In this document: one piece after another, positions 1 to 64,000 of the stretch
How positions within the stretch are numbered: the stretch's first letter is position 1
How the letters are laid out: every line of letters starts with the position of its first letter
NCBI GenBank assembly: GCA_964527545.1
Contig: CAZGQF010000001.1
Coordinates: forward strand, 148,019 to 212,018
Length of the DNA: 64,000 nt
Direction: 5' to 3'
DNA from: Candidatus Undinarchaeota archaeon
GTDB taxonomy: Archaea; SpSt-1190; DYHY01; CAZGQF01
The notes under the pieces: model-generated
Seen by the model: only the letters and a program-made list of their open reading frames with translations
What the model was told of the DNA's origin: nothing
Database searches by the model: none
Program-made: the position numbers and the translations under genes

Positions 1-37
1 AAACGAACGCAAGCAAGGAGACGCACAAGGAGGTTGA

Positions 38-658
38 ATGATGAAGAGAAGGGCACAGGAGGCGGCGCAGGGGGTGCTTGACCTCTTGGCCGGGAAAGAG
101 AGAAGGGGCCTAGCCGCCTCCATAATGCTGATGAAGATAGTCGCAGTGGTCACTTTCGTCACACTGCTAATGACAATCTTCAGTATAAGGGCCAACCTCC
201 ACATAGAAGAGGCGGCACTGACCGATCCCTCCCTCCCCCTCCTGCAGGCCATCTCTTACTCTTCCGTTGACTTGTCAGACGAGTGCGTGGGCGTCAACAC
301 TGCAGGTGCCATGAGCGCCTCGGGCTGCCCCCCTCAGAGGGTTTACTATCTGCTAACACTCGCTGCTGCGGCTTCACAAGAAGAGGTCGAAGTATGCGGC
401 GGGACCTGCAATGTTAAGGAGATAGTTGGGAACAGGTTAAAATTCTACAAGACGGACTTAAAAGAAGAGTTCGGCTTCTCCCTGAAGAACGCCACTCGCG
501 AGGTGGTCTTTGAGACCGGCAATACGCCTGAAGTGGTTAGCGCGAGCGGCAAGACCATCACTGAAGTCAAGGCGAAAGAGTACCTGATACCCCTCCCCCT
601 AGTAAACAACTCTGCATCGTCGGCTTACGCCCTTTTGACAGAGGTGACCACCAAATGA
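38..658 (+). CDS. hypothetical membrane-anchored/secreted protein
   Basis: ORF with N-terminal hydrophobic segment (IVAVVTFVTLLMTIFSI). Overlaps next gene start (ATGA at 655). No recognisable domain. Confidence 0.35.
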   Translation: MMKRRAQEAAQGVLDLLAGKERRGLAASIMLMKIVAVVTFVTLLMTIFSIRANLHIEEAALTDPSLPLLQAISYSSVDLSDECVGVNTAGAMSASGCPPQRVYYLLTLAAAASQEEVEVCGGTCNVKEIVGNRLKFYKTDLKEEFGFSLKNATREVVFETGNTPEVVSASGKTITEVKAKEYLIPLPLVNNSASSAYALLTEVTTK

Positions 659-1638
659 AAGGCGTCTATCAGTATGTCGCGGCCGCTGTCATCGGCGCCG
701 CCTTGGCGACGGCGGCGGTGATCTCCCTCGCCACAGTGGCCCAGTTCGACCAGTACATCAACACTTTCGATGCGGAGAGGGAGCTGATCTTGGCGATGCA
801 CGTTGCAGAGGAGGTGAGACTCTTCGCGGAATCCGCCATGAACTATGCACTGAGGGGTGCCATCCCCATCGCGCTAGAGGGGGGCGGCCACCCCGGGCCC
901 TTGGAGTACAAAGGCGTTCCCACACTGGACAGGACAAGGTATTGGGGATGGTGCGAAAGCAGGAAGTCAGCTCCCATCGACTGCAGCATCGGCTGCGACT
1001 ACACCACTTTCGAGGACCTCAACGTTGACGAAGAGGAGATGCTCTCCAACGGGACAGGTCTCGCTTTGGAGGGGATTTTGGAGGACTACGCCCAGAGCTT
1101 CATGCAGAGGCAGACCTACGGGACTGTAATCAAGCCGAATGAGAGTTCCGTGGTGATCGACGGGGACGACGCCAGCTTCGAGACCTGGGTCAACGTAGTC
1201 GTCTTCACAGTCGCCCAGGGCAAGGAGACGCCCACCTCACGGGGACTCGTAAACTCGACAGACCTCTTCGAAACGTCGTTCCGGGCGGATGGACTGACCA
1301 GCCTGATCTCGGAGGGGAAGAACAGCAGGGACAGCCTGAGAAACTCAATAAGTGATGTGGCGGCAGACATAGACAGCATAAAAGACACGGACGACTGGGT
1401 AGAGGAGTTCAAGGAGAGGATAGTGGACCCAGGACAGAAAGGCTACTATCCCGGCGGCTACGACATGGAAGTCGACGTGCTGGAGTTCGAGAACGCCACA
1501 GACTGCGAGGACGTCACCATAAAAGTTAGGCTCTCCACGCAGTCTTCAGACTACAAGATCTACACGCCGGACGGAAGGCTGGCAAGCGTGCCCCTAAACC
1601 TCACTTTCCTTGTGCAGAACCGCTATGTCAGGCCATAA
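655..1638 (+). CDS. hypothetical secreted protein with class III-like N-terminus (MKG/VYQYVAAAVIGAALA)
   Basis: Start overlaps the upstream stop. Short charged N-terminus ending in KG, then about 25 hydrophobic residues, as in archaeal prepilins. Remainder unrecognised. Confidence 0.4.
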   Translation: MKGVYQYVAAAVIGAALATAAVISLATVAQFDQYINTFDAERELILAMHVAEEVRLFAESAMNYALRGAIPIALEGGGHPGPLEYKGVPTLDRTRYWGWCESRKSAPIDCSIGCDYTTFEDLNVDEEEMLSNGTGLALEGILEDYAQSFMQRQTYGTVIKPNESSVVIDGDDASFETWVNVVVFTVAQGKETPTSRGLVNSTDLFETSFRADGLTSLISEGKNSRDSLRNSISDVAADIDSIKDTDDWVEEFKERIVDPGQKGYYPGGYDMEVDVLEFENATDCEDVTIKVRLSTQSSDYKIYTPDGRLASVPLNLTFLVQNRYVRP

Positions 1639-1669
1639 GCCATAAGAGGGGGTTAGGTGGAGTGAAATT

Positions 1670-3568
1670 ATGAGGCGGGGACTGATAGGGCTCCAGACCA
1701 TCATCTTGCTCTTGAGCCTCGTCTCCATGGTAGCCTTCCTGACCATGAGGGACGAGCTGAGGGGCATTGTCTACCAGCTGCCGAGGGTGGCCTCCAGCTA
1801 CCGTCCCAAGTTGCAGAGGATCTGCGAGGAGGGGCAGGACGAAGAATACGTTACCCTGCCAGCGCCGCCGCCAGGCGTCGTCATACTGATGGACAACTGC
1901 GACTCCATCAACAAGAAGTCCATAACGCGCACCAGCATCAAAGTCGCCTACACCGTGGCCGCCATCCTTGATGTTAGGAATAGCATAAAGAATCTTGGAG
2001 TTGTCAAAGAAGCGGCAACTGGCCTCACACTGTGGCAAAGCGTAGAGGGCATCAGGAGGGTTGCTACTGTAGTGAGAACAGTCTGGCCGGTTGCGGTGCC
2101 CATCACGCGAGGTGTGGTCTGGTCGATAGCGATGCAGTTCGACCCAAATCCAGACGAGATACTTTCGCAATACGAGGCGGCGGTGGAGGACACCAGCCTC
2201 GTCTTCGCGAGGATCTTGAATGAGGGTAGCTCAGTCATAAGGGTCCCAGTCGGCGTGGATGAGACAATAATCGTCTCCTCCTACACCTCAAGCGCGGCAG
2301 ACTTGGAAGATGACACTGCAGTCCTGGCTGCAGGAAAGGCCCAGAGCTCCATGCTCGCCAACTACAAAACGCTGAACAGCCTCCTGACCACACTCTTCCT
2401 CTCTTTCAACGACAAGCCCTATGCCGACGCCCACTTCGTCGAGCTCGGGAGCATGAGTCACACCTTCGTGGAGATAGACGGAGAAGTCACTCTCAGACCA
2501 GACCACGCAAAGCGGCTCTTCAACGACTTCGCCAGGAACGCCAAGGACATATGTGACGAGTCTGTGTCGGAGGCAGACAGAGACCATCCTGAATATCAGA
2601 CGCTCTTCTCGAGATGCCAGACGCTGGAGGACGCGCTAGACGACAGAACGCTTCTCCTCAAAGACCAGGACATAGTCCTCGCCGCAGACAACCTCGACCC
2701 CTGGAAAAACGTGACCGCATACATCTCTGACGTCGTCCCCTTAATGGAAGAAGCCTGCGAGGCGCAGAAGACCGTTCTTGGCGAGGGGTGGGATGAGAGC
2801 TCCAGAAAGAACCTCTGCAACTATGAAAGCTTCGTCAGCTCCAAAGTCAGGTCGATCCAGAGCGAACTGGCAGACGCAAGCGATAACTTGAGAACTATGA
2901 AGGCGGCGAGGGGGTCTGTAAAGAGCGTCCTGAACAAGGACTTCGTGACAAAGAAGGACGAAGCATCCACTCAAGGTGTGGATGTGGAGGCAGTCAACGT
3001 CACACAGGGGATAGTGGAAGGCCGATGTGTGGGGACGGAGATCGACCTGCACGACGACGACGGAAACGTACTCACCAACCTAAGAATTCCCTTCTGCGCA
3101 TTCCAGATCAGTTGCCAGGAGGACGACCTCACCACTATGGGCTACGAGGAGAGTTGCATGGCACAGCTGATCAACATAAAAGACGAGAAATACCCATTGG
3201 GCGGGGACTTGGTATCCATAGATGCAATGCCTGCCGACAAGCTCGATCTCTCAACAGCCCAAATTCTTGGCGGCTATTTCGGGAGGATAGCGACAGGATT
3301 CGCAAGGGGGTTTGAGAGCGCATTCGCCGGCTTTTCGGCAATACCACTGTACGGCCAGAACTGCGGCGGGGGAGGGGACGCAAAAAAGAAGCTGGTCTTC
3401 TGCCTTGAAGCAGAGGAAGGATGTTTGGCAGCTGACGTTAACTGCAGGTTCTGCTACACTTTCAGCTGCAACGTGCCCGTCTATACCACTCCACAGCCGA
3501 GGTTTGGTATCTCCATGCAGCACACTGGAGACGAGCTGCTCGTGAAGGGCAACTTCCTGCCTATGTAG
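1670..3568 (+). CDS. hypothetical large extracellular protein, N-terminal anchor (MRRG/LIGLQTIILLL), Cys-rich C-terminus
   Basis: 632-aa ORF. N-terminal RRG followed by a hydrophobic helix. C-terminal cluster of Cys (CGGGG..CLEAEEGC..CRFCYTFSC). Confidence 0.4.
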   Translation: MRRGLIGLQTIILLLSLVSMVAFLTMRDELRGIVYQLPRVASSYRPKLQRICEEGQDEEYVTLPAPPPGVVILMDNCDSINKKSITRTSIKVAYTVAAILDVRNSIKNLGVVKEAATGLTLWQSVEGIRRVATVVRTVWPVAVPITRGVVWSIAMQFDPNPDEILSQYEAAVEDTSLVFARILNEGSSVIRVPVGVDETIIVSSYTSSAADLEDDTAVLAAGKAQSSMLANYKTLNSLLTTLFLSFNDKPYADAHFVELGSMSHTFVEIDGEVTLRPDHAKRLFNDFARNAKDICDESVSEADRDHPEYQTLFSRCQTLEDALDDRTLLLKDQDIVLAADNLDPWKNVTAYISDVVPLMEEACEAQKTVLGEGWDESSRKNLCNYESFVSSKVRSIQSELADASDNLRTMKAARGSVKSVLNKDFVTKKDEASTQGVDVEAVNVTQGIVEGRCVGTEIDLHDDDGNVLTNLRIPFCAFQISCQEDDLTTMGYEESCMAQLINIKDEKYPLGGDLVSIDAMPADKLDLSTAQILGGYFGRIATGFARGFESAFAGFSAIPLYGQNCGGGGDAKKKLVFCLEAEEGCLAADVNCRFCYTFSCNVPVYTTPQPRFGISMQHTGDELLVKGNFLPM

Positions 3569-3574
3569 GCCTGA

Positions 3575-4567
3575 CTACTCTTCTTCCTCTTTCTCTTTCT
3601 TCTTCTCTTCGCCCTCCATCATCTCGCCCGCCTTCTTGAGGGCCATGGGGTAGAGGGCGCCGCCCATCTTCTCAGAGTGGTGGGTTGACGAGGAAGAGAG
3701 GTTCTCTGCCAGCTTGGCGAACTCCATGGGGAAGAAGACCTTGCTTCCCTTGCCCTCGGAGATTTTCGGGAGCGCCTCCTTCACGTAGAGGTAGCCGAGC
3801 GCCCTCTCGTCCAGCTTGCGGGTCGCGTCGGCGAGGGCCTCTATCACTGTCTTCTGGGCCCTGGCCTCGTACTGGGCAGTGGCCCAGTCCTCCTTGGCCT
3901 TCCTTCGGCGGTGCATCGCCTCCTGGATGGTCTCGGGCACAGAGATGTTGGTTATGGCCACATCGATTATGTCGATCCCCCACTCGTGGGTGAGCGGCTC
4001 TATCTTGACCTTCACTATGTCGTTTATTTTCTCTATCTCGGCGTAGAGCTCGTTGAGAGTGAGGTCGCTCGCTATGTCGCGCAGGGCCGCGTAGACGTAG
4101 CCGCTGACTGTCTCCTCGAACTCGCGGACTTTGAGTATCGCCTTTGCTGGGTCGAGTATTTGGTAGTAGACGATTGAGTCGATTGTGGTCCTTATCTCGT
4201 CGCTTGTGATGATGGGCTGTGGCGGCAGGTCGAACGACTGGACGCGCAGGTCGACCACCCTCATGTTCTCGAGGAGTGGGACGAGAAATACCCAGCCGGG
4301 GCCGGCGATCCGGTGGAAGTGGCCCATGCGGAAGACGACCGCCCTCTCGTACTCGTTGATCTCCCTGATGAGGGAGGACTGGCGGAGGACCTGTATGACC
4401 AAAACGACCGCTGCGACCGTGAGGAGGGCGTATGTCGCCTTCTTCATCACGGGGACGAAGTAGGCGACGACGGCGAACATGATGAGCAGCATGAAGATTG
4501 TCTCTATGCGTGCCTGCATGAACGAGCGGACGACCTGGAATTGGGATTTAGCCATACACGCCTTCAC
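3575..4567 (-). CDS. SPFH/band-7 (stomatin/prohibitin-like) membrane protein
   Basis: N-terminal TM followed by an SPFH-like core (VVFRMGHFHRIAGPGWVFLVP...ITSDEIRTTIDSIVYYQILDP...). K/E-rich C-terminal tail. Confidence 0.75.
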   Translation of the reverse strand: MKACMAKSQFQVVRSFMQARIETIFMLLIMFAVVAYFVPVMKKATYALLTVAAVVLVIQVLRQSSLIREINEYERAVVFRMGHFHRIAGPGWVFLVPLLENMRVVDLRVQSFDLPPQPIITSDEIRTTIDSIVYYQILDPAKAILKVREFEETVSGYVYAALRDIASDLTLNELYAEIEKINDIVKVKIEPLTHEWGIDIIDVAITNISVPETIQEAMHRRRKAKEDWATAQYEARAQKTVIEALADATRKLDERALGYLYVKEALPKISEGKGSKVFFPMEFAKLAENLSSSSTHHSEKMGGALYPMALKKAGEMMEGEEKKKEKEEEE

Positions 4568-4659
4568 CCCCTGCCGAGGATATATGTTTAGCGCCTCCCC
4601 GGCAGTCCCTCAAGACCACCATGGAGTAGTTACACAAGGACTGCTTATAAAGGCTACCC

Positions 4660-5256
4660 TCACGACATCTTGTTGATGGAGAAGAAGTGGCCGAAGAAGT
4701 GGAAGTAGACCTTCTCCCTGTCGAACTTGTGGAGGACGATCTTTCTCTCGTTCCTGTACATCGTGTCGCCGAAGAACTTCTTTACCACGGAGTCCATCAA
4801 GTCGCGGATCCTCGTAGCCCTCGACTCAGTGGGGTCGTAGATGCAGGAGCTGGCGATGACGTCCTTGGCCATCATGAAGTTGAGGAGGTACTTGTCCATC
4901 GCCTCCTTGAAAGGCCCCCAGACCTCCGCCTCGAATGCGTTGTCGCTGTGCTTTTTCTGGTTGTGGACAAAAGTGACGGCGAACTTGTCGACGTAGACGC
5001 GGACCTTGAAGTGTGGCGAGATCATCAGCTGCTTCAAAAGCTTCTCGTCCAGTGCCTTTGGGCTCTCCCTTATCTCAGTCCCTCCCTGCGTCTCGTAGCC
5101 GACCTCCATCGGCTTGGTGGACGCGAGGTTGATGGAGCGCTTGCTGCCGGTGTAGAAGATGGAGGTGAGGCGGTTGATGATGGCGAGGATCTGCTGCTTG
5201 GCCTGCGGGCCGGTTATGGTGGTCCCGTAGGTCATCCTGTAGATCAGCTCGCCCAT
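4660..5256 (-). CDS. hypothetical protein
   Basis: 198-aa ORF with lower-GC codon usage consistent with coding. No recognisable motif. Confidence 0.35.
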   Translation of the reverse strand: MGELIYRMTYGTTITGPQAKQQILAIINRLTSIFYTGSKRSINLASTKPMEVGYETQGGTEIRESPKALDEKLLKQLMISPHFKVRVYVDKFAVTFVHNQKKHSDNAFEAEVWGPFKEAMDKYLLNFMMAKDVIASSCIYDPTESRATRIRDLMDSVVKKFFGDTMYRNERKIVLHKFDREKVYFHFFGHFFSINKMS

Positions 5257-5286
5257 AGCTTCTCTCGGCAGTGAAGCTATTTAAAA

Positions 5287-6294
5287 TTGGCGTCCAGCCG
5301 GAGGGGGATGGGCGAGGGTTGCGGACTTGACGAGGACGCGGAGAGGCTCTCGGCCTGTTCCGGCGAACTCTCTCTCGGCTGCAAGCTCTGCGCCCAGGGC
5401 GCGAAGATGGTCCTCTTCGTGACTGGCGTCTGCGGGAAAGGCTGCTTCTACTGCCCAGTCTCCTTCGCGAGGAGGGGGGACCAGCCCTTCGCGAACGAGA
5501 GGCCAGTGAAGAGCGTGGAGGAGGTCTTGGAGGAGGCGGAGAGGACGGGGGCGAAAGGCGCGGGGGTGACTGGAGGCAACCCCCTCGCAAGGCTGGAGAG
5601 GACATGCCTCTACGTCTCAAGGCTGAAGGAGGCTTTCGGCCAGGGGTTCCACATCCACGTCTATCTCCCGGAGGCGGACGAGAGGGAGCTGCTCGCCCTC
5701 GACAAGGCAGGCGTCGACGAGGTGAGGTTCCACTGGGGAGACCCGGGGAAGGCGGCAGAGTTCGCGTGGGATGTGGGGGGCGAGGTGCCTGTGGTCCCAG
5801 GCTGGAAAGAGAGGACAAAGAAGTTCCTGGATTTGCTGGAGAAGAGGGAGGCGACTTTCTGCAACCTCAACGAGCTCGACATCTCCGAGAGCAACGCGGC
5901 GGAGCTGGGCAGGCGCGGCCTGACGCGGAGGGAAGCGAGGAGCTTCGGCGTGGGGGGTAGCGAAGAGCTGGCCATGGAGATCCTGAAGAAAAAGAGGGCG
6001 CTCTCCATCCACTACTGCTCCAGCGCCTTCAAGGACGCCATCCAGCTGAGGAGGAGGTTCATCAGGACTGCCGCCAGGGTGGCGGAGGGCTTCGAGGAGG
6101 TGACAGACGACGGGACTGTGGTCTCCGGGGTCTTGGAAGGCAAGGTCGATCTTGAGGAGCCCCACTATTTTTGGGAGGGCGAGACCTTCTGCGCCCCGGA
6201 GGTTGCGAGGAGGATGGCTAGGGAGAGAAGAGCGAAGATTGTCGAGTGGGTGCCGACGTGGGACAGGGAAGTGAGGGAAGTCACTCCCCTTTAG
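5287..6294 (+). CDS. radical SAM domain protein
   Basis: CGKGCFYC (CxxxCxxC) cluster near the N-terminus. Extra N-terminal cysteines (CKLC). Glycine-rich SAM motif (GVTGGNP). Confidence 0.6.
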   Translation: MASSRRGMGEGCGLDEDAERLSACSGELSLGCKLCAQGAKMVLFVTGVCGKGCFYCPVSFARRGDQPFANERPVKSVEEVLEEAERTGAKGAGVTGGNPLARLERTCLYVSRLKEAFGQGFHIHVYLPEADERELLALDKAGVDEVRFHWGDPGKAAEFAWDVGGEVPVVPGWKERTKKFLDLLEKREATFCNLNELDISESNAAELGRRGLTRREARSFGVGGSEELAMEILKKKRALSIHYCSSAFKDAIQLRRRFIRTAARVAEGFEEVTDDGTVVSGVLEGKVDLEEPHYFWEGETFCAPEVARRMARERRAKIVEWVPTWDREVREVTPL

Positions 6295-7066
6295 GCGGCA
6301 GGATCCCCTTCTCCACTGCGCTCTCCGGATGGTACCTCGGAACTCCGAGAGCGTCGAAGACTGGGAAGGCGGTCTCGTAGAAGACCACTCCTTCCCAGAG
6401 AGTCAGGTCGTCCAGCTCCCTCACCAGGAAGAGGACCGCTATGGTGGCCAGTGAGAGCGTGAGGGAGAAGAGAGAGCCAGCGAGGCCCGGCTCCCTCAGC
6501 ATGATGAGGAGGACCACGATGAAGAGGCCGAGGAAGTCAATTATGGCCCTAAGGTGGGAGATCATCCCGCTCTTCGCGAAGACGAAGACTTTCATCCTCT
6601 GCGTGGTGAGGCTGTCGACGTTCTGGTAGATCTCCGCCATCAGGCGGTTGCGCACTACGCTGTCGCCTTCCGGCTCAAGTCCAAAAACAGAGTCGACAAG
6701 GCTGTTGAACTCCCCCTCGCTGGCCATGTTGTCCTTGATTGGCGTGGAGAGGACCTTCTTCAGGTAGTTCTCCATCGCCTCCTTGAAAGGCTCCACGCTC
6801 TTCTTCTTGCACTTGTTGGAGAAGAGAAGGAGATGGCGCAGAGTTGCCATCTCAGCTATGATTGCGTTTCTTATCTCGTCGTACCTCTGCCAGAGTATTG
6901 TGATGCTGAAGCCTGCGAGGACGCCGAAGAGGAAGGCGGAGACGTTGAGGAACGTCTTCAGCTCCTCGGAGGGAGGGACGGGCGCAATCAGCTTCTGGGT
7001 GGCGAGGAGGAGCAGAAAAGCGATGAAGAGACCCTTGAATGTCCACCTGCTCCTCTCGATGCGCAT
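6281..7066 (-). CDS. hypothetical polytopic membrane protein
   Basis: 261-aa ORF with several predicted TM helices. No catalytic motif recognised. Confidence 0.4.
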   Translation of the reverse strand: MRIERSRWTFKGLFIAFLLLLATQKLIAPVPPSEELKTFLNVSAFLFGVLAGFSITILWQRYDEIRNAIIAEMATLRHLLLFSNKCKKKSVEPFKEAMENYLKKVLSTPIKDNMASEGEFNSLVDSVFGLEPEGDSVVRNRLMAEIYQNVDSLTTQRMKVFVFAKSGMISHLRAIIDFLGLFIVVLLIMLREPGLAGSLFSLTLSLATIAVLFLVRELDDLTLWEGVVFYETAFPVFDALGVPRYHPESAVEKGILPPKGE

Positions 7067-7103
7067 GCCATTATTCTTCTCGGATTGATATTTAGCGGTT
7101 GGC

Positions 7104-8795
7104 CTATTCCACGGTCACCGACTTGGCCAGGTTGCGCGGCTTGTCGACGTCAATCCCCTTCGAGACGCCGACCTTGTAGGCGAGGAGCTGGAGTGGGAGG
7201 GCGTAGTGGATGGGGGCGGCCGAACCGAGGTGGTAAGGGACCTCTATGGTCGCCTCTGAGAGCTCTCGGAAACGCTCGTCGCCTTCCGGGCAGATGGAGA
7301 TTATCTTCGCTCCCCTCGCCTTGACCTCCATTACGTTGCTCATCATCTTGAAGGGCTTGAAGCCGCCTATTGCGACCACCCAGGTGCCGTCCTCGACAAG
7401 GGCGAGGGGGCCGTGCTTCAGCTCGCCGCCTGCGAAGCCCTCTGCGTGGATGTAGCCTATCTCCTTCAGCTTGAGAGCCCCTTCCAGGGAGAGGCCGTAT
7501 CCCTGCTCCCTGCCGATGAAGAAGAGGTGGTCAGCGTCCCTGACCATCTCGGCCGCTTTCTCAGTCTGGGACTCCACATTTGCGACGAACTCCTCGAACT
7601 GTTTCTCGTCGATGGAGAGGCCGCGGGTAAGTGCGGTGAGCGCCGCGACCTGGGCGGTGAACGTCTTGGTAGAGGCGACGCCTATCTCAGGGCCGCACCT
7701 CGTGTAGATCACCTCGTCCGCCAGGCGGGCGAGGGAGGAGCCGACCACGTTGGTGAGCGCTATCACGCGGGCGCCGCGGGTCTCTGCCATCTCCACTGCG
7801 GAGAGGGTGTCCGCTGTCTCGCCAGACTGGGAGATTGCCAAAACTGTCGAGTGCTCGTCGAGGAGGGAAGCGAAGGGCGAGAACTCGCTGGAGATGACGA
7901 GGCGCGCTTTGATGCCCTGTCCTGCAAGAAACGGGAGGGCGATCATGCCGGCGTGGTAGCTGGTCCCGCAGGCCAGTATGTAGAGGTCGTCGCCGAAGTC
8001 GACGGAAGGTGTGAGCCCTCGCAGAGTCTCAGAGATGGTCTTGGGCTGCTCGTGGATCTCCTTCAGCATGAAATGGTCGTAGCCTCCCTTCTCGGCCTGC
8101 TCCGCAGACCACTCTATCTTCACCGGTTCGCGGGAGACTGGAGAGCCGGAGAGGGAGAAGAGCTCTGCGCCGTCTGCTGTGACTCTCCCGATCTCGTCGT
8201 CCTCCAGGAAGAGGGCCTTGTTGGTGTGGGAAAGGAAGGCGGGGACGTCGCTGGCCAGGAAGGTCTCGTTGTCGCCTATGCCCACAACGACAGGGGAGTG
8301 GCGCCTGGCCACCACTATCTCGCCCGGGCTGCCCTCAGCGATCACGCCTATGCCGAAGGAGCCCTCCACTTTTAGGAGCGCTCGGCGGACGGCTTCGAGG
8401 AGGTCGCCCTCGTAGCTCTCGCTTATCAGGTGGGCGAGGACCTCCGTGTCGGTCTGTGAGCGGAAGTCGATCTTCAACTTGTTCTTCAGTTCCCTGTAGT
8501 TCTCGATGATGCCGTTGTGGACGACGGCGATTGTGTCCTCTGAGTTCAGGTGGGGGTGGGCGTTCGCCTTGGAGGGGCGCCCGTGGGTGGCCCACCTCGT
8601 GTGGCCGAGGCCGAGTGTGCCGGGGAGTGAAGGGTCGAGGTCAGAGACGCCGCCCCTGTCCTTCTCCACGTGGAGGCTGTCGGAGAGTGTGGCCAGGCCC
8701 GCGGAGTCGTAGCCGCGGTACTCGAGGCGGGAGAGCATCCCCAGGAGGATGGGGGCAGCCCTCTTCTTGCCGACGTAGCCAACGATTCCGCACAT
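7104..8795 (-). CDS. glmS: glutamine--fructose-6-phosphate aminotransferase (isomerising)
   Basis: N-terminal MCGIVGY (Ntn Cys1). Two SIS domains. C-terminal ...KSVTVE, typical of GlmS. Confidence 0.9.
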   Translation of the reverse strand: MCGIVGYVGKKRAAPILLGMLSRLEYRGYDSAGLATLSDSLHVEKDRGGVSDLDPSLPGTLGLGHTRWATHGRPSKANAHPHLNSEDTIAVVHNGIIENYRELKNKLKIDFRSQTDTEVLAHLISESYEGDLLEAVRRALLKVEGSFGIGVIAEGSPGEIVVARRHSPVVVGIGDNETFLASDVPAFLSHTNKALFLEDDEIGRVTADGAELFSLSGSPVSREPVKIEWSAEQAEKGGYDHFMLKEIHEQPKTISETLRGLTPSVDFGDDLYILACGTSYHAGMIALPFLAGQGIKARLVISSEFSPFASLLDEHSTVLAISQSGETADTLSAVEMAETRGARVIALTNVVGSSLARLADEVIYTRCGPEIGVASTKTFTAQVAALTALTRGLSIDEKQFEEFVANVESQTEKAAEMVRDADHLFFIGREQGYGLSLEGALKLKEIGYIHAEGFAGGELKHGPLALVEDGTWVVAIGGFKPFKMMSNVMEVKARGAKIISICPEGDERFRELSEATIEVPYHLGSAAPIHYALPLQLLAYKVGVSKGIDVDKPRNLAKSVTVE

Positions 8796-8840
8796 CCACG
8801 GAGGCCAGCGGGGACGGATAAAAGGTTTTTGAACCAGGAA

Positions 8841-9095
8841 CTACTCTATGTACTTCAGGTTTTCGCCAGGGAACTTGCCGCGCTTCTCAAGGTAGTTGAG
8901 CATCTCATCAGGCGAGGCGTTGTCCATGTTTATGCCGGGGGCGCCGACCTCCTTCTCAAAGGCGTTCATCTCTGCTTCAATGGAATTGTCACGGTATAAG
9001 CTCCTGTCGTAGATGTCGCCAATCTCATCTATCTTCCCCTCGACCTCCTCTAGTGGCCCGTAAGATCCTCCACCCACTTTCTTCCTGCTCCACAT
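8841..9095 (-). CDS. small hypothetical protein
   Basis: 84-aa ORF adjacent to 9097-9333 in an AT-richer stretch. No known motif. Confidence 0.3.
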   Translation of the reverse strand: MWSRKKVGGGSYGPLEEVEGKIDEIGDIYDRSLYRDNSIEAEMNAFEKEVGAPGINMDNASPDEMLNYLEKRGKFPGENLKYIE

Positions 9096-9096
9096 C

Positions 9097-9333
9097 TCAA
9101 TTGCCTCCGTACCTCTCCTTGAGAGCCTTGTACTGCGCAGTATGTCTCTTGGCAGCAGCTACATACTTGCCTGCCCTTTCCGGATTAGAACCTTGGATTT
9201 TCTCAGCCGCATCAAGAAGCTCGCCCGCCGAGAGCTGGTGTTTCTTCATGCTGATGATATTCATGTACTCCTTGGACGCATTATAGTCGTCAACCAGCTT
9301 CTTAGCGACGTATTTTATCCCCTGCTCAGCCAT
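9097..9333 (-). CDS. small hypothetical protein
   Basis: 78-aa ORF, K/E-rich. Tandem with 8841-9095. Confidence 0.3.
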   Translation of the reverse strand: MAEQGIKYVAKKLVDDYNASKEYMNIISMKKHQLSAGELLDAAEKIQGSNPERAGKYVAAAKRHTAQYKALKERYGGN

Positions 9334-9476
9334 TCCTCTCGCCCTTACAAAGAGTAGGCAGACAAGCCGTATAAGTGTTACTACTTATTTGTCGTTAAAT
9401 GTCGTGGGAGACGCGGAAAAGGGCTCTGCACGCCCACAGAAAGATAAATAATGGAGCTCCAAACCGGCCGCAGGCC

Positions 9477-9839
9477 CTATGCCGAAAGATCTCTTATCTT
9501 TCCCTCAATCTTTTTCATCTTCCCTATCTTTCCCTCCAAATCGGTCAGCGTCTTCATCTTCTTCGTCTCCCCTTTTATTTTGGGGGCTTGCTCCCTCAGA
9601 CTGTCTGTACTCTTAAACGCCGCCCTTAGAATATCCTCACGTTTCTCTTTGTCCTCTGTTCTGCCGGCCTTCTCGAATGCGGCGGTGGTTGAATCCACTA
9701 GATCAAAGTAGCTTTCCTTCATGCTGCCGTACGATTTCCTGGCAGAGGCAATAACGTTATCCACTTTTTGGTAAAATGGCGTACCGGCCCGGGCATCTGT
9801 CCCGTAAGAAGTTTTCTTACCCGCATATTTTGTAACCAT
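9477..9839 (-). CDS. small hypothetical K/E-rich protein
   Basis: 120-aa ORF. AT-rich TATA-like box (gattattaaa, 9871-9880) about 37 nt upstream. Confidence 0.3.
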   Translation of the reverse strand: MVTKYAGKKTSYGTDARAGTPFYQKVDNVIASARKSYGSMKESYFDLVDSTTAAFEKAGRTEDKEKREDILRAAFKSTDSLREQAPKIKGETKKMKTLTDLEGKIGKMKKIEGKIRDLSA

Positions 9840-9949
9840 TCCAACACCTCTACAAATAACAGGCGCCTTTGATTATTAAATGTTGCTACCATTTGATAAC
9901 AAATAACTGGGAATTTATAAACAACTTTAATTCCCATGGGAATAAAAAC

Positions 9950-10504
9950 TCATATCGACTTCTCGACGCGGCCGTCGACCATCTTGTAGAGGGAGTGCTC
10001 TATGCCGGCCGTGTCGAGGAACTCTATGTCGAGGCGGAGTCGGTATGGCGCGTTGAGGGAGAGGGGCTGATCGCAGTCGACCTGGCAGGGGAAGTTGGGG
10101 GCTCCGCACGGGTCGAACTGTCCGCTGACAGTGAGGCGGGCGTTGGGGTAGAGGAGGTGGTCGTCCACCTGGTAGGCGTCGCCCGTGGAGTTGCAGAAAA
10201 AGTCGGTGGGGTTGTCGTAGAGATCCTCCTGAGGCAGGAGTGTTGTGGACGCCTTGAGGTAGGTGACGTTGAGGGGGATGTCGCCGTTGTTGATGACGGA
10301 GAGGTAGAAAGTGCCGTCCTGCTGGAGCTTCCAGCTGTCGACGCCGAGCGTCTCGACCTTGGCCGCCACCTTCTGTGTGCGCTCGTGGACGGCCGATGTT
10401 ATCGAGCCGATGCCGAGGTGGTTGAGTGCATAGACTGTCCCCAGGATTATGACGAAGACTATGGCGAAGTTGGCCAAATATTCAGTGGAGGACTGGCCGC
10501 GCAT
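9950..10504 (-). CDS. type IV pilin-like protein with class III signal peptide (MRG/QSSTEYLANFAIVFVIIL), Cys-rich C-terminal half
   Basis: N-terminus matches the archaeal prepilin motif: basic residues, G, then Q at +1, E at +5, hydrophobic helix. Same motif as the pilin genes at 44-57 kb. Confidence 0.6.
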   Translation of the reverse strand: MRGQSSTEYLANFAIVFVIILGTVYALNHLGIGSITSAVHERTQKVAAKVETLGVDSWKLQQDGTFYLSVINNGDIPLNVTYLKASTTLLPQEDLYDNPTDFFCNSTGDAYQVDDHLLYPNARLTVSGQFDPCGAPNFPCQVDCDQPLSLNAPYRLRLDIEFLDTAGIEHSLYKMVDGRVEKSI

Positions 10505-10525
10505 GGAAAAGGGGAGGGGGAGGGG

Positions 10526-10534
10526 ATTAATTAG
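10526..10534 (-). promoter_or_regulatory. TATA-like box (ctaattaat on minus) about 26 nt upstream of the pilin ATG, compatible with a leaderless transcript
   Basis: AT-rich element in an otherwise GC-rich spacer between the S10 stop (10548) and the pilin start (10504). Confidence 0.3.
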
Positions 10535-10547
10535 GTTTCGGAAAGAG

Positions 10548-10856
10548 CTACTCCTTCAGCTCTATCTCGATGTTGACTCCCTCTGGGACGTGGATGCGCA
10601 TTATCTTGCGCATCGCCCTCTCGTCGATGCCCAGGTCAATCAGGCGCTTGTGTATCCTCATCTCCCAGTGCTCCCAGCGCTGTGTCCCCTCGCCGTCCGG
10701 AGAGGTGAGTGTGGTCACTCGCATGCGCTTCGTTGGGAGGGGGATGGGACCGGAAAGCTTCACACCAGTCTTCTTCGCGATCTCCTTGATCTCGCCACTC
10801 AGCGAACTGAGCACTTCGGGGCTTGTCCCCATCAACTTGATGCGCGCTTTCCTCAT
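10548..10856 (-). CDS. rps10: 30S ribosomal protein S10 (uS10)
   Basis: 102 aa. ...RIHKRLIDL... conserved uS10 core. Sits directly downstream of EF-1alpha, as in archaeal str-like operons. Confidence 0.9.
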
Positions 10857-10870
10857 CCTTCATGCTCCCT

Positions 10871-12139
10871 TTACTTGGACACCACGTCGATTACCATGCC
10901 GGCGGCGACCGTCTGGCCCATGTCGCGGATTGCGAACCTGCCGAGTGGCGGTATGTCCTGCCTCTTCTCCAGCACGAACGGCTGGGAGGGGACGCACTTC
11001 ACTATCGCCACGTCTCCCGTCTTCAGGAAGTCCGGGTTCTCCTCCTTGACCTCGCCGCTCTTCGGGTCGAGCTTCTTGACCAGCTCCGTGAACTGGCATG
11101 CGACCTGGGCGGTGTGGGCGTGGAAGACCGGCGTGTAGCCCGCCGTTATGACGGTCGGGTGGTTGAGAACCGCTATCTGGGCGGTGAACTCCTTGACCAC
11201 CGTCGGCGGATTGTCGACCCTGCCTGCCACGTCGCCGCGCTTCACGTCCTTCTTGGAGATTCCGCGCACGTTGAAGCCCACGTTGTCGCCGGGAGTCGCC
11301 TCCTTAAGCTGCTCGTGGTGCATCTCTATCGTCTTGACCTCGCCCTTGGCGCCGCTCGGCATGAAGACCACGTTGTCCCCTACCTTGAGGACTCCTGTCT
11401 CCACGCGGCCGACGGGCACGCATCCGACGCCGGTTATGTTGAAGGCGTCCTGGATGGGCACGCGAAGCGGCAGGTCGACAGGCTTCTGGGGCGCCTCGAA
11501 GTCGTTGAGGGCCTCTACCACTGTCTTCCCCTTGTACCAGTCGAGTTTGTCGCTCTTGTTGACCACGTTGTCGCCCATCAAACCGGAGGCGGGGATGAAC
11601 TCCACCTTCTCGAGGTTGAAGGAGACGCTCTTCAGGACATCCTTGACCTCTTTCATGACCTTGTTGAAGACGTCCTCCTTGTAGTCGACTGTGTCCATCT
11701 TGTTGATGACCACCAGCATCTGCTCCACGCCCAGCGTGCGGGCGAGGAAGATGTGCTCCTTGGTCTGGGCCTGGACGCCGTCCTTGCCCGAGACTACGAG
11801 AATCGCAGCGTCGGCCTGGGAGGCGCCGGTTATCATGTTCTTCACGAAGTCCCTGTGGCCAGGGGCGTCGATCATGGTGAAGTAGTACTTGTCGGTATCG
11901 AACTTCTCGTGCGCCACGTCGATTGTCAGGCCGCGCTCCCTCTCCTCTTTCACGCGGTCCATGACGTAGGCGAACTCAAAAGTCGATTTTCCGAGCTCCT
12001 TCGCCATCTCCTTGAACTTCTTCATCTGCTGTTCAGATACGTTGCCGGAGTCGAACATCAGCCGACCCAGCAGTGTGGACTTCCCTGCATCCACGTGTCC
12101 TATGAACACCAGGTTCATGTGCGGTTTCTCGCTTGCCAT
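10871..12139 (-). CDS. tuf: translation elongation factor 1-alpha (aEF-1A)
   Basis: [10 protein letters not shown]1 motif, [12 protein letters not shown]. 422 aa. Confidence 0.95.
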
Positions 12140-12174
12140 ATCAGTTTCACCTATCCACTGCCGAAAAACAGCGG

Positions 12175-12183
12175 TTTAAATAA
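12175..12183 (-). promoter_or_regulatory. TATA-like box (ttatttaaa on minus) about 40 nt upstream of the EF-1alpha ATG, with GGTGAAAC Shine-Dalgarno
   Basis: Only AT-rich element in the 60-nt EF-2/EF-1alpha spacer. Confidence 0.3.
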
Positions 12184-12199
12184 GTTTTCAACTCCGCGC

Positions 12200-14395
12200 C
12201 TAGAGGTAGGTGGTGGGAGGTATCTCCTCCTTCCTTCCCTTCCTCTTCCGTATCTCCAGTATCTTCTCTTTCTGGAGGTTCTTGGGCATCGGCTCGAAGT
12301 TGGTCTCCTTGAGAGACCAGAAGCCGTGGCCGTTGGTGGCGGAGCGGAGGTCGCTTGTGAAGCCGAACATGTTGTCGACAGGCATCTCTGCGATGATGAC
12401 CACCATCCCCCTCTCAGTCTCTATGTTGGCGACCTTCCCCCTCCTCGACTGGACGAGCGACGTGGCAGCCCCCATCTTCTCCTGAGGTGTGTCTATGCGG
12501 ATGGTCTGTATCGGCTCGAGCAGCATCGCGCCGCCCGCCAGCATGCCAGCCTTTATGGAGTCCCTGACCGCGGGAACGACCTGCGCGGGGCCGCGGTGGA
12601 TGGAGTCCTCGTGGAGCTTCGCGTCCTCCAGGGAGATCTTCAGCTTGGCGCACTTCTCAAGTGCGAGCGGCCCCCTGTCCATCACGTCCTCGAATCCTGT
12701 CTTGATGTGGTCCATGACCTCGTTGAGGGCCACTATGCCGCGGGTCATGTTGAGGAGGACGCAGTCGTTGTAGATCTGGATGGTCCTCTTCGCCTCGTCC
12801 TTGCTGAAGCCGCGCTCGACGAGCTCCTCCCGTACCCTCTCGTCCTTGTCCTTCCTGAACTCCATCTCCGGGATGTCGCCCTCCTTGATGGCCTGGTAGA
12901 CTTCGTCCTCGAGTGGCTCGACCTTCAAAAAGAAGCGGTTGTGCTTGTTGGGCGACTTGCCCTCGAAGGGCCCGCCCTCCCCTGCCACGGTCTCGCGGAA
13001 GACCACTATGGGCGGCGACGTATTGACTGGTACGTTGTAGTCGCGCTCCAGGCGGTGCTGCCAGATCTCGAGGTGGAGCTCGCCCATACCGCTGACCAGG
13101 TGCTCGCCCGTCTCCTTGTTGATGTCGACCTTCACAGTGGGGTCCTCGCGCGAGATGGAGATGAGGGCTTCGACGAGCTTCGGGAGGTCCCTCGCCTTCT
13201 TCGCCTCTATCGCCTTCGTCACGACAGGCTCGAAGATGTGCTTTATCGCCTCGAAGGGGTCGAGGTCGTCGACGGAGGTCACAGTCTCGCCCGCAGAGAT
13301 GTCGTCCATGCCGACGAGGCCGATGATGTTGCCTGCAGGTATCTCCTCGACCGAGACGCGCTTAGGGCCCTTGTAGACGATGAGCTGGGGGATTCTCGCC
13401 TTGGTGCGGACGTTGACAAGGCTGACTGTCTCCCCCATCTTGATGGTGCCTGAGAAGAGGCGCGCGCAGGCGACCTGCCCTGCGTGCGGGTCGTTGACTA
13501 TCTTGGTCACGCAGGCGATCTCCGGACCTTTCGGGTCGCAGGCCATCATCGCCTTTCCCTCCTTGGAGTCGAGGTTCCCCCTCCAGAGCCGCGGTATCCT
13601 GTACTTCTGCGCCTCTTCCGGGCCTGGCATGTGCTTTATGACCATGTCGAGGAGGACCTGATGCAGCGGCGCCTTCTCTTCCAAGACTTCCCAGCCGCCC
13701 TCCTTCTCGTAGGCGTCGAAGATGTCAGTGAACGTGAGGCCTGTCTTCTCCATTATGGGGAGGTTGATGGCCCAGCGGTGGACGGCCGAACCGAAGCCGA
13801 CAGAACCGTCCTGTATGGCGACCTGCCACTCCTTCTTGTACTCCTCCGGCGCTATCTTGTAGATCAGGCGGTTGACTTCAGCTATCTGCCTGCGGAACCT
13901 CTCCTGCATCTCCTCTGGGGAGAGCTTCAGCTCCTTTATGAGGCGGTCGACCTTGTTGATGAAGAGGATTGGCTTAACGCGCTCTCTCAGCGACTGTCTC
14001 AGTACAGTCTCAGTCTGGGGCATCACACCCTCGACTGCGCAGATGAGGACCATGGCGCCGTCGACTGCCCTCATCGCCCGCGTCACGTTTCCGCCGAAGT
14101 CGACGTGGCCGGGCGTGTCTATCAGGTTGATGAGGTACTCCTCACCGTCGTAGGAGTGGACCATGGAGATGTTGGCGGAATCGATTGTAATGCCCCTCTC
14201 CTGCTCCTCCTCGTCCAGGTCGAGAAACCTCGCCTCCCCTGCCAGCTTCTCGCTCAGCATCCCCGCGCCCGCCACGAGCGTATCCGCGAGGGTCGTCTTT
14301 CCGTGGTCGATGTGAGCGCAAGTAGCGATGTTCCTAATCCTGCTCCTGTCATGCATCAGTGAGAGAATCTTATCCTTCATGTCTGCTTTTGCCAT
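12200..14395 (-). CDS. fusA: translation elongation factor 2 (aEF-2)
   Basis: AHIDHGKTT G1 motif, 731 aa, EF-G/EF-2 domain order. Confidence 0.95.
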   Translation of the reverse strand: MAKADMKDKILSLMHDRSRIRNIATCAHIDHGKTTLADTLVAGAGMLSEKLAGEARFLDLDEEEQERGITIDSANISMVHSYDGEEYLINLIDTPGHVDFGGNVTRAMRAVDGAMVLICAVEGVMPQTETVLRQSLRERVKPILFINKVDRLIKELKLSPEEMQERFRRQIAEVNRLIYKIAPEEYKKEWQVAIQDGSVGFGSAVHRWAINLPIMEKTGLTFTDIFDAYEKEGGWEVLEEKAPLHQVLLDMVIKHMPGPEEAQKYRIPRLWRGNLDSKEGKAMMACDPKGPEIACVTKIVNDPHAGQVACARLFSGTIKMGETVSLVNVRTKARIPQLIVYKGPKRVSVEEIPAGNIIGLVGMDDISAGETVTSVDDLDPFEAIKHIFEPVVTKAIEAKKARDLPKLVEALISISREDPTVKVDINKETGEHLVSGMGELHLEIWQHRLERDYNVPVNTSPPIVVFRETVAGEGGPFEGKSPNKHNRFFLKVEPLEDEVYQAIKEGDIPEMEFRKDKDERVREELVERGFSKDEAKRTIQIYNDCVLLNMTRGIVALNEVMDHIKTGFEDVMDRGPLALEKCAKLKISLEDAKLHEDSIHRGPAQVVPAVRDSIKAGMLAGGAMLLEPIQTIRIDTPQEKMGAATSLVQSRRGKVANIETERGMVVIIAEMPVDNMFGFTSDLRSATNGHGFWSLKETNFEPMPKNLQKEKILEIRKRKGRKEEIPPTTYL

Positions 14396-14470
14396 TTCTG
14401 CACCTGGTTTGAGAGTTCTGTCTTCGGAGTCCAGAGAGGGCTCTTTTAAGGTTTCCCTTTCAAAGAAAGT

Positions 14471-15427
14471 CTACTTGCTGGCCTCTGCCTGGCGTTCCAG
14501 GTTGTTCTTCCTGCTGACAGAGAACGACTCAGTGTCGTTCTTGGAGGCGAGTATCAGCTCCTCCACGAGGGCGTCGACCAGTTCCGGCTTCTTCTTGGCC
14601 GCCTTGACAGCCGCCCCCTTCGCTATGAAGCTGAGCGCGAGGTCGAGGCGCCTCTGCGGCGCGACGTCGACGGCGATCGGGTGCCTCACTCCGCCGTACT
14701 CGACCGTGGTAATCTCCGCTCTCGGTGCTGAGTTCACGACAGCGTCGACCAGGACCTGTATGGGGTTCTTCTTTGTCTTCTTGGCGACCCTGTCGAAGGC
14801 CTCCTCGATGATGTAGAGTATCTTTGTCTTCTTGCCTGTCAGCTGGCGGGTCGACCAGATGTGCTTCTTGCCCGCCTTCTGGTGGCCCGTGACCATCAGC
14901 TTGTTGGCGAGCCTCTCCACGAGGTTGACCTTCCTCTTCCAGAACCTGTGGGCGGAGTGGCGGCCGTGGGAGTGGGGGACGACGCACGGCTCCAAGTTGA
15001 CGTAGTCAGCTATGGACTGGTCGCCGACTGCGACCTCCGAGAAGTCGTACTTGTTGAAGAGCTTGAAGTCGATCTTCGGCCCCTTTTTCTTGGGCGTCTC
15101 CTTCTTCTCCGCCTCTGGCTCCTCCTTCTCCTCTTTCTTGTTTTTCTTTTCGGCCTTCTTTTTCGATTTTGATTCCTTTTTTTCGGCTTTTTCCTTCTTC
15201 TCTTTCTTCTCCTCGGACTTCTCCTTCTTCTCCGGCTTCTTCTCTTTGGCCTTCTTGGACTTCTTCTCCTTCTTCTCTTCCTTCTTCTCTTCCTTCTCCT
15301 CGGACTTCTCCTTCTTCTCCGGCTTCTTCTCTTTGGCCTTCTTGGACTTCTCCTCTTTCTTCTCTTCCTTGGGCCCCTCTTTCTCTTCTTTCGTCCCCTC
15401 TTTTTCTTCCTTGGTCGGGGGGCTCAT
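14471..15427 (-). CDS. rps7: 30S ribosomal protein S7 (uS7) with roughly 120-aa Lys/Glu-rich N-terminal extension
   Basis: C-terminal 190 aa is canonical uS7 (KLFNKYDF...PHSHGRH...). The ATG at 15427 overlaps the S12 stop (ATGA). There is no in-frame ATG/GTG/TTG near the canonical S7 N-terminus, so the KEKE extension is translated. Confidence 0.85.
15211..15384. repeat. 87-bp direct tandem duplication (2 copies) inside the rps7 extension
   Basis: cctcggacttctccttcttctccggcttcttctctttggccttcttggacttct recurs at 15211 and 15298. Encodes [19 protein letters not shown] twice. Confidence 0.7.
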
Positions 15428-15861
15428 CTCAGCTTCTTCTCCTTCTTTCCCGCGAGGATGGCTGGCAGGGAGACGCCGTTGACAGCGATGACGTGCCAGC
15501 GGACACCTGGCAGGTCGCCCCTCGACCTGCTCTGCCTGCCCCCTATTCTCTCTATCAGCACTTCGTCGTGCTCGTCGATCTGGTTGATTGCGCCTTCGCC
15601 CGTGCAGAAGGCAGTGACCTGCTTGCCGTTCTTGATCAGCTGTACGCGGACGCACTTGCGTATGCCAGAGTGCGGCTGCTTCGCCTCCACGCCGACCTTC
15701 TCGAGAACGAGGCCCCTCGCCTGTGGAGCGCCCTCAAGGGGGTCTGCCTTCTCGCGGGTCCCATAGAGCTTCTGGACGAAGGACTTCTTGTTCTTCCTGA
15801 ACTTCGACCTCCTTTTCTCCAGTTTGCGGGCCGCGAACAGGCCTTGGGGCTTTTTGCTCAT
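15424..15861 (-). CDS. rps12: 30S ribosomal protein S12 (uS12)
   Basis: 145 aa. ...[20 protein letters not shown]... conserved uS12. Confidence 0.9.
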
Positions 15862-16277
15862 TTTTCTATCTCCACCTTCTCTATGTCGCCGTAGTGGCGT
15901 GCGAGGAACGTTTTCATCCGTTTAAGAAGTTTTCCCTTGTCGCTCTTCAAGAGGTAGCGCGCCCTGCTCTTGGCGTGGACCACCAAAACGCCATCCCTCA
16001 TCTCCACGCCCTCCGGCTCCGCGGGCGATGCGAGGTTGAGGGCGAACTTCTCGAAGGTGTCTGAGTACTCGACAAAGTCGACCCTCTTCTTCAGGAGGCG
16101 GGAGAGCTTCCTCACGTTCTCGCCGCCCTTCCCTATCGCCATGCCCATCTGGTCGGAGGGGACGGCGAAGGTGACGTAATCGTCGACGACGCAGTCGACT
16201 GCGTGGGCGCCGGTGGTCTTCTGCAGGAGGCCGATGCACTTGATTGCCTCCTTTGAGAGCTTGGCCACTTCACTCAC
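15858..16277 (-). CDS. nusA: archaeal NusA-like KH-domain transcription termination factor
   Basis: 139 aa with two KH-like segments ([13 protein letters not shown]). Conserved position between L30e and S12. Confidence 0.8.
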
Positions 16278-16536
16278 TTATCGCCAGTGCAGCGACGCCG
16301 AATGGTCTCTTGCAGAGCTTTCCCAGTGCGATGGAATCGCCCTGAAACTCAAAGACCTCTACCTCCCTTCCCTCAGCGTGCCGCTCTATCTCCTCTCTCC
16401 TCGGCGAGTTGGAGGCAACGGCGACCAGCCCTGCCTCGCCCCTCCTCACCTTGTCGAGGGTGCTCTCCGTCCCCATCGACAGTTTACCCTCCTTCATGGC
16501 CGCCTTCAGCTTTTTCACGAACTCTTCTTGATTCAT
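16270..16536 (-). CDS. rpl30e: 50S ribosomal protein L30e (eL30)
   Basis: 88 aa. ...GKLSMGTESTLDKVRRGEAGLVAVASN... Confidence 0.85.
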   Translation of the reverse strand: MNQEEFVKKLKAAMKEGKLSMGTESTLDKVRRGEAGLVAVASNSPRREEIERHAEGREVEVFEFQGDSIALGKLCKRPFGVAALAISE

Positions 16537-16542
16537 AATCGA

Positions 16543-17643
16543 TCACTTCACCAGTAGCTTTACCAGTCCTGTCCCGACCTTCACGGGCTGTCCTATCATC
16601 ACGTTCTCCACCACGCTCGAGAGGTCGTCCACCTCGCCGCTCATGCTCGCCCCGAGGAGGTGGCGCATTGGCGTCTCGAAAGAGGCGCGTGCCAAAACCG
16701 ACCCCTTCTCGCCGGCCACGCCGTACCGCCCTATCGCCTTGATCTTGCCGTCGACAGTCATCACGTCAGAGATGAGCATCAGGTGGCGCGTGTCCACGTT
16801 GCTGACTCCCGCCTCCTCCAGCGTATTCCTCAGCTCCTCGACTATGGCGTTCCTCGCCGCCTCTATGCCCAGCACCCTCTCTATCTCGTGGATGTCGTTG
16901 GAGGTCGTGCGGGTCGCGTCGACGCCCTCCACCTTGAGGACCTTGGAGAGGGCGGTCCCTTCGGTGTAGATGACGAATTCGCCCTTCTCTTTCTTGATGA
17001 TCGCGTGGGTTATGCCCTTGAGGCCCCTAACCTTGGCCTCCATCAGCTTGGACTTCTTCTTGTAGAGGTAGGAGAGGCCGTGGTCCCTCTTCGGCTCGAC
17101 CTCCAGCTCCAGGCCTCCGCTGGGCTCCACCTTTATCCCTCTCGTCGACTTTCGGAGCGCCTTGACAACCTCGTCCACGTCCATGTCGAACTCGTCGAGG
17201 GAACTCTTGTCGAGCTTGACGGTCAGCTTGAGCTCTGCGAGGTCTGTGGAGACTTCGTCCGCGATCTCGGAGAGGCTGATCTGCCTTATCTTCGAGGCTA
17301 TCCTGGTCGCCTCCTTCTGGTCGGTGACGCCGTCGAGGTAGACTGTCATCATCGGCGTCTTCGGCGTCCTCCGGGCGTCGACAAGCTCGATGAGCCGCGG
17401 GAGTCCCAGTGTGACGTTCATCTCCAGGACGCCGGCGTAGTGGTAGGTCCTCATGGTCAGCTGCGTGGAAGGCTCGCCTATCGACTGGGCGGTTATGACT
17501 CCTATTGCCTCTCCCAGCTGTATCTGGCGCCTCTCGAAGCGCTCCTCCACCTCCTTCATCAGCTTCTTCTTCTCCTTATCGTTGAGGCCGCGGGCCTCTG
17601 CGAACTCCTCCACTGCCGACTCTATCTTTGGAACGACGCTCAT
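16543..17643 (-). CDS. rpoA2: DNA-directed RNA polymerase subunit A''
   Basis: 366 aa, C-terminal third of the largest RNAP subunit. Overlaps rpoA' stop. Confidence 0.9.
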
Positions 17644-20252
17644 AGTCCCACCTTCTGCGCTGCGCGCTCAAGGTCAAGCCCGCCGAAGTCGGTCTTCGTC
17701 GGGTCCTGGCCGTCCTCCCCGTAGGTGAACTGGATGATGGTGCCCCTGTTGTCGCGAACGGTCCTGTCGTACTCGAGCCTCAGGTCCTGGAGGGCGTTGA
17801 CGAGGCGGCGGTACATGTAGCCGGACTTCGGAGTCCGCATGGAGGTGTCTGTCAGGCCCTCGCGGCCTGCCATCGCCACCCAGAAGAACTCGAACGGGTC
17901 GAGGCCGGAGCCGTATGACGAGCGGACGAAGCCGTGGGAGCGCGGCCCCATGTCTCCCCTCTTGAAATGGGGCAGGGTCCTTCCCCTGAACCCCCTGCTG
18001 ACGCGGCCCCCGCCGACCGCCTGCTGTCCGAGGCAGGCAGCCATCTGCGCTATGTTGAGCAGCTTGCCCCTCGCGCCCGTTATCGCCATCACCACTGCGT
18101 TGTTGTCTGGTGTCACCCTCTCCCTCACGAGCTCAACAGCTGCGTCCCTCGCCTTGTTCAGGACGCCCATAAGCTCGTTCTCCAGCGTCTCTGCCGGCGT
18201 CATGCCCGGCCAGGCCTCCAGCTCGCCCTTCTCGAACCTGTCGATGAGTTCATCCGCCTTCTTCTCGCCATCGTCAAGGACTTCCTGGACCAGCCTCTCG
18301 GCGTCCTCCGGGATTGTGAAGTTGTCGATCCCCACGCTGAAGCCGTACTGCCTGAAGTAGGAGAGTACCATTCGCGTGCACCTGTTGAGGAAGGTGATGC
18401 CCTCCTTGGTGCCGTACTCCTGGGTTATGGCGTCGAGGAGCTTCCCGGCGAAGGCGCCGTAGGCTGCGTCGTCGATGACGCCTTTCAGGAGCTGGCCCTT
18501 CTTGATCACGACGTAGGCGTCGTGCTCGCACTTCTCCTTCAGGCAGGTGTCGCAGGCGAACGACCTGCAGGATGTCGACTTGAAGGCTATGTTGAGGTCG
18601 TCGGGCAGTAGGAATGAGAAGAGCTCCTTGCCTGTATACTCCTTTTTGTCGAGCTCGACCTCCATGCCTGCCGTGAAGAGGAGCTGGGCGGCCTCCTCCC
18701 TGGAGAATGAGACGCCTTCCCGAGTGAAGAGGTAGGAGGCGGAGAGGTGGTCCTGATGGCCGCCGATTATGGGACCGCCGAAGCGGGGTGAGCGGAGGTT
18801 CTCCTGCACCGCCATCAGCTGCTTGGACTCCACCCTCGACTCGTGCGTCTGGGGGATGTGGAGGTTCATCTCGTCTCCGTCGAAGTCCGCGTTGTAGGGG
18901 AGGCAGATGGCGGGGTTGAGGCGGAACGAGTGGCCCGGAAGTATCTTCACCTTGTGCGCCATCAAGGAGAGCTTGTGGAGGGAGGGCTGGCGGTTGAAGA
19001 GCGCTATGTCGCCGTCCATCAAGTGGCGCTCCACTATCATGCCTGGCGCGAGCTCCTCGCAGAGAGTCTCCCTGTCAGAGTCCGTCACTTTCTTGCGGCG
19101 GCCGTCCGGCATCACCACGTAGTTGGCGCCCTCCAGGTTGTCCGGACCCTTCATGATCAGCTCCTTCAGCCAGTCGATGTTCTTCTCGGTCACCACCTCG
19201 GGGACTGTCAGCTCGATCGCCATCTCGATTGGCGTCCCCACGTCGTCGATGTCGATGGAGCTGTCCGGCGAGATGACAGTTCGGGCGGAGAAGTTGACGC
19301 GCTTGCCGACCAGGTTGTGGCGGAAGCGGCCCTGCTTGCTCTTGATCCTCTGCGTGAGGCCCTTCAGGACGCGGCCAGCGCGGTGGCGGGCGGGCGGGAT
19401 GGAAGAGACGCTGTTGTCGAGGAAAGTGGTGACGTGGTACTGGAGGAGGTCCCAGAGGTCCTCCACGATGACTGCTGGCGCACCGGCCGACATGTTCTCC
19501 TTCAGCCTCATGTTGATGCGCATTATGTCCACCAGCTTGTGGGTGAGGTCGTCCTCCGCCCTCTCCCCAGTCTCCAGCGTGATCGAGGGGCGGACTGTGA
19601 CCGGCGGGACGGCGAGAGACGTGAGGAGTGCCCACTCAGGCCTAGCGACCTCGGGGTTCATCCCCAAAAAGACGAGGTCGTCGCCCGGGATCCGCTCCAA
19701 GTGGTCGCGGATGTCGATGGGAGTCATCCTCTTGTTCTCCTTGTAGTAGACCGTCGGCTTCTCGAACTTGATCTCCGGCGTCTCTGCGCCGCAGTGGTGG
19801 CACTCCTTCGCCTTCCTGGCGAGGCGGTAGATGTCCTTGACAAGCTGCTTCTCCGCCTTCCAGTTCTCACTCTTCTTCAGCTTCTCCAGGCGAGCCCTGT
19901 ACCTCTCCAGGACCTCCTCCTTCAGCTTGACTCGGCCGCACTCTGCGCAGGTGACAGCGAGGAACTTGTAGATCTTCTTGGCGTAGCGGATGTGTATGAC
20001 TGAACGGGCCAGCTCTATGTGGCCGAAGTGGCCCGGACACTCCCCGACGTTGGCGCCGCAGGTCCTGCACCTTATGCCTGGGTCGACGACGCCCATCTTC
20101 GGGTCCATGAGGCCGCCCTCCACTGGGAAGCCGTCCTGGTCGTAGAGCTCGCTGACTGTGACCTCAACGGCGCTCCTCTGTCTCACGTTGGTTGGTGAGA
20201 CCATCCCGAACTGAATCTCGCCTACCTGCTTCTTTACGAACATTTCAATCAC
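17640..20252 (-). CDS. rpoA1: DNA-directed RNA polymerase subunit A'
   Basis: 870 aa. Zinc-binding [16 protein letters not shown] catalytic loop. Confidence 0.95.
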
Positions 20253-22051
20253 TTATCCTCCAGCTTGAGGTGCGGATAGATACCGAGTGAGAGGAGCTCG
20301 TTGAGGAGGATGTGGAAAGCGTAGCTCATCTCTATGAACTGGACGGGTGCAGACTCGCCGCAGACTGTGCAGTAGGTCTTCTCCCTGTTCTTGTCGTAGA
20401 CTGCGACCAGGCCGCACTTCTCGCAGACCGGTATGAGCGCCTTGTCGGAGTCGAACCTCTCCTTGAGGACGAGGGCTGCGCCGTGGGCGACCATGCAGTC
20501 CTTCTCCATCTCACCCATCCTGAGTCCTCCCTTCTTGGAGCGGCCCTCTGTCGGCTGCCTGGTCAGTATCTGGACCGGCCCGCGGGCGCGGGCGTGCATC
20601 TTGTTGGCGACCATGTGCCTCAGCTTGTGGTAGTAGATAACGCCGGAGAAAAGCTCTCCCTCGAAGACCTCGCCGGAGATGCCGTCGTAGAACTTCTCCG
20701 TCCCGTCAGGCGCGAAGCCGTGGGCCTTCAGGCTCTTCCTGAAGCCCTTCAGCGGGTTGTCTCGGAAGGCTGTGCCGTCCACGAACCTGCCGTCCAGGGA
20801 GCCGACCTTGGCGGCCATGAACTCAAGGAGCTGTGAGACTGTCATGCGCGAAGGGATGCCGTGCGGGTTGGCTATCATGTCTGGGACTATGCCGTTGACT
20901 GAGAATGGCATGTCCTCCTGGGGGACTATGGCGCCTATGACTCCCTTCTGGCCGTGGCGCGAAGAGAACTTGTCGCCGAGCTCCGGGTTGCGGTTGCTCC
21001 TGATACGGACTTTGACAAGCCGGCGGCCCTCCTCATCCTCTGAGAGGACGACCTGGTCGACAACGCCATCCTCGCCATGGCGCATCGTGATGCTCGACTC
21101 TCGCCTGTTCTCGACTCCCTTCCTGAAGATGTCGAGGGAGCCGAGGAAGCGGGGCGGCGATGTCCTGCCCACGAGGACGTCGTCGCCTTTGACTTCAGAC
21201 TCGACGTGGATTATACCGTCCGGCCCCAGCATTGCGTAGTCGGCCTCTGTCCTGTAGCCGACGCTCTCCTTGTGCGGTATCTCTATGGAGTCCTCCTGTC
21301 CGCCGGGGTATCGCTTCTCAACGGCCATGTAGGGCCTGTAGAACGTGGAGCGGCCGAGGCCGCGCTCTATGGAGGCCTTGTTGAAGATGATTGCGTCCTC
21401 CATGTTGTAGCCCTCCCAGGGCGCTATCACGACAACGAAGTTCTGGCCGGCTGGGTGGGTGTCGAAGCCGACCACGTCGGTGAGGGCAGTCCTCAGGATG
21501 GGCGACTGGGGGTAGTGGAGTATGTTGGAGTAGGTGTCGAAGCGCATGTGGAAGTTGGCTGTGTAGATGCCGAGGGCCTGCTTGACTCCCTTGCTGGCGC
21601 CGTAGTTGACTCGGTCGCCGCGCGAGTAGTCCGCGAAGGGGACAAGAGAGGCGGGGATTCCAAGGATTACGACAGGATCGATCTCGAGATGTGTGTGCTC
21701 CTCGTTGAGGTCCTCCTCCCTGAGGGCTATGTAGGTGTTCTCCTCCTCACTGGCGTCGAGGTACTCGACCTTCCCGCTCTCGACCAGCTGGGACCATGTC
21801 AGCTTGCCGTCATTGAGCTTCTTCAGGTCAGAATCCTTGAGCAGTGGCTTGCCGTTCTCCACCACTATGAGCGGGCGCATCACCCTCCCCGGGTCGGTGT
21901 TGACGACGACCTCGTCTCTCTCCCTGTCGTGCGTGATCGAGGAGACGTGGGGTATCTTCCCCTTTCGCTTCATCTCCCTCAGCTTCGAGGACAGTTCCTC
22001 CGGCTCCTTGTGGCGGCCGACCAGTATGCCGTTCAGGAAGACGTCCGTCAT
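20249..22051 (-). CDS. rpoB1: DNA-directed RNA polymerase subunit B' (C-terminal part of split RpoB)
   Basis: 600 aa. SRHGQKG..., GEME active-site region, C-terminal Zn ribbon (CEKCG..CTVCG). Confidence 0.95.
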   Translation of the reverse strand: MTDVFLNGILVGRHKEPEELSSKLREMKRKGKIPHVSSITHDRERDEVVVNTDPGRVMRPLIVVENGKPLLKDSDLKKLNDGKLTWSQLVESGKVEYLDASEEENTYIALREEDLNEEHTHLEIDPVVILGIPASLVPFADYSRGDRVNYGASKGVKQALGIYTANFHMRFDTYSNILHYPQSPILRTALTDVVGFDTHPAGQNFVVVIAPWEGYNMEDAIIFNKASIERGLGRSTFYRPYMAVEKRYPGGQEDSIEIPHKESVGYRTEADYAMLGPDGIIHVESEVKGDDVLVGRTSPPRFLGSLDIFRKGVENRRESSITMRHGEDGVVDQVVLSEDEEGRRLVKVRIRSNRNPELGDKFSSRHGQKGVIGAIVPQEDMPFSVNGIVPDMIANPHGIPSRMTVSQLLEFMAAKVGSLDGRFVDGTAFRDNPLKGFRKSLKAHGFAPDGTEKFYDGISGEVFEGELFSGVIYYHKLRHMVANKMHARARGPVQILTRQPTEGRSKKGGLRMGEMEKDCMVAHGAALVLKERFDSDKALIPVCEKCGLVAVYDKNREKTYCTVCGESAPVQFIEMSYAFHILLNELLSLGIYPHLKLEDK

Positions 22052-23550
22052 CTCTTCACCCCCTCGGGCGGCTTGACGCCGAGCTTGTCGAGGATTTCCC
22101 GCATCTTCTTGTCGTCGCCGCGGTCGTAGGTCATCTTGGCAAAGAGGGCGAGGTTCTTCCTCAGGCCGATGTTCTGGCCTTCCGGCGTCTCGCTGGCACA
22201 GAGGATCCCCCAGTGTGTGGGGTGGAGCTCCCGCGCCTCGAAGTGGGGCTGGGAGGTGGTGAGCGGCGAGAGGACCCTGCGGAGGTGGGAGAGGGTGTCC
22301 ATGTAGTTGAGCCGCTGGAGGTGCTGTGAGACGCCCGACCTGCCGCCCACCCAGTATCCAGTGGCCAGGGCGGATGAGAGGCGGGAGGTGAGCAGCTGGG
22401 AGCGGACTATCGTGGCGATGGGCGGCTCCCTGCCGCGCTTGGTGATTCGCTCGAAAGAGTATTTCATGTCGTTGACCAGGGCCTTGAATGCGGCGCGGAA
22501 GAGCTGCTCCACCAGCTCGCCTGCGAGCTTGAGGCGCTTGTTGCCGTAGTGGTCCTTGTCGTCCTCGGAGATGAGGCCGTACTCCAGCTCTATCAGCTTC
22601 TCCATCACGTTGCCTACGTAGTGGGCCTTCTCCATGTCGGAGTTCTCGCCGTCGCCTATGTGGGGGAGGAGATACTGATCCAGGAGGTCCTGGACGCGCT
22701 CGAGGCGGTACTCCCTGTCCCTCCCTATCTTCATCTGCTTGCCTATCCAGTCGAGGGCGTCTTCCCTGCTGTCCACGCTGTCCGGTATCTCCTTAAGGTT
22801 GACTATCACCTCTTCAGCGAGCTCAGGGTTCTCTGTGATGAGTGTGATTATCTGCTGGTCTGATGTGACGCCTAGGGCCATCATCAAGGCGACCGCCGGT
22901 ATGCGTGAGACGCGGGCGAAGGAGAGCCGGACCACGCCGTTCTTCAGCCTCTCGAATAGGTGGGGCACCCGGAAGCCGGGCGCCTCCGAGAACAGGCGCG
23001 CTATCTGCCGGGCCGGCCCCTTCTCCTTGTTCTCCAGTAGGGGCATGTTGGGCTGTAGGTCCTCTATGGCGATCAAGACCCGCTCAGTCCCGTTGATTAT
23101 GAAGTAGCCGCCCGGGTCCATGGGGTCCTCGCCCATGTCGACCAGGTCGTCGTCGCCGAGCTTGGAGAGTATGCAGGCGTCGCTCTTGACCATCAGCGGC
23201 AGGTCGCCTATTATCGCCTCGACCGACTCGCCGCGTATGCCGTCCTTCTCTGTGACGAGTTCGAGCCGGACGGGGGCGGCGTATGTCAGCTCGCGGAATC
23301 TCGACTCCATGGGGGAGAGGAGATTGGCGGAGCCGTCCGCCTCCTTCACCACGGGATCGCCAACAGAGATCTTGCCGAACTTGATCTTGAACTCGACGCA
23401 GCCCTCGGGGATGATGGTCGGGTCGATGCCGCCTATCTCGTCAACCACTCTCTGCATCCCAACGTTGAGGAACTCGTTGAAGGAGTCGATGTGGTGGCGT
23501 ACCATCCCGTGCTCTTCAAAGAATGCTCTCGCAAAATTGCCAACTTCCAT
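22048..23550 (-). CDS. rpoB2: DNA-directed RNA polymerase subunit B'' (N-terminal part of split RpoB)
   Basis: 500 aa. Start overlapped by an upstream TAATG. Conserved RpoB N-terminal regions. Confidence 0.95.
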   Translation of the reverse strand: MEVGNFARAFFEEHGMVRHHIDSFNEFLNVGMQRVVDEIGGIDPTIIPEGCVEFKIKFGKISVGDPVVKEADGSANLLSPMESRFRELTYAAPVRLELVTEKDGIRGESVEAIIGDLPLMVKSDACILSKLGDDDLVDMGEDPMDPGGYFIINGTERVLIAIEDLQPNMPLLENKEKGPARQIARLFSEAPGFRVPHLFERLKNGVVRLSFARVSRIPAVALMMALGVTSDQQIITLITENPELAEEVIVNLKEIPDSVDSREDALDWIGKQMKIGRDREYRLERVQDLLDQYLLPHIGDGENSDMEKAHYVGNVMEKLIELEYGLISEDDKDHYGNKRLKLAGELVEQLFRAAFKALVNDMKYSFERITKRGREPPIATIVRSQLLTSRLSSALATGYWVGGRSGVSQHLQRLNYMDTLSHLRRVLSPLTTSQPHFEARELHPTHWGILCASETPEGQNIGLRKNLALFAKMTYDRGDDKKMREILDKLGVKPPEGVKR

Positions 23551-23593
23551 TAAACTAGCACCTCCAGAGGCGATCCACTTTCGCCAGGTCTCT

Positions 23594-23603
23594 CTCTATA
23601 AGC
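23594..23603 (-). promoter_or_regulatory. TATA box (gcttatagag on minus) about 49 nt upstream of the rpoB'' ATG, with GGAGGTG Shine-Dalgarno 8 nt before the ATG
   Basis: AT-rich element in a GC-rich spacer between tRNA-Lys and rpoB''. No rpoH ORF intervenes. Confidence 0.35.
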
Positions 23604-23784
23604 TCGTCCGCAGGTCGGGACGACGTCCGTGGAACTCCGGTAAAGTGAGTGTGACCGGCCCCAGAAAATTGGGGCCGGTCTGGGGAGGGAGCTTGAGAAG
23701 TTTCTTGAGGCATTGAGAGGGGCTGGAGGGGCTGTGTCTGAAAAGAGAGGGCATGGCTTTGCGGCGAGGGCCCTACGTGGGGAG

Positions 23785-23872
23785 TGGGCCCGACGGGATT
23801 TGAACCCGCGACATTCTGGTTTCTTCCCTTGGGGTAAAAGCCAGACGCTCTACCATGCTGAGCTACGGGCCC
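23785..23872 (-). tRNA. tRNA-Lys(TTT) with 14-nt intron at the canonical 37/38 position
   Basis: Acceptor GGGCCCG/CGGGCCC. D-arm GCTC..GAGC. Anticodon stem TCTGG/CCAGA with loop CTTTTAC interrupted by CCCAAGGGAAGAAA. T-arm GCGGG TTCAAAT CCCGT. Discriminator A. Confidence 0.8.
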
Positions 23873-23887
23873 GAGAGAGGGGGAGAG

Positions 23888-23990
23888 CGCCCCGGCCGGG
23901 ATTTGAACCCGGGTCAGGAGCTCGACAGGCTCCCATGACTTGCCTTCCTGCTCTTTCCGGGCAAGAATTAAGCCACTACACCACCGGAGC
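23888..23990 (-). tRNA. tRNA-Asp(GTC) with roughly 28-nt intron at a non-canonical D-arm position
   Basis: Acceptor GCTCCGG/CCGGGGC (one G-U). Discriminator G. Anticodon arm GGAGC CTGTCGA GCTCC. T-arm CCGGG TTCAAAT CCCGG. 103 nt in total. Extra sequence TCTTGCCCGGAAAGAGCAGGAAGGCAAG lies between D-loop AGTGGCTTAAT and TCATG. Confidence 0.6.
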
Positions 23991-24180
23991 ATATACTCCT
24001 CGCGCATCCCCCTGCCAAGTTCTATCTCTCTGTTTTCTGGGCCCAAAGAACCTCCTCCCAATTCCAGCTACGCTTAGCGACCAGCGTATTCAAGGGCGCG
24101 AAAGGTCGGTTTATAAAGATTTGGTTATATATGTTCTGCGTTCCGGAGGACGGAGTCTCGGCATCTGGGGAGAAGAAAGG

Positions 24181-24293
24181 TCCCGCCTCCCGGATTTGAA
24201 CCGGGGACTAATCGGTATCTGAGCAGTTACTAGTGTCAGCGACACCTGTCAATGACTACAGCCGACCACTCTACCAGACTGAGTTAAGGCGGG
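24181..24293 (-). tRNA. tRNA-Tyr(GTA) with roughly 39-nt intron at the canonical position
   Basis: C1:G72 acceptor (CCCGCCT/AGGCGGG), typical of archaeal tRNA-Tyr. Discriminator A. Anticodon loop CTGTAG^..A with intron TCATTGACAGGTGTCGCTGACACTAGTAACTGCTCAGAT. T-arm CCCGG TTCAAAT CCGGG. Confidence 0.8.
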
Positions 24294-24314
24294 TGTGTGG
24301 GGAGAGCGCCAGGC

Positions 24315-24326
24315 TGTTAAAAAGAG
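24315..24326 (-). promoter_or_regulatory. TATA-like box (ctctttttaaca on minus) about 28 nt upstream of the tRNA-Tyr 5' end
   Basis: Spacing fits an archaeal promoter for the tRNA cluster. Confidence 0.3.
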
Positions 24327-24352
24327 TTTCTTTTCCCAAGCGATAGGGTTTA

Positions 24353-25738
24353 ATGGTTGAGTGGCGTGACAAAGCCATGAGAAAGAGAGTTGTCCTGGCG
24401 CTGGCCATTCTCGCCTTCGCTGTACCCATGTGCGTGAGCAGCGTGCAGCCGGAAGCGGCCGAGATGGAAGAGCAGACCGAACTGAAGATAACTGCCTATG
24501 ACGGCTTCGGACTGGTGAGCGGAAAGTGGAAAGGTCTCCTCCCTGCCGGCTACGCGAGCGTGAGCATAGAAAACGTGCCAGAGAGGATGGACGTCTCGAC
24601 CGTGGTCTTCTCGTCGGAGGGCGTCGAGCTGATAGAGCAGGACTACTCCTACGACCTGGTCAGCAGGGATAAGCTCTACGAGAACTATTTGGGGGAAGAG
24701 ATAGTGGCGAGGGAGGAGGGTGAAGGCGGGCGGCTGGTGGCCGGTACTCTGCTCTCTTATCAGGGCGACTCCTTGGTGATTGAGGGAAGCGACGGAAAGG
24801 TCCACTTGGTGAAGGCAACGTCTGTGGAGCTCCCCGCCCTGCCTGAGGGGCTGACCACGAAGCCGACTCTCACCTGGCTGGTCCGCAGCCTCGGGGGGAC
24901 AAAAGAGGCTGAACTATCCTACCTCACGAACGGCATCTCCTGGGAGACGGACTACAACGCCTTCCTCAACCAAGAAGAGAGCGAAATGGAGATCTCGAGC
25001 ACTGTCTCCGTGACCAACGACGCAGGCGCCGACTTCGAGGAGGCTGATCTGACGTTGGTGGCGGGGGAGGTGAACAGAGTGGAGGAGCAAGTCTACCGCG
25101 GGATGGTCGCGATGGCCGAGACAGCGAAGGACGTCGGAGGCGGGTTCTCGCAGTCCCAGCTCTCAGAATACCACGCCTACTCCTTGGAAAGGAAGGTCAC
25201 TCTCGAGGACGGCTCGACCAAGCAGATACCATTCCTGTCGGACGATGTGGAGGTGGAGAAGGAGTACGTCTTCGACTCCAACGAGCCTGTCTACATAAGG
25301 GAGACTGGGGCGCAGGGAGTCGCCGTCGAAGTGAAGTTCGAGAGCGGAGTGGAGATGCCTGCCGGCACTGTCAGGGTCTACAAGAGGCAGGACAACTCGC
25401 TCAGGCTGCTCGGAGAGGACACCATCAGCCACACGCCGGAGGGGGAAGAGGTCAGGCTGAAGACCGGCGAGAGCTTCGACATAGTGGTGGAGAAGACTGA
25501 GACGGAGCGCAGGTCGCTGGGCAGCTGCTCCTATGAGGCCTCGTACGAGGTTGAGGTGAGAAACCACAAGGAAGAAGACGTGACGGTGACGGTGATAGAG
25601 AGAGTCTGGGGAGACGTCGATGTCGTGGAGAGCTCGCTTACGGTCTACGAAGACGAGGCGAGGAAGAAGAGCTGGAGGGTTCCCATAGAGGCGGAGGGGA
25701 GTTCGACGCTGACCTACACGCTGAGGAGGATCTGCTGA
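24353..25738 (+). CDS. hypothetical secreted protein (Sec-type signal peptide)
   Basis: 461-aa ORF. Probable true start at M9 (24377): MRKRVVLALAILAFAVPMCVSS. No catalytic motif recognised. Confidence 0.45.
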   Translation: MVEWRDKAMRKRVVLALAILAFAVPMCVSSVQPEAAEMEEQTELKITAYDGFGLVSGKWKGLLPAGYASVSIENVPERMDVSTVVFSSEGVELIEQDYSYDLVSRDKLYENYLGEEIVAREEGEGGRLVAGTLLSYQGDSLVIEGSDGKVHLVKATSVELPALPEGLTTKPTLTWLVRSLGGTKEAELSYLTNGISWETDYNAFLNQEESEMEISSTVSVTNDAGADFEEADLTLVAGEVNRVEEQVYRGMVAMAETAKDVGGGFSQSQLSEYHAYSLERKVTLEDGSTKQIPFLSDDVEVEKEYVFDSNEPVYIRETGAQGVAVEVKFESGVEMPAGTVRVYKRQDNSLRLLGEDTISHTPEGEEVRLKTGESFDIVVEKTETERRSLGSCSYEASYEVEVRNHKEEDVTVTVIERVWGDVDVVESSLTVYEDEARKKSWRVPIEAEGSSTLTYTLRRIC

Positions 25739-25758
25739 ACCCCTCATACCATAAATAG

Positions 25759-27789
25759 TTGGGAAGGGGTGGCAATGTCATGAAGCGGGTTCTTGTCCTC
25801 CTGTTTCTGCTGCAGCTGGCGTTGGCCCTGGAGCTCCATCCCAAGGAGCTCTCCAGCGCGACACTCCGCATCGACTTCACGGGGGAGGGCCTGGTGGACG
25901 GGAGCTTCCAGAAGATCAACCTGACGATGTACAACCTCCCAATCTCGGACGACAGGCAGACGGCGAGATGCGACACTTCTCGGCCTGCCAACTACCTGTT
26001 CCAGGACGGCGACGACCTCTCCTACAGCTACTCGTGCGTCGTGGAGACCGAGCAGATAGGGACGCCAATCGACGACAGCTCACTGCCGCTCGCCGGCGAC
26101 CTCCCGGACGAGTTCCTGGAGCAGACAGAGCTGACAGAGTTGAGCCCGACTCTGGAGGAGAAGGCGGAGGAGCTGGCCTCGTCGTCGCTGAGGGAGACAG
26201 CCTACGCCATCAACTCCTGGGTCTACGAGACCATAGAGTACGACACAGACTACGCCTTCTCAATCTTCGCCGGGGCTGAACAGGAGAAGAGGACGCCACA
26301 GGACACCTACAGCAGGAGGCTTGGCATCTGCGGCGACAAGGCGCACCTGGCAATCGGTATGATGAGGCACCTCGGCATACCTGCCCGCTACGTGGCAGGG
26401 ACCTCCTACGGACGGCTGCAGGAAGAGAAGTTCGAGAGCCACGCCTGGCTGGAGACCTGGTTCCCTGAGAGCGGCTGGGTGCCCTTCGACCCCACCTACG
26501 GCGAATACGGATACGTCGACCCGACACACGTCAAGTACTACCACTCCCTCGACTCCACCTTCCCGGTCTGGCAGACCAAGTACGCCTACTACGACGAGCA
26601 GCCGTCGATCACATGGGAGAGGGATGAGACTGTTGATTTCCTGGCGACGGAGAGGGCCGACAACTTCGGGCTTGAGGCGGAGAGCGTGGAGAGGATTGAG
26701 TACGACAAGCACGTCCTCGTGACTGCCATCGTCGAGAACAAGCTTCCCATCCCCGCCATCCCCGAGGCCGCCCTCTACTACGAGGCGAGCAATCTGGAAG
26801 AGAACTTCCAGCTGGTCTGGGGAGAGCAGAAGCAGCTGGTGGAGCTGGAGGCTGGGCAGGAGGGGAAGGTGAGGTGGGTGCTGAAGGCGCCGCACCTCGA
26901 GGAGAACAAGTACTATCTCATTCCCATGACTGTCGCCCTGGAGGGAGAGAGGGCCGAAGTCTCGCTTGAGCTCTACCCGAGGGAAGGCGACGTCCCGCTG
27001 GTCAACCTGATAACAGAGGCTAGCACCTATGAGGAAGGCGACGAGGTTAAGATGGCCGTGGAGGTCTCGCCCCCCGGCCCTGAGACTGTGGTCCTTCTGC
27101 CGAGCGGGAGAGAGATAGAGTTCTCTGCGGGAGAGGTGAGAAGGGACTCGACAGCGGACGCCCACGAAAATCTGGCAGCCTGGTCCTACTCGGGAGGCTT
27201 CGACAGGGCGGGGATAGGAGTGGAGAGGGGGGCGCTTGAGGCGGAGATAGAGGGGCCGAGCAGTGTGGGCGAGGGACAGCCCTTCGAGCTGGTGGTATCG
27301 GTGAGCGGCGCGAGGGGCAAGAGCGTGAGGCTCGACTTCGACGGGGAGAGTTCCGTCTCCATGATGCCGGCGGAGTTCCACGTCAGGAAGAGCTTGTCGG
27401 AGGACAAGACGCTGACATTCACACTCACCAGCGGCGAGAGGCTGCAGGTCCTCTCCAAGAGGATAACAGTCGTCCCCAGGCCTGAGATATCGCACCGCCT
27501 CATCGTGGACGAGAGACTGGTGAAGGGCGTGGAGTCGCGGATGGGGGCGAGCGGCAACGGCGAGGTCCTTCTTGAGACGCCCTACGGTGAGGAGAGGGGG
27601 AACAGGACAGTGGTGCTCGAGTTCGTGCCTACGCGCTGTGGGACCAACCAGGCGACAGTCACAGTCACCGCCTGGGACGAGCTGGGCAACGCCTTCCAGC
27701 AGAGCTTCCAGGAGGAGTTCGAGGTCGCTTGCGGCCTGGACGCCTGGCTGGCCAGGATTGCGCTTTTCATAGAGGGCCTCTTCGGGTGA
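25759..27789 (+). CDS. secreted transglutaminase-like cysteine protease domain protein
   Basis: Signal peptide. Core RLGICGDKAHLAIGMMRHLGIPARYVAG...HAWLETW...FDPT, matching a Cys-His-Asp transglutaminase-like fold. Confidence 0.65.
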   Translation: MGRGGNVMKRVLVLLFLLQLALALELHPKELSSATLRIDFTGEGLVDGSFQKINLTMYNLPISDDRQTARCDTSRPANYLFQDGDDLSYSYSCVVETEQIGTPIDDSSLPLAGDLPDEFLEQTELTELSPTLEEKAEELASSSLRETAYAINSWVYETIEYDTDYAFSIFAGAEQEKRTPQDTYSRRLGICGDKAHLAIGMMRHLGIPARYVAGTSYGRLQEEKFESHAWLETWFPESGWVPFDPTYGEYGYVDPTHVKYYHSLDSTFPVWQTKYAYYDEQPSITWERDETVDFLATERADNFGLEAESVERIEYDKHVLVTAIVENKLPIPAIPEAALYYEASNLEENFQLVWGEQKQLVELEAGQEGKVRWVLKAPHLEENKYYLIPMTVALEGERAEVSLELYPREGDVPLVNLITEASTYEEGDEVKMAVEVSPPGPETVVLLPSGREIEFSAGEVRRDSTADAHENLAAWSYSGGFDRAGIGVERGALEAEIEGPSSVGEGQPFELVVSVSGARGKSVRLDFDGESSVSMMPAEFHVRKSLSEDKTLTFTLTSGERLQVLSKRITVVPRPEISHRLIVDERLVKGVESRMGASGNGEVLLETPYGEERGNRTVVLEFVPTRCGTNQATVTVTAWDELGNAFQQSFQEEFEVACGLDAWLARIALFIEGLFG

Positions 27790-27793
27790 GGGG

Positions 27794-28675
27794 CTACATG
27801 GAGCGGAGCCGCTCAATCCTCTTCTCAGTGCTCGGGTGGGTGCTGAAGAGCTCGAAGAGTTTGTCAGCAGTGAAGGGGTTGACTATGAAGAGGCTGGCGG
27901 TGGCAGCGTTGCCGCGCATCGGCCGCCTTCTCACGCCGCGCTCCAGCTTCTGGAGGGCAGATGCGAGGGCGAGCGGCTTGTGAGTGATCTTGGCGCTGCC
28001 TTCGTCGGCGGAGAACTCCCGTGTCCTTGAGATGGCCAGCCTGATTATGGTGGCAACGATGGGGACGAAGACAGAGGCGAGCAACGCTGCCACGACAGTG
28101 GCCCCGCTCCGCCTCCTCCTGTCGCCGCCCAGGCCGAACCAGCGGAGAGAGTAGGCGAGATAGGCGATGGCGCCTGCCACGACCGCTGCCATCGTGCTGA
28201 TGAGGGTGTCGTAGTGCTTGATGTGGGAGAGCTCGTGGGCGAGGACGCCCTCCAGCTCGTCGTCGTCGAGCAGGTCCGCTATCCCAGTGGTGACTACGAC
28301 AGCGGCAGTCTTCGGCGAGCGGCCGGTGGCGAAGGCGTTGGGCGTCAAGGAGTCGACAACGCAGACCTTGGGCATCGGGAGGTCAGCGCGGTCTGAGAGC
28401 GTTCTGATGAGCCTGTGGAGGCGGGGCGCCTCTTTCTCGCTAACCTCCTTGGCGCCGTACATCCAGAGCACTATCCTGTCGCTGAACCAGTAGGTGAGCA
28501 TGTTGACAACGAAGGCGAGCAGGAGGGCCGGCAAGGCCGCCTCGGGTGAGCCGCCTATGAGGATGCCCATGCCGACCAGTATTCCTGTCAGGACGCTCAT
28601 CAAGAAAAAGACCTTCGCCAGGGCCATGAAAAGGAGGGAGGAGGACGGGTTAAAAAAATGTCGCCGCGAAACCAA
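27794..28675 (-). CDS. htpX: HtpX-like M48 zinc metalloprotease
   Basis: HELSH (HExxH) zinc motif within TM helices. 293 aa. Confidence 0.8.
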   Translation of the reverse strand: MVSRRHFFNPSSSLLFMALAKVFFLMSVLTGILVGMGILIGGSPEAALPALLLAFVVNMLTYWFSDRIVLWMYGAKEVSEKEAPRLHRLIRTLSDRADLPMPKVCVVDSLTPNAFATGRSPKTAAVVVTTGIADLLDDDELEGVLAHELSHIKHYDTLISTMAAVVAGAIAYLAYSLRWFGLGGDRRRRSGATVVAALLASVFVPIVATIIRLAISRTREFSADEGSAKITHKPLALASALQKLERGVRRRPMRGNAATASLFIVNPFTADKLFELFSTHPSTEKRIERLRSM

Positions 28676-28702
28676 TATTAAAGGGGAGGTCGAGTCAGGG
28701 CC

Positions 28703-29377
28703 ATGTCAAGCGAGATAGTCTTGCGCATCAGCAGGCAGGACATAATCTACGTGGGGGTGGCTGTCCTCTTCTTTTTCGCAGGATTCCTGACCAGGGAGGC
28801 GATGGGAGAAAACTGGCGACTGCCGGAGTGGGGGGAGGAAAAAGAGAGCAGGGCGGCACTCATGTCAGGGAACGTCTCTCTCGACGACGACCCGAGGCTC
28901 GGGAGCGAGGGGGCGGCGGTGAGAGTTGTCCTCTTCAGCGAGTTCGACTGTCCATACAGCGCCAGGGCCGCGCCACTCGCCAGGCAGCTCCACGACGAGT
29001 ACGGAGAAGAGATCGTCATCGCCTTCAGAGATTTCCCTCTCGGCTTCCACGAGACCGCCCAGAAGGCGGCGGAGGCGGCCGAGTGCGCGGACGAGCAGGG
29101 GATGTTCTGGGAGTACCACGACAGGCTGTTCGAGACTCAAGGTGCGCACGACGTCGCTGACCTGAAAGGCTACGCAGCGGAGCTAGGCCTCGACACTGCC
29201 GCGTTCGACAGTTGCCTGGACAGCGGGGAGATGGAGGGCGAGGTGGCAAAGGACTTGGCTGCCGGGGGGGCGGCCGGAGTCAGCGGGACACCGACATTCT
29301 TCGTAAACGGCGAGCCCATCGTCGGCGCCCAGCCATTCGAGGTCTTCCAGGAGAGGATAGGGCCGCTCCTCTCCTAG
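28703..29377 (+). CDS. DsbA-like thioredoxin-fold protein with CPYS (CxxS) active site
   Basis: N-terminal TM. FSEFDCPYSARA, where the canonical CPYC has its second Cys replaced by Ser (codons tgt cca tac agc at 28959-28970). Confidence 0.6.
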   Translation: MSSEIVLRISRQDIIYVGVAVLFFFAGFLTREAMGENWRLPEWGEEKESRAALMSGNVSLDDDPRLGSEGAAVRVVLFSEFDCPYSARAAPLARQLHDEYGEEIVIAFRDFPLGFHETAQKAAEAAECADEQGMFWEYHDRLFETQGAHDVADLKGYAAELGLDTAAFDSCLDSGEMEGEVAKDLAAGGAAGVSGTPTFFVNGEPIVGAQPFEVFQERIGPLLS

Positions 29378-29383
29378 GAAAGA

Positions 29384-29391
29384 TTTATAAC
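29384..29391 (+). promoter_or_regulatory. TATA box (tttataac) about 23-28 nt upstream of the ATG at 29413 (leaderless-type)
   Basis: AT-rich box immediately after the DsbA-like stop. Confidence 0.3.
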
Positions 29392-29412
29392 TACTCAATA
29401 ATTGTGAAATCC

Positions 29413-29865
29413 ATGGTGGAGAGGGAGCCCCATGACCTTGAAGGCTACGAGATAGAGGTCGACTGGGAGGCCCTTGAGAAGACTGAGTTGGAGATGGCTG
29501 AAGAGTGGGACAAAGAAGGCCTCGAGGGTGCTTACTTGGGTTTCGGAGAGAAGCGGAAGGGAAAGATAGGGTTCAATCTTTTCATCCCCTTCCCCGACGA
29601 TTGCTATTGCCGCAGGAGTGAACGATTCTTCTCGATAGACTATGAAAAACTGAATGAACTGTTCGAGGGATACAAAAAGGAGGGCTACTCCCACATAATG
29701 CTAGGCCATTTGGATCCCGTGACCCCCGAGCTGCTCGAGAGGGAGAAAAAGCCCTTGGAAGAGACAAAAGCCGATCTTTTTACCATCTCTGTTGTCTATA
29801 GACCGGACAAAAGGACTGTTTTTTCAATCAAGAACGGAAAGGCTAAGAACTATGCTTTTCACTAA
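29413..29865 (+). CDS. hypothetical protein
   Basis: 150 aa from the in-frame ATG at 29413. The longer ORF from 29212 has a GC-rich, low-complexity N-terminus that overlaps the upstream gene. Confidence 0.4.
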   Translation: MVEREPHDLEGYEIEVDWEALEKTELEMAEEWDKEGLEGAYLGFGEKRKGKIGFNLFIPFPDDCYCRRSERFFSIDYEKLNELFEGYKKEGYSHIMLGHLDPVTPELLEREKKPLEETKADLFTISVVYRPDKRTVFSIKNGKAKNYAFH

Positions 29866-29902
29866 TATATTGCCACCTATAAGTGGTAAAATATAAAAGG
29901 TT

Positions 29903-31009
29903 GTGTTGCTTCTCTCTATTATGGCAGAGGCAAAAAGGCATAGTCAAAGAAAAAATGAAACAATAGTCGACGCGGATGAGCTCTTCAGGCTCTACGACAT
30001 GGCTTCCGACAGCGAATTCATGGAGGACCTAAAAAGAAGGGACAGCGAGAGCCACAAAGCCCTAAAAACCATCAAGAAATTCGGCGACGAAGCCGCGGCC
30101 GGCAATAAAGAGAAAGAACTGGAACTTCTTCGGGAAGGAAAGGAGTTCTACGAGTTTGACGTGTCAGAGAGGATTAAGTTGATGCCGCTGATCAGGGCAA
30201 TGGAGAAAAGCTCGAAAGTCAAATACTCAAAGCCAGATGATGTTGGTTCCATCGACACCGAATCCGAACATTTCAAAAAACTCGACGAATTGTACGCGAA
30301 GAAACTCGGCCTGTCTGCGAAAGAGGCCGAAGCAAAGAAGCCCGAGCCAGGCGTCTCTGAGGAAATCGTAAAGAGGGGGGAGAGTTTGGGCATAGGTGGA
30401 AAAGAGAGAGAAAGACCTGAAGAGTACGACTTCGTGGAGCTTAAGAGAGCGAGTTTCAAGGGGACGCCTAAAGTTGTGGCCTACGTCGAGCTGACGGAGG
30501 GGGGCGCTGAAGTAATTGCCCCAGTCACATCATCGACTGCAAAGTCCTACACTGCCTTCGTGACAGAGAAGGGCGGCATCACGCCTGTTCCCGGCGCTAC
30601 AGAGAGTCAGAGAAAGGCGATGGAAAGGATAGCAGAGAGCTATTCTGAAAAGGGCGCCGTCGATTTTGGGGCGGTTCCCGTACTGCCCGCAGAGGTCGCT
30701 CCTACCGAAGAAGCTCCCCAGTACAAGGATCTGTCGAAACCTCCAACGGCGCCTGAGGGGTTCGTTCCTAAAAGTAAAATGAAAGGCCCGAAGAAAGTCG
30801 TTAAGAGCGATATCAAGGAGATGGTGAAAGACATCGGCGAGGACTTGGAGAAGTTCAGGGAGATGCCAGGCAGCTACTTTGGAAAGGAAAAGGGTTCTCA
30901 GGAGGACCTCTACAACCTCTTCAAAGGGATTGCTGAAGAGAGGCCAAAGGGCGAACTTTCCAAGGAGGGCAGAAAACTGAAAGAGGCGCTCTACTCTGAA
31001 AAGTCCTAG
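29903..31009 (+). CDS. hypothetical Lys/Glu-rich protein
   Basis: 368-aa ORF in an AT-richer segment. No recognisable domain. Confidence 0.4.
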   Translation: MLLLSIMAEAKRHSQRKNETIVDADELFRLYDMASDSEFMEDLKRRDSESHKALKTIKKFGDEAAAGNKEKELELLREGKEFYEFDVSERIKLMPLIRAMEKSSKVKYSKPDDVGSIDTESEHFKKLDELYAKKLGLSAKEAEAKKPEPGVSEEIVKRGESLGIGGKERERPEEYDFVELKRASFKGTPKVVAYVELTEGGAEVIAPVTSSTAKSYTAFVTEKGGITPVPGATESQRKAMERIAESYSEKGAVDFGAVPVLPAEVAPTEEAPQYKDLSKPPTAPEGFVPKSKMKGPKKVVKSDIKEMVKDIGEDLEKFREMPGSYFGKEKGSQEDLYNLFKGIAEERPKGELSKEGRKLKEALYSEKS

Positions 31010-32427
31010 GGCTTCAGCCGCCACTTGACGCCCTCGGGGGTGTCCTGCAGTTCAACCCCGAGCTCTGCGAGGTCTGAGCGTATACTGTCCGACTTCTCAA
31101 AAGTCTTCTCTTCCCTCGCCTCTTCCCTCAGTTCAACAAGCTTCTCAATGAGGCCTGAGACTAGCTCGCTGTCTGCCTTTCTCTTCTCGAAGAGGCCGAA
31201 GATCTCACCGGCCTTGGAGAAGAGCGAGCGGGCCATCTCAAGTGAGCGGCGGTCCGGCGAGGAGGAGTGGACGAGGCTGACAAGGTCGAAGAGCGAAGCG
31301 AAGGCGTTGGGGGTGTTGAAGTCGTCGTCCATGGCCTCCATGAAGCGGAGGTCGAGGGCGTCGATCTCTTCTCTCAAGTCGTCTTTTCCGCCTCCGGCAG
31401 AGAGCTTTTCTTCCATTGTACGGAGGCCCTCCATGAGGCGCCCGTAGGAGGCGGCAGCCTCCTCGAGGGAGCGCTCTGAGTAGTCGAGCGGCGAGCGGTA
31501 GTGGGAGGAGAGGACAAAGAAGCGGAGGACATCTGGGCTGTGTTCCCCGAGGGCGTTTTTGACGGTGACAAAGTTGCCGAGCGACTTGGACATCTTTCTC
31601 CCGTCGATGTTGAGGAGGCCTGTGTGGACCCAGTACTTCACGAAGGGCCTCTTGCCGGTGGCCGCCTCGCTCTGCGCTATCTCGTTCTCGTGATGCGGGA
31701 AGGAGAGCTCGACCGCCCCTCCGTGGACGTCTATCTGGCCGCCGAGGTATTTGGAGGACATCACTGAGCACTCTATGTGCCAGCCGGGAAAGCCGCTGCC
31801 CCAGGGCGACGGCCACTGCATCAAGTGGTCTTTGTCTGCCGACTTCCAGAGGGCGAAGTCGAGAGGGCTCTTCTTGTTCGGGTCGACCTTTACCCTGGCG
31901 CCGGAGAGGAGCTCGTCGGGGTTCTGGTTGCTCAGCTCTCCGTAGTGCTCCGCCTTGGAGACGTCGAAGTAGACTGAGCCGCCGCTCTCGTAGGCGAAGC
32001 CCTTCTCCATCAGAGTCTCCGTCATCTGGATCATCTCAATGATGTGGCCGGTGGCGCGGGGCGAGACGTTGGGCCGCCTCACGTTGAGGTCGTCCATGTC
32101 CCTGAAGTACTCGCGCATGTAGATCTCGACCAGCTCCATCGGCTTCAGCCTCTCGCGGCGCGCCCTCTTCAGTATCTTGTCCTCGCCGACGTCCGAGTCG
32201 CCTGTCAGGTGGCCGACGTCCGTGATGTTCTGGACGTAGAAGACTTCGTAGCCCAGGAACTCAAGATAGCGGCGCAGCATGTCGAAGAAGAGATAGGTCT
32301 TGGCGTGGCCGAGGTGGGCGTAGTCGTAGACTGTCGGCCCGCAGACGTAGAGATTGACTTTCCCCTCCTCCCTCGGCTCGAAGACCTCTTTCTTCCTTGA
32401 GAGCGTGTTGAAGAGCTTGAGCATCAA
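31006..32427 (-). CDS. cysS: cysteine--tRNA ligase (class I CysRS)
   Basis: HLGH (HIGH-type) and KMSKS motifs. CGPTVYD N-terminus. 473 aa. Confidence 0.9.
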   Translation of the reverse strand: MMLKLFNTLSRKKEVFEPREEGKVNLYVCGPTVYDYAHLGHAKTYLFFDMLRRYLEFLGYEVFYVQNITDVGHLTGDSDVGEDKILKRARRERLKPMELVEIYMREYFRDMDDLNVRRPNVSPRATGHIIEMIQMTETLMEKGFAYESGGSVYFDVSKAEHYGELSNQNPDELLSGARVKVDPNKKSPLDFALWKSADKDHLMQWPSPWGSGFPGWHIECSVMSSKYLGGQIDVHGGAVELSFPHHENEIAQSEAATGKRPFVKYWVHTGLLNIDGRKMSKSLGNFVTVKNALGEHSPDVLRFFVLSSHYRSPLDYSERSLEEAAASYGRLMEGLRTMEEKLSAGGGKDDLREEIDALDLRFMEAMDDDFNTPNAFASLFDLVSLVHSSSPDRRSLEMARSLFSKAGEIFGLFEKRKADSELVSGLIEKLVELREEAREEKTFEKSDSIRSDLAELGVELQDTPEGVKWRLKP

Positions 32428-32479
32428 AAAATCTACGCGGAGATGTTTAAAATTGTTGTCTGTTTGGAAAAAGAATAAA

Positions 32480-32620
32480 AATGGGTGGTTTTCCAGAGGG
32501 CTACCGGTTTCGATGTAGCCGCGAAAAATTCGCGGCGCCTGCGAGCCAAGCTCGCGCGGTGCGACGCATCGCCCGACCCTCCAGGGGATGAAGGTAAAGG
32601 TCGCTTTTTATTTTTCAGAG
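32480..32620 (+). ncRNA. candidate structured small RNA (function unknown)
   Basis: Consecutive perfect hairpins: GCTAC-N10-GTAGC, GCCGCGAA-AAA-TTCGCGGC, CGAGC-CAA-GCTCG. Followed by oligo-T (gctttttatttttc, about 32604-32616). Lies in a 425-nt divergent intergenic region. Confidence 0.2.
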
Positions 32621-32812
32621 GCGAAAGGAATTTAACCGCAGTGGAATGGGCCGTGCCGTGCCGAGGTGGCAGAACAGCTATGCGTCCGGCTGCAGACCGG
32701 AATAAATGGGTGCGACTCCCATCCTCGGCTCTTCTACTTTAGTGCGAAGCACATAAGCTCAGCGGACTGAAGAAGAAGCAACTTGGCGTAAACTCCCCCA
32801 CTGTTTGTTACT

Positions 32813-32822
32813 ATATAATAAG
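32813..32822 (+). promoter_or_regulatory. TATA box (tatataataa) about 36 nt upstream of the ATG at 32853
   Basis: Strong AT-rich box followed by a G-rich Shine-Dalgarno-like stretch. Confidence 0.3.
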
Positions 32823-32852
32823 TAATTTAAGGGGATAAGGGGGTGGGATGGC

Positions 32853-33695
32853 ATGGACTACTCAGGGAATTTCCCTTACTCCACGGAGAACCTCTTTTTG
32901 AACGGAAAAATCTTCCAAGATTCGGTCGATCCGAGAAAGTGGGAGAGGCTTGAGCAGGCAAAGAAGGAAATGAGGTTGGTTGAAAACGACGAGGATCTCT
33001 TTCTCTCCTCTCTTGGGAAGTTCGACAAATGTCTCAGAAAATCGGGGGTCTCCAAAGAGGGAAGGGAGACCTTGGGGGAGGAGATAAAGGCAAAGGGTCT
33101 GCTCTATGTCGGCAAGTTCGACTCGAAGTTTTCCAAGAGGGGCATATGTGTGACAAACGGCGGGGCGGAAATAGGGAAAGGGTTGGTTTTAGAGAAGAGC
33201 TTGGATGAAGCGTTCGTTTTCTCGAAAAGAGAGTCCAAGCGCGTGGTCTGCCACGAGTTTGCTCACGCAGCGAGGTACTTCGCCTTGGGGGAAGGCTATC
33301 CAGAGGCGAGGGAGTTCATTGAGGGTTTGGAGAGCGGGGAGTTCTATCTGCTGCCCCCTGAGCAGAGAATGTCGCTAAAAATCGAGGCTGGGCGGGCGCT
33401 TTATGAAAGCGGTGTCTTGTCGGAGGGGAACGATGAGGCGCTGGAGAGGTTCTATGAAAGTCCCTGCCTCAAGCTCTGCGTTGGATCGCTGGCGGGATTT
33501 ACGGCTAACGCCCTCGTGGGTCATTGGGCTGGTATGGTCTGCCTTGCGGTGGGGATGTTTGGTACAAGCTGGGTCTCATCGAGACTGAAGCGAGGCCGTT
33601 ACAGGAAGCAGTTGTCAAGGCGGCTGGAAGAGGTAGACTCGCTTGAGGAGGAGATGAAGGTCTTGGCAGGCTACCCCCTCTACCATCTCTGTTAG
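32853..33695 (+). CDS. putative membrane-anchored zinc metallopeptidase (HExxH)
   Basis: VVCHEFAHAARYF contains HEFAH. C-terminal TM helix. No wider family assignable by eye. Confidence 0.4.
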   Translation: MDYSGNFPYSTENLFLNGKIFQDSVDPRKWERLEQAKKEMRLVENDEDLFLSSLGKFDKCLRKSGVSKEGRETLGEEIKAKGLLYVGKFDSKFSKRGICVTNGGAEIGKGLVLEKSLDEAFVFSKRESKRVVCHEFAHAARYFALGEGYPEAREFIEGLESGEFYLLPPEQRMSLKIEAGRALYESGVLSEGNDEALERFYESPCLKLCVGSLAGFTANALVGHWAGMVCLAVGMFGTSWVSSRLKRGRYRKQLSRRLEEVDSLEEEMKVLAGYPLYHLC

Positions 33696-33981
33696 CTTAG
33701 ATTTTCGCTTCAGCTTTTTCCACCAAAGGATTTGGGACCCGTAAAGTCACGAAAAGATCCTTGCCCAATCTTTTCTTCTCAAAAAGGGTTCATATTTTGT
33801 CAACAATTTCTTGATCACAAAACCGTCGGCCTCTTTGCCCTCGCAATCCCACATCTGTTCGTCACATCCCAAATGGGAGAAGGCATAGTAGGCCTCCTGT
33901 ATTTCATCTTCCCCGTGGAGTTCGTGATTGTGCGCACCCTATATATTGTTTCGTAGTTGTACAACTGAGCAATACTGATGA

Positions 33982-34290
33982 ATGGCACTCGCCACAGGGA
34001 AAAGAATGTGGGTTTTTGCACTTGAGAGATTTGCCCATCCTCGGCTTCTTCGCTGTCATTTTTCTGGAAGGGAAGAAAAGATATATCAGGGCCGAAGTCG
34101 TGTCACTTCCATGGACGGGAGGAAGGCTGTGGAGTCAACCTTCAAAGCGCTCTTCGCTCTGACAGAGATCAGGTTCGTATTGCGCGGGTTGAGGCCGGGG
34201 TTCGAGCCGGGCAATGGGGAGAAAAAGAGGCTGAAGAAGCTGATTGCGAAGGCGAGAGAGGAGATCGACAAGCTGGAGGGGTCGATATGA
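33982..34290 (+). CDS. small hypothetical protein upstream of SepCysS
   Basis: ORF overlapping the SepCysS start by 4 nt. Basic coiled-coil-like C-terminus (KKRLKKLIAKAREEIDKLEG). Start uncertain; an alternative ATG at 34109 has a nearby TATA. Confidence 0.3.
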   Translation: MALATGKRMWVFALERFAHPRLLRCHFSGREEKIYQGRSRVTSMDGRKAVESTFKALFALTEIRFVLRGLRPGFEPGNGEKKRLKKLIAKAREEIDKLEGSI

Positions 34291-35462
34291 AGCTGGCAGA
34301 CGACATCGAGGCGAGGTGCAGGGAGGAGCTCTTCATCAACGTCAACCCGATACAGGCGGGGGGGCGGCTCACCGTGGAGGCGGCGAAGGCGCTGATAGCG
34401 TATGGCGACGGCTACTCTGTCTGCGACTGGTGCAGAAAGCCGTTCAGGCTCGACAAGATAGAGAAGCCGCCAATCAAAAAGTTCATGGAGGAACTGGCAG
34501 AATTCGTGGGGATGGACGTTGCCAGGGTGATGCCAGGCGCGAGGAGGGGGTTCCAGGCGGTGATGATGAGCCTGGTAGGAAAAGGCGACACTGTCCTTGT
34601 CAGCTCACTCGGCCACTACACACTCTACCTCGCCGTGGAGGAAACTGGGGGAGAGGTGGCGGAGGTGCCTGTCGACGAAAACAACGTAGTCACGGCGGAG
34701 GCGGTGGCAGAGAGGGTGGAGGAGGTGAAGAAGAGAACGGGGAAGCTGCCAGTCCTCATAGCGATCTCCCACTTCGACTACCAGTACGGGAACGAGCACG
34801 AGGCGAGGGGGATCGGGAAAGTGGCGAAAGAGTACGGTATACCGTTCCTCTACAACGGGGCCTACACTGTCGGCGTGATGCCGGTGGACGGGAAGAAGAC
34901 GGGGGCAGACTTCGTCGTCGGGTCTGGCCACAAGAGCATGGCCTCGCCGGCGCCGACAGGCGTCCTGGCCGCCACTGAGGAGATGGCAGAGAAAGTCTTC
35001 CGCACAACAAAGATGGAGGGCGATTTGACAGGGAGGAAGTTCGGCGTCAAGGAGGTGGAGCTGCTCGGCTGCACTGTGATGGGGGCGCCCCTCGTGGCGA
35101 TGATGGCCAGCTTCCCAGCGGTCAGGAAGAGAGTGGAGAGGTGGGAGAAGGAGGTGGAGAAAAGCAGGAGGTTCGTGGAGGGGATGATGAAGATAGAGGG
35201 GACAGAGTGCCTGAGCGAGAAACCGAGGAAGCACGCCTTCACAAAGTTCAAGACGGACGGCTTCTACAAAGCGGGAAAGAAGCACTCTGACAGGGGCTAC
35301 TTCCTCTACCACGCACTGAAAGAGAGGGGTGTAGTGGGGACCTTCCCGGGCGCGACGAAGAGCCTGAAGGTCAGCACCTACGGCCTTTCTGAAAAGGGAG
35401 TCGACTATCTGGTGAGAAGTTTTCAGGAGATTGCAGAAGAGAACGGGCTCGAGGTCACTTAG
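34287..35462 (+). CDS. pscS: O-phospho-L-seryl-tRNA:Cys-tRNA synthase (SepCysS)
   Basis: Close collinear similarity to methanogen SepCysS: NVNPIQAGGRLT, YSVCDWC, PLP-lysine region GSGHKSMASPAPTGVLA, MASFP. Confidence 0.85.
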   Translation: MKLADDIEARCREELFINVNPIQAGGRLTVEAAKALIAYGDGYSVCDWCRKPFRLDKIEKPPIKKFMEELAEFVGMDVARVMPGARRGFQAVMMSLVGKGDTVLVSSLGHYTLYLAVEETGGEVAEVPVDENNVVTAEAVAERVEEVKKRTGKLPVLIAISHFDYQYGNEHEARGIGKVAKEYGIPFLYNGAYTVGVMPVDGKKTGADFVVGSGHKSMASPAPTGVLAATEEMAEKVFRTTKMEGDLTGRKFGVKEVELLGCTVMGAPLVAMMASFPAVRKRVERWEKEVEKSRRFVEGMMKIEGTECLSEKPRKHAFTKFKTDGFYKAGKKHSDRGYFLYHALKERGVVGTFPGATKSLKVSTYGLSEKGVDYLVRSFQEIAEENGLEVT

Positions 35463-36975
35463 AGACGCGGATGCCCACGAATGTCGGCCCCTCCACGCGG
35501 AGCCTCTTCTGGCGCGAAGTTATGTAGTGGAGGGCGTGCTCGTCCAGGGAAAGGTTGACGTCGCCGAGCGATGAGACCATCTTCGCCCTGATCTCCGCCT
35601 CTCTCCCGCGCTCCGCCAGCCGTGCCGCCTTGGCGGCGAGGCCGCTGAGGAAGGTCTTGCCCGTGTCGACGCCCCTCTTCTCTTCCACCCCCAGGACGCT
35701 GCCGTCCTCGACGACGACGTGGTTGAGGGCGGCTGGGCCGAGGAGCTTCACTCCCTTTTCCGGCTCGAAGAGCTCGATCTTCACGCCGTTTTCCCAGGCA
35801 GTGAAGGCGCATGGGCTCGGGGCGTCCGCGTTCTTGAGGGCGCAGTCGATTATCGCTGCCATCATCCTCTCGCCCTCCTCCGTGTGCGGCGCCGACTCGT
35901 AGTGGACCGCCTCAGCTATCTCCCTGTCGGTCAGCTCCCAGGGACCGTAGAACTGGGGGTAGACCAGCTCGCGGATGTCTTCCTCGTCGTAAAGGATCAT
36001 GGCCAGCCTCTCCACGCCGAAGCCGTTGTTGAGGACTGGCCACTCTATGCCAAACTGGGCGAGGCTGGCAGGAGAGTAGATCCCGAAGTCTGAGACCTCC
36101 AGGAAGTCGCCTGTCGACGGGTGGCGGGCGAAGGCCTCGAAGTGCTTCCCCGGCGCGTAGTAGAAGTCGGTGCCGGTCTCCTTCCTCTCGTACTTGAAAT
36201 CGTCGAAGCCGAGGGGCTCGAGGATCTTCTCGACTATCTCCTTGCCCGTCTCTATGGAGACGTCCTCGTCCATGATGACGCTGGAGGCGGAGGAGTGGAC
36301 GCGGAGGTGGCTGGCGTCCTCTCTCTGCTCTCTCCTGTAGCGGAGGCCTATGGAGAAGAGGCGGATGGGGAGGGGGCGGCGGTTCTGGAGTGCGGCGAGC
36401 GTGTGGAACCAGCCCGCCGTCATGTGGCTCCTGAGGGTGAGGTCTGTCGGCTCAGGGAAGGGGTCCCTTATCTCAGGGAAGACTTGGGAGAGGGCCTTTA
36501 TGGAGAGCTCCTCGCTCACGCCGAGCGCCTGGCCTATCAGTCCTGGGAGGTCGTCGCCCTCCACCTCGCCGCGCTTGTAGTCCTGGAGGAGCGACCTCAG
36601 CTCTTCCCTCTTTCCGTCCATCCCTATTCCCAGCTCTTCGAGCTGGGCTATCTTGTCGTCGCCGAGGCCGACGTTGGGGCGGGGGAGGCCGGCCAGGAAG
36701 AAGCACCTGTCGAGGAGTGCGTAGCCTGCAGGGCCCCACTCCTTGATCACGTCGCTGGAGGGGATGATTGTGCGGTTCACTGCCTCGTCGAAGCCGAGCG
36801 AGAGGTGGGCGTCCCTCAGCTTCTCCACCAGGTCGTTGAGGGGGTGTGGACTGCCCTTCCCCCCGAGAGGGGAGGGGGTGGGCGGGCGGTTGTCCACGAA
36901 CCTCGCCCCCGCCTTCCAGGCCTCGGAGAAGTCTTTCTTGGAGAGCGACTTCAGGTCTTCGACAGGTATCTTCAT
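35455..36975 (-). CDS. sepS: O-phosphoserine--tRNA(Cys) ligase (SepRS)
   Basis: From ATG 36975 (MKIPVEDLK...): PheRS-alpha-like class II core. AVLDRCFFLAGLPRPNVGLG, LRSHMTAGWF, FGIEWPVLNNGFGVERLAMIL (motif 3). Matches M. jannaschii SepRS. The upstream 202 codons of the long ORF are a GC artefact overlapping nfo. Confidence 0.85.
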   Translation of the reverse strand: MKIPVEDLKSLSKKDFSEAWKAGARFVDNRPPTPSPLGGKGSPHPLNDLVEKLRDAHLSLGFDEAVNRTIIPSSDVIKEWGPAGYALLDRCFFLAGLPRPNVGLGDDKIAQLEELGIGMDGKREELRSLLQDYKRGEVEGDDLPGLIGQALGVSEELSIKALSQVFPEIRDPFPEPTDLTLRSHMTAGWFHTLAALQNRRPLPIRLFSIGLRYRREQREDASHLRVHSSASSVIMDEDVSIETGKEIVEKILEPLGFDDFKYERKETGTDFYYAPGKHFEAFARHPSTGDFLEVSDFGIYSPASLAQFGIEWPVLNNGFGVERLAMILYDEEDIRELVYPQFYGPWELTDREIAEAVHYESAPHTEEGERMMAAIIDCALKNADAPSPCAFTAWENGVKIELFEPEKGVKLLGPAALNHVVVEDGSVLGVEEKRGVDTGKTFLSGLAAKAARLAERGREAEIRAKMVSSLGDVNLSLDEHALHYITSRQKRLRVEGPTFVGIRVSK

Positions 36976-37026
36976 CGCCGTGGGGGGCGGGAGGCCACTA
37001 AAAGGTTTGCGCAGGGGGAGGCTTAT

Positions 37027-37890
37027 ATGGCAGCGGAGAGGGGAGGGGCCATGCTGGTGGGAGCGCACGAGTCGATAGCTGGCGGCGTCTGGAAGGCGCT
37101 GGAGAGGGGAGAAAAGGACGGCTGCGAGGTGGTACAGATCTTCAACAAGAACCCGCGCGGGTGGAAGGCGAGCGAGCTGAGCGGGGAGGACGTTGAGAAA
37201 TTCAAGGAGGCGAGAGAGAAGACGGGGATGGAGAAGGTGGTCTCCCACCTCTCCTACCTGCCCAACCTCGCCACCTCGAAGAAGGGTGTCAGGGAGAAGT
37301 CGATCAAGGACTTCATACTGGAGATGAAGAGGTGCGAGAAGCTCGGGCTCGACCAGCTTATCTTCCATCCAGGCCATCCAGAGTCGATGGAGGAGGGGAT
37401 AGGGCTGGTGGCCCAGGCGATAGACGAGATGCACGAAGAGACGAAAGGGAAGGTGAAGACTGTGATAGAGATATCGGCAGGCCAGGGGACTGACGTCGGC
37501 GAGTCGTTCGAGAACATCGCTGCCATAATCGACAGGGTCGGAAAGAAGAAGAGGGTGGGCGTCTGCTTCGACACCTGCCACGCCTTCGTGGCCGGCTACG
37601 ACATCAGGACTGAGAAGGCGCAGGAGAAGACATTCGACTCCTTCGAAGAGACTATAGGGCTAGAGAGGCTGGTCTCTTTTCATTTGAACGACGCAAAAGA
37701 GAAACTCGGGTCGAAAGTCGACAGGCACGACCACGTCGGCGAGGGGAGGATTGGGAGAGAGGCGTTCAGGCTTTTGATGAAAGACAAGAGGTTCGAGAAG
37801 ACGCCCGGCTTCCTCGAGACTCCGCCCTACGAGGACGGCAGCTCTTCGTACCCTAAGGGGCTCGAGCTCCTGAAGAGCTTCAGAAAGTGA
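37027..37890 (+). CDS. nfo: endonuclease IV (AP endonuclease, TIM-barrel)
   Basis: From ATG 37027: HLSYLPNLAT, IFHPGH, CFDTCHAF, HLNDAK. Conserved Nfo metal-ligand motifs. Confidence 0.8.
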   Translation: MAAERGGAMLVGAHESIAGGVWKALERGEKDGCEVVQIFNKNPRGWKASELSGEDVEKFKEAREKTGMEKVVSHLSYLPNLATSKKGVREKSIKDFILEMKRCEKLGLDQLIFHPGHPESMEEGIGLVAQAIDEMHEETKGKVKTVIEISAGQGTDVGESFENIAAIIDRVGKKKRVGVCFDTCHAFVAGYDIRTEKAQEKTFDSFEETIGLERLVSFHLNDAKEKLGSKVDRHDHVGEGRIGREAFRLLMKDKRFEKTPGFLETPPYEDGSSSYPKGLELLKSFRK

Positions 37891-37895
37891 GGTCT

Positions 37896-39848
37896 TCAGA
37901 ACTCTGCTCTCTTCAGGAGGAGCGCGTTTGCCACCACGATTATGGAGGAGGCGGCCATTATCAGGGCGCCCCACTCGGGCCTCAGGACGACGCCCCAGGG
38001 CTGGAGGACGCCTGCGGCCAGGGGGATGGCGATCACGTTGTAGCCCGTCGCCCAGAAGAGGTTCTCCCTCATCTTCTTCATGGTCGCCCTGCTCAGGCCC
38101 ATCAGTTTCGCCACGTCTCGCGGGTCGTCCCTGGTGAGGACCACGTCGGCCGACTCTATCGCGACATCGGTGCCTGCCCCTATCGCTATCCCAATGTCGG
38201 CCCTCACCAGGGCGGGGGCGTCGTTGACTCCGTCGCCGACCATGGCGACCCTCTTCCCCTTCTCCTGGAGCTCCTCGATTGTGGAGCTCTTCTTCTCGGG
38301 GAGGACCTCCGCGAAGAAAGAGTCGAGGCCGAGCTCCCCTGCGACGTAGGCGGCGGTCTTCTCGTTGTCGCCCGTCAGCATGCTGACTTCGAGGCCGAGC
38401 GACTTGAGCTTTTCCACAGCCTCATAGGACTCTTCCCGTATCTCGTCGTCGAGGGCGATCAAACCGAGCAGTTCTGAAGAGGCGAGGAAGACCACCGTCT
38501 TGCCGACCTCCTCGAACTCTGTCCCCTTCTCACCAGCCCTCACTCCGTTCTCCTCCAGGAACTCCCTCTTGCCGACCAGTAGGCGCTTTCCTTCGACCTC
38601 TGCCTCAGCCCCCTTCCCTGCGTGGGACCTGAAGGAGGAGGCGGACGGGAGGGAGAGAGAGCGGTCTCTCGCCTCCGCTACGATGGCCTGGGCGATGGTG
38701 TGCTCTGAGTCGATCTCGACGGCGGCCGCCTTCCCCAGGACCTCCCTCTCGGAGAGCTCTGAGAACGAGAGGATGTCTGTCACGCCGAAGCTGCCCTTTG
38801 TGAGTGTCCCCGTCTTGTCGAAGACCACGGCGTCCAAGTCCTTCGCCACCTCGAGTGCGTCGCCCCTCTTGACCAGTATCCCCCTCTCAGCCGCCATCTG
38901 AGTGGAGATTGTGGTGACAGTGGGGATGGCCAGGCCGAGGGCGTGGGGGCAGGCGATCACCAGGACAGTGACTGAGAGCGTGAGGGCGAAGAGGAGGGGC
39001 TGGGAAGCGAGGAGAAGCCAGTAGAGAAAAGTGAGGAGACTGACTGCCACTGCGACCACTGTGAGCCAGTGGGCTGCCCTGTCCGCCATCTTCTGGACCT
39101 GGGGCTTCGCCTTTTTCGCCTCCTCGACCAGGGCGATTATCTGGGAGACTGCAGTCTCCTCCCCGGTCTTGGTCACGCGGACGCGGAGGGAGCCGTCGAC
39201 GTTGAGGGAGCCGCCTATCACCTCGTCGCCTCTCTCCTTGGGCACGGGCTTGGACTCGCCCGTTATCAGCGACTCGTCCACTGAGCTCTCGCCCTCCACC
39301 ACTTCGCCGTCGATGGGTATCTTCTCGCCCGGCCTCACCAGGACTGTGTCGCCCTTCTCCAGCTGGGCGGTCTCCACTTCAACTATCTCGTCGTCCTCGA
39401 TCAGGTTGGCGACGGGCGGCATCAGCTCCGCCAGTTCGCGGAGCGCGCCGGTCGCGCCCCTCACCGCCTTCATCTCCATCCAGTGGCCGAAGAGGAGGAA
39501 GACCACCAAGGTGGAGATCTCCCAGTAGAAAGGGGTCGCCTCGAACAGGAATGTGGTGCCGAAAGAGTAGATGTAGCCTGCGAGCAGGGCGATGGAGACG
39601 AGGACGTTCATCCCGAGGCTGCGCCTCTTGAGGGATTTCAGGGCGCCGCGGAAGAAGAAGGCGCCGCCGTAGAAGGCGATGAGCGTCGCGAGAGAGAAGA
39701 GGATGTAGCGGTCGCCTGGGAAGGGGAGGGAGAAGTTGAGCCAGGACTGGATTGCGGGGGAGAGGGCGAGGAGGGGGAGCGTGAGGAGGGAGGAGAAGAA
39801 AAACCTTCTCTTCAGTTCAGTCTCCATCTTCGAATGGCCGTCTTCCAC
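37896..39848 (-). CDS. heavy-metal-translocating P1B-type ATPase (CPH motif), no N-terminal metal-binding domain
   Basis: [32 protein letters not shown]. Begins directly with TM helices. Confidence 0.85.
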
Positions 39849-39891
39849 GCCCCTCTTCCCTTTCTCAAGGATTTATCTGTTGCTTCGCCAA

Positions 39892-39903
39892 CTATTTTAA
39901 AGG
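39892..39903 (+). promoter_or_regulatory. TATA box (ctattttaaagg) about 26 nt upstream of the ATG at 39923
   Basis: Shared AT-rich divergent promoter region between the P-type ATPase and the pilus-associated locus. Confidence 0.3.
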
Positions 39904-39922
39904 ACAGCAATTTGACACCATT

Positions 39923-40819
39923 ATGAAGTTACAAAACTTCGTGGCAATCTTGTTCATCTTCTCGTCCGTCTTCGCGCAGGGCGGGGAGAGGGCCTCAATC
40001 AGGGAAGGCGAGAGCGAGGAGGTGATGGGGTTCAACGTCACCGTTGATGCCGTAATACAGCCGCTCAACGAGGTCTGGTTCATAGTGGGGGACGACAGCT
40101 TCGGCCTGGAGAACGGCGAGGAGAGGTGCCTCGAAAACTACAGGTTCTCACTGCTTGGCATCTCCGGGAACGGCGCTCCCTCTGAGGCGCTGGTCGGGAT
40201 CTCGGAAGGCTGCGACATCGACTGGTGCGGGGACGGCGATTGCGATGAAGATGAAGACTGCGGGAGCTGCGAGGAGGACTGCGGCTGTGGGGAGGAGGAG
40301 AGCTGCGTCGAGGGGCTCTGCGAAGAGGTGGAAGAGGAAGTCGAGGAGGTCAATGAAACGCTTGAACCTTGCGAGGCCCCTGAAAAAAGGTGCGGGGACG
40401 GCAGGTGCGGCAAGCAAGAGACTTGGCTCGACTGCTGCTACGACTGCAGGTGCCCGGACGGAATGAGGTGCTGGAGAGGGGAGTGCATTGAGACGGACGG
40501 CTGCGAAAGCGAGAGCGACTGCGGCGACGGCGACCCCTGCACAAGAGACCTCTGCAGGTCTGGAGAGTGCAAAAACGTCGCTTTCGAGGGCTGCGCTCTC
40601 GGCCAAGACTGCCTGTCCGAAGGCGCGGAGAGGGGCGGGGAGTTCTGCGACGGGAAGGGTTGGAGAGAGAAGGGTGAGGGGAAGGCAACATGTTCACACG
40701 ATTACGAGTGCGAGAGCGGCTCCTGCCTGGCAGGCCTCTGCTACGCTCCTCCAAAGGAGAGAGGCCTCTTCTCGCAGGCTGCAGGATGGCTCAGAGGCGT
40801 TCTGAGGCTCTTCCTCTGA
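39923..40819 (+). CDS. secreted cysteine-rich repeat protein
   Basis: Sec signal peptide (MKLQNFVAILFIFSSVFAQG). Multiple Cys-rich modules: CGDGDCDEDEDC, CGDGRCG..CCYDCRCPDGMRC, CGDGDPC..C. Acidic. Confidence 0.45.
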   Translation: MKLQNFVAILFIFSSVFAQGGERASIREGESEEVMGFNVTVDAVIQPLNEVWFIVGDDSFGLENGEERCLENYRFSLLGISGNGAPSEALVGISEGCDIDWCGDGDCDEDEDCGSCEEDCGCGEEESCVEGLCEEVEEEVEEVNETLEPCEAPEKRCGDGRCGKQETWLDCCYDCRCPDGMRCWRGECIETDGCESESDCGDGDPCTRDLCRSGECKNVAFEGCALGQDCLSEGAERGGEFCDGKGWREKGEGKATCSHDYECESGSCLAGLCYAPPKERGLFSQAAGWLRGVLRLFL

Positions 40820-40857
40820 GAGAAGGGGTTAAATGGTCGGATGGGGTGTGGGAGAGC

Positions 40858-41439
40858 ATGATGAAGGTCCCCCGCAAGAGGAAAAGGGAGGTTGTCAGGA
40901 AGCTGATCCACCTCCTCTACGGCCTCTTCTTCGTCCTCCTCTTCTCCATCACCTCGAAGCTCGTCGCCTGCATCGTCATCCTCGCCATCCTGTTCTCAGG
41001 CCTCCTGCTCTCCGAGCTCTCACTCAGAAAAGTGGAGCTGCCCGCGGTCTGCGAACTCCTCCACGTCTGCGGGAGGGACCGATACCTCAAGGCGAGGCCA
41101 GGAAAGGGGGCGCTCCGATTCACTTTGGGTGCTCTCATCACAAGAGGCCTCTTCCCAACAAAGACTGCTGTGGCAAGCTTCCTCCTCCTCACCTTCGTCG
41201 ACTCTGCCAGCGCCCTCGTGGGGAGCCACTTCGGCGTCCTCGGCATCCCCTGGTCAAAGAGGAAGTCGATAGAGGGCTCCCTGGCCGGTTTCCTGGTGGG
41301 GATAGCGGTGGCTGCAGCCATCCTCCCATTGAAGACCGCTCTCGCGGCAGCTGCGACAGCAGCCTTCGTGGAGTCGTTCGACATGGACGACAGCGTAACT
41401 GTGCCGCTGGCCGTGGGAACTGTGGTTTCGCTTCTTTAG
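40858..41439 (+). CDS. CTP-transferase family membrane protein (CDP-archaeol synthase / dolichol kinase-like)
   Basis: From ATG 40858. Polytopic. C-terminal signature DSASALVGSHFGVLGIPWSKRKSIEGSLAGF, shared by CdsA/CarS/DolK enzymes. Confidence 0.55.
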   Translation: MMKVPRKRKREVVRKLIHLLYGLFFVLLFSITSKLVACIVILAILFSGLLLSELSLRKVELPAVCELLHVCGRDRYLKARPGKGALRFTLGALITRGLFPTKTAVASFLLLTFVDSASALVGSHFGVLGIPWSKRKSIEGSLAGFLVGIAVAAAILPLKTALAAAATAAFVESFDMDDSVTVPLAVGTVVSLL

Positions 41440-41441
41440 GG

Positions 41442-41463
41442 TTTTCGATAATTGTATCGAAAA
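41442..41463. promoter_or_regulatory. perfect 9-bp inverted repeat TTTTCGATA-ATTG-TATCGAAAA upstream of the KaiC-like operon
   Basis: Seen directly at 41442-41463, about 40 nt upstream of the ATG at 41505. Candidate operator or terminator hairpin. Confidence 0.3.
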
Positions 41464-41504
41464 CGGCAAAGCATTTATCCCGACCACCACTATAAGTCTA
41501 AATA

Positions 41505-42482
41505 ATGACGGAGCTGGTTGAGACAGGGATCCCCGGCCTCGACTCCCTGTTGAGGGGCGGCCTCCCTGAGGGGAGCTGTCTCCTCCTCATTGCGCCGCCA
41601 AAGGCCGAGACCCACCTGTTCTGCCTGGAGTTCCTCTACAGGGGGACGGAAATGGGCGAGCCAGCCCTGATGGTCACCATGGACAGCTCCCCTGAGATGC
41701 TGAAGAAGAAGGGGGGGAGCTACAGCTTCGACCTGGAGGCGAAAGAGGGGGAGGGCCTCTTCAAGTGGGTCGACGGCTACTCCATCCACTCCAACAAGGA
41801 CGTGGAGAGCACGGAGAACGTGGAGAGGGTAGGCGGGCCTATGGCGCTCACCGACACTTCGATAGCGCTCTCCAGGCTCCAGGCGCGGCTGCACGGGGAG
41901 CATGGCTACTACAGGTTCATCTTCGACTCAATCTCCACCCTCCTCATCTACAACTCGCCGGAGACTGTCTACAGGTTCCTTGAGGTCATAGTGGCAAAGA
42001 CGAGGTCGTCGGGCGGCGTCGGCTTCTTCGTCCTCGGCGAGGGGATGCACGACAAGAAGGTGGAGATGGTGATAAGGCACATGATGGACGGCACTGTCCA
42101 CATCAAGGACAACCTCGAGATAGAGGCGCTCAGCCTCCCGACTCCGGGCGAGCTGAAGAAAGGCGAGCTGAAGCTCTCAGAGGACGGCTTCAGCGTGGAG
42201 ATGGAAGAAGAGGAGGTGGAGAAGAGAAGCTGGAAAGAGGAGGTGGAGAAGATGGCGATGGCGAAGAAGGAAAAAACCGCGGAGGTGGGCGTCTGGGAGG
42301 ACTCCAAGAGGGGCGGCGTCGAGGATGTCCTAGAGAAGAACGCGGCGCCGGCCATCGAAGCGATAGGGGAGAAAAAGTTCACGGAAGAGGAGCTGGAGAG
42401 AATGCTGAAAAAGGAGAAGAAGGGAAAGGGGAGGAAGACTGTGGTCTCTGCCATTGAATCCAGGCTGGAGGAAGGAAAATGA
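41505..42482 (+). CDS. KaiC/RecA-like domain protein with degenerate Walker A and K/E-rich C-terminal tail
   Basis: N-terminus GIPGLDSLLRGGLPEGSCLLLIAPPKAETHLF has KaiC-like architecture, but the GxxxxGK[ST] is replaced by APPKAE. The tail ends ...EEELERMLKKEKKGKGRKTVVSAIESRLEEGK. Confidence 0.6.
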   Translation: MTELVETGIPGLDSLLRGGLPEGSCLLLIAPPKAETHLFCLEFLYRGTEMGEPALMVTMDSSPEMLKKKGGSYSFDLEAKEGEGLFKWVDGYSIHSNKDVESTENVERVGGPMALTDTSIALSRLQARLHGEHGYYRFIFDSISTLLIYNSPETVYRFLEVIVAKTRSSGGVGFFVLGEGMHDKKVEMVIRHMMDGTVHIKDNLEIEALSLPTPGELKKGELKLSEDGFSVEMEEEEVEKRSWKEEVEKMAMAKKEKTAEVGVWEDSKRGGVEDVLEKNAAPAIEAIGEKKFTEEELERMLKKEKKGKGRKTVVSAIESRLEEGK

Positions 42483-43651
42483 TAGCTCCAACAGGGATAG
42501 CGAAGCTGGACGAGCTCCTTGGGGGAGGGCTCTCCGCAGGTGAGCTGATGCTCTTCTGGAGCGGGCCGGGGATCGACTCGTCGCCCTTCCTCTACACCAT
42601 CATAAATGCCGCACTGGAGAGAAAGGAGAAAGTCGTCTACTTCACGCAGAACAAGGGCGAGGCTGCTGTCAGGAGGGAGATAGAGAGGTACGGCTTCTCG
42701 ACGGAAAACCTCCTCTTCATCGACGGCTACTCCGGACTCATCAACCAGCCCTCCAGCGCCAGGTACGTCGTGAAGAGGGCGAAGGACCCGAAAGACATCA
42801 CCAAGACTCTTGAGAGGGCGATGGAGGCAGGCCCTTCGCTCGTCGCCTTCGACTCCCTCTCCAGCCTCGTCGACGTCTGCGGCGAGAAAGCTCTGGAAGA
42901 GGTTGAAAAGTGGAAGAGGCTGCTCGAGGAGAAGGGGGCGGCTGCAGTCTTCCTCTTCACGGAGTGGCCCTACAATGAAAAGCTGCTCGAGATGGTAGGA
43001 GAGACTGCAGACACGATAGTCAGACTCGGTGCAGTCGAGAAGGAGGTCATCCACCAGAGGTTCTTCACGGTTGTCAAGAGGGACGGCAGCTGGGTCGACA
43101 GGGCAGGCGTCCCCTTTGAGATAGCCTCGCCGGGCGGCCTCCGCATAAGATTGCCCAAGATAGTGGTGACAGGGCCGGAGGGGAGCGGCAAGAGCACTTT
43201 CATACGCTCCGCCAGCAACTACTTTGTCGGAGCTGAAAGGGCGGGGACGACAGTGGGGATAGACTACGGAAAGGTCGACTACCACGGTTTCCGCGTCTCC
43301 CTCTTCGGGACGCCCAGCCACAAAAGGTTCGACGCCATACTGCCAGTGGTGGGGGCGGGCGCCATGGGAGCGATAGTCCTTGTCGACGCCACCCGGCCCG
43401 AGACATTACCCCACGCCGACATCTTCATCGAGAAGGCGGGACTGGAGGCGGTTCCCAGGATAGTGGTCTCCAACCACACAGGCCTCCCCGGCGCGCTCAA
43501 GCCTGAAAAGATAAGAAAGAAGATGGGGTTGAAAGGGGACACCCCTCTCATCGCGCTCACTGAAAGAGAGAAGAAGGGCGGCGAGCCGGCAGCCATGGAG
43601 ACCAAGGAGATCCACAAGGTGCTGGACGCCCTCTTCGAACAGGTGGTCTGA
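42479..43651 (+). CDS. fusion protein: KaiC-like domain (degenerate P-loop) plus C-terminal P-loop GTPase-like domain
   Basis: N-terminal GIAKLDELLGGGLSAGELMLFWSGPGIDSSPF has no Lys in the P-loop. C-terminal VVTGPEGSGKSTFI (G1), TTVGIDYG (switch I Thr), LFGTPS (G3-like), then a 116-aa tail. Start overlaps the upstream stop (ATGA). Confidence 0.55.
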   Translation: MIAPTGIAKLDELLGGGLSAGELMLFWSGPGIDSSPFLYTIINAALERKEKVVYFTQNKGEAAVRREIERYGFSTENLLFIDGYSGLINQPSSARYVVKRAKDPKDITKTLERAMEAGPSLVAFDSLSSLVDVCGEKALEEVEKWKRLLEEKGAAAVFLFTEWPYNEKLLEMVGETADTIVRLGAVEKEVIHQRFFTVVKRDGSWVDRAGVPFEIASPGGLRIRLPKIVVTGPEGSGKSTFIRSASNYFVGAERAGTTVGIDYGKVDYHGFRVSLFGTPSHKRFDAILPVVGAGAMGAIVLVDATRPETLPHADIFIEKAGLEAVPRIVVSNHTGLPGALKPEKIRKKMGLKGDTPLIALTEREKKGGEPAAMETKEIHKVLDALFEQVV

Positions 43652-44002
43652 ATGGAAAGGAAAAAGGACAGGATAAAAGGGATGCTCTCCAAGCTTGTCA
43701 GGGAGGAGGGTCTGGACGGGGCAGTGCTAATCTCGCGCGACGGGCTGGTGATAGTGACGGAAGGGAAGGAACTGGACGCCGTCGCCGCCATGACAGCAGT
43801 CGGCGTCGCCTCCCTCGAGACTGCGGCAAGCGAATGGAAGCTCGGACCTGTAGAGAAGGTGGAAGTGGAGACGCCTCAGCACATGATGGTGGTGGCCGAT
43901 GCCGGGCCAGAGGCGGTATTGGCTGTCGCAGTGAAGAAGGGGAGAGACGTCTCTGAGAAACTGAAAGGGGCAGGCAAGGAGATAGAGAAGGTGCTGGGCT
44001 GA
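43652..44002 (+). CDS. Roadblock/LC7 (MglB-like) domain protein
   Basis: 116 aa. GAVLISRDGLVIV...MTAVGVASLE...MVVADAGPEAVLAVAV follows the alpha-beta-alpha Roadblock pattern. Starts 1 nt after the GTPase-fusion stop. Confidence 0.7.
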   Translation: MERKKDRIKGMLSKLVREEGLDGAVLISRDGLVIVTEGKELDAVAAMTAVGVASLETAASEWKLGPVEKVEVETPQHMMVVADAGPEAVLAVAVKKGRDVSEKLKGAGKEIEKVLG

Positions 44003-44467
44003 ATGGCCATCAAGATCGACGTCGAGAAATACTCGCCAATCGCCAAGTTCCTCGGCCTCTCCGCCCTCGTCCTCGTTTTCCTCGCCTTCTTCAAGAGCCC
44101 GCCTCCGCCTGAAGAGTACGACGAAAGGTGCTTCTACGACCACTGCGTCGAGAGGTGCGGGGAGATGGAGTACCGCTTCGGCCGGTTCGACTACGGGGAG
44201 AGGGTGAGGTGCTTCTGCAAGACCAACATAACTGAGATCTCCGTCCAGCTCTACAGCCTGGACGGAAGCGAGTGCCCTCCAGTGACGAGGGACAGGAGGT
44301 GCGACGAGAGCTTCTGCGAAGAGACCTGCATGAAAGACGAGGGCTTCCTTCCCAACCACTCCTCCCTCGTCCTGGAGGACGGCTGGTACGTCTGCATCTG
44401 CCGCGACATGGATGTTGGCTGGTACGAGGAGGCCTACCACGTGGAGGCCTTTAAGTGCTCTTCCTGA
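44003..44467 (+). CDS. membrane-anchored Cys-rich extracytoplasmic protein
   Basis: N-terminal TM (FLGLSALVLVFLAFF), then 14 Cys in 120 aa (CFYDHCVERCGEMEY...CFCK...CDESFCEETC...). Start overlaps the Roadblock stop. Confidence 0.4.
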   Translation: MAIKIDVEKYSPIAKFLGLSALVLVFLAFFKSPPPPEEYDERCFYDHCVERCGEMEYRFGRFDYGERVRCFCKTNITEISVQLYSLDGSECPPVTRDRRCDESFCEETCMKDEGFLPNHSSLVLEDGWYVCICRDMDVGWYEEAYHVEAFKCSS

Positions 44468-44494
44468 AAGAAGTATTAATACTGCAAAGCGCTG

Positions 44495-47400
44495 TTGAAG
44501 GTCATGCGGGCCCAGGCAGCTCTGGAGTACCTCGTGATAGTTGGCATGATGCTCGCAATCCTCATCCCCGCCTTCTGGTACTCGCTCCGCACCTCGCAGC
44601 AGACTCTCGACCTGCGCCAGACAAAAGACGCAGCCCAGAAGGTGGCGAGGACGGCGGACACTGTCTACGCCCTCGGGCCGGGCTCGAGGATGTATGCCCG
44701 GATACGCCTCCCAGCCACTGTTGAGGACGAGCAGGTCGGAAACAACACCGTCCTCTTCCGCGTCGACGTCGGCCAGGGGCCGCAGGACATCTTCGAGCTG
44801 ACCAAGGGGGACGTGATAGGCGTGCTGCCTGAAGAGCGGGGAGAACACCGCGTACTTGTGAAGATGCTTGAGAGCGGCATCGTCCAGATAGGGGAGGCGA
44901 TCTCCTTGTCGCCCGACCCTTTCGAGGCGACCATAGCTCCCGGCGCTTGGAACGACTCCCTCTTCAACCTCTCCTCCAACGTCGACTACACAGTCTTCTC
45001 ACTCTCGCCCTCAATCTCGGGCGAGATAGAGAGCTGGGGGGTGATTGGGGCGGCGGACGCCCTGGTCTCATCGCTTTCCCCATACGGCTGGGACCTCTTC
45101 GACCTCAACATCTCCGTCCCGCCTTCACAGGCGGCCGGCACCTACGACGGCACGCTTCTCGTTTCCTCCAACCAGAGCGAGGCGACCTCCGCGATACAGA
45201 TCACAGTGCCTTCCGTGCTCAACTACCTCTTCATCGACATCTACGGCTATGAGATGGTGGGCGACATCGGCTTCGTGGTCTCCGGCGACCATCTCTCGCA
45301 GGACGAGAGGGAGGTTCTTGACTGGCTTGAGAGCGAGGAGAGCGGCGAAGGCTACCTCTGGGACTACGACATCATCTCAGACTCGCCCCCCTCCTCTCTC
45401 CGCAACCACTCCGCAGTCCCCCAGAGCTGGGAGGCGACCAGCGGCGGGAGCGGCTACTCCGAAGTCGTCTCGAGCGATGACATCTACGCGACCGCCACTG
45501 TCGCCCAGTACGCTACGGAGAACTTGACAGTCCACTTCCCTCCGCTCGGTCTCGAGAAAGACCCTGACAGCGTCAACTTCACGGCTGAGTACAGGATGAG
45601 CGCCACTGCAGGCTCCCCCTCCCAGGGCGAGTCCCAAGTCGACTCAATGGACGACGTATCGGACTGGAGCGAGGAGTACGGCGCGACCAACGGCGACTTC
45701 ACCACCGACTCGGGCACAAAGCAGGAGGGGACTGCCTCCATGGAGATAAGCTATGACTTCCCGGCGCCCGGCCCGTCCTCGAGCGAGGAGCTGACAGACG
45801 GCGGCTCGATCTCAGGGCCCTCCTCCGGCAGGATAACGGGCGGCGACCACACAGACACCCACTCCACGACAGACGGCGACTACTACTACCTCGGCTACGA
45901 GGTCAACGGCAACTGGAGGAGGAGGAACGGCTGGATGGAGCTGGAGTACGACATCTCTAGCCTGGGCATCGACCCGTCAGACCTGACAGACATCACTCTC
46001 GACGCCGACTTCTGCCACTCTGGGGACGAGACGTCGCCGGCCTGCGGACAGGGCGACGCGATGGAGGGCTTCCTCTGGGGCAGCCAGCTTGTCCAGGTCT
46101 ACGACCACGCCAACTCTGAATGGGACTCGCTCGGCTCCCTCTCCGTCAACACTGGAAGCGACGCGGAGCAGAGCGGGAGCTGGTCGGCATCATCGCCGCT
46201 CTCCAACTATGTCAGCGGCAGCGACACCGTCGACGTCAGGTTCGAGGTCGACTTCTACCTCGCCTGGACCTACGACGCCGTGCTCCTCTTGGACTACGTC
46301 CCCCTCTCACTCACATGGTCTGGCGGTTCGGAGACGCTCGACGAGTACGTCATCAAGAAGAGCTTCTCCCAGGAGGACTGGACAGGCTCCCAGAACCTCT
46401 CTGTCTGGGTCTACGGCGACGCCAACGGCGAGGACATCACGCTCAACATCACCGACTCCGGCGGGGGGAGCTATGAGTGGACGCCGCTCGACGTGAACTG
46501 GAGCGGCTGGCAGTGGAAAAAGTTCGACCTTTCCGGGACGAGCGGCGTCGACCTGTCGTCTGTCAACGGCGTCAAAATCAAGCTGGAAGAGACGGCGGCA
46601 GGCGACAACCCGTCCGGCACTCTCTACCTCGACGACCTCCGCAGGTTCTACACCGCGGGGGGCGGAAACTTCTTTTGCGACCTTCTCTGCCATGACGGCT
46701 CCTCCTGGACCGAGGTGGCGCCAGGGCTGGCCCAGACGTCAGACACCACCCAGCTCTGGGACGTGACCGCCTGCCTCTCGACAAAGGAGGAGGCAAACGA
46801 CGCAGACCTCAAGTTCTCCTGCTACAACGAGATCTCTTCCGGCCAGACGTTCTACCTCGACTACTCCCGGCTCGACGCCTCCTATCTCGGCCTGGCGTCA
46901 GGCGACGCTGAGAGCTGGAACACGTCGACCGGCGACTCAGGCTCGTCTGAAATCCAGTCAAGCAACGACGTCTACGCAGATGAGGAGATAACGCCGGAAG
47001 GGACGGAGAAGCTCGAAATCGACTTCCCAGACCTCGGCGTGACTGGCGCTCCCTTCTCTGTCAACACCACAGTGGAATACAGGTACAGCGACGTAGCCGA
47101 GGGAGGGAGGGAAGGCGGAAGCGACGTGGTCGACTATCTCAACCTCTTCCCCTCAGACAACCCAGTCAACGTCCAGCTCAACCAGCCCTTCAACCTGACA
47201 GTCACCCTCTGGGACCAGCAGGGCGATCCCGTGAGCGGGAAGGAGAGCTACTTCTCGGTCAACAGCATCAAGGACGACAACGGGGCCGCTGCCGCCTTCT
47301 CGACACAGCCCGCTCTCGAGTCGGAGCCAGGGAAGTACGCCATCGAGATAACTATGACCTCCGGGAACGACGGAGCGACCTACTACGTCAACGGCGAGTA

Positions 47401-48838
47401 CCTGGAGGGGAGCGTGCCCGACAGGTACCAGATGTGGTGGCACGGGACAGTCAACCTCAACGAGAGCGCCAAGACGGGCGTGGCCTGGGTCTTCCTGCCG
47501 GAGACTGACTTCGTGACGCTTCCCTCGACCGGCGGGACCATCAACCTCAAGCTCTACTGCATCGACCAGACAAGCTCCCCGCTCAACTCCCTCTCGACCA
47601 CAGACTTCAAGATCTCCAATGTCAAGAGCGAGACGGGGAGCGCAGTGGGCGGCTGGAGCCAGGGGACTGTCACTTTCGAAGGCGACGGCATCTACAAAAT
47701 ACCTATCACGTTCTCCTCCCTCCCTGAGGGCGAAAACCTCTTCCTAAGGGGGAACTGGAAAGAGCTGAACAAGGAGATCGACTTCGGCGCCTCTTTCTTC
47801 GTCAACTCGTCAGATCCATACGCCCCCGCGCCAGACAACCCCTACGTGCCAGGCTCTCCGGCGGCCGGCCTTGAGTGTGAGCTGGAGTGCAGGGGAGAGG
47901 GCGGCTGGTCTTCACTCGGCCCCCTCCCCCAGAACGACAGCGACACTCTCGCGACCTTCTCACTCGACTCCTGCGTCTCCACACAGGCCATCGCCAACGA
48001 CATCCACACCCGCTTCAACTGCACCAACCACTTCTCCGACAACGCAACGCTCTACGTCGACTACGCCAACGTCAGCGTCGGCTATGTCGGCGAGGAGAGC
48101 TGGAATGAACTGAACGAGACAGACCTCTGCGGCTACGGGGCGATAATGGTGGGAGAGCACGAGAGCTCGCTCGACGCGGCGCTCCTCGACTTCCTCGACG
48201 ACTGCGGCTGCGTGATGCTTGTGGGAGAGGCGGCCGCCTCCGCCCCTGTCTCTCTCGGATACGCCAACTCGAGCTTCTCAGGGCTCAACTCCACGCTCTA
48301 CGTGGTCGACGACTCAAACTACGTGACGGCCAACTACTCCAACTCCTCGCTCGTCTCCGTCTACTCGCAAAGCGACATGATGTGGGGGTCGGACGCAGAC
48401 GGCGTTCTCGCCACCGCCGAGGGCAACACTCTCGGCGAGGACGGCAGATTGATGTACTACGGCGTCAGGACGCAGCACCTCTCTTCAGACGGAAACAACA
48501 CTCTGACCCGCTTCGTGGACAGGTGCCTCTCCAAGTCGGTTACGCCAGGCACTCTCGAAGAGAAGAGCGATTTCAGGAAAAACGAGGTCATCGTCTACCG
48601 CATCTCCCTCAGAGACCAGGGCCTCTCTCCCGCAGACTCAAGCGACGTCGACTCGTGGGTCTGGATGGCGAACGGGACGCTGGCCTACCAGAGACTCGAT
48701 GCCTCGACGTCCGGGGGCGCCCTCCAGGAGAGCTACACCATTCCCTCCAGCGGGCCGTCCGGGACGTGGACAGTCAACGCGACCGCCGCAGGGCCGTACT
48801 CCTCTGTCCAGAACTCCACGACATTCGAGGTCGCATAG
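44495..48838 (+). CDS. giant (1447 aa) pilin-headed surface protein / putative adhesin, N-glycosylation sequon-rich
   Basis: N-terminus MKVMRA/QAALEYLVIVGMMLAILIPAF is a class III signal peptide. The rest is low in charged and high in S/T/N/D/G residues, with dozens of N-x-S/T sequons. No TM elsewhere. Confidence 0.6.
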   Translation: MKVMRAQAALEYLVIVGMMLAILIPAFWYSLRTSQQTLDLRQTKDAAQKVARTADTVYALGPGSRMYARIRLPATVEDEQVGNNTVLFRVDVGQGPQDIFELTKGDVIGVLPEERGEHRVLVKMLESGIVQIGEAISLSPDPFEATIAPGAWNDSLFNLSSNVDYTVFSLSPSISGEIESWGVIGAADALVSSLSPYGWDLFDLNISVPPSQAAGTYDGTLLVSSNQSEATSAIQITVPSVLNYLFIDIYGYEMVGDIGFVVSGDHLSQDEREVLDWLESEESGEGYLWDYDIISDSPPSSLRNHSAVPQSWEATSGGSGYSEVVSSDDIYATATVAQYATENLTVHFPPLGLEKDPDSVNFTAEYRMSATAGSPSQGESQVDSMDDVSDWSEEYGATNGDFTTDSGTKQEGTASMEISYDFPAPGPSSSEELTDGGSISGPSSGRITGGDHTDTHSTTDGDYYYLGYEVNGNWRRRNGWMELEYDISSLGIDPSDLTDITLDADFCHSGDETSPACGQGDAMEGFLWGSQLVQVYDHANSEWDSLGSLSVNTGSDAEQSGSWSASSPLSNYVSGSDTVDVRFEVDFYLAWTYDAVLLLDYVPLSLTWSGGSETLDEYVIKKSFSQEDWTGSQNLSVWVYGDANGEDITLNITDSGGGSYEWTPLDVNWSGWQWKKFDLSGTSGVDLSSVNGVKIKLEETAAGDNPSGTLYLDDLRRFYTAGGGNFFCDLLCHDGSSWTEVAPGLAQTSDTTQLWDVTACLSTKEEANDADLKFSCYNEISSGQTFYLDYSRLDASYLGLASGDAESWNTSTGDSGSSEIQSSNDVYADEEITPEGTEKLEIDFPDLGVTGAPFSVNTTVEYRYSDVAEGGREGGSDVVDYLNLFPSDNPVNVQLNQPFNLTVTLWDQQGDPVSGKESYFSVNSIKDDNGAAAAFSTQPALESEPGKYAIEITMTSGNDGATYYVNGEYLEGSVPDRYQMWWHGTVNLNESAKTGVAWVFLPETDFVTLPSTGGTINLKLYCIDQTSSPLNSLSTTDFKISNVKSETGSAVGGWSQGTVTFEGDGIYKIPITFSSLPEGENLFLRGNWKELNKEIDFGASFFVNSSDPYAPAPDNPYVPGSPAAGLECELECRGEGGWSSLGPLPQNDSDTLATFSLDSCVSTQAIANDIHTRFNCTNHFSDNATLYVDYANVSVGYVGEESWNELNETDLCGYGAIMVGEHESSLDAALLDFLDDCGCVMLVGEAAASAPVSLGYANSSFSGLNSTLYVVDDSNYVTANYSNSSLVSVYSQSDMMWGSDADGVLATAEGNTLGEDGRLMYYGVRTQHLSSDGNNTLTRFVDRCLSKSVTPGTLEEKSDFRKNEVIVYRISLRDQGLSPADSSDVDSWVWMANGTLAYQRLDASTSGGALQESYTIPSSGPSGTWTVNATAAGPYSSVQNSTTFEVA

Positions 48839-48874
48839 AACATCAGATAAATATCAGCGGAGAGTCTCCCTGGC

Positions 48875-49252
48875 ATGGCAGGACAGAGCTCTCTTGAAAG
48901 CTTGGTCAGCATAGGGTTCATGCTCTTCCTCTTCACCTCCACCCTTGCAGTCGCCTACCAGAAGGAAAGGGAGACATCGCGAGTTGGGGAGTTCCTGGCC
49001 AACCGGACCGACTGCGACGCAATCGCCCTTGAGGTGGCCGCGGTCTTCACGAGCGGGGAAGGAACGAGGACCGTCAGGAAGATCGGCAGGAGAGCGGAGG
49101 TCTACGGCGATGCAGGCCAGATAGTGGTGGGCGACGTCTTCTGCCTGACCATTGCCAACGTCACCAACGGCACCCACAGCAGCTTCACGCTGGAGGAGGG
49201 CGAAGTGGAGATCCTCTCCCTTGGCAGGGAGGTGAGAGTAAGGAATGTCTAG
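48875..49252 (+). CDS. minor pilin-like protein (class III signal peptide MAG/QSSLESLVSIGFMLFLF)
   Basis: 125 aa. Prepilin-like N-terminus with Q+1 and E+5. Confidence 0.5.
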   Translation: MAGQSSLESLVSIGFMLFLFTSTLAVAYQKERETSRVGEFLANRTDCDAIALEVAAVFTSGEGTRTVRKIGRRAEVYGDAGQIVVGDVFCLTIANVTNGTHSSFTLEEGEVEILSLGREVRVRNV

Positions 49253-49718
49253 GGGACAGTCCGTGATGCTCGACTTCCTGCTGGCCGCCTTCGTCTTCAG
49301 CGTCGTCTTCTCAGCAGTGATGCTCTCCCTCCGCAACGTCCAGGAGACCTTCGACGCGGAAGAGAGGAGGTGGAGGATACAGAGGGGTGCCATACAGGCG
49401 GCCGACGTCCTTGTGAAGAGCAGGGGTGTGCCCTTCAACTGGAATGAAAGAGAGACAAGGCTTCCCGGCCTCAAGTCGATGGGGCGTTCCCTGGAGAGCG
49501 GCAAGCTCTCCGCCTTCGAAGGCCTCGACTATGAGGAGACGAAGGAGATGCTCGGGCTGGAAGGCCTGGAGTACAGAGTAGAAGTGAAGGGCAACGAGAC
49601 CTCCATGAGCATGGGAAGGCCGGAGAGCGGCGACCTGCGCGTCGCATCGACAAGGGTAGCCCTCCATAACGGCGAGCCCGTCTTCCTCAAAGTCACAGTC
49701 TGGGAGGGTAAAGGATGA
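49245..49718 (+). CDS. minor pilin-like protein (MSRG/QSVMLDFLLAAFVFSVVF)
   Basis: 157 aa. Overlaps the upstream gene by 8 nt. Prepilin-like N-terminus. Confidence 0.5.
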   Translation: MSRGQSVMLDFLLAAFVFSVVFSAVMLSLRNVQETFDAEERRWRIQRGAIQAADVLVKSRGVPFNWNERETRLPGLKSMGRSLESGKLSAFEGLDYEETKEMLGLEGLEYRVEVKGNETSMSMGRPESGDLRVASTRVALHNGEPVFLKVTVWEGKG

Positions 49719-50158
49719 GCAGGGGCTATGTCTTCAGCTACGACGCGGCGCTGGGGACGCTCCTCGCCATAATCATACTCTGGGCGGTCCTCTGGGAGCT
49801 CCGACTGCCCGGCGTCCTCTCGGAGGTCCAGGTCGTGCGGAGGGCCAACGACGCCCTCGAGGTCCTCATAGAGGGTGGGACCATGGAAAGCATGGAAGAA
49901 GGGACGATTGAGGAGGGGATGGAAAAGCTCCTCCCCCGGAACTACCGCTTTCGCCTCCTCGTCTCTTCCCACTCCCACTCTGGCAGCGGCTTCGAAGTTG
50001 AAGAGAGCGTGAGCGTGGGAGATAATCTGCCGCTGGAGAGGCTCGACCCAGAGACCGCGACGCCGCTCCCCTTCAGAACGGAGAGGACTTTCGTGACCCT
50101 CTCCGGCAACGAAATAGAGTCCTACCACCGGGCGACGATGTGGGTGTGGCTGGAATGA
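49715..50158 (+). CDS. minor pilin-like protein (MSRG/YVFSYDAALGTLLAIIIL)
   Basis: 147 aa. ATGA overlap with the upstream gene. Prepilin-like N-terminus. Confidence 0.45.
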   Translation: MSRGYVFSYDAALGTLLAIIILWAVLWELRLPGVLSEVQVVRRANDALEVLIEGGTMESMEEGTIEEGMEKLLPRNYRFRLLVSSHSHSGSGFEVEESVSVGDNLPLERLDPETATPLPFRTERTFVTLSGNEIESYHRATMWVWLE

Positions 50159-50952
50159 GCAGGGGTATACTCTTCACAGTCAGCCTTACTCTCATCTCGC
50201 TGGTCGTCTTCTCCTTCGCCTCCACGATAATGGGCGGCTACGAAGAGAAGCGGGGAGAGGAGGCCCAGCTTTTGGTCGTGGAGAGGGTGGGCAGGACTTA
50301 CGACAACCTCGAATGGAACGTGAGGGAGATCTTCTCCACCAGCGGTGTGGAGACCGCCTTCTACGGAGACGTGGTCTCTTTCACTGAAGAGCTCCCCAAC
50401 GAAGAGTCCGTTGACTTCGTCCAGAACGTCGAGCGCTACGCGGAGTTTGCGGAGAAAAAGGGCGTCGATCTGGAGACGGACGAGATGACGGAGTATCTCA
50501 CCCTCAGGGTGGAGCCATACGGAGGCCTCTACTCGCACGAAGACTATGGCGGCAATGATCTCTTCTTCAGCTCCCCCCAGACTCCAGAGCTCTACCGATT
50601 CCACATCACCCTCTCAGACGGCGGCCTCCAGCGGATAGACTGGGATCCGTACGAGTCGGGAAGCCTCCCCGTCAACATCTATGTCCAGGGACAGCAGTCC
50701 GGAAACGAAACAAGGCTTATTAACCCCTCTGGGCTCACTGTGGCAAACGTAACGCTTAACGGCAACAGGGGGGTCATAAGCATCCGTTTTGAGGGCGGGA
50801 ACATGACAGCGACCAGCTACGTCAGCAGCACTGTGGAGATTCAGACCAACGTTACAGTGGATGAAGTCTCCAAAATCGTCCTCCCTGGAGCGCTGAAAGT
50901 GTGGGTGCCCGGGACGGGGGCCAGCAGGAACAGCACTGCGAGGGTGGTGTGA
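50140..50952 (+). CDS. minor pilin-like protein (MSRG/ILFTVSLTLISLVVFSF), sequon-rich
   Basis: 270 aa. Overlaps the upstream gene by 19 nt. Prepilin-like N-terminus. Confidence 0.45.
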   Translation: MGVAGMSRGILFTVSLTLISLVVFSFASTIMGGYEEKRGEEAQLLVVERVGRTYDNLEWNVREIFSTSGVETAFYGDVVSFTEELPNEESVDFVQNVERYAEFAEKKGVDLETDEMTEYLTLRVEPYGGLYSHEDYGGNDLFFSSPQTPELYRFHITLSDGGLQRIDWDPYESGSLPVNIYVQGQQSGNETRLINPSGLTVANVTLNGNRGVISIRFEGGNMTATSYVSSTVEIQTNVTVDEVSKIVLPGALKVWVPGTGASRNSTARVV

Positions 50953-52544
50953 TGGCCAACTCCAAGAAGAGGGAGAACCTGGAGAAGCTGAAGGAGGGGA
51001 TCAAGGATGAGCCCTCCGGTAAAAGCGGATTCAGGCTCGAGAAGCTCTTCGACATAGGGACCTATGCAAGCCTCGTGGAGAGGTTCACCTCACACGAGGA
51101 GCCGGACCCGAAACCCAGGAAGCTGAAGCTGAAAGAGACGGTAGAGAACTTCTTCGACAAGAACGCAAAACCCACCATAGAGGCGGTCGAGTCAGGGAGG
51201 TTCGACAAGGAGGAGCTTGAGGAGCTTCTAGATCACGAGAGAGAAAACAAAGAAAGGAAGACCGTTTTGGGGGTGATAGAGTCGAAGCTGGGGGAGATGG
51301 AGACCGTCGAGGACTTCTTCGACAAGAACGCTAAGCCCACCATAGAGGCGGTCGAGTCAGGGAGGTTCGACAAGGAGGAGCTAGAAGAGCTTCTAGAGCA
51401 CGAAAAAGAAGAGAAAGAGAGAAAGACAGTCGTCTCGGCGATAGAGTCGAAGCTGGAGGAGATGGAGACCGTCGAGGACTTCTTCGACAAGAATGCGGAG
51501 CCCACCATAGAGGCGGTCGAGTCAGGGAGGTTCGACAGAAAAGAGCTGAAAGAGCTGCTTGAACACGAGAGGGAGGGGAAGGAGAGAAAGACAGTCGTCT
51601 CGGCGATAGAGTCGAAGCTGGGGGAGATGGAGACCGTCGAGGACTTCTTCGACAAGAACGCTAAGCAGATCATAGAGGCCGTGGAGGGGGGCAGGTTCAG
51701 CGACGAGGAGCTCGAAGAATTGCTGAGGCACGAGAGAGAGGGGAAGGAGAGAAAGACCGTTTTGGGGGTGATAGAGGCGGTCATCGGCGAGCTGCCCCCT
51801 GAAGCTGAAGAGAGAATTGGCAGGATACGCTACCAGGTCGAAGTGGAGAGGGGGAGGAGAGAAGGCAAGACGGAAGTCGAAGTCGTTGACATCGAGGAGA
51901 GAGAAGAGTGGCGCGGGGGCATAGGCGGCCACAAGGCAGAGGTCGCAGAGGAAGGGAAAGAGAACTTCGTCGCGCGGATCTTCGAGGAAAGAAAAGAGAG
52001 AAAGGAAGGTCTCCTCTCCAAGCTGGTCAGAAAGGTGAAGAGTCTCTTCGGCCTCCCCAAGGAAGAAAAGGAAGAGCTCGAGGAGGTGGAAGGGGGGATC
52101 ATCAGGCCGGGCGCGGAGGTGGTGGTCAAGCTCGAGGAGGTTGAGGGCTGGGAGGAGAGCGGCAGGAAGAGTGAAGGCGTGGAGGAGCAAGGAGAGAGGG
52201 CTGAGGTAGGAGAGTCGTCAAAACAGGAGGCAGAATGTGCTGATGAACAGGCGAACAGGAGAAAGGTGGAGGAGTGGGACGTCAGCGACATCTCCCTCTC
52301 TGAAGCGAGCGAGAAGCTGGTCACTGGGATCGACAAGCTTTTCTTCATAGTCAAGAAAAAGGAAGGGGTGGGGCTCGAGGCGGCGGCCGGAATGCTGGGC
52401 GTTACGCGCGGCAAAGTAGACGAATGGGCAAAGATACTGGAAGACGAGGGGCTCATCACAATTCACTATCCGGCGGTGGGCGAGCCCAAGCTGGTCCCAA
52501 AGAACGAGACAAGGGGTGGGAGCCACGAAATCGAAGGAGATTGA
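50952..52544 (+). CDS. cytoplasmic repeat protein (4.x copies of a 55-aa K/E-rich repeat) with C-terminal winged-helix-like domain
   Basis: ATG at 50952 overlaps the upstream TGA. Repeats ETVEDFFDKNAKPTIEAVESGRFDKEELEELLEHEREGKERKTVVSAIESKLGEM. C-terminus VTGIDKLFFIVKKKEGVGLEAAAGMLGVTRGKVDEWAKILEDEGLITIHYP. No TM. Confidence 0.5.
   Translation: MANSKKRENLEKLKEGIKDEPSGKSGFRLEKLFDIGTYASLVERFTSHEEPDPKPRKLKLKETVENFFDKNAKPTIEAVESGRFDKEELEELLDHERENKERKTVLGVIESKLGEMETVEDFFDKNAKPTIEAVESGRFDKEELEELLEHEKEEKERKTVVSAIESKLEEMETVEDFFDKNAEPTIEAVESGRFDRKELKELLEHEREGKERKTVVSAIESKLGEMETVEDFFDKNAKQIIEAVEGGRFSDEELEELLRHEREGKERKTVLGVIEAVIGELPPEAEERIGRIRYQVEVERGRREGKTEVEVVDIEEREEWRGGIGGHKAEVAEEGKENFVARIFEERKERKEGLLSKLVRKVKSLFGLPKEEKEELEEVEGGIIRPGAEVVVKLEEVEGWEESGRKSEGVEEQGERAEVGESSKQEAECADEQANRRKVEEWDVSDISLSEASEKLVTGIDKLFFIVKKKEGVGLEAAAGMLGVTRGKVDEWAKILEDEGLITIHYPAVGEPKLVPKNETRGGSHEIEGD
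51136..51795. repeat. 165-bp tandem direct repeat, 4 full copies plus a partial (51136, 51301, 51466, 51631)
   Basis: agaccgtcgaggacttcttcgacaagaa recurs exactly every 165 bp. Copies are about 85-95% identical, in-frame and coding. Confidence 0.85.
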
Positions 52545-54051
52545 CCGCTACGAGCTCGAGGTCGACAACGTCAAGGCAGAGATAAGAATCGTGGCCGGGG
52601 AAGACCTCGTCACACTCTACAAAGTGACAGTCAAGAAGCCGGACGTTGCCACGCGCGCGCTGCTCAACGAAGTCCGCTCCGAGCTGGTCTCTGAGGTGAG
52701 CTTCGGGGGGAGGGAGATACTCAACCCGGAGGCGATAGAGGAGCTCAAGAAGAAGTTCAAGCAGAAGGCTGAGGAGCTGCTTTCAGAGCACCTTCCCGAC
52801 ATAAAGGAGATCGACAGGGACTTCCTGATAGGCCACCTCCTCCATGAGATGCTCGGGCTCGGGAAGCTGGAGATCATACTGTCCGACCCCGAGCTTGAGG
52901 ACCTCGGCGTCAACTGTGCGGAGGAGCCCATCTGGCTCTACCACAAGAAGTACGGATGGCTGAAGACTGATGTCTACTTGGAGAGCGAGGACGAGATAGA
53001 GAATTTGATGAACATAATCGCCCGCAGGGTGGGGAGGTCGATAACCATCCGGGACCCCCTCCTGGATGCCCACCTCCTGAAAGGCGACCGTGTAAACGCA
53101 ACCCTCTACCCCATCTCCACCAAGGGGAACACCATAACCATCAGGAAGTTCTCGGAGAGGCCCTGGACCATCACAGACTTCCTCCAGAACGGCACGACCA
53201 GCAAGGAGGCCGCGGCCCTCGTCTGGCTGGCCATGCAGTACGAGCTGAACATCCTCATCTCCGGCGGCACCGCCTCCGGCAAGACCAGTTTCCTCAACGT
53301 CTGCATGCCCTTCATACAGCCCAACCACCGCATCGTCTCCATAGAGGACACCCGCGAAATCAAGCTCCCTGATTTCCTCTACTGGACCCCTTTTACCGTG
53401 CGCGAGCCAAACCCTGAGGGAAAGGGCGGAGTAACCATGCTCGAACTCATGGTCAACGCGCTCCGCACCAGGCCGGACAGGATAGTGGTGGGAGAGATAA
53501 GGCGCTCCAGGCAGGCAGAGGTCCTCTTCGAGGCGATGCACACAGGCCACAGCGTCTACTCCACGCTGCACGCCGACACCGCCGCCCAGACGGTGCGCCG
53601 CCTCATAAACCCGCCCATCGAGATACCTGAGACGATGCTGGACTCCGTCCACCTAAACGTGGTCATGTTCAGGGACAGGAGGAGGGGCATCCGCAGGACG
53701 CTGGAGGTTGCCGAGCTGGTCCCCACCGGCGAGATGGGGACGGGCTTCAAGATTAACGACATCTTCAAGTGGAAGCCGCGCGGAGACCGCATAGTCTCCC
53801 ACTCAGACAGCATCAGACTGCTGGAGGAGATAAATCTCCACACCGCAATGACGGAGAAGGAGATAGAAGAGGACATCGAGGAGAAGGAGAGGATTCTCTC
53901 CTGGCTCTCCAGGAACAACATAAAAAACGTCAACGCGGTGGGCAGGACGGTGGCCGAGTACTACAAGGACCACGACATGACAGTCGCCCAGATAGAGAGG
54001 AACGTCTCGCCCGAGAAGCTGCTTGGGGATGAGGTAGAGCTCCATGCCTGA
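52516..54051 (+). CDS. type IV pilus/archaellum assembly ATPase (FlaI/TadA/GspE family)
   Basis: GTG start. Walker A GGTASGKTS, Walker B DRIVVGEIR, His-box TLHAD. N-terminal domain of about 200 aa. Overlaps the downstream membrane gene by 8 nt. Confidence 0.85.
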   Translation: MGATKSKEIDRYELEVDNVKAEIRIVAGEDLVTLYKVTVKKPDVATRALLNEVRSELVSEVSFGGREILNPEAIEELKKKFKQKAEELLSEHLPDIKEIDRDFLIGHLLHEMLGLGKLEIILSDPELEDLGVNCAEEPIWLYHKKYGWLKTDVYLESEDEIENLMNIIARRVGRSITIRDPLLDAHLLKGDRVNATLYPISTKGNTITIRKFSERPWTITDFLQNGTTSKEAAALVWLAMQYELNILISGGTASGKTSFLNVCMPFIQPNHRIVSIEDTREIKLPDFLYWTPFTVREPNPEGKGGVTMLELMVNALRTRPDRIVVGEIRRSRQAEVLFEAMHTGHSVYSTLHADTAAQTVRRLINPPIEIPETMLDSVHLNVVMFRDRRRGIRRTLEVAELVPTGEMGTGFKINDIFKWKPRGDRIVSHSDSIRLLEEINLHTAMTEKEIEEDIEEKERILSWLSRNNIKNVNAVGRTVAEYYKDHDMTVAQIERNVSPEKLLGDEVELHA

Positions 54052-54934
54052 GAGGAAATTCCTGCCAGGCGTCCCCCTTCCGCTGCCTCTCGCCCTGCAA
54101 CTCTCCAAGCCGCTCCTCGGCCTCGCCGAGTCATTGGTAGTCTTCCTCCCCTATTTGAAGCTCAACCTCCAGCAGGCGGAGATAGAGCTCGACCCGCGGG
54201 AGTTCCTGGCAGTGGGGGTGTTCGCCTCTCTTCTCTACTTCCTCGCCTCCGGCTTTATCATCTTCACCTTCAGCTACGTGATGACAGGGGAGGTAATCCT
54301 GTGGCTGCCCGTCGTGGTGGCCCTGCTGTCGGGCGGCGGCGCACTCTTCTACCACCTGGCCGCGCCGCACCTCATCGTCCAGAGGAAGGTCAAGGAGATA
54401 GAGAAGAACCTCCTCTTCAGCATGAGGAGCCTGATGGTCCAGGTATCGAGCGGCGTCCCGCTCTACACCGCCCTCACCACCATAGCCCGCAGCGGATACG
54501 GCAAGGTAAGCGACGAGTTCGCCAAGGCTGTCGACAAGATGGCGACGGGGACACCGCAGGACGTGGCGCTCGGCAAGATAACCCTTGGTAACCCCTCCGT
54601 CTTCTTCCGTAGGGCGATCTGGCAGATAACCAACGGCATGCGCTCCGGCAGCAACATCTCCGAGGTGCTCGACTCCGTGACGGAGAACCTGGCCAGGGAG
54701 CAGTCCATACAGATAAAGAGGTACGGCTCGCAGCTGAACCCCCTCGCCCTGGTCTACATGATAGTAAGCGTCATCGTCCCCGCCCTGGGGATGACCTTCG
54801 TCATAGTGCTCAGCTCCTTCCCTTCGCTGCCCATCCACGAGTACATGCTCTGGGCCTTCCTGGGGCTCCTCGCGGTGGCGCAGTTCATGCTCCTGGGCCT
54901 GATAAAGTCGAGGAGGCCAAACCTGCTGGGGTGA
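54044..54934 (+). CDS. TadB/TadC/FlaJ-like polytopic membrane protein (T2SS-F domain), first half
   Basis: 296 aa. TM-flanked cytoplasmic T2SSF-like domain (LYTALTTIARSGYGKVSDEFAKAVDKMATG...). Confidence 0.75.
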   Translation: MPERKFLPGVPLPLPLALQLSKPLLGLAESLVVFLPYLKLNLQQAEIELDPREFLAVGVFASLLYFLASGFIIFTFSYVMTGEVILWLPVVVALLSGGGALFYHLAAPHLIVQRKVKEIEKNLLFSMRSLMVQVSSGVPLYTALTTIARSGYGKVSDEFAKAVDKMATGTPQDVALGKITLGNPSVFFRRAIWQITNGMRSGSNISEVLDSVTENLAREQSIQIKRYGSQLNPLALVYMIVSVIVPALGMTFVIVLSSFPSLPIHEYMLWAFLGLLAVAQFMLLGLIKSRRPNLLG

Positions 54935-54938
54935 AAGA

Positions 54939-55910
54939 TTGAACTACATAGCAATAGCGAGATGGCTGCCCCCGAAGCTCGGGGAATGGATGAGGAAGTC
55001 TCTTGTCTACGCAGACATCGATGTCAACCCGGAAAAGCTCCTCGGCTTCCTTTCGGTCTTCGGCCTGTCCCTCTCCCTCGCGCTGGCAGCCGACCTCTAT
55101 CTCTTCTTCGGCTTCAACCCCCTGCTAGGCTTCTGCGGCAGTCTCGCCGGATTCTCCCTCCTCTTCTACCTCTTCCTCTTCTTCATGATAGAGAGCAGGT
55201 CCCGCTTCATAGAGAACGTCCTGCCCGACGCCCTCCAGCTGATGAGCAGCAACATAAGGGTGGGCATGACCACCGACAGGGCCTTCCTGCTCAGCGCCCG
55301 CCCCGAGTTCGGACCGCTGGAGAAGGAGATAAGGCGTGTGGGGAAGAAGATCTTTTCGGGAGGCGAGATCGACAAGGAGCTGCTGGCAATGGCAAAGAGG
55401 ATAAGGTCGAACGTCTTCGACAGGACCATCTCCATAATAGTCGAAGGGATCAGGTCGGGCGGCGAGCTGGACAGGATCCTCGTGCAGACCGCCCACGACT
55501 TGAGGCGGCAGGAGAGTGTGAGGAAGGAGATAGAGGCCACCATACTGATGTACTCGGTCCTTGTCTTCATGGGCGTCGGCTTCGCCGCGCCCTTCCTCTT
55601 CGGCGTCTCCAGCTACCTCGCCGAGGTGCTGGGGGAGAGGATGGCCAGCTTCGGCTTCGTGAGGGGGCTTACTCAGACGCTCAACCTGGAAGCGGGCGGC
55701 GCCTCCTTCTCCCCTCAGTCGATAGTGGTCTTCTCTGTCTCATCGCTGACAATGTCAAGCGTCTTCGGGAGCCTCCTGATCGGCCTCATCCAGGAAGGCA
55801 ATGAGAAGGTGGGCGCAAAGTACATACCCGTCTTCCTCACCCTGAGCATCACTCTCTTCTTTTTGACGAGGAAAGTGATGGTAAGCTTCTTCGGACAGCT
55901 CCTCACATGA
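54939..55910 (+). CDS. TadC/FlaJ-like polytopic membrane protein (T2SS-F domain), second half
   Basis: 323 aa. TTG start in the ORF track (alternative ATG at 54990). Second T2SSF-like domain (LQLMSSNIRVGMTTDRAFLLSA...). Different frame from the upstream half. Confidence 0.75.
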   Translation: MNYIAIARWLPPKLGEWMRKSLVYADIDVNPEKLLGFLSVFGLSLSLALAADLYLFFGFNPLLGFCGSLAGFSLLFYLFLFFMIESRSRFIENVLPDALQLMSSNIRVGMTTDRAFLLSARPEFGPLEKEIRRVGKKIFSGGEIDKELLAMAKRIRSNVFDRTISIIVEGIRSGGELDRILVQTAHDLRRQESVRKEIEATILMYSVLVFMGVGFAAPFLFGVSSYLAEVLGERMASFGFVRGLTQTLNLEAGGASFSPQSIVVFSVSSLTMSSVFGSLLIGLIQEGNEKVGAKYIPVFLTLSITLFFLTRKVMVSFFGQLLT

Positions 55911-55911
55911 G

Positions 55912-56355
55912 CTACTCGACTTCGCCCGTGCATTCGCCTATCTCTTCGTGGTCGACGATGCCATCGATTGTGCTGAACTGGAACTTCACTGTCGCTATGT
56001 ACCTCTCGCCTTCGTCAAATCCTGAGAACCCCGAGACGGTGATTATCTCAGACTTTCCGGCGTCGATGGCGTAGTCCGTTGAGTCAGTCTCCGTCTCGCC
56101 CTCTATCACCACCCGCGTCCTGTTGATGTTGACCTTGGCGCCCGCCCCGTTCGCTATCTTGATTATGAAGTCACCGTTGTCCATGAAGGCGTGCTCCCTG
56201 TACTCAAGCTGGTCGAGGCCCACGCACGACTTCTGTGTGTAGGTAGAGGGGTTGAGAATGCCCATTGCGTAGAGTGCGCCGCCAGCTATGAGGATGATTA
56301 TGATGACCCACCCGTAGGTCATCAGGTACTCGAGGGCGCTCTGGCCGCGTCTCAC
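55912..56355 (-). CDS. major pilin-like protein, paralog 1 (MRRG/QSALEYLMTYGWVIIIIL)
   Basis: 147 aa. Class III signal peptide. Tail-to-tail with the TadC-like gene. Confidence 0.7.
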   Translation of the reverse strand: MRRGQSALEYLMTYGWVIIIILIAGGALYAMGILNPSTYTQKSCVGLDQLEYREHAFMDNGDFIIKIANGAGAKVNINRTRVVIEGETETDSTDYAIDAGKSEIITVSGFSGFDEGERYIATVKFQFSTIDGIVDHEEIGECTGEVE

Positions 56356-56401
56356 GGGAGGAATAGCCCCCAGACAGTATTAATGCTTTCCAATGGGGCG
56401 C

Positions 56402-56860
56402 CTACTCGACCTTGCCGGTGCAGCTGCCCCTGTCCACGTGGCCGCTGATACCCCTTCTCACGTCGTAGACGAAGACCACGTCGACTTCGTAGTCGTCGCC
56501 CTCGTTCCATCCCTCGCCGGAGTAGCCGGTTATGGTGAACGTGGCAGACTTGCCTGCGTTTACGTTGGTCGGCGTGGTGTACTCGTGCCAGCAGCAGGTG
56601 CTGTTGGAGTTGGAGAACATGGAGGCGTTTGTCACCTGTATCTTGGCTCCCGCCTCATTTGCAACTCGGATCTTGAAGTCCGAGCCGTCGAAGTAGTGGT
56701 CCTCGTAGCCGAGTGATGTCAAGCCCGTGCAGGTCTTCTGCTGGTACGTGGAGGGGCTGAGCAACCCCATCGCGTAGAGCGAGGAGGCAGCTATCAAAAT
56801 GATTAGCAGGGCCCATCCGTATGTCAGCAGATACTCGAGGGCGCTTTGGCCTTTCCCCAT
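56402..56860 (-). CDS. major pilin-like protein, paralog 2 (MGKG/QSALEYLLTYGWALLIIL)
   Basis: 152 aa. N-terminal 45 aa nearly identical to paralog 3. Sequons NASMFSNSNST. Confidence 0.7.
   Translation of the reverse strand: MGKGQSALEYLLTYGWALLIILIAASSLYAMGLLSPSTYQQKTCTGLTSLGYEDHYFDGSDFKIRVANEAGAKIQVTNASMFSNSNSTCCWHEYTTPTNVNAGKSATFTITGYSGEGWNEGDDYEVDVVFVYDVRRGISGHVDRGSCTGKVE
56641..56779. repeat. segments of paralog 2 with 49-nt and 59-nt blocks identical to paralog 3 (57170-57218, 57250-57308)
   Basis: tcttggctcccgcctcatttgcaactcggatcttgaagtccgagccgtc and aagcccgtgcaggtcttctgctggtacgtggaggggctgagcaaccccatcgcgtagag occur in both genes. Confidence 0.7.
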
Positions 56861-56948
56861 GGAAAAAGACTGCTGTATCGACTATTAATGTTTTGGCAGA
56901 AAAAAGGAAGAGAAGGGAGGCCGGGGCCTCCCGTTCACAGCGTCAGGG

Positions 56949-57389
56949 CTACTCTATCTTGCCCGTGCAGCTGCCCCTCTCCACGTGGTCCTGGATGCCT
57001 CCTGGAATGTCGTAGGTGAACTCCAGGTCGGCGATGTAGTCGTCGCCCTCAGCAAAGCCGGAGAAGCCGGTCACAGTCAGTGTCGCCTGCTTGCCCGCGT
57101 TGATGTTGGTGGGCGTCGAGTAGTTGTACTCCTGCCCTTCAACGGTCACGTTGAACTCGTCCACCTTTATCTTGGCTCCCGCCTCATTTGCAACTCGGAT
57201 CTTGAAGTCCGAGCCGTCAAAGAAGTGGTCTTGGTATCCCAGCGTGACCAAGCCCGTGCAGGTCTTCTGCTGGTACGTGGAGGGGCTGAGCAACCCCATC
57301 GCGTAGAGGGCGGCGGCGGCGACAAGTATAATCACCAGGGCCCATCCGTATGTCATAAGGTACTCTAAAGCGCTCTGGCCTCTTTTCAT
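56949..57389 (-). CDS. major pilin-like protein, paralog 3 (MKRG/QSALEYLMTYGWALVIIL)
   Basis: 146 aa from ATG 57389 (or MPM start at 57395). The long ORF extension to 57590 is a GC artefact. Confidence 0.7.
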   Translation of the reverse strand: MKRGQSALEYLMTYGWALVIILVAAAALYAMGLLSPSTYQQKTCTGLVTLGYQDHFFDGSDFKIRVANEAGAKIKVDEFNVTVEGQEYNYSTPTNINAGKQATLTVTGFSGFAEGDDYIADLEFTYDIPGGIQDHVERGSCTGKIE

Positions 57390-57436
57390 AGGCATTTCCC
57401 GCATTCCCAATATTAATCTCTTCCGGAAAAGGATAA

Positions 57437-58159
57437 ATGCGAAAAGCGGGACTCGTGGCCATGGCGGAGGGAAAAGAGAGGGAAAGGCTCGAAATCGGCA
57501 TTCCCGGAGTCGACGAGCTCGTGGAAGGGGGGATACCGGAGGGAAAGGTGGTCCTTTTGGCAGGCGGGCCGGGGACAGGCAAGTCGACATTCGGCCTCCA
57601 GTGGCTGCTCCATGGTTTCAACGAGTCGGGACAGCCCGGCCTCTACGTATCGCTGGAGCAGGAGCCGGACGAGATGATTGAGGACATGGCAAACTTCAGC
57701 TTCAACATCAAGGAGGCGATCGACCAGAACGGCCTGAAGATGATCAAGTCCGAGCTCTACAAGTTCGAGGCGCTCAAGAACGCAATAGAGAACGGCGTGG
57801 ACGCGATAGGGGCGAAGAGGATAGTCATCGACCCTGTCACTGTGCTCAGCATGTACTGGGAGAGGCCCATACAGGCGAGGAAGGGAATCATAGAGATAGT
57901 CGAGCTGATCAGGACTTTGAACTGCACCGGCTTCCTCCTCTCCGAGGTGAGCGAGATCGCCCAGTACACCACGACCTTCCCGGTCGAAGAGTTCGTCTGC
58001 GACGGCGTCATACTGCTCGGATTCGAGAGGAAGAAGGGCGTCTACGAGAGGTCGCTCGTGGTGAGGAAGCTGAGAGGGAGCAGCCACTCCACTCGCATCT
58101 GCCCCCTGAAGATAACAGAGGACGGCATAGTTGTCTACCCTGAGGAAGAGGTCTTCTAG
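57437..58159 (+). CDS. KaiC/RecA-like ATPase with canonical Walker A (FlaH/ArlH-like)
   Basis: 240 aa. GIPGVDELVEGGIPEGKVVLLAGGPGTGKSTFGLQW. Single KaiC-like domain of the size of archaellum FlaH. Confidence 0.65.
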   Translation: MRKAGLVAMAEGKERERLEIGIPGVDELVEGGIPEGKVVLLAGGPGTGKSTFGLQWLLHGFNESGQPGLYVSLEQEPDEMIEDMANFSFNIKEAIDQNGLKMIKSELYKFEALKNAIENGVDAIGAKRIVIDPVTVLSMYWERPIQARKGIIEIVELIRTLNCTGFLLSEVSEIAQYTTTFPVEEFVCDGVILLGFERKKGVYERSLVVRKLRGSSHSTRICPLKITEDGIVVYPEEEVF

Positions 58160-58197
58160 CGAAAACCGATATTAGTCCCCATTGACTTTGTCTGGAG

Positions 58198-59631
58198 ATG
58201 AAGAGAGTTCTCGTTTTCCTGCTCGTCCTCTCGCTTGCAGCTGCCAAGACCTTCGAGGGGAACTGCTTCGAGATAAAGCTCCCTGGGATAGTCCAGGTGA
58301 AGAGGGGCGAGACAGAGAGCTTCGGAATCACGCTCACCAACATACTGGGCTCCGAGAAGATAGACGACGTGAAACTCAACTACACCGGTGAGTTCCTGGA
58401 AGAGGACGGCGAGATCGAACTGCCTGAGATCAGGTCGGTGCTCTGGGAGGAGAGCGGGACAGCTCGCATCTCTGTCCCCCACTCAGCGGAGAGGGGCTAC
58501 AGGAATGTCATCATCCTCGTCTCGTCTGAGGACTGCAGCGACGAGCACGGGAGCTTCCTTCTCCAGATCTTGAGGGGCGACGAGCTGTCGCTGTCCTTGG
58601 AGCCGGAAGAGGCGGAGATGGAGAAGGGGAGCCTGAAAGTCATCACTCTGGCAGTGGAGAACAGAGGGCCTGAACCGCTCAACATCACACTCGACCAGAG
58701 CGGAGTGGCCATGGCCTCTCTCGAGTTCAAGCCCAGGAAGATGGAGCTGGGCGCTGAGACTGAGAGAGAGGCTTTCGTCACGCTCAACACAACCAAGCTC
58801 AACTTCCAGGAGCATGTCCTCAACTTCAGGGTGACCGCTGATGACGTGGAGGGCCTCAACGCCTCCGCCCAGTCCAAAATCACAGTCAAGCCCTCGACCA
58901 TAGCAGAGCAGAGAAGGCAGGAGAAGCTGAAGGAGCTCTCCGCGCTCAGAAAGAGCCTGGAGATGGCAGACGTGCCTGAAGAGGCAGAGATGGAGATGGA
59001 GGAGATGATAAACGAGGCGACGAGGAGCTTGGAGGAGCAGAACCTCACGAGAGCGGAGGAGCTCCTTGCCGAACTCCGTTCGCTGGAAGAAGCGGGCTGG
59101 TGGGAGGAGCCACCGCAGGAGACTGCCCCCCAGGAGACGGCACCATCCCTTCTGCAGGAGCTCTCCGAAAAGAGCTGGGCTGAAATCAAGTGGGAGTTGG
59201 GGTCGTGGCTCCACGTCATCAACATCGCCATCGTGGCAGGCGTCGTCATCCTCTTCATCCACGTCAAGCTGGCCAAGGCGGTGGAGGTCGTCAAGTCGGT
59301 GGTCCGATACGAAGAGGGGCGCTCCAAAGTCAGGGTGACTGTGGTGAACCACAGCCCCCTGCCCCTCTACTCCCTCACGCTGAGAGAGAGGCTTCCGCCC
59401 GACTCAGCGCTCGACTCCACCTTCAAAGTCGACGGCGAGGAGAAGAGGTTCGAGAAGGAGGGGCCGCTCTACTCAGTGGAGCTGGGAAAGCTGGGCGGCG
59501 GAGGGGAGATGAAGGTGGAGTACTGGCTGGCTGAAAGAGAGAAGAGAAAGAGGATGGAGTTCCCGCCCGCCGACATGGAGTTCAAGTTTTTGAGGAGGTT
59601 CAAGATCCGCTCCAACGAGCCAATAGCTTAA
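58198..59631 (+). CDS. hypothetical type I membrane protein (signal peptide, large ectodomain, single TM, cytoplasmic tail)
   Basis: MKRVLVFLLVLSLAAA signal. QETAPQETAP repeat just before the TM at IAIVAGVVILFIHV. 477 aa. Confidence 0.4.
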   Translation: MKRVLVFLLVLSLAAAKTFEGNCFEIKLPGIVQVKRGETESFGITLTNILGSEKIDDVKLNYTGEFLEEDGEIELPEIRSVLWEESGTARISVPHSAERGYRNVIILVSSEDCSDEHGSFLLQILRGDELSLSLEPEEAEMEKGSLKVITLAVENRGPEPLNITLDQSGVAMASLEFKPRKMELGAETEREAFVTLNTTKLNFQEHVLNFRVTADDVEGLNASAQSKITVKPSTIAEQRRQEKLKELSALRKSLEMADVPEEAEMEMEEMINEATRSLEEQNLTRAEELLAELRSLEEAGWWEEPPQETAPQETAPSLLQELSEKSWAEIKWELGSWLHVINIAIVAGVVILFIHVKLAKAVEVVKSVVRYEEGRSKVRVTVVNHSPLPLYSLTLRERLPPDSALDSTFKVDGEEKRFEKEGPLYSVELGKLGGGGEMKVEYWLAEREKRKRMEFPPADMEFKFLRRFKIRSNEPIA

Positions 59632-59637
59632 AACTCC

Positions 59638-59838
59638 GTGAGGCCTCTCTGGACCATGGAGATAAATTTCAAGGAAGGCGTAGTGATACTTGCGGTCCTG
59701 CTCGTTGCTGTCTTCTACTTAAGTCCACAGATAGCGGAGTCGACCGGCGGCATGCTGGGCGGCAGCCAGGCGGTCGGCCTGGTCCTGGCCGCCCTCGCAG
59801 TACTCGTCTTTCTCTTCGGCATGGGAAAGATTAAATAA
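59638..59838 (+). CDS. small two-TM membrane protein
   Basis: 66 aa. Two hydrophobic helices. Confidence 0.3.
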   Translation: MRPLWTMEINFKEGVVILAVLLVAVFYLSPQIAESTGGMLGGSQAVGLVLAALAVLVFLFGMGKIK

Positions 59839-59858
59839 AATCTGGGAGGTCGCAGGAC

Positions 59859-60461
59859 GTGAAAGACGTACTCGAGTCGCTTAAGCTTCTGGAGGGCCAC
59901 GGCATCCCCGTCGCCCAGTCCACGCTCTGCAGCGACGTCGGTGAAGCGCTGGAGTTCGCAGGGGACAAAGGCTATCCAATCGTCCTCAAGGTCGTAAACC
60001 CGGAGATAGTCCACAAGACAGAGGCGGGCGGCGTGGAGGTCTGCGGGGATGAAAAAGGGGTCGAAACTGCCTTCGCCAAGATCAATGAGATGGGGGATGT
60101 CCTGGTCCAGGAGGGGCTGGAGGGGACTGAAGTCATTGTCGGCGTCAAGAAGGACCCTGTCTTCGGCCACGCAGTGATGCTGGGGCTGGGGGGCGTCTTC
60201 GTGGAGCTCTACGACGACGTCACCTTCAGGATGGCGCCTGTCGAGAAAAAGGAGGCGCTGTCGATGGTCGACGAGATTAAGGGGGGCAAGCTCCTGAAGG
60301 GCTTCCGTGGGAAGAAAGGCGACGTCGACTCGCTCGCCGACGTGATCGTCAAGACGTCAAAACTTGCGGTCGAAGAGGACGTGAAGGAGCTGGACATAAA
60401 CCCCCTCTTCGTCTGGGAGACTGGGGTCGCTGCCGCCGACGCGAGGGTTGAGCTTTGCTGA
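59859..60461 (+). CDS. acdB: acetate--CoA ligase (ADP-forming) beta-subunit-like ATP-grasp protein
   Basis: Collinear with archaeal ACD beta: GYPIVLKVVNPEIVHKTEAGGV, VIVGVKKDPVFGHAVMLGLGGVFVE, DINPLF. Confidence 0.75.
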   Translation: MKDVLESLKLLEGHGIPVAQSTLCSDVGEALEFAGDKGYPIVLKVVNPEIVHKTEAGGVEVCGDEKGVETAFAKINEMGDVLVQEGLEGTEVIVGVKKDPVFGHAVMLGLGGVFVELYDDVTFRMAPVEKKEALSMVDEIKGGKLLKGFRGKKGDVDSLADVIVKTSKLAVEEDVKELDINPLFVWETGVAAADARVELC

Positions 60462-61663
60462 AGAGGGTCCTCTCCTTCTGGGATGTCACCCTCCTGGGCA
60501 TCGGCCTGATCATAGGGGCCGGCATCTACGTCCTCATCGGCGAGGCCTGGGTGATAAGCGGCGACGGCCTGCCATTCGCCTTCGCCATTGCAGGCGCTAG
60601 CGCCCTCTTCACCGCCAACTCCTTTGCCAAGCTCGCCGTCGCCTTCCCAGGGGACGAATCGATCTACGAGTACGTCAAGTCCTGCTTCGGCGACGACGTC
60701 GGCTTCCTCGCTTCCTGGATGACTGTGATGGCTGTTGTCTCGACGAGCGCGACTGTCGCACTCGGCTTCGGCGACTACTTCTCTTACTTCGGCGTCTCTC
60801 AGAAACTGGCCGCCGTGGTCATACTCCTCACGGTCACCCTGGTCAACGCAATCGGCGTTAAGACCACCACCGGTATCAACAACGTCATAACCGTTCTCGA
60901 GTCGGGCGGCCTGATCGCCATAATCGGGATGGCTGCCTGGAAGGGGGGATGGCCTTCAGTGGAGATGACGCCGGGCGTCCTCCGCGCCACCAGCATAGTC
61001 TTCTTTGCCTACCTCGGCTTCGAGGCGATAGTCACGGCGATGGAGGAGACCAAGAACGCCAAGAAGGTGATACCGAGGGCCATCATGACCAGCGTGGTCG
61101 TCTGCTCAGTCCTCTATGTCCTCACCTCCCTCGCCTTCCTCTCGCTCGGCGGCAGGAGGAGCGCCCCCATCGCCAGCGCCGCGGAGAACGCGGTCGGTCC
61201 ATTGGGAGGCGGCCTCTTCGCCATAATCGCGCTGATGGCGACAGCCAACACCCTCCTCCTCACATTCTTCCAGGGCTCCCGCCTCATCTACGGCTCGGGC
61301 AAGCTGCTGAAGATGAGAGTATTGCGGGCGACACAGAGAGACGTCCCCCTAAACGGCCTGGCCATCATGTTCGCCCTCTCCTCAGCCATCCTTACGACCG
61401 ACATAGTCTTCGCGGCCGACACCAGCGACCTTCTCCTCCTCACCGTCTTCGTCCTGGTCAACCTCTCCGCCCTCCAGCTCTCTCGGGAAGGAGAGTTCAG
61501 CAAGAAGACTGGAGCCAGCGCCCTGGCCGGCCTCCTCTCATCCCTCCTCCTCATCTCGCACATCGAGAACTGGAACGCGGCCCTCCTCCTCACCGGGGTC
61601 GGCGCCCTCCTCAAGGCGATGAAGAAAAGGAATATAATCGGGGATGTCGTGGGAAAGGCATGA
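60455..61663 (+). CDS. APC-family amino acid permease
   Basis: 402 aa, about 12 TM. N-terminal GAGIYVLIGE and FAYLGFEAIVTAMEE (APC motifs). Overlaps acdB by 7 nt. Confidence 0.75.
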   Translation: MLKRVLSFWDVTLLGIGLIIGAGIYVLIGEAWVISGDGLPFAFAIAGASALFTANSFAKLAVAFPGDESIYEYVKSCFGDDVGFLASWMTVMAVVSTSATVALGFGDYFSYFGVSQKLAAVVILLTVTLVNAIGVKTTTGINNVITVLESGGLIAIIGMAAWKGGWPSVEMTPGVLRATSIVFFAYLGFEAIVTAMEETKNAKKVIPRAIMTSVVVCSVLYVLTSLAFLSLGGRRSAPIASAAENAVGPLGGGLFAIIALMATANTLLLTFFQGSRLIYGSGKLLKMRVLRATQRDVPLNGLAIMFALSSAILTTDIVFAADTSDLLLLTVFVLVNLSALQLSREGEFSKKTGASALAGLLSSLLLISHIENWNAALLLTGVGALLKAMKKRNIIGDVVGKA

Positions 61664-62292
61664 CAGCCTTCGTGCTTTCAATCGACGGCCCCGACTTCTG
61701 CGGGAAATCGACCATCGCCGCCCTCCTTCTCGCAGAGCTCCGGAAAAGAGATCTCGGATACAGCGTTAAGAGGACCGCCCTGCCCAGCGGGCTGGTGACT
61801 GGCGTCTTCACAGGCATACTCCGCAACTCCCGCGACGAGATCGACCCGCGGGTCTTCGCTCTCACCTACGCGGCAGACCACCTCCACCACAGCAAGTGGG
61901 TGAAGTCCCTTGAGGAGAGCGGCGAAGACTACCTGATAATCCAGGAGAGGTCCCTCCTGTCGACCTACATCTACCAGGGCCTGATGGGAGAGGTCGACAC
62001 CGCCTGGCTGAGGGAGGTCAACAGATTCGACAAGAACATACCAGACCTCTCCGTCATCCTCGAAGTCTCACTCGAGGAACTCCTGGAGAGAAAGAAGGCT
62101 GACAACCGCTCCTTCGACATCTACGAGACCAAGGAGAAGCTGGAGAAGCAGAGAGAGCTCTACTACGACCTGCCAGAAGAGTTGGCTGACGAGTTCAGTG
62201 TCCAGCTGGTGGACGCGGAGAGGGATCCTGAGGAGACTGCCGAGGAGATCGCCGATTTGCTGGAGAAGGCCCTAGAAGAAAAGGCTGCCTGA
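61660..62292 (+). CDS. tmk: thymidylate kinase-like P-loop kinase
   Basis: From ATG 61660 (ATGA overlap with the permease): IDGPDFCGKST P-loop, DRS/LID-like region. 210 aa. The longer ORF from 60949 is a frame read-through. Confidence 0.75.
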   Translation: MTAFVLSIDGPDFCGKSTIAALLLAELRKRDLGYSVKRTALPSGLVTGVFTGILRNSRDEIDPRVFALTYAADHLHHSKWVKSLEESGEDYLIIQERSLLSTYIYQGLMGEVDTAWLREVNRFDKNIPDLSVILEVSLEELLERKKADNRSFDIYETKEKLEKQRELYYDLPEELADEFSVQLVDAERDPEETAEEIADLLEKALEEKAA

Positions 62293-62467
62293 GTGGAGGA
62301 CCAGCTCTATGACTATGACGGCGCCGACTATGGCGACGACGCTCTCGGGCGGGATGAGAAACTTGCTCTCCGTCTCGCTGAACCTCATCAAACCGCCGTA
62401 GGAGGCGGGGAGGCTCACCTTGTTCGACTTCGCCATCGCTACAGCTCCCTACCAATCATTTAAAAGA

Positions 62468-63355
62468 CTATTCCAGCGGCTCGGCGGTCAGGGAGAGAGT
62501 GAAGTTCTGCTCGCCTTCCCAGGCGCTCCCCTGAAGGAAGCCGAAACTGCCGTAGTCGTCCGTCGCCACCACTCTCACAGCATACTCCCCCGTCTCGAAC
62601 TCGTCGAACGTGGAGCCGTCCTCGTTTGTGTCCAGCTCGCCGACGCTGAAAGAGGAGGTGGTGAAGTAGAACTCGTAGTTTCCTCCCTCTTCGGAGACCC
62701 TCGCCGTGGAGGTCTCCAGCAGTTCCCAGGCCTCGCCCCTCTGGAGGATGGCGACAGCGACAACCGGCCTCTGGGACGCGCCCGAGACAGTGCCGTTCAC
62801 CTTGAAGCTGTCTGCCAGCGTCCTGTTGAACTCTGCGTCGGCCTCCATCTCCAGGCTGGAGATCAAGGGGGAGACCCCCTCCTTGAGGCTGTAGGTTTCG
62901 AGGTGCGGCGTCCTGCTCTCCACGTCCAGGTAGGCGCTCTCCACGTCGAACTCAATTTCGCCGCCTGGGGAGAGGAGCGGCTGGTCGAGCAGGGCAAGGA
63001 GACGGAGCTGGCCGTCGGGCGGGACTATCCAGAGCCGGGAGGTCGGCATCACCAACAGCTCCTGCTCCATGACTGTTATCCTGGAGCTCTTGGGGAGCAG
63101 CTCGACCTGGGAAGGCGCCTTGTTCTTGAGGTTGAGGACGAAATAAGAAACATCTTCCCCCGCCACCACTGCCACGCCGCCGTCCATCGGCGAGAGCGTC
63201 GTCGAGATTGATGTCTTGAGCGCCTCGCCCTTGGAGGTGAGCTCGGAGCCGATGCCAGGTATCCCCAGCTTCCAGAGGACAGTCCCCACCATCAAGGCCA
63301 GGAGCACGGCCCACCAGTAGTTCATCAAATACTCCATGGCAGACTGGCCGCGCAT
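62468..63355 (-). CDS. large pilin-like protein (MRG/QSAMEYLMNYWWAVLLALMVGTVLW)
   Basis: 295 aa. Class III signal peptide. Extracellular beta-rich remainder. Confidence 0.55.
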   Translation of the reverse strand: MRGQSAMEYLMNYWWAVLLALMVGTVLWKLGIPGIGSELTSKGEALKTSISTTLSPMDGGVAVVAGEDVSYFVLNLKNKAPSQVELLPKSSRITVMEQELLVMPTSRLWIVPPDGQLRLLALLDQPLLSPGGEIEFDVESAYLDVESRTPHLETYSLKEGVSPLISSLEMEADAEFNRTLADSFKVNGTVSGASQRPVVAVAILQRGEAWELLETSTARVSEEGGNYEFYFTTSSFSVGELDTNEDGSTFDEFETGEYAVRVVATDDYGSFGFLQGSAWEGEQNFTLSLTAEPLE

Positions 63356-63430
63356 GGAGCGATAGGTCTGGTCTGGTTTAAAAAAATAGGGAAAAGAGAG
63401 AAAGAGAGGGGGGACTCCCCCCTTCCCTTC

Positions 63431-64000
63431 TCAACAGTAGCTGTCGCAGTCGGACTGGGAAGCTCCGAGCGAGGCGCAGCAGTCCTCACAGGAAAGCTCG
63501 TCCGAAGAGGTGGCGCCCTGCTTGGGTATCACGTCTATCTTCACGCGCTTGTCCGTCTTGGCCGCTATCTCGGCGCAGGTGTAGTCGATGTCCACCCTGC
63601 GCGTCTCGCCCTGGTCCCAGCTTGCAGGGATGAAAGTCCCGTTGTAGGAAGCGCCGGTGCCGTTGTCGACGTGGAAGGATACCGACTTCCCGTCCACAAG
63701 GACTGTCATCCCAGCCACTTCGTTCTGCGCCGGAACCGTGGAGGCGGAGACGTCAGTGGTCCCCGTGTTCTTGACGACCAGGGAGACCTTGGCTTCCGCC
63801 GTGGTTCCGTCGCAGGTCGTCGCTCCCCTGTCGATGGTGCTCTCGTTGGCGGAGAGCCAGGAGCTGGAGCACCAGTAGTTGTAGTCGTCGTCTAGCTGGC
63901 CATTCAGCGGGTTGCCCCCCGCGTCCGAAGCAGATGTCTCGGAGCCGTAGGCGCTCAGGATGGTCAGGCCGCCCGTCTGGGAGCTGACGCCCTCCTCCAT
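63431..64000 (-). CDS. partial (N-terminus beyond window) secreted Cys-rich protein
   Basis: Open to the window edge. C-terminus ...SCEDCCASLGASQSDCDSYC. Sequon-rich. Confidence 0.35.
   Translation of the reverse strand: MEEGVSSQTGGLTILSAYGSETSASDAGGNPLNGQLDDDYNYWCSSSWLSANESTIDRGATTCDGTTAEAKVSLVVKNTGTTDVSASTVPAQNEVAGMTVLVDGKSVSFHVDNGTGASYNGTFIPASWDQGETRRVDIDYTCAEIAAKTDKRVKIDVIPKQGATSSDELSCEDCCASLGASQSDCDSYC

Follow-up and report, generated by a model that had tools for sequence, protein, structure and literature searches.

The window, the whole 64-kb stretch of DNA that was analysed, contains the complete archaeal L30e-NusA-S12-S7-EF2-EF1alpha-S10 cluster, in which the uS7 gene (rps7; 14471–15427, minus strand; complete, with 318 codons and a TAG stop) lies between the genes of uS12 and EF-2. 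Pfam matches and open reading frames (ORFs) give the gene order RpoA'-RpoA''-L30e-NusA(KH)-S12-S7-EF2-EF1alpha-S10, all on the minus strand. The EF-2 gene (12200–14395) follows directly downstream after a 75-nt gap, and the uS12 gene (15424–15861; PF00164, E = 1e-41), of a normal length of 145 aa, lies directly upstream. The ORF coordinates and the sequence confirm the overlap of the uS7 ATG with the S12 stop that the first-pass annotation had described: an ATGA (15424–15427, minus strand) combines the S12 TGA with the uS7 ATG (15427–15425), which implies translational coupling. The S12-S7 order is also found in the loci L001 and L010–L012, and the ATGA overlap in L001, a relative. S12, L30e, S10, EF-2 and EF-1alpha in the window all have ordinary lengths.

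The earlier identification of the gene as uS7 is supported by Pfam, by alignments with solved structures and by the gene cluster. The Ribosomal_S7 profile (PF00177) matches residues 149–318 through profile positions 11–148 of 148; it scores 114.8 bits where the cut-off is 24 (E = 3.4e-33). Residues 118–318 align with the solved archaeal chains 6tmf_I and 6sw9_H (E about 1e-49); for these two chains together with 4v4n_BH and 6skf_Ai, query residues 120–318 match chain residues 13/14 to 213–215 (E = 8e-50 to 2e-48). Over the solved archaeal and eukaryotic uS7 chains, the alignment runs from query residue 118–122 to the C-terminal end, and this end-to-end similarity includes the archaeal/eukaryotic N-terminal part that is absent from bacterial S7. 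Judged from its sequence, the gene is a genuine uS7 of the archaeal/eukaryotic type with a normal archaeal core. The 318-aa product has an identical counterpart in the NCBI-derived protein collection.

The core (residues 117–318; 14474–15079, minus strand) is modelled by AlphaFold2 with a pLDDT of 85–97. Its start had been placed at about residue 125, which the alignments correct to residue 117–122: the conserved part begins at P117/K118, the motif KLFNKYD stands at residue 122, and the junction is conserved among four members of the clade only from position –5 relative to KLF. This clade is rare and distantly Altiarchaeota-like. The placement is indirect and comes from EF-2: its relatives on Logan contigs match at 84% and 80%, and the next best matches are Altiarchaeota MAGs at 61–65%.

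Composition and repeat structure of the N-terminal tail

Ahead of the core lies a Lys/Glu-rich N-terminal extension, the tail (codons 1–116; 15080–15427, minus strand), which contains 52 Lys and 37 Glu, no Arg and no Asp, and carries a net charge of +15 (K 45%, E 32%, P 6%, A 4%). In the AlphaFold2 model, built on a 50-sequence alignment, residues 1–118 are coil without helix at a pLDDT of about 50, and the tail, which is mixed-charge and net-positive, is predicted to be intrinsically disordered. A KEKE motif comprises at least 12 residues with K, E or D at both ends and more than 60% K plus E/D, and is free of W, Y, F and P and of five consecutive like charges; the definition is reportedly that of Realini, Rogers and Rechsteiner in 1994. 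The description of the extension as KEKE-type low complexity is borne out by four such segments (residues 6–17, 20–35, 37–64 and 66–103), which are 83–89% K/E and lack W, Y, F, P and runs of five like charges. KEKE is a compositional label and not a homologous family, and a role in protein-protein association is a proposal for KEKE motifs in general.

Codon position 2 in the tail is A in 78% and G in 3% of the codons, and codons that start with AG or GG number 4 where about 39 are expected; this frame-specific composition gives the tail a coding signature. A genome-wide K/E bias was considered and rejected: the six frames of the window contain no other K/E-rich stretch, and the neighbouring ribosomal proteins and elongation factors are of ordinary length. 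The AAG share is 0.73 in the tail compared with 0.93–1.00 in the neighbouring genes, a weaker codon bias that may reflect relaxed constraint. Two plus-strand ORFs over the tail (15012–15482 and 15169–15894) were dismissed as by-products of the low T content, just 3%, of the coding strand.

The very high alternating E/K content resembles that of ER/K single α-helix domains. In the tail, however, E and K alternate in runs of 1–2 rather than in blocks of about four, and Pro, Ser and Gly break it up every 10–38 residues, which argues against one long helix. The single-α-helix idea is unsupported by the AlphaFold2 coil, although transient helicity is compatible with the low confidence.

The tail contains an in-frame tandem duplication of 87 bp, or 29 codons. 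Codon-by-codon comparison shows that unit 1 (codons 20–48; 15284–15370, minus strand) and unit 2 (codons 49–77; 15197–15283, minus strand) are identical at 84 of 87 positions, the three differences being one synonymous change and two E↔K exchanges. Tandem Repeats Finder reports an array at 15191–15370 with a period of 87, 2.1 copies and 96% matches. The duplication noted in the first pass is thus real but not perfect, since the longest exact run between the units is 59 nt (15351–15293 and 15264–15206). Codon-shuffled tails give a longest exact run of 15.7 ± 2.3 nt (maximum 27), and none of 1000 shuffles reached 59. The 29-codon repeat, which is nested within older 21- and 42-bp periodicities, is near-perfect and in frame, and so supports the earlier proposal that the tail grew by recent in-frame duplication. 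The tail may have arisen, and may still change, by slippage or unequal recombination in the DNA at the very 5´ end of the gene, which is rich in AAG and GAG.

Repeats also raise the question of artefact: through a sequencing frameshift or an assembly error, uS7 might have been fused to a short ORF upstream or to a repeat that was collapsed or expanded. Tandem arrays are easily mis-assembled, the sequence comes from a metagenome-type assembly, and part of the copy-number differences between otherwise identical proteins elsewhere could be such errors. We regard this reading as extremely improbable. The ATG of the tail overlaps the S12 stop, which leaves no room for a separate ORF, and all members of the clade that were sampled carry a tail, in four independent assemblies from different runs (ERR14788039, SRR7811709, SRR28370467 and SRR28370465). 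The merging frameshift that the first-pass annotation had itself raised is disfavoured by L001, an independent assembly with the same ATGA and an open tail of 111 codons. In addition, the 87-bp unit with its 59-nt exact core is expected, as an expectation only, to fall within a typical short-read span, and the same architecture occurs in dozens of other lineages.

Site of translation initiation

The only canonical in-frame start (ATG, GTG or TTG) before codon 145 is codon 1, and codon 145 (TTG, 14995) falls within the conserved core block. The ATG at 15427 therefore stands as the only plausible start, as had been proposed. In L001, the 111 tail codons are open in frame while frames +1 and +2 contain 4 and 14 stops, and an in-frame ATG is located 20 codons ahead of the core. 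Of the tail, 44 codons are available in L007 and 56 in L008, and neither stretch contains an in-frame ATG, GTG or TTG. Three of the four clade members thus have no start codon near the core, which indicates that the tail is translated. Unrelated lineages show the same pattern: the only start among the 165 tail codons of L011 is codon 1, and L012 has its nearest start 100 codons ahead of the core. L010 and L002 keep an ATG at the core; short isoforms are possible in these two and in L001, where an ATG is retained at or near the core.

Normal-length homologues begin at a position that in the window is occupied by ATC (Ile119; 15071–15073, minus strand). This codon is the only candidate for a non-canonical internal start, from which uS7 of normal length could be the main product, the upstream 354 nt being a leader or rarely translated. 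The ATC stands exactly where short homologues begin (MEPKLF, as in P0003, and MEIKLF), an AGGGG Shine-Dalgarno-like element lies 6 nt upstream of it, and NCBI annotates the short form in a Thermoplasmata lineage in which an ATG is kept at the core. Against this, ATC would need to supply an abundant essential protein, and it is not known as an established archaeal start codon. The equivalent codons in the four clade members are ATC, TTT (L001), CTC (L007) and ATC, so that none is conserved. The upstream region has a strong frame-specific composition at the amino-acid level and is open in frame in every relative, and the uS7 ATG is coupled to the S12 stop. A role as regulatory RNA or leader was rejected, with no Rfam match and folding not beyond chance (z = –0.52). 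Internal initiation as the main route, the other scenario raised in the first pass, is disfavoured by the lack of a conserved non-canonical start and by L007 and L008, and we consider it highly improbable; low-level internal initiation at the ATC is possible in the window itself.

The ATC is probably the vestige of an ancestral start. As read from the codons of the gene and its relatives, translation of the tail from the ATG at 15427 must be obligatory, and it would have become so with the loss of that start. Selection would then have acted mainly against frameshifts and stops, and also for a soluble, non-aggregating K/E composition devoid of Arg, Gly and hydrophobic residues. The handling of such starts in public data is inconsistent: one Thermoplasmata uS7 gene is annotated with 184 aa by one source and with 394 aa by others, and inconsistency of this kind affects marker-protein lengths and proteome predictions.

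Tailed uS7 proteins in other archaea

In a tail-blind survey, metagenomes were searched with the core alone, which yielded 80 archaeal uS7 loci (best identity 51%, without close clade members). About 9 of the 80, selected by core similarity alone, carry tails of 55–105 codons, whereas most metagenomic loci start 1–26 codons ahead of the core and solved uS7 structures have no more than about 40 residues in front of it. The view that highly charged extensions are unusual in archaea thus holds for the solved proteins and for most loci but not for this tailed fraction, nor for lineages elsewhere with tails of up to about 250 aa. Lineages with tailed uS7 include the Altiarchaeota-like clade, Micrarchaeales, Thermoplasmata and Iainarchaeum-like archaea, and tail length ranges from 40 to about 250 aa. 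In a representative search, 58 of 78 near-full-length matches overhang by more than 40 aa, a count that is unfit as a frequency because fast-evolving tails split clusters. Representative clustering is also expected, on our assumption about the method, to favour the longest gene call. A genome-contig search with the full-length protein was dominated by low-complexity peptide patterns and returned five distant relatives. The sequences argue that uS7 tails are not unique to the window but recurrent and independently grown, in about one in ten of the uncultured archaeal lineages sampled.

Tails of other uS7 proteins are usually built from tandem repeats of 10–42 aa at 70–100% identity. Proteins that are otherwise 100% identical differ in copy number in the pairs P0243/P0404 (+19 aa) and P0271/P0407 (+52 aa). 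Within the clade, no alignment between the tails is possible, even for the uS7 in the window and P0002, the cores of which are about 75% identical; what is retained is the presence of a tail, its open frame and its charged composition.

These features would also be expected of a tail that is translated and retained but functionless: repeat expansion at a terminus exposed to solvent would have produced it as a neutral by-product, and start loss would have locked it in, as in a ratchet of constructive neutral evolution. The unalignable tails, the weaker codon bias, the range of lengths, the variable copy number and the different codons at the vestigial start position all favour this reading, and the rapid turnover of the tail sequence fits a complete lack of function equally well. 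On the other hand, the same terminus is extended in many separate clades (15 all-tailed clades of at least two sequences in a crude neighbour-joining tree). The tails converge on K, E, P and A without Arg, Gly or hydrophobic residues, although purine-rich mutation would yield Arg and Gly codons, and one tailed group keeps the junction motif FVKKxSxFxEYKLF. The multiple gains, the composition and the junction motif suggest at least compositional selection, without being proof of function. We lean against a wholly neutral tail but take it as a serious possibility.

Location, candidate roles and known analogues

We consider it likely that the gene encodes a normal uS7 core preceded by a fast-evolving disordered tail of about 116 residues, which grew through the expansion of in-frame repeats and extends outwards from the 30S head. 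In the 30S subunit of Pyrococcus abyssi, the mRNA exit and the chamber of the Shine-Dalgarno duplex are lined by uS7 (PMC7005279). The N-terminal part of archaeal/eukaryotic uS7 would adjoin this mRNA exit/Shine-Dalgarno chamber, the E site, uS9 and (a)IF2-α. By analogy, the tail may form a flexible tentacle close to the mRNA exit, on the solvent-facing side of the 30S head; its path is extrapolated from Pyrococcus and eukaryotic structures, in which no more than about 40 residues lie ahead of the core. The rRNA or mRNA contacts and the extraribosomal functions suggested in the first pass are candidate roles. The most likely activity of the tail would be an electrostatic contact, weak and independent of sequence, either with RNA (rRNA or the 5´ region of mRNA) or with initiation factors, and a specific fold-dependent function seems less likely. 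We infer this RNA- or factor-contact role from only two properties of the tail, its charge and its position.

In a broader reading, the N-terminus of uS7 is a recurrent expansion site of the archaeal ribosome, at which many uncultured lineages independently acquired rapidly evolving, charged and disordered arms of 40–250 aa; such a flexible polycationic or mixed-charge arm, next to the mRNA exit/Shine-Dalgarno chamber and aIF2-α, would help to capture or position mRNA or initiation factors. We think this unlikely; if it were true, the tail would correspond, on the protein side, to rRNA expansion segments, or would be analogous in function to bacterial bS1 or to the mRNA contacts of eukaryotic eS26 and eS17.

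The tail could also be removed after synthesis, as a pro-peptide or a built-in solubility or assembly chaperone, which would leave a mature uS7 of normal length, as with the ubiquitin fusions of eS31 and eL40. Ribosomal proteins with N-terminal fusions that are cleaved off provide a precedent (PMC5027506). The sequence of the tail is itself free of constraint, and the short junction (K/T/G)-P-(K/A)-hydrophobic-x-hydrophobic-KLF, the only conserved element beside it, is a conceivable processing site. The same junction, however, aligns with the N-terminus of ordinary short uS7 and is more simply part of the core, and no protease or recognisable cleavage motif was identified. We judge removal to be very unlikely and retain the projecting tail as the preferred reading.

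Long disordered terminal extensions are said, in an excerpt of PMC6131548, to set eukaryotic ribosomal proteins apart from archaeal ones. The uS7 tail is such an extension on a core ribosomal protein of an archaeon, with about three times the length of the longest uS7 extension among solved structures, and the same terminus is extended repeatedly in uncultured archaea. Our literature search found no earlier description of long archaeal uS7 tails, which is weak evidence as most subscription journals lie outside its coverage. Within the literature found, the tail is a previously undescribed curiosity of ribosome evolution; it does not amount to a system of a new kind. As a natural series, the tails could be used to ask whether archaeal initiation is modulated by charged, disordered arms close to the mRNA exit, and how new sequence can become locked into an essential protein through repeat expansion and loss of a start codon.

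A close analogue is the extension of eukaryotic uS7 (Rps5), which affects the same protein at the same terminus and is likewise variable, irregular and placed ahead of the conserved core. The yeast extension is negatively charged (Galkin et al., 2007, RNA 13:2116, as cited in PMC9958902), and its truncation affects 48S complex formation, elongation-factor dependence and fidelity, according to an excerpt of PMC9958902. The N-terminal region of Rps5 lies near Rps16/uS9 and cross-links to eIF2-α (PMC9958902). Eukaryotic extensions, however, comprise about 15–40 residues before the aligned core in solved structures, compared with 116 in the window, and the yeast extension is acidic whereas the tail is mixed K/E with a positive net charge. 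The tail has no similarity to the eukaryotic Rps5 N-terminus: in the PDB alignments the match begins at query residue 108 or beyond, in the best ones at 118–122, and none falls within residues 1–107. The two extensions are thus independently acquired analogues and not homologues.

Lysine-rich disordered K/E/D domains that act by electrostatics rather than by sequence are described, in an excerpt of PMC11528048, for Nop56, Nop58 and dyskerin of the box C/D and H/ACA snoRNPs. Going by that excerpt, they resemble the tail as long K/E(D) disordered regions on conserved RNP proteins of translation or ribosome synthesis, but they occur at the C-terminus of eukaryotic proteins and are linked to nucleolar condensation. 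Mosquito RpS6 and RpL23a carry histone-H1-like tails (Hernandez and Fallon, 2007, as cited in an excerpt of PMC11764897), and uS19 of Parcubacteria has an Ala/Lys-rich C-terminal region (PMC9297842). Like the uS7 tail, these are charged, low-complexity terminal additions to ribosomal proteins of universal conservation that are lineage-restricted, independently evolved and without established function. They differ in that they occur on other, non-archaeal proteins or termini and are K/A/P-rich (H1-like) rather than K/E-rich, and the uS19 region of these CPR bacteria is only about 25 aa long. The K 45%, E 32% composition of the tail in the window departs from the K/A/P-dominated, histone-H1-like type. 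The tail of P0042 (KKPAAKKPAAKK) fits this Lys/Ala/Pro-rich class, as do those of some other tailed uS7 proteins.

The uS7 core and its lysine/glutamate-rich tail

The ORF at 14471-15427 (minus strand, 318 codons and a TAG stop) is assigned to the S7 family by a PF00177 match of 114.8 bits over residues 149-318. The uS12 gene (15424-15861, minus strand; PF00164, E = 1e-41) precedes it, and the uS12 TGA overlaps the uS7 ATG (15427-15425) through a shared ATGA. The surrounding cluster, RpoA'-RpoA''-L30e-NusA(KH)-S12-S7-EF-2-EF-1alpha-S10, has the canonical archaeal arrangement. The uS7 proteins of the solved Pyrococcus and Thermococcus ribosomes align end to end with residues 118-318 (E ~1e-49), and by sequence the core (residues 117-318) is unambiguously a member of the uS7 family, as the first-pass annotation had it. 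Whereas every solved archaeal or eukaryotic uS7 has at most about 40 residues before the aligned core, the window protein has 116-120. Elsewhere in the window, tRNA-Lys(UUU) and tRNA-Asp(GUC) genes adjoin at 23784-23990 (minus strand); the tRNA-Lys gene (89 nt) probably contains an intron, and the end of the second tRNA is 23990 by Rfam (103 nt) vs 23962 by ARAGORN.

The tail (residues 1-116) contains 52 Lys, 37 Glu, 7 Ser, 7 Pro and 5 Ala, lacks Arg and Asp, and carries a net charge of +15. Four segments fit the compositional definition of a KEKE motif, in agreement with the KEKE-type low complexity first assigned to it. The 64-kb window contains no second K/E-rich stretch in any of its frames, which indicates that the tail is a property of the gene and not of the genome. 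In an AlphaFold2 model from a 50-sequence alignment, residues 1-118 are coil (pLDDT ~50) and the core reaches pLDDT 85-97; the tail is thus predicted to be disordered.

The coding strand of the tail consists of 49% A, 35% G and 3% T, so open frames on either strand carry no information here. Two long plus-strand ORFs across the tail (15012-15482 and 15169-15894) and an 863-aa plus-strand ORF antisense to EF-1alpha and EF-2 (10862-13453) were rejected as genes and are taken to result from codon usage and strand composition. The composition of the tail is strongly frame-specific (78% A and 3% G at codon position 2). If purines could be exchanged between positions, ~39 codons starting with AG or GG (Arg/Ser, Gly) would be expected, vs four observed; the annotated frame thus bears a signature at the amino-acid level. 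AAG and GAG, the preferred codons, have a share of 0.73 in the tail vs 0.85-1.00 in the uS7 core and neighbouring genes, which fits a younger or less constrained sequence. The tail RNA shows no structure above chance (z = -0.52) and no Rfam match.

Translation start and relatives of the window uS7

Between codon 1 and codon 145, the window uS7 gene has no in-frame ATG, GTG or TTG; codon 145 falls within a block conserved in all homologues. The N-terminal part of the core is therefore reached either from 15427 or from a non-canonical codon, for which ATC at codon 119 is the sole candidate. Initiation at this ATC would bypass the tail; the codon sits where short homologues begin (e.g. 'MEPKLF', 'MEIKLF'), with an AGGGG element 6 nt upstream. 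The closest relative, locus L001 (protein P0002; core ~75% identical to the window core), has TTT at the matching position. Two further members of this rare clade, which were found via EF-2 (84% and 80% identical), have CTC (L007) and ATC (L008, with the companion locus L009). No internal start is thus conserved in the clade, which argues against ATC119 as a real start and makes internal initiation unlikely. This position appears to be the remnant of an ancestral Met, which gave way to other hydrophobic residues after the tail became obligatory.

L001 comes from an independent assembly and shows the same ATGA overlap with S12, followed by a 111-codon K/E/A/V-rich tail of quite different sequence; its tail frame is open, and frames +1 and +2 contain 4 and 14 stops. 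A frameshift that merges an upstream ORF, which the first-pass annotation had named as a way to overturn its reading, is disfavoured by this locus, and an assembly artefact is unlikely. The tailed uS7 genes of L007 and L008 extend past the contig ends, and their 44 and 56 available tail codons include no in-frame ATG, GTG or TTG. Together with the lack of a conserved internal start, this leaves ATG 15427 as the only plausible start, as originally claimed. Judged from these sequences, the tail belongs to the protein and is retained across the clade without sequence conservation; the clade's proteins are conserved from the junction (K/T/G)-P-(K/A)-hydrophobic-x-hydrophobic-KLFNKYD onward and not before it. 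Post-translational removal, by which the tail would be made and then lost, is unlikely.

The interval between uS7 and EF-2 is just a 75-nt gap in the window vs one or two opposite-strand ORFs (115-149 aa) in L001 (2271-3057), L007 (738-1094) and L008 (764-1186). No Pfam family matches any of these ORFs, and those of L007 and L008, the only pair compared, show no similarity. The interval is a variable insertion spot in an otherwise conserved cluster. L008 also carries a ParE-toxin/MazE-antitoxin-like gene pair (5183-5697) immediately downstream of S10.

Repeat growth of the tail and its possible role

At 15191-15370, Tandem Repeats Finder detects an array of 2.1 copies of an 87-bp period (96% matches), in which older 42-bp and 21-bp periodicities are nested. 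Codons 20-48 and 49-77 show three differences, one synonymous and two Glu/Lys exchanges, so the duplication once described as perfect is near-perfect (84/87). Its longest exact run is 59 nt, compared with 15.7 +/- 2.3 nt (maximum 27) in codon-shuffled tails, none of 1000 reaching 59, which bears out a recent in-frame duplication. The tail has grown by in-frame duplication. Other uS7 tails are also built of tandem repeats, with units of 10-42 residues and neighbouring copies 70-100% identical. Two pairs of otherwise 100% identical uS7 proteins differ solely in their repeat units: P0243 vs P0404 by one additional 19-aa unit, and P0271 vs P0407 by additional units totalling 52 aa. These differences reflect either real copy-number polymorphism or mis-assembly of repeats from short reads; whichever cause holds, the tail region is repeat-unstable.

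We infer that the tail arose, and is still being remodelled, through slippage or unequal recombination among the AAG/GAG repeats where the gene begins. The tail would have become obligatory once the ancestral start was lost, and selection may chiefly act to maintain the frame and a K/E composition that stays soluble. A serious alternative, to which we assign roughly a third of the weight, is that the tail is purely neutral and locked in.

In the Pyrococcus abyssi 30S subunit, the mRNA exit and Shine-Dalgarno-duplex chamber is bounded on one side by uS7 (PMC7005279). In eukaryotes, the Rps5 N-terminal region is close to uS9/Rps16 and can be cross-linked to eIF2-alpha, and truncation of the yeast Rps5 extension affects 48S complex formation and fidelity (PMC9958902). 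By analogy with these positions, a 116-residue net-positive arm at uS7 could extend to aIF2, to rRNA helices of the head or to mRNA on the upstream side of the E site, where it would most likely make weak, sequence-independent electrostatic contacts. That the uS7 N-terminus is a recurrent site of functional expansion, acting on mRNA or initiation-factor recruitment, is rather improbable. The Rps5 extension occupies the same terminus but is an analogue and not a homologue, because nothing aligns to the tail in the comparison with solved structures. Similar lineage-specific charged low-complexity extensions are the A/K-rich tail of Parcubacteria uS19 (PMC9297842) and, in mosquitoes, the H1-like tails on RpS6 and RpL23a (cited in PMC11764897); the K/E/D disordered regions of snoRNP proteins are of the same charged low-complexity kind (PMC11528048).

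Tailed uS7 among archaea

The clade is represented by one NCBI contig (488 kb) and a few Logan contigs, and a scan of JGI metagenomes gave no match above 51% identity. The nearest named relatives by EF-2 and uS7 are Altiarchaeota MAGs (55-65% identity). Among the 120 best uS7 matches in a 90%-identity collection, ~20 exceed 240 aa and have K/E/P/A-rich N-terminal regions; tailed forms occur in a Thermoplasmata cluster (394 aa) and, with shorter tails, in Micrarchaeales. The uS7 of an Iainarchaeum locus (L002) may carry a tail of ~70 codons but retains an ATG at the core. The DNA of three other lineages places the start of the long form 10-15 nt after S12: codon 1 is the only start of a 165-codon tail in L011, the nearest start lies 100 codons upstream of the core in L012, and L010 keeps an ATG at the core.

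A representative search returned 58 tailed proteins among 78 matches, which is expected to be biased to the longest gene calls and hence gives no frequency. In a tail-blind survey, 80 metagenome loci were found by core peptides only and walked upstream in frame from the KLF block. Starts lie 1-26 codons upstream in most loci; tails of 55-105 codons occur in 8 or 9 (L054, L060, L072, L079/L082, L089/L090 and L092), several of which lack any start near the core. Roughly 1 in 10 archaeal uS7 loci in this sample are tailed. The statement that such extensions are unusual in archaea holds against the solved structures and needs qualifying in view of the surveyed loci; tails also occur outside the window's clade. 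A crude neighbour-joining tree of 226 cores contains 15 all-tailed clades of at least two sequences and 33 minimum state changes, counts inflated by gene-call differences and poor resolution, which suggests many independent gains or losses.

A full-text literature search, with subscription journals mostly outside its coverage, returned no account of archaeal uS7 proteins with long tails. Disordered extensions are usually stated to set eukaryotic ribosomal proteins apart from archaeal ones (PMC6131548); the archaeal uS7 tail, real and recurrent and with at most a putative function, runs somewhat contrary to that statement.

An Iainarchaeum-like group (L002 2986-3792, L054, L072, L089, L090, L092 and protein P0249) shares the motif ~FVKKxSxFxEYKLF(N/D)KW just upstream of the core, which suggests that part of the extension in this group is under sequence constraint. 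The motif is missing from the tails of the window's clade. The start of the Thermoplasmata uS7 (L010 2501-3685; P0029 and its cluster) is annotated differently across public sources: NCBI entries (e.g. HDD59392.1, P0390) begin at the core ATG and give 184 aa, and other gene callers begin 15 nt after S12 and give 394 aa. The 210 codons between the two starts form an open frame, and the other two frames contain 3 and 13 stops.

Follow-up and report, generated by a model that had tools for sequence, protein, structure and literature searches.

Why do a gene that fuses a KaiC-like domain to a small GTPase and a Roadblock/LC7 gene stand at the head of a type IV pilus-like operon in an archaeon? The locus lies in a DNA stretch of 64,000 nt that was analyzed as a whole (the window). 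To the earlier note on this DNA, the arrangement suggested a previously undescribed switch controlling pilus assembly or localization. We judge the chances to be about even that a conserved three-protein signaling module was recruited to head the pilus-like operon, as a regulator or scaffold resembling those of conservons or ArlH.

Genes of the locus and their junctions

The features of the locus are as follows.

41440..41504, + strand: AT-rich stretch between genes; TATA-like 'catttatc' ~27 nt 5' of the ATG, candidate operon promoter (from reading the sequence)
41505-42482, + strand: KaiC1, 325 aa
42479-43651, + strand: iKaiC-GTPase fusion, 390 aa
42479..43147, + strand: inactivated KaiC-like (iKaiC) domain, fusion residues 1-223 (Pfam KaiC, Foldseek)
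43148..43651, + strand: small-GTPase-fold domain, fusion residues ~224-390 (TIGR00231, profile search, AF2 with Foldseek)
43652-44002, + strand: Roadblock/LC7 (MglB/CvnB-like) protein, 116 aa (Pfam Robl_LC7, 6.6e-12)
44003-44467, + strand: Cys-rich membrane protein, 154 aa
44504..48838, + strand: giant protein, class III signal peptide of the prepilin type (class III scan passed), C-terminal MG2-like domain (5.9e-6)
48875..50952, + strand: four small genes for pilin-like proteins, putatively minor pilins (translations with class-III-like motifs at the N-terminus and hydrophobic helices)
50901..52544, + strand: protein with four copies of a ~55-aa charged repeat as in the KaiC1 tail, adjoining the pilus ATPase gene upstream (repeat listing)
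52516-54051, + strand: FlaI/PilB-type assembly ATPase (named by reading the translation)
54044-54934 and 54939-55910, + strand: two TadC-like platform proteins (named in the same way)
55912..57395, - strand: three paralogous major-pilin-like genes with QSALEYL class III signals (class III motif scan)
57437-58159, + strand: KaiC3, a canonical single-domain KaiC-like ATPase that closes the locus (Pfam KaiC, 3e-58)

The first four genes showed operon-like coupling when their junctions were read from the sequence. KaiC1 and the fusion gene overlap by ATGA (42479-42482), the fusion and Roadblock genes meet in TGAATG (43649-43654) with a 0-nt spacer, and TGAATG also joins the Roadblock gene to the gene for the Cys-rich protein (44000-44005). 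The overlaps and tight coupling toward the pilin genes described in the earlier note were thus found. The giant gene probably starts only at the ATG at 44504 (MRAQAALEYL), which leaves a gap of 36 nt. From this spacing we infer co-transcription of the module with the pilin genes, and the AT-rich gap 5' of KaiC1 is a possible promoter. The nearest relative (locus L081) has the same five-gene synteny at ~65% identity. An Rfam scan of the whole window returned three tRNAs and nothing else.

The Cys-rich protein has one N-terminal membrane helix, matched no family in a Pfam scan and has homologues in the closest relative only (L081/L082, 4.8e-66). The giant protein, with the N-terminus MRAQAALEYLV..., has a homologue in L081 (2.3e-241). 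Among the four small pilin-like genes, 50140-50952 passed the strict class III scan and the other three failed; 49245-49718 matched DUF7287 (8.3e-5). The three major-pilin-like proteins matched each other at 1e-40 to 1e-67. Homology support for the FlaI and TadC labels came from orthologs in loci L005 (FlaI 1e-183) and L014 (FlaI 4e-158; TadC 2e-47 and 2e-44), which were labeled in the same way.

KaiC1 consists of a single KaiC-like domain (Pfam KaiC 1.3e-20, DUF7504 6.7e-15) with the degenerate P-loop IAPPKAETH in place of a Walker A motif. Its charged C-terminal tail carries a single copy of the ~55-aa repeat, which matched the 50901-52544 protein at 6.9e-32. The latter protein, including its distinct C-terminal region, had no Pfam family match, and a homolog adjoins FlaI in L005. 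Among the KaiC-like domains of the locus, an intact Walker A motif (GGPGTGKST) was present only in KaiC3. Genes of the KaiC3 type lie near the module in many loci and also bracket the pilus operon in L014.

The fusion protein and its Roadblock partner

The Pfam KaiC match spans residues 4-223 of the fusion (1.3e-15). The structure of the full-length protein was predicted with a pLDDT of 89.2 and a pTM of 0.82, and Foldseek aligned the N-terminal domain to the KaiC-like protein PH0284 (PDB 2dr3; target TM 0.84, rmsd 2.4), which places it in the KaiC/RecA fold. A Walker A motif is missing, with SGPGIDSS in its place, as it is from 114 of 114 aligned family members. Since no family member has this motif, we read the KaiC-like domain of the whole family as a pseudo-ATPase. 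A 2017 mBio paper on KaiC-like hubs reportedly defines such domains as iKaiC.

For the C-terminal domain, the Pfam matches to P-loop, Arf and Ras families over residues 227-386 stayed under the Pfam cut-offs. The fusion matched the NCBIfam small_GTP domain TIGR00231 at 2.2e-8, its C-terminal domain matched Rab5a at 2.6e-8, and a profile of this domain retrieved Arl8 from the PDB at 1e-19. The AF2 model of the isolated domain (pLDDT 84.5) was matched by Foldseek to Arf, Arl and Rab GTPases (E 6e-11, TM ~0.7), and its predicted six-stranded sheet and five helices are those of the small G-domain fold. Both folds proposed for this gene in the earlier note were therefore recovered. The motifs that it quoted, GPEGSGKST, the switch-I Thr and LFGTPS, are also present. 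It did not mention that the N-terminal domain lacks Walker A, that the Gly-Gln pair of G3 is missing and that G4 has NHTG in place of NKxD.

G1 (GPEGSGKS, invariant across the family) and the G2 Thr-Thr (AGTTVG) are intact in the window. G3 reads GTPSH, with Ser at the glycine and His at the Gln position, versus a family consensus of GTPGQ (92/114 members). G4 is NHTG versus NKxD in ~100 of the 114, and G5 is LTE, not SA. In the motif census of 114 members, NHTG together with LTE was confined to the window protein and two others (P0002 and P0003). The stretches GTPSHKRF, VVSNHTGLPGAL and IALTE are identical in these three sequences, which are only 64-66% identical overall, indicating constraint on the degenerate motifs of this clade. 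A reading of GTPSH as loss of catalysis was softened, since members with GTPGH or GIPSH keep an intact G4; only the loss of G4 is unique to the clade. Translational GTPases use a His at this position for catalysis.

Judged by its GTPGQ and NKxD motifs, the GTPase domain of the fusion family is MglA-like. With NHTG in place of NKxD and GTPSH in place of GTPGQ, the clade of the window has neither the motif for guanine specificity nor the G3 Gly-Gln pair, which makes a classical MglA-like GTP/GDP switch doubtful there. The G domain of the window has probably ceased to work as a guanine-specific on/off switch, and it probably either binds nucleotides regardless of the base or serves mainly as a structural pseudo-GTPase.

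The next gene encodes a Roadblock/LC7 protein of 116 aa, as the earlier note had it: Robl_LC7 scored 45.5 bits against a cut-off of 23, and the closest solved structure was CvnB5 (PDB 3leq, 8.6e-7). The conserved Asp-Gly pair is retained (SRDGLV). This pair marks MglB proteins that are coupled to GTPases of groups 2-5 (PMC4316618).

These parts bear on two alternatives. The first is a true MglA/MglB-type polarity switch, in which the Roadblock protein exerts GAP/GEF control over a GTP/GDP cycle that sets where or when pili assemble. In its favor are the homology of the parts to MglA (GTPGQ class) and MglB, the intact G1 and switch-I Thr, and the His at the Gln position, which members with an intact G4 share. 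We nevertheless consider such a switch unlikely: the guanine determinant (for the role of G4 see PMC4316618) is gone in just this clade, the G3 glycine is Ser and G5 deviates. Moreover, the pTM of 0.82 suggests a rigid connection between the G domain and the pseudo-ATPase domain, unlike a switch that diffuses freely, and no RomR/RomX-like or polarity components were seen.

The second is that KaiC1, the fusion and the Roadblock protein form a purely structural ring of pseudo-enzymes, a static cytoplasmic scaffold of the pilus like ArlX/ArlCDE that transmits no signal. Three degenerate P-loop-fold domains, marked by APPKAETH in KaiC1, SGPGIDSS in the N-terminal domain and NHTG in G4, fit this idea, and the degenerate motifs are conserved within the clade. 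With all three P-loop domains of the clade degenerate, "regulation" may be the wrong word for what a recruited module does. However, G1 and the switch-I Thr-Thr are strictly kept, which argues that binding of nucleotide phosphate is probably still selected, and elsewhere in the family the G motifs are fully canonical. We consider a static ring improbable as well.

Distribution of the module and its link to pili

The iKaiC-GTPase fusion was found in 343 archaeal GTDB species genomes. The Roadblock gene accompanies it in 73 of 80 loci (directly adjacent in the window), KaiC1 orthologs, mostly with the P-loop GPPMSGK[ED], stand directly 5' of it in 49/80, and the complete order KaiC1, fusion, Roadblock occurs in 42/80, with junctions of -3/0/+2 nt. 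We concluded that the triad is a conserved archaeal signaling module that is not specific for pili, and that the window holds one copy of it.

Most copies of the fusion lie among housekeeping or sensor genes. In Methanoperedens, ANME and Archaeoglobi the neighbors are S19e-like, YhbY-like and CysS-like (labels by sequence inspection only). In L001, L010-L014, L020 and L060 the cluster itself also contains HAMP, PAS and FIST genes as well as another Roadblock gene; HAMP membrane proteins adjoin the Roadblock genes in DPANN versions of the module, and HAMP was seen in DPANN relatives only. The Altiarchaeales, the nearest named relatives (EF-2 61% versus Candidatus Altiarchaeota), have a ThiL-like gene 5' of the fusion and no pilins nearby. 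This gene of ~315 aa was considered as a diverged KaiC1 and rejected, being ThiL/AIR-synthase-like.

FlaI or TadC was present within 10 kb of the module in 2/80 loci and absent from this range in 78/80, close to the ~3% estimated for chance. When 83 loci were searched iteratively for FlaI, TadC, pilins and the giant and Cys-rich proteins, pilus machinery turned up in L005, L014 and L081 only. L005 was rejected as good support for a pilus link (FlaI is 7 kb off on the other strand, and no pilins were seen), and L083 was rejected as a pilus-linked locus, as no class III signals were found. In L014, an independent Nanoarchaeota locus, the module directly follows FlaI-TadC-TadC, and in the Methanobacteriaceae two pilin-like genes lie directly 5' of the module in 6/6 loci. 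The linkage to pilin genes that the earlier note expected in related genomes therefore exists in L081, L014 and the Methanobacteriaceae but does not extend to the family: adjacency to pilins or pilus machinery is limited to the clade of the window, one Nanoarchaeota locus and the Methanobacteriaceae.

That the family-level link does not exceed chance counts against a recruited regulator. The module might instead serve general signaling or housekeeping and act on targets that have nothing to do with pili. Its position before pilus genes would then be due to the tight packing of a compact genome, and co-transcription would have no functional meaning. The 78 loci without FlaI or TadC, the housekeeping-like or sensor neighbors elsewhere and the Altiarchaeales arrangement all agree with this explanation, which we regard as possible, if rather doubtful. 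On the other side, the zero-nt junctions into the membrane and pilin genes are kept in L081 at ~65% identity, adjacency to pilins or pilus machinery arose independently in L014 and the Methanobacteriaceae, and the repeat of the KaiC1 tail is shared with the FlaI-adjacent protein. In addition, KaiC-family ATPases and Roadblock proteins (arCOG02603) are statistically associated with archaeal type IV pilus loci (PMC4858521).

The previously undescribed pilus-control switch of the earlier note goes too far: the neighbors described for pilus loci by Makarova et al. are the same kinds of protein as in the window module (PMC4858521), iKaiC is an established, named class of inactivated KaiC domains (PMC5847659), the fusion occurs mostly away from pilus genes, and this clade has lost NKxD and the Gly-Gln pair of G3. 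An archaeal KaiC paired with a GTPase or Roadblock protein was not found by term searches of PMC4858521 and PMC5847659 or in the other literature searched; an earlier description beyond the parts of this literature covered by such searches is possible.

Our main reading is as follows. The module consists of KaiC1 with an aberrant P-loop, a fusion that rigidly links an inactivated KaiC domain to a small GTPase of the MglA type (GTPGQ class), and an MglB/CvnB-like Roadblock protein. Across archaea it behaves like a portable signaling unit, interleaved in DPANN and Altiarchaeales loci with HAMP, PAS and FIST sensors and a second Roadblock protein, much like an actinobacterial conservon. In the lineage of the window, an uncultured relative of Altiarchaeota, it would have been recruited to lead a type IV pilus-like operon and would most likely act at the cytoplasmic face of the pilus machine. 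By analogy to ArlH on ArlI, KaiC1 and the fusion may oligomerize through their KaiC-fold domains and bind at or close to the FlaI-like ATPase. This association could be modulated by the G domain together with a Roadblock dimer, with a possible effect on piliation. The canonical KaiC3, at the other end of the locus, might provide a phosphorylation input.

Tentatively, one may go further and regard the triad as a distinct, ancient and widespread archaeal signal-transduction system, a counterpart of conservons built on KaiC-fold scaffolds, with type IV pili among its outputs; the clade of the window would then represent conversion into a guanine-independent pseudo-GTPase subunit of the pilus motor. 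No experimental characterization exists for such a system or for a subunit of this kind. Roadblock-GTPase pairs are viewed as forerunners of eukaryotic GTPase regulation, and archaeal signaling is poorly understood. The module joins KaiC-like proteins, proposed archaeal signaling hubs, and such pairs in one polypeptide. Its hosts number hundreds of archaeal species and range from DPANN to methanogens and ANME. As it is experimentally uncharacterized, it makes a good target for biochemistry. The window copy resembles a natural experiment, in which guanine specificity appears to have been lost as the module joined a pilus operon. The significance is nevertheless below that seen in the earlier note, given that the link of pili to KaiC and Roadblock proteins had been published before and that the module is not specific for pili.

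Comparison with known systems

MglA regulates type IV pili in Myxococcus. As in the MglA/MglB systems of Myxococcus xanthus and Thermus thermophilus and in groups 2-5, a Ras-superfamily G domain stands beside a Roadblock/LC7 gene (PMC4316618). The fusion family resembles MglA groups 2-5 in having a G3 without Asp (GTPGQ) and, beside the G2 Thr, a second Thr in place of the group-1 Arg finger; the window copy keeps G-T-P and TT but not G-Q, and its clade differs from these groups by GTPSH and NHTG. The groups of Wuichet and Sogaard-Andersen were defined on single-domain proteins (PMC4316618), whereas all ~100 full-length representatives of the fusion carry an N-terminal iKaiC domain; stand-alone relatives of the G domain (160-190 aa) also occur. 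Unlike MglA, the G domain of the module is thus fused to an inactivated KaiC, and the unit contains an additional KaiC-like gene.

Actinobacterial conservons (CvnA-D) likewise unite a GTPase of the GTPGQ type (CvnD), a Roadblock protein (CvnB) and a membrane sensor in a single operon. The window Roadblock protein is nearest to CvnB5 among solved structures, and DPANN modules come with HAMP proteins. Conservons have no KaiC-like components, the window copy is without a sensor gene, and no histidine-kinase-like CvnA or DUF742 CvnC was found among the window genes scanned, so that the four genes of a conservon are not complete.

ArlH (FlaH) is a single-domain protein of the KaiC/RecA fold in a type IV pilus-related operon, and its hexamer docks on ArlI, the assembly ATPase (PMC8978795). 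Unlike the module proteins, of which the fusion lacks Walker A and KaiC1 has an aberrant one, ArlH binds ATP and phosphorylates itself; it also has neither a G domain nor a Roadblock partner. The FlaH model (PRK06067), with a family cut-off of 194 bits, gave a weak full-length match (1.4e-4, 21.5 bits) and another at 15.6 bits.

In the eukaryotic Rag GTPase/Ragulator system and in Asgard GTPase-Roadblock fusions, small GTPases and dimers of the Roadblock fold are likewise held in a scaffolded signaling unit (PMC10933270). There, the Roadblock domain is fused to the GTPase, whereas here the Roadblock protein is separate and the GTPase is fused to a KaiC fold.

Gene order and predicted structures of the locus

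Re-reading of the ORFs and of the ATGA and TGAATG junctions from the window sequence confirmed the feature, its ORF coordinates and the start/stop overlaps described in the earlier note.

Genes of the module and of the type IV pilus-like locus of the window (the first five by ORF reading)
41505-42482, + strand: KaiC1
42479-43651, + strand: fusion of a KaiC-like N-domain and a small-GTPase-fold C-domain
43652-44002, + strand: Roadblock protein, 116 aa
44003-44467, + strand: Cys-rich membrane protein
44504-48838, + strand: giant protein with a prepilin-type N-terminus, ~1445 aa
50901-52544: repeat protein, directly upstream of the FlaI-like ATPase gene
52516-54051: FlaI/PilB-type ATPase
57437-58159: KaiC3, canonical KaiC-like ATPase (Pfam KaiC 3e-58; intact GGPGTGKST)
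Also in the locus: four small pilin-like genes, two TadC-like genes, and three major-pilin paralogs on the strand opposite to the rest

The ATGA is located at 42479 and the two TGAATG junctions at 43649-43654 and 44000-44005. An AT-rich gap of 65 nt precedes 41505, with a TATA-like element (catttatc) some 27 nt ahead of the ATG, which would be compatible with an operon start. As read from the sequence, the wider locus appears to be a complete type IV pilus-like system. The fusion and Roadblock ORFs share one reading frame with a lone TGA between them (43649-43654), and read-through would yield a KaiC-GTPase-Roadblock polypeptide. The shared frame is probably incidental, because in many relatives the ORFs overlap in different frames.

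The most likely start of the giant protein is the ATG at 44504 (MRAQAALEYL), matching the ortholog in locus L081 of a close relative. The protein combines a prepilin-type signal peptide with an MG2-like domain at the C-terminus and is kept in L081; L083, another fusion-bearing locus, also encodes an MG2-bearing protein (1514 aa) about 7.5 kb away. A search for homology of the giant protein to characterised proteins found none, and it is probably a pilus-borne adhesin. Extra pilin-like genes beyond the main locus (62468-63355 and 9950-10504, both on the - strand) are related to the three major pilins with E values of 1e-5 to 1e-7. Just 5' of the locus, 39923-40819 encodes a secreted protein of 298 aa, with a very high content of Cys, Asp and Glu and repeated CGDG/CxxC patterns, which had no Pfam match.

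The domain calls of the earlier note (KaiC-like, small GTPase, Roadblock/LC7) were upheld by Pfam, NCBIfam, profile comparison and structure prediction, and the folds of the C-domain and of the Roadblock protein starting at 43652 were both confirmed. Pfam assigned KaiC to fusion residues 4-223 (1.3e-15) and to KaiC1 (1.3e-20), and Robl_LC7 scored over its cut-off in the 116-aa protein. Pfam matches of the fusion C-terminal part to Arf, Ras and MMR_HSR1 were all sub-threshold; this part matched NCBIfam small_GTP (2.2e-8) and, among solved structures, Rab5a (2.6e-8), and a 17-member family profile matched Arl8, Sec4 and Arf at 1e-19 to 1e-15. The AlphaFold2 model of the full-length fusion (30-sequence alignment) reached a pLDDT of 89.2 and a pTM of 0.82. 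In this model an unbroken strand at residues 220-231 joins the KaiC domain to beta-1 of the G domain, and this suggests a protein of two rigidly connected domains. The modelled N-domain resembled the KaiC-like protein PH0284 (target TM 0.84, rmsd 2.4), and the C-domain modelled separately (pLDDT 84.5) matched Arf, Arl, Rab and Asgard ArfR structures (E 6e-11, TM ~0.7). The nearest solved relative of the Roadblock protein was CvnB5 of a Streptomyces conservon.

Distribution of the module and lineage of the host

Scanning one genome from each GTDB species with a sequence pattern revealed 343 loci encoding fusion relatives, in Altiarchaeota, Woesearchaeota, Nanoarchaeota, Archaeoglobaceae, Methanoperedenaceae, ANME-2, Methanocellales, Methanobacteriaceae, Bathyarchaeia and Thermoproteota. 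When 1.84 billion cluster representatives were searched exhaustively with a profile, 249 matches were obtained at E <= 1e-30, about 100 of them full-length two-domain proteins; the search also recovered stand-alone GTPases of 160-190 aa that strongly matched the fusion C-domain.

Neighbourhood counts were based on 80 retained loci. A Roadblock gene accompanied the fusion in 73, and the order KaiC1-fusion-Roadblock, with 4-nt overlaps or gaps of 0-2 nt, was found in 42. Since this companion and this order recur across loci, the triad as such forms a conserved unit. In Bathyarchaeia and Thermoproteota the upstream slot was held by a KaiC3-type gene whose Walker A region is nearer to canonical (3 of 5 loci have the strict motif). 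The neighbours in Methanoperedens, ANME and Archaeoglobi resembled ribosomal protein S19e, YhbY-like protein and CysS, as judged by eye from the sequences, and in DPANN/Altiarchaeales loci, genes for HAMP, PAS and FIST proteins and for a second Roadblock lay among those of the module. In expanded clusters (L014 11187-20691; L001, L010-L013, L020, L060) every HAMP-domain membrane protein had a Roadblock after it; PAS and FIST proteins were also present, and KaiC1 came last.

The window carries genes for RpoA', EF-2, S7 and a split RpoB; the two RpoB genes lie at 20249-23550 on the - strand (B'' 22048-23550, B' 20249-22051). Its EF-2 was 84% and 80% identical to two metagenomic proteins and at most ~61% identical to the nearest named archaea (Candidatus Altiarchaeota), and the lineage is therefore a deep-branching one near Altiarchaeota. 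Altiarchaeales also gave the best matches to the fusion in GTDB (40-46%), in agreement with the EF-2 result.

Motif states of the KaiC-like and G domains

In an alignment of 114 fusion proteins, Walker A was missing from the KaiC-like domain of every member (consensus xPGV[ED]Gxx; SGPGIDSS in the window), which marks it as an inactivated KaiC. The term iKaiC is established, going by a passage of PMC5847659 that cites an mBio 2017 paper. KaiC1 orthologs mostly carried GPPMSGK[ED]; KaiC1 of the window, with APPKAETH, is even more degenerate.

The G1 motif of the family was GPxxxGK[ST], G3 was GTPGQ in 92 of the 114 proteins, G4 was NKxD in about 100, and a Thr-Thr pair stood where the group-1 Arg finger would be. 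The GTPGQ-type G3 and the Thr replacing the Arg finger are features given for MglA groups 2-5 (PMC4316618). By its motifs, the G domain of the family appears canonical and of this type. The motifs GTPSH, NHTG and LTE were confined to the window and the two relatives nearest to it, P0002 and P0003 (the latter from L081/L082). The G3 change by itself is not decisive, because some family members whose G4 is intact likewise carry His in place of the Gln (GTPGH, GIPSH), and His is the catalytic residue in translational GTPases. Total loss of NKxD was seen in the window's clade only, and this would eliminate the guanine-specificity determinant. The variant motifs were unchanged among sequences of just 64-66% overall identity and are therefore under selection and not decaying. 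A purely structural pseudo-enzyme ring, to which an inactivated KaiC and an altered G domain would be suited, is improbable in our estimate. The window feature is a motif-degenerate member of a widespread archaeal module.

Eight DPANN/Altiarchaeota fusions (L002, L003, L010, L011, L012, L013, L030, L034) had NKxN instead of NKxD at G4. The Asp to Asn exchange in G4 is the classic change that converts Ras-like proteins from binding guanine to binding xanthine nucleotides, and natural NKxN throughout a whole subgroup is unusual.

Association with pili and comparison with known systems

Direct and iterative searches detected a FlaI-type ATPase within 10 kb of the fusion in 2 of 80 loci (L005, L014), which by a rough estimate is about chance expectation. 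Linkage to pilins in related genomes exists, as the proposal of the earlier note requires, though in three lineages only: the window's clade, Nanoarchaeota L014 and Methanobacteriaceae. L081 kept KaiC1, fusion, Roadblock, the Cys-rich and the giant pilin-like proteins with the same coupling as the window. In L014 the order was KaiC3, adhesin-like protein, four pilins, FlaI, TadC, TadC, fusion, Roadblock and onward, and the bracketing by KaiC3 mirrors the window, where KaiC3 lies at the locus end. All six Methanobacteriaceae loci (L038, L040, L052, L058, L062, L071) had two class-III-signal genes followed immediately by KaiC1, Roadblock, fusion, KaiC and KaiC; FlaI and TadC were absent from their fetched flanks. 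The final two KaiC genes there have the P-loop GPPK[VT]GKS, and a TPR protein comes next. The pilus link is lineage-specific and not a family property. A merely incidental adjacency of triad and pilus genes, which the chance-level proximity to FlaI would allow and the recurrence in three lineages disfavours, seems unlikely.

Another tie to the pilus genes inside the window is a charged repeat of ~55 aa (…EKNAAPAIEAIGEKKFTEEELERMLKKEKKGKGRKTVVSAIESRLEE), which is present once in the C-terminal tail of KaiC1 (42290-42470) and four times in the 50901-52544 protein (phmmer 6.9e-32, ~70% DNA identity). It matched no Pfam family and may be a shared docking element. The KaiC1 tail in L081 differs from that of the window and is Lys-rich.

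The earlier note had suggested a new pilus switch built from a GTPase-Roadblock pair on a KaiC-like scaffold. This suggestion found partial support: the pilin link exists in three lineages, it is not family-wide, and the G domain of the window is probably not a guanine-specific switch because of its NHTG and GTPSH. We consider a true MglA/MglB-type polarity switch, as proposed there, quite improbable. Our leading reading, held with middling confidence, sees in the triad a portable module for signalling or scaffolding which the lineage of the window incorporated into its pilus operon. The KaiC-fold domains would form oligomers and associate with the FlaI-like ATPase; this association would be modulated by the G domain and a Roadblock dimer, and KaiC3 could provide a phosphorylation input.

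In the papers covered by our term searches, no archaeal KaiC was paired with a GTPase or a Roadblock protein. Wuichet and Sogaard-Andersen treated single-domain GTPases only and described archaeal group 4 MglA without conserved neighbours (PMC4316618). Makarova, Koonin and Albers reported a strong association of KaiC-family ATPases with archaeal type IV pilus systems (PMC4858521). The DPANN/Altiarchaeales clusters with HAMP, Roadblock, PAS and FIST form a signalling context that recalls the conservon, also in layout. Mechanistically, the closest precedent for how a KaiC fold might act on a pilus-type ATPase is the KaiC-like ArlH, which docks on the ArlI hexamer (PMC8978795).

What the first reader, a model, noticed from the sequence alone, without database searches (positions are those of the whole stretch)
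41505..43651. Two KaiC-like domains with degenerate Walker A motifs next to one canonical KaiC (FlaH-like) ATPase
The 57437 protein has an intact GGPGTGKST P-loop. The KaiC-like domains of the 41505 and 42479 proteins retain the surrounding architecture (GIPGLD/GIAKLD ... hydrophobic strand) but replace GxxxxGK[ST] with APPKAE and SGPGIDSSPF, which have no catalytic Lys. They look like nucleotide-hydrolysis-dead scaffold paralogs. A pseudo-ATPase/ATPase relationship would fit a regulatory or assembly-platform role, analogous to how FlaH modulates FlaI.
Basis: seen in the sequence. Interest (0 to 1): 0.6.

Follow-up and report, generated by a model that had tools for sequence, protein, structure and literature searches.

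The report
Dead KaiC-like proteins in GTPase switch module
Two neighbouring archaeal genes encode KaiC-like proteins that have lost their ATP-binding loop, and they belong to a widespread, uncharacterised module (KaiC-like protein, KaiC-like/small-GTPase fusion, Roadblock protein, often a working KaiC) that in this genome flanks a type IV pilus gene cluster.

Summary
Both proteins (41505-42482, 42479-43651) are KaiC/RecA-fold homologues. Their Walker A positions read APPKAETH and SGPGIDSS, with no catalytic Lys. KaiC-like protein, iKaiC-GTPase fusion and Roadblock form a cassette found in 343 loci across Archaea. The fusion's KaiC domain lacks a P-loop in every member examined (0/86 and 0/120). 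The stand-alone partner ranges from intact to dead, and this lineage sits at the dead end. Its G domain has also lost G3 (GTPGQ to GTPSH) and G4 (NKxD to NHTG). In 10 of 21 loci from close relatives, a canonical KaiC of the 57437 type accompanies the dead iKaiC. This supports the proposed ATPase/pseudo-ATPase pairing, but not FlaH membership. In this window the module brackets a Tad/Epd-like pilus cluster. Protein 1's tail shares a 55-aa repeat with the protein encoded beside the pilus ATPase. The most likely function is a nucleotide-switch scaffold controlling pilus assembly, which is inferred and not shown. Inactivated KaiC domains and MglA/MglB pairs are known; this combination appears undescribed in the literature I could read.

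The parts
41440..41504 (+). AT-rich intergenic leader with a TATA-like 'gcatttatcc' about 35 nt before the ATG; putative promoter of the operon
   Evidence: Direct reading of the sequence; function inferred, not tested.
41505..42203 (+). Stand-alone inactivated KaiC-like (iKaiC) RecA-fold core of protein 1 (aa 1-233). Walker A equivalent is APPKAETH at 41592-41615.
   Evidence: Pfam KaiC 1.3e-20, DUF7504 6.7e-15, DUF7090. Model core aligns to PH0284 with TM 0.82. Motif table. Motif coordinates checked by translation.
42204..42482 (+). Lys/Glu-rich helical tail of protein 1. Residues 272-323 (nt 42318-42473) are one copy of the 55-aa repeat also found in p547.
   Evidence: BLASTP E 2e-12 with 50-62% identity. 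phmmer iE 8e-13. Nucleotide repeat family D2. Helices 272-324 at pLDDT about 72-84.
42479..43144 (+). iKaiC domain of the fusion protein (aa 1-222). Walker A equivalent is SGPGIDSS at 42560-42583. The start overlaps the stop of protein 1 (ATGA).
   Evidence: Pfam KaiC 1.3e-15. Foldseek to PH0284 gives TM 0.84, rmsd 2.4 Å. 0/86 and 0/120 family members have GxxxxGK[ST] here. Junction read.
43145..43651 (+). MglA-type small G domain of the fusion (aa 223-390). G1 GPEGSGKS is at 43172-43195, G3 GTPSH at 43307-43321, G4 NHTG at 43472-43483.
   Evidence: NCBIfam small_GTP 2.2e-8. Family profile hits Arl/Arf/Rab structures at about 1e-16. Motif tables. Motif coordinates checked.
43652..44002 (+). 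Roadblock/LC7 (MglB-type) protein of 116 aa. Its start abuts the fusion's stop (TGAATG).
   Evidence: Pfam Robl_LC7 6.6e-12. Best solved relative is CvnB5 3leq at 8.6e-7. A Roadblock gene is present in 76 of 85 related loci. Junction read.
44003..44467 (+). 154-aa membrane-anchored Cys-rich protein that abuts the Roadblock stop. Conserved in the closest relatives (L001, L002).
   Evidence: Junction. phmmer hit of 215 bits in L001 and L002. No Pfam family.
44495..48838 (+). 1447-aa protein with a class III (pilin-type) signal peptide (RAQAALEYL...) and a C-terminal MG2-like domain
   Evidence: Translation. Pfam MG2 5.9e-6, below cut-off. Orthologue follows the cassette in L001.
49245..50952 (+). 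Three small pilus-locus genes, the first a DUF7287 pilin-like protein
   Evidence: Pfam DUF7287 8.3e-5. A homologous gene sits in the L019 pilus locus.
50952..52544 (+). p547: four tandem 55-aa repeats (nt 51135-51757), an acidic linker and a C-terminal wHTH-like segment. Encoded immediately upstream of, and overlapping, the pilus ATPase gene.
   Evidence: TRF period 165, 3.8 copies, 85% matches. Translation. The C-terminus resembles the N-terminal extension of the L019 ATPase only weakly (pairwise E 8e-4, 25% identity). That extension hits Pfam HVO_A0114 at 4e-7.
52516..54051 (+). FlaI/TadA-like secretion ATPase of the pilus system
   Evidence: Pfam T2SSE 6.9e-37. NCBIfam FlaI model gives 302 bits, below the 550 cut-off.
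54044..55910 (+). Two TadB/TadC-like platform proteins, each with one T2SSF domain
   Evidence: Pfam T2SSF 4.4e-19 and 3.2e-15.
55912..57404 (-). Three tandem paralogous pilin genes (N-termini RGQSALEYLMTYGW)
   Evidence: Translations. phmmer among paralogues gives 130-318 bits.
57437..58159 (+). Canonical single-domain KaiC ATPase (GGPGTGKST). Likely the module's only hydrolysis-competent RecA-type subunit.
   Evidence: Pfam KaiC 3e-58. NCBIfam KaiC_arch_3 gives 160 bits and ArlH only 49.5 against a 215 cut-off. Homologues lie beside the dead iKaiC in 10 of 21 related loci.

Best explanation
The two genes are the first two cistrons of a conserved archaeal nucleotide-switch module.

**Parts of the module**
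1. A stand-alone KaiC-like RecA-fold protein. Its P-loop is intact in some lineages and dead in this one.
2. A fusion of an anciently inactivated KaiC-like domain to an MglA-type small G domain.
3. One or more Roadblock/MglB proteins.
4. In this lineage, a canonical single-domain KaiC ATPase (here the 57437 protein).

**Shown**
- The domain identities and the motif states.
- The translationally coupled gene order.
- The wide conservation of the cassette.
- The recurrent pairing of the dead iKaiC with a canonical KaiC.
- The erosion of G3 and G4 in this lineage.
- The placement of the module on both sides of a Tad/Epd-like pilus cluster.
- The 55-aa repeat shared between the iKaiC tail and the protein encoded next to the pilus ATPase.

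**Inferred mechanism**
- The RecA-fold domains assemble into a hetero-oligomeric platform, as KaiC-family proteins form hexamers. The canonical KaiC would supply the only ATP-turnover sites.
- The G domains displayed on that platform act as the switch and are read or regulated by Roadblock dimers, as MglB does for MglA.
- In this genome the output is assembly or positioning of the pilus machinery. Contact may run through the shared repeat in p547 and the pilus ATPase.
- Because G3 Gly/Gln and G4 Lys/Asp are gone while G1 and G2 remain, the G domain here probably binds a nucleotide with relaxed base specificity and hydrolyses poorly or not at all. It would then behave as a binding-regulated pseudo-switch rather than a timer.
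For: **Domain identity**
- Pfam, NCBIfam and PDB matches.
- Structure models and Foldseek matches.
- G-domain profile against PDB and Roadblock against PDB.

**Operon coupling**
- An ATGA overlap and two TGAATG junctions.

**Conservation**
- 343 loci in GTDB species genomes encode the fusion, across Altiarchaeota, DPANN, Bathyarchaeia, Thermoproteota, Archaeoglobi, Methanoperedens/ANME-2, Methanocellales and Methanobacteriaceae.
- Roadblock is present in 76 of 85 loci, and a KaiC-like partner lies within 100 nt in 61 of 85.
- Protein 1 scores a median 61.7 bits to these partners, against 0 for the fusion N-domain and the canonical KaiC.

**Motif states**
- Fusion N-domain Walker A Lys: 0/86 and 0/120. 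G1 intact: 86/86 and 115/120.
- Partner P-loop: 25 intact, 44 Lys kept with Ser/Thr lost, 12 Lys lost, of which 9 are the window clade.

**G domain type**
- G3 GTPGQ plus a coupled MglB is the published signature of MglA groups 2-5 (PMC4316618).
- Erosion series: GTPGQ/NKAN (L086, L102), then GTPGH/NHTG (L090), then GTPSH/NHTG (window, L001).

**Canonical KaiC pairing**
-.

**Pilus link**
- Same-strand gene run from 41505 to 55910.
- Same layout in L001.
- The cassette sits inside a homologous pilus locus in a Nanoarchaeota MAG, L019, whose FlaI scores 525 bits.
- A FlaI homologue lies 7 kb from the cassette in L010.
- Pilin-like genes lie next to the cassette in Methanobacteriaceae.
- Shared 55-aa repeat.
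- Makarova 2016 reports KaiC ATPases and Roadblock arCOG02603 in archaeal T4P loci (PMC4858521).

**Selection**
- dN is 0.27-0.37 with dS saturated between the window and L001.
Against: - No interaction, oligomeric state, nucleotide binding or phenotype was tested. Every mechanistic step is by analogy.
- Pilus genes accompany the cassette in only a few of about 106 related loci (window, L001, L019, L010, plus pilin-like genes in Methanobacteriaceae). In Methanoperedens it sits among housekeeping genes, and in L086 among dCache/HAMP sensor genes. The pilus output is therefore lineage-specific at best.
- In this window the canonical KaiC lies 13.4 kb from the cassette, not adjacent to it.
- The 55-aa repeat is unique to this genome among everything examined. 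It could be a neutral recent duplication.
- The similarity between the p547 C-terminus and the L019 ATPase extension is weak (E 8e-4).
- Loss of G3 and G4 does not prove loss of hydrolysis. A partner could supply catalytic residues in trans.
Confidence: 0.55

Rival explanations
1. The two dead KaiC paralogues are FlaH-like assembly-platform subunits that, with the 57437 KaiC, bind and modulate the FlaI-like pilus ATPase. The GTPase domain and Roadblock are incidental.
For: - All the genes lie in one 17-kb pilus-associated region.
- Dead iKaiC and canonical KaiC are recurrently adjacent in relatives.
- KaiC-family ATPases are known associates of archaeal T4P loci (PMC4858521).
Against: - None of the three proteins reaches ArlH/FlaH model cut-offs.
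- The genes are 9-11 kb from the ATPase gene, not adjacent as arlH is to arlI.
- The invariant partners across 85 loci are the G domain and Roadblock, while FlaI is present in only 2.
- ArlH needs an intact Walker A to bind ATP (my own knowledge), and that motif is absent here.
Confidence: 0.15
2. A general-purpose KaiC/GTPase signalling hub with no specific connection to the pilus. The adjacency to pilus genes in this genome is a rearrangement accident, and the real inputs and outputs are encoded elsewhere.
For: - Most related loci lack pilus genes within 8 kb.
- Neighbours differ by lineage: housekeeping genes in Methanoperedens, dCache/HAMP sensors in L086, and DUF2226/DUF11 with multi-Roadblock proteins in L102.
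Against: - There is tight same-strand coupling, with abutting junctions at 44002/44003 and a 27-nt gap before the giant pilin-like gene.
- The layout is conserved in L001.
- An independent embedding in a homologous pilus locus occurs in L019.
- The iKaiC tail and the ATPase-adjacent p547 share a repeat.
Confidence: 0.25
3. The G domain is still a working GTPase switch despite GTPSH/NHTG. Roadblock or a neighbouring subunit supplies catalytic residues in trans, and base recognition is achieved differently.
For: - G1 (GPEGSGKS) and the G2 region (R-x-G-TT) are intact and nearly invariant in the family.
- Some Rup GTPases lack the G3 Gln and are proposed to receive it in trans (PMC4316618).
- The Roadblock gene is retained and keeps its conserved D-G pair (SRDGL).
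Against: - The G3 Gly that contacts the gamma-phosphate and the G4 Lys and Asp that bind guanine are all replaced.
- The same positions vary in several other branches of the family, which is consistent with relaxed constraint on catalysis.
Confidence: 0.3
4. The genes are decaying pseudogenes or mis-called ORFs in a GC-rich genome.
For: Long antisense ORFs overlap the region, for example 41969-43321 on the minus strand.
Against: - The antisense ORFs have no family matches.
- The plus-strand genes have significant homologues.
- The models are confident (pLDDT 85-89).
- The reading frames are intact.
- Orthologues at 57-65% identity have dN far below saturated dS.
Confidence: 0.02

Closest known systems
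Inactivated KaiC-like (iKaiC) domains of archaeal signalling proteins (DUF835, MEDS, iKaiC-REC), as defined by Makarova, Galperin and Koonin 2017 and cited in Galperin 2018 (PMC5847659)
   Same: KaiC-homologous RecA-fold domains with disrupted ATPase motifs, found in archaeal regulatory contexts. Protein 1 and its relatives also hit the DUF7504 and DUF7090 models.
   Different: Here one iKaiC is fused to a small G domain. Both are tied to Roadblock genes and a canonical KaiC. I could not read the 2017 paper, so I cannot say whether this architecture is listed there.
MglA/MglB polarity switch of Myxococcus xanthus and Thermus thermophilus, and MglA groups 2-5 (Wuichet and Sogaard-Andersen 2014, PMC4316618)
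   Same: - A small G domain with G3 GTPGQ lacking the usual Asp.
- An adjacent Roadblock/MglB gene with a conserved D-G pair.
- MglA and SofG regulate type IV pilus ATPases in Myxococcus.
   Different: - The G domain is fused to an iKaiC domain, and that survey covered single-domain GTPases only.
- In this lineage G3 and G4 are eroded (GTPSH, NHTG).
- By profile, the closest solved G domains are Arf/Arl rather than MglA.
ArlH (FlaH)-ArlI of the archaellum
   Same: A single-domain KaiC-like protein that works with a FlaI-type ATPase in a type IV filament system.
   Different: - ArlH model scores are far below cut-off for all three proteins.
- ArlH binds ATP through an intact Walker A (my own knowledge).
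- The genes here are not adjacent to the ATPase gene.
- The locus is Tad/Epd-like (split TadC-type genes, no other arl genes), not an archaellum.
Actinobacterial conservon (CvnA-D)
   Same: A multi-gene G-protein module with an MglB-type Roadblock (CvnB) and an MglA-group GTPase (CvnD). The window's Roadblock is most similar to CvnB5 among solved structures.
   Different: The conservon uses a histidine-kinase-like CvnA and a DUF742 CvnC rather than KaiC-like proteins, and it is bacterial.
PH0284 (2dr3), PH0186 (2zts) and the KaiC CI domain
   Same: The best structural and sequence neighbours of both iKaiC domains (TM 0.79-0.85). PH0284 crystallises with six chains.
   Different: Those proteins keep GxxGxGK[ST] and the catalytic Glu residues.
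Eukaryotic Elp4/5/6 and Rad51-paralogue complexes (from my own knowledge)
   Same: RecA-fold subunits with degenerate or absent P-loops that form hetero-oligomeric rings or complexes with or around active subunits. There is a weak PAXNEB (Elp4) hit over the N-terminal 28 residues.
   Different: No specific homology beyond the RecA superfamily, and no G domain or Roadblock partner.

Membership tests
KaiC / RecA-superfamily ATPase (Pfam PF06745) | Significant match to the family model above the gathering score | tested here: met
   74.2 bits (protein 1) and 57.9 bits (protein 2) against a cut-off of 26.6.
KaiC / RecA-superfamily ATPase (Pfam PF06745) | RecA-like alpha/beta fold | tested here: met
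   AlphaFold models superpose on PH0284 and KaiC CI at TM 0.79-0.85 and rmsd 2.4-3.0 Å.
KaiC / RecA-superfamily ATPase (Pfam PF06745) | Walker A GxxxxGK[ST] | tested here: not met
   APPKAETH and SGPGIDSS occupy the aligned position. They are homologues but not active members.
KaiC / RecA-superfamily ATPase (Pfam PF06745) | Catalytic Glu pair after strand 2, and the Walker B Asp | tested here: inconclusive
   The Glu pair is replaced (TMDSS, FTQNK), but the Walker B Asp is retained (FIFDS, VAFDS).
KaiC / RecA-superfamily ATPase (Pfam PF06745) | Hexameric ring assembly | not testable with these tools
   No multimer prediction or biochemistry was available.
iKaiC (inactivated KaiC-like domain) | KaiC homology combined with disrupted nucleotide-binding or catalytic motifs, conserved among orthologues | tested here: met
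   0/86 and 0/120 fusion members and all 21 close relatives of protein 1 lack the Walker A Lys. The concept is cited in PMC5847659.
ArlH / FlaH | Score above the NCBIfam ArlH/FlaH cut-offs | tested here: not met
   Protein 1 scores 15.6 and protein 2 scores 21.5 (cut-off 194). The 57437 protein scores 49.5 (cut-off 215).
ArlH / FlaH | Gene adjacent to arlI/arlJ within an archaellum operon | tested here: not met
   The genes lie 9-11 kb upstream of the FlaI-like gene. The locus has split TadB/C-type genes and no other arl genes.
MglA-family small GTPase (groups 2-5) | G1 P-loop GxxxxGK[ST] | tested here: met
   GPEGSGKS. The motif is intact in all 86 locus-derived members.
MglA-family small GTPase (groups 2-5) | G3 GTPGQ (no Asp, catalytic Gln present) | tested here: not met
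   The family consensus is GTPGQ (about 80/86 and 80/120), but the window reads GTPSH. The family fits the signature; this member is a degenerate derivative.
MglA-family small GTPase (groups 2-5) | G4 NKxD guanine-specificity motif | tested here: not met
   NHTG in the window, L001, L090 and P0002/P0003. NKxD or NKxN elsewhere.
MglA-family small GTPase (groups 2-5) | Coupled MglB/Roadblock gene | tested here: met
   The Roadblock gene abuts the fusion. Roadblock is present in 76 of 85 related loci.
MglA-family small GTPase (groups 2-5) | Single-domain protein of about 160-200 aa | tested here: not met
   390-aa two-domain fusion. The model has pTM 0.82, and a single strand (aa 220-231) runs from the iKaiC domain boundary (aa 222) into the G domain.
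MglB / Roadblock-LC7 | Roadblock/LC7 domain with the conserved Asp-Gly pair | tested here: met
   Pfam Robl_LC7 6.6e-12. 'SRDGL' is read directly in the translation. The criterion comes from PMC4316618.
MglB / Roadblock-LC7 | GAP activity on, or binding to, the cognate G domain | not testable with these tools
   Requires biochemistry or multimer modelling.

The most novel reading that the evidence does not exclude
Archaea may have a widespread, previously uncharacterised hybrid switch in which KaiC-type RecA rings and MglA/MglB-type G-protein signalling are physically fused. On this reading, the Altiarchaeota-related lineage studied here has stripped the device of three of its four NTPase sites. 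It would be powered by one canonical KaiC and wired to a type IV pilus machine through a lineage-specific 55-aa repeat. That would make it an archaeal counterpart of the bacterial MglA/MglB control of pilus ATPases, built largely from pseudo-enzymes.
Probability: 0.25. Interest if true: 0.75.

Novelty: new variant of a known kind. Interest (0 to 1): 0.55.

Why it matters
Regulation of archaeal surface filaments is poorly understood, and so is the role of the many KaiC paralogues in archaea. This locus gives a concrete, testable unit: a KaiC-like protein, an iKaiC-MglA fusion, Roadblock and a canonical KaiC. The fusion-based cassette is found in 343 loci across most archaeal phyla. Natural variants range from apparently active to almost fully pseudo-enzymatic.

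Three consequences would follow if the module is a switch acting on pili or other targets:

- It would link the proposed KaiC signalling hubs to small-GTPase signalling.
- It would provide an archaeal parallel to MglA/MglB.
- It would offer a natural series for studying how NTPase modules turn into scaffolds.

Members in Methanobacteriaceae (Methanobacterium, Methanothermobacter MAGs) and Methanosarcinales may be experimentally reachable.

Tried and rejected
- **Second P-loop.** I searched both proteins for another GxxxxGK[ST]. The only one is in the G domain of protein 2.
- **Defence system.** Rejected. PADLOC gave only P-loop-level hits to mad8.
- **Antisense ORFs** (41969-43321, 43727-44848 and others). 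No family matches, so they were treated as GC-rich artefacts.
- **ArlH/FlaH membership.** Rejected on scores.
- **Source contig look-up.** Exact look-ups of the window's proteins failed, and cluster names were empty. Taxonomy was instead inferred from EF-2. The nearest named relatives are Candidatus Altiarchaeota at 61%.
- **dN/dS against L001.** Uninformative because dS is saturated.
- **Literature.** The key paper on iKaiC (Makarova 2017, PMC5717392) is not held. Searches for the KaiC-GTPase-Roadblock combination found no description. The supplement of Makarova 2016 is truncated.
- **p547 relatives.** The metagenome scan found none.
- **Roadblock versus p547.** The similarity covers only 17 residues at E 0.001 and is too weak to use.


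Full report
**1.

The window has two overlapping plus-strand genes, 41505-42482 (325 aa) and 42479-43651 (390 aa). Both match Pfam KaiC above threshold, at E 1.3e-20 and 1.3e-15, and both match solved KaiC and PH0284 chains.

- **Walker A.** In those alignments the Walker A position reads APPKAETH in protein 1 and SGPGIDSS in protein 2. The Lys is replaced by Thr and Ser respectively (coordinates verified).
- **Other motifs.** The catalytic Glu pair is also gone, while the Walker B Asp remains.
- **Fold.** AlphaFold models (pLDDT 84.7 and 89.2) superpose on the RecA-superfamily ATPase PH0284 at TM 0.82-0.84.
- **57437 protein.** It is a canonical single-domain KaiC (GGPGTGKST; 3e-58).

**2.

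- Residues 223-390 of protein 2 form a small G domain with an intact P-loop, GPEGSGKS.
- The next gene, 43652-44002, encodes a Roadblock/LC7 protein (6.6e-12).
- The junctions are ATGA, TGAATG and TGAATG. The first four genes are therefore translationally coupled.
- The same-strand run continues through a 1447-aa pilin-like protein, minor pilin-like genes, a FlaI/TadA-like ATPase and two TadB/C-like genes to 55910. Three pilin genes on the opposite strand and the canonical KaiC follow.

**3. The fusion is an old and widespread family.**

- Thirty database homologues and 343 loci in GTDB species genomes encode the same ~390-aa architecture.
- The taxa include Altiarchaeota, Woese/Nanoarchaeota, Bathyarchaeia, Thermoproteota, Archaeoglobaceae, Methanoperedens/ANME-2, Methanocellales and Methanobacteriaceae.
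- In 86 aligned members, none has a Walker A Lys in the KaiC-like domain. The consensus there is P-[GE]-[VI]-[ED]-x-x-x-F, and all 86 keep the G-domain P-loop.
- The same holds for 120 full-length representatives out of 1.84 billion clustered proteins: 0/120 and 115/120.
- The inactivation is therefore ancestral to the family, not a local decay.

**4. The neighbours are conserved.**

- Clustering all ORFs of 85 loci shows only two shared families beyond the fusion itself. These are KaiC-like proteins and Roadblock, the latter in 76 of 85 loci.
- A stand-alone KaiC-like gene lies within 100 nt on the same strand in 61 loci, often overlapping the fusion's start.
- Protein 1 belongs to this partner family. 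Its median score to the partners is 61.7 bits, against 0 for the fusion N-domain or the canonical KaiC as query.
- The partner's P-loop shows a gradient:

| Partner P-loop state | Count | Example lineages |
|---|---|---|
| Fully intact (GPPLVGKS, GPPKVGKS, GETGTGKT) | 25 | Archaeoglobaceae, Methanobacteriaceae, Bathyarchaeia |
| Lys kept, Ser/Thr replaced by Glu/Asp (27 of these also have Walker B Asp to Asn) | 44 | Methanoperedens, ANME |
| Lys lost | 12 (9 from the window's clade, [ATS]PPxxE) | Window clade and a few others |

**5. The ATPase/pseudo-ATPase idea gains support from closer relatives.**

- I examined 21 loci carrying 49-63%-identical, P-loop-dead relatives of protein 1.
- Ten of them carry a canonical single-domain KaiC scoring 96-131 bits to the 57437 protein. 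In nine it lies within 188 nt of the dead iKaiC.
- Roadblock genes, often several, sit just upstream, and the fusion is present on the longer contigs.
- On a 1.56-Mb contig (L102) the order is: fusion, Roadblock, DUF2226/MarR, DUF11, 185-aa protein, Roadblock, two larger Roadblock-containing proteins, dead iKaiC, then a convergent canonical KaiC.
- In L086 a canonical KaiC directly precedes the fusion, and dCache/HAMP sensor genes lie between Roadblock and the dead iKaiC.
- In this lineage the unit therefore has four parts. In the window they sit on the two sides of the pilus cluster.
- This makes the 57437 protein a component of the module rather than a FlaH of the pilus. It also fails the ArlH model, at 49.5 bits against a 215 cut-off.

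**6. The G domain.**

- The family's G3 is GTPGQ and it has a coupled Roadblock gene. That is the published signature of MglA groups 2-5, Asp being conserved in the G3 of all other GTPases (PMC4316618).
- That survey considered only single-domain GTPases and found no conserved neighbours for the archaeal group 4.
- By profile, the closest solved structures are Arl/Arf/Rab at about 1e-16.
- Roadblock is closest to the conservon protein CvnB5.
- In the window and its nearest relatives, G3 is GTPSH and G4 is NHTG. Intermediates exist: GTPGQ/NKAN in L086 and L102, and GTPGH/NHTG in L090.
- Other branches also show scattered G3 and G4 changes.
- From established GTPase biochemistry, the G3 Gly contacts the gamma-phosphate, the G3 Gln is catalytic, and the G4 Lys and Asp bind guanine.
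- My inference is nucleotide binding with relaxed specificity and little hydrolysis. This is not shown.

**7. Link to the pilus.**

- Apart from the operon layout, the closest relative L001 has the same order: iKaiC, fusion, Roadblock, 156-aa protein, giant pilin-like protein.
- A Nanoarchaeota MAG (L019) has the fusion and Roadblock directly after a homologous pilus cluster: pilin, DUF7287, FlaI at 525 bits, and two T2SSF genes.
- L010 has a FlaI homologue 7 kb from the cassette.
- Methanobacteriaceae loci have pilin-like genes just upstream of the cassette.
- Most other loci have none, so the link is lineage-specific.
- A new observation bears on this. The tail of protein 1 (aa 272-323) is a copy of a 55-aa repeat present four times in p547. 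That gene overlaps the start of the pilus ATPase gene. The evidence is BLASTP E 2e-12, phmmer iE 8e-13, and a 165-nt tandem array at 51135-51757.
- The repeat was found nowhere else among the sequences held.
- The p547 C-terminus weakly resembles the wHTH-like N-terminal extension of the L019 ATPase.
- A shared module between the iKaiC and an ATPase-associated protein is what a physical bridge would look like. It could equally be a neutral duplication.

**8. Mechanism.**

- **Shown:** the domain identities, motif states, gene coupling, conservation patterns and co-localisations.
- **Inferred by analogy:**
  - The RecA-fold domains hetero-oligomerise into a platform in which only the canonical KaiC turns over ATP.
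  - Roadblock binds the G domains displayed on the platform.
  - The assembled state controls the pilus ATPase or platform in this genome, and other targets elsewhere.
- I put 0.55 on this composite. Confidence is much higher for the identity of the parts than for the mechanism.

**9. Comparison with what is known.**

- Inactivated KaiC domains are an established concept.
- MglA/MglB pairs are well studied.
- KaiC ATPases and Roadblock proteins have been noted in archaeal T4P loci.
- The following appear in none of the literature I could search:
  - the fused iKaiC-MglA architecture;
  - its conserved cassette;
  - the graded loss of NTPase sites;
  - the pairing of dead and live KaiC;
  - the shared repeat.
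- I could not read the 2017 paper that defines iKaiC. I therefore rate the novelty as a new variant of a known kind, with that caveat.

**10. Organism.**

EF-2 is 61% identical to Candidatus Altiarchaeota sequences and 57-58% identical to Woesearchaeota and Methanocaldococcus. The fusion's best GTDB matches are Altiarchaeales at 44-46%. The window therefore comes from an uncultured, deep-branching archaeon near Altiarchaeota.

Noticed in passing
window 51135-51757 and 42318-42473: A 165-nt (55-aa) tandem repeat occurs 3.8 times in the gene upstream of the pilus ATPase, and a fifth, diverged copy forms the C-terminal tail of the stand-alone iKaiC. It has no Pfam family and was found in no other held sequence.
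   Followed up: partly
window 43652-43706 vs 51981-52035: The first 17 residues of the Roadblock protein resemble p547 residues 361-377 (59% identity, 73% at nucleotide level over 44 nt, E 0.001). This is too short to interpret.
   Followed up: partly
window 44495-48838: A 1447-aa protein with a pilin-type class III signal peptide and a weak C-terminal MG2 (alpha-2-macroglobulin-like) domain. It may be a giant pilus-tip adhesin. An orthologue follows the cassette in L001.
   Followed up: partly
window 55912-57404 (minus strand): Three tandem paralogous pilin genes. The mechanical ORF 56949-57590 is over-extended; the real start is probably near 57404 (MREMPMKRGQSALEYL), so it does not overlap the KaiC gene. 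Weaker pilin-like matches lie at 62468-63430 and 9950-10555 on the minus strand.
   Followed up: partly
window 31006-37581: Cluster of Cys-tRNA genes: CysRS (31006-32427, minus), tRNA-Cys (32660-32731), a SepCysS/SepSecS-like aminotransferase (34287-35462), and a class II PheRS-alpha/SepRS-type synthetase (35455-37581, minus). The syntenic gene in relative L087 carries the SepRS_C domain. Both direct and indirect Cys-tRNA routes may be present.
   Followed up: no
L034, L048, L055-L075 and other Methanoperedens/ANME loci: In the stand-alone partner, replacement of the Walker A Ser/Thr by Glu/Asp (GPPMSGKE) goes together with Walker B Asp to Asn in 27 of 44 cases. This looks like a coordinated remodelling of the Mg-binding site rather than random decay.
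   Followed up: partly
L007, L008, L015-L018, L035, L039, L086, L087, L102: Many DPANN/Altiarchaeota-type fusions have G4 NKxN instead of NKxD. In engineered GTPases this Asp-to-Asn change switches specificity towards xanthine nucleotides (my own knowledge). The natural ligand may therefore not be GTP.
   Followed up: no
L102 6397-9947; L087 5888-7003; L092/L094 (438-aa ORF); L105 (660-aa ORF): Relatives carry runs of two to four Roadblock genes, and larger proteins (324 and 677 aa) with embedded Roadblock domains, between the fusion and the dead iKaiC.
   Followed up: partly
L043, L045, L057, L063, L067, L076 (Methanobacteriaceae): A different cassette order: degenerate partner (GDxFSGKD), Roadblock, fusion, then two tandem P-loop-intact KaiC-like genes (GPPKVGKS). 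Two pilin-like genes lie just upstream in at least one locus (L076; one each was also detected in L057 and L063).
   Followed up: partly
window 39923-40819 and 44003-44467: Two Cys-rich predicted extracytoplasmic proteins flank the cassette. One is a 298-aa secreted protein with CxxC-rich acidic repeats. The other is a 154-aa membrane-anchored protein conserved in L001 and L002.
   Followed up: no
window 17640-23550 and 12200-14395: Housekeeping block with RpoA', split RpoB (B' and B'') and EF-2. tRNA-Lys and tRNA-Asp lie at 23784-23962.
   Followed up: no
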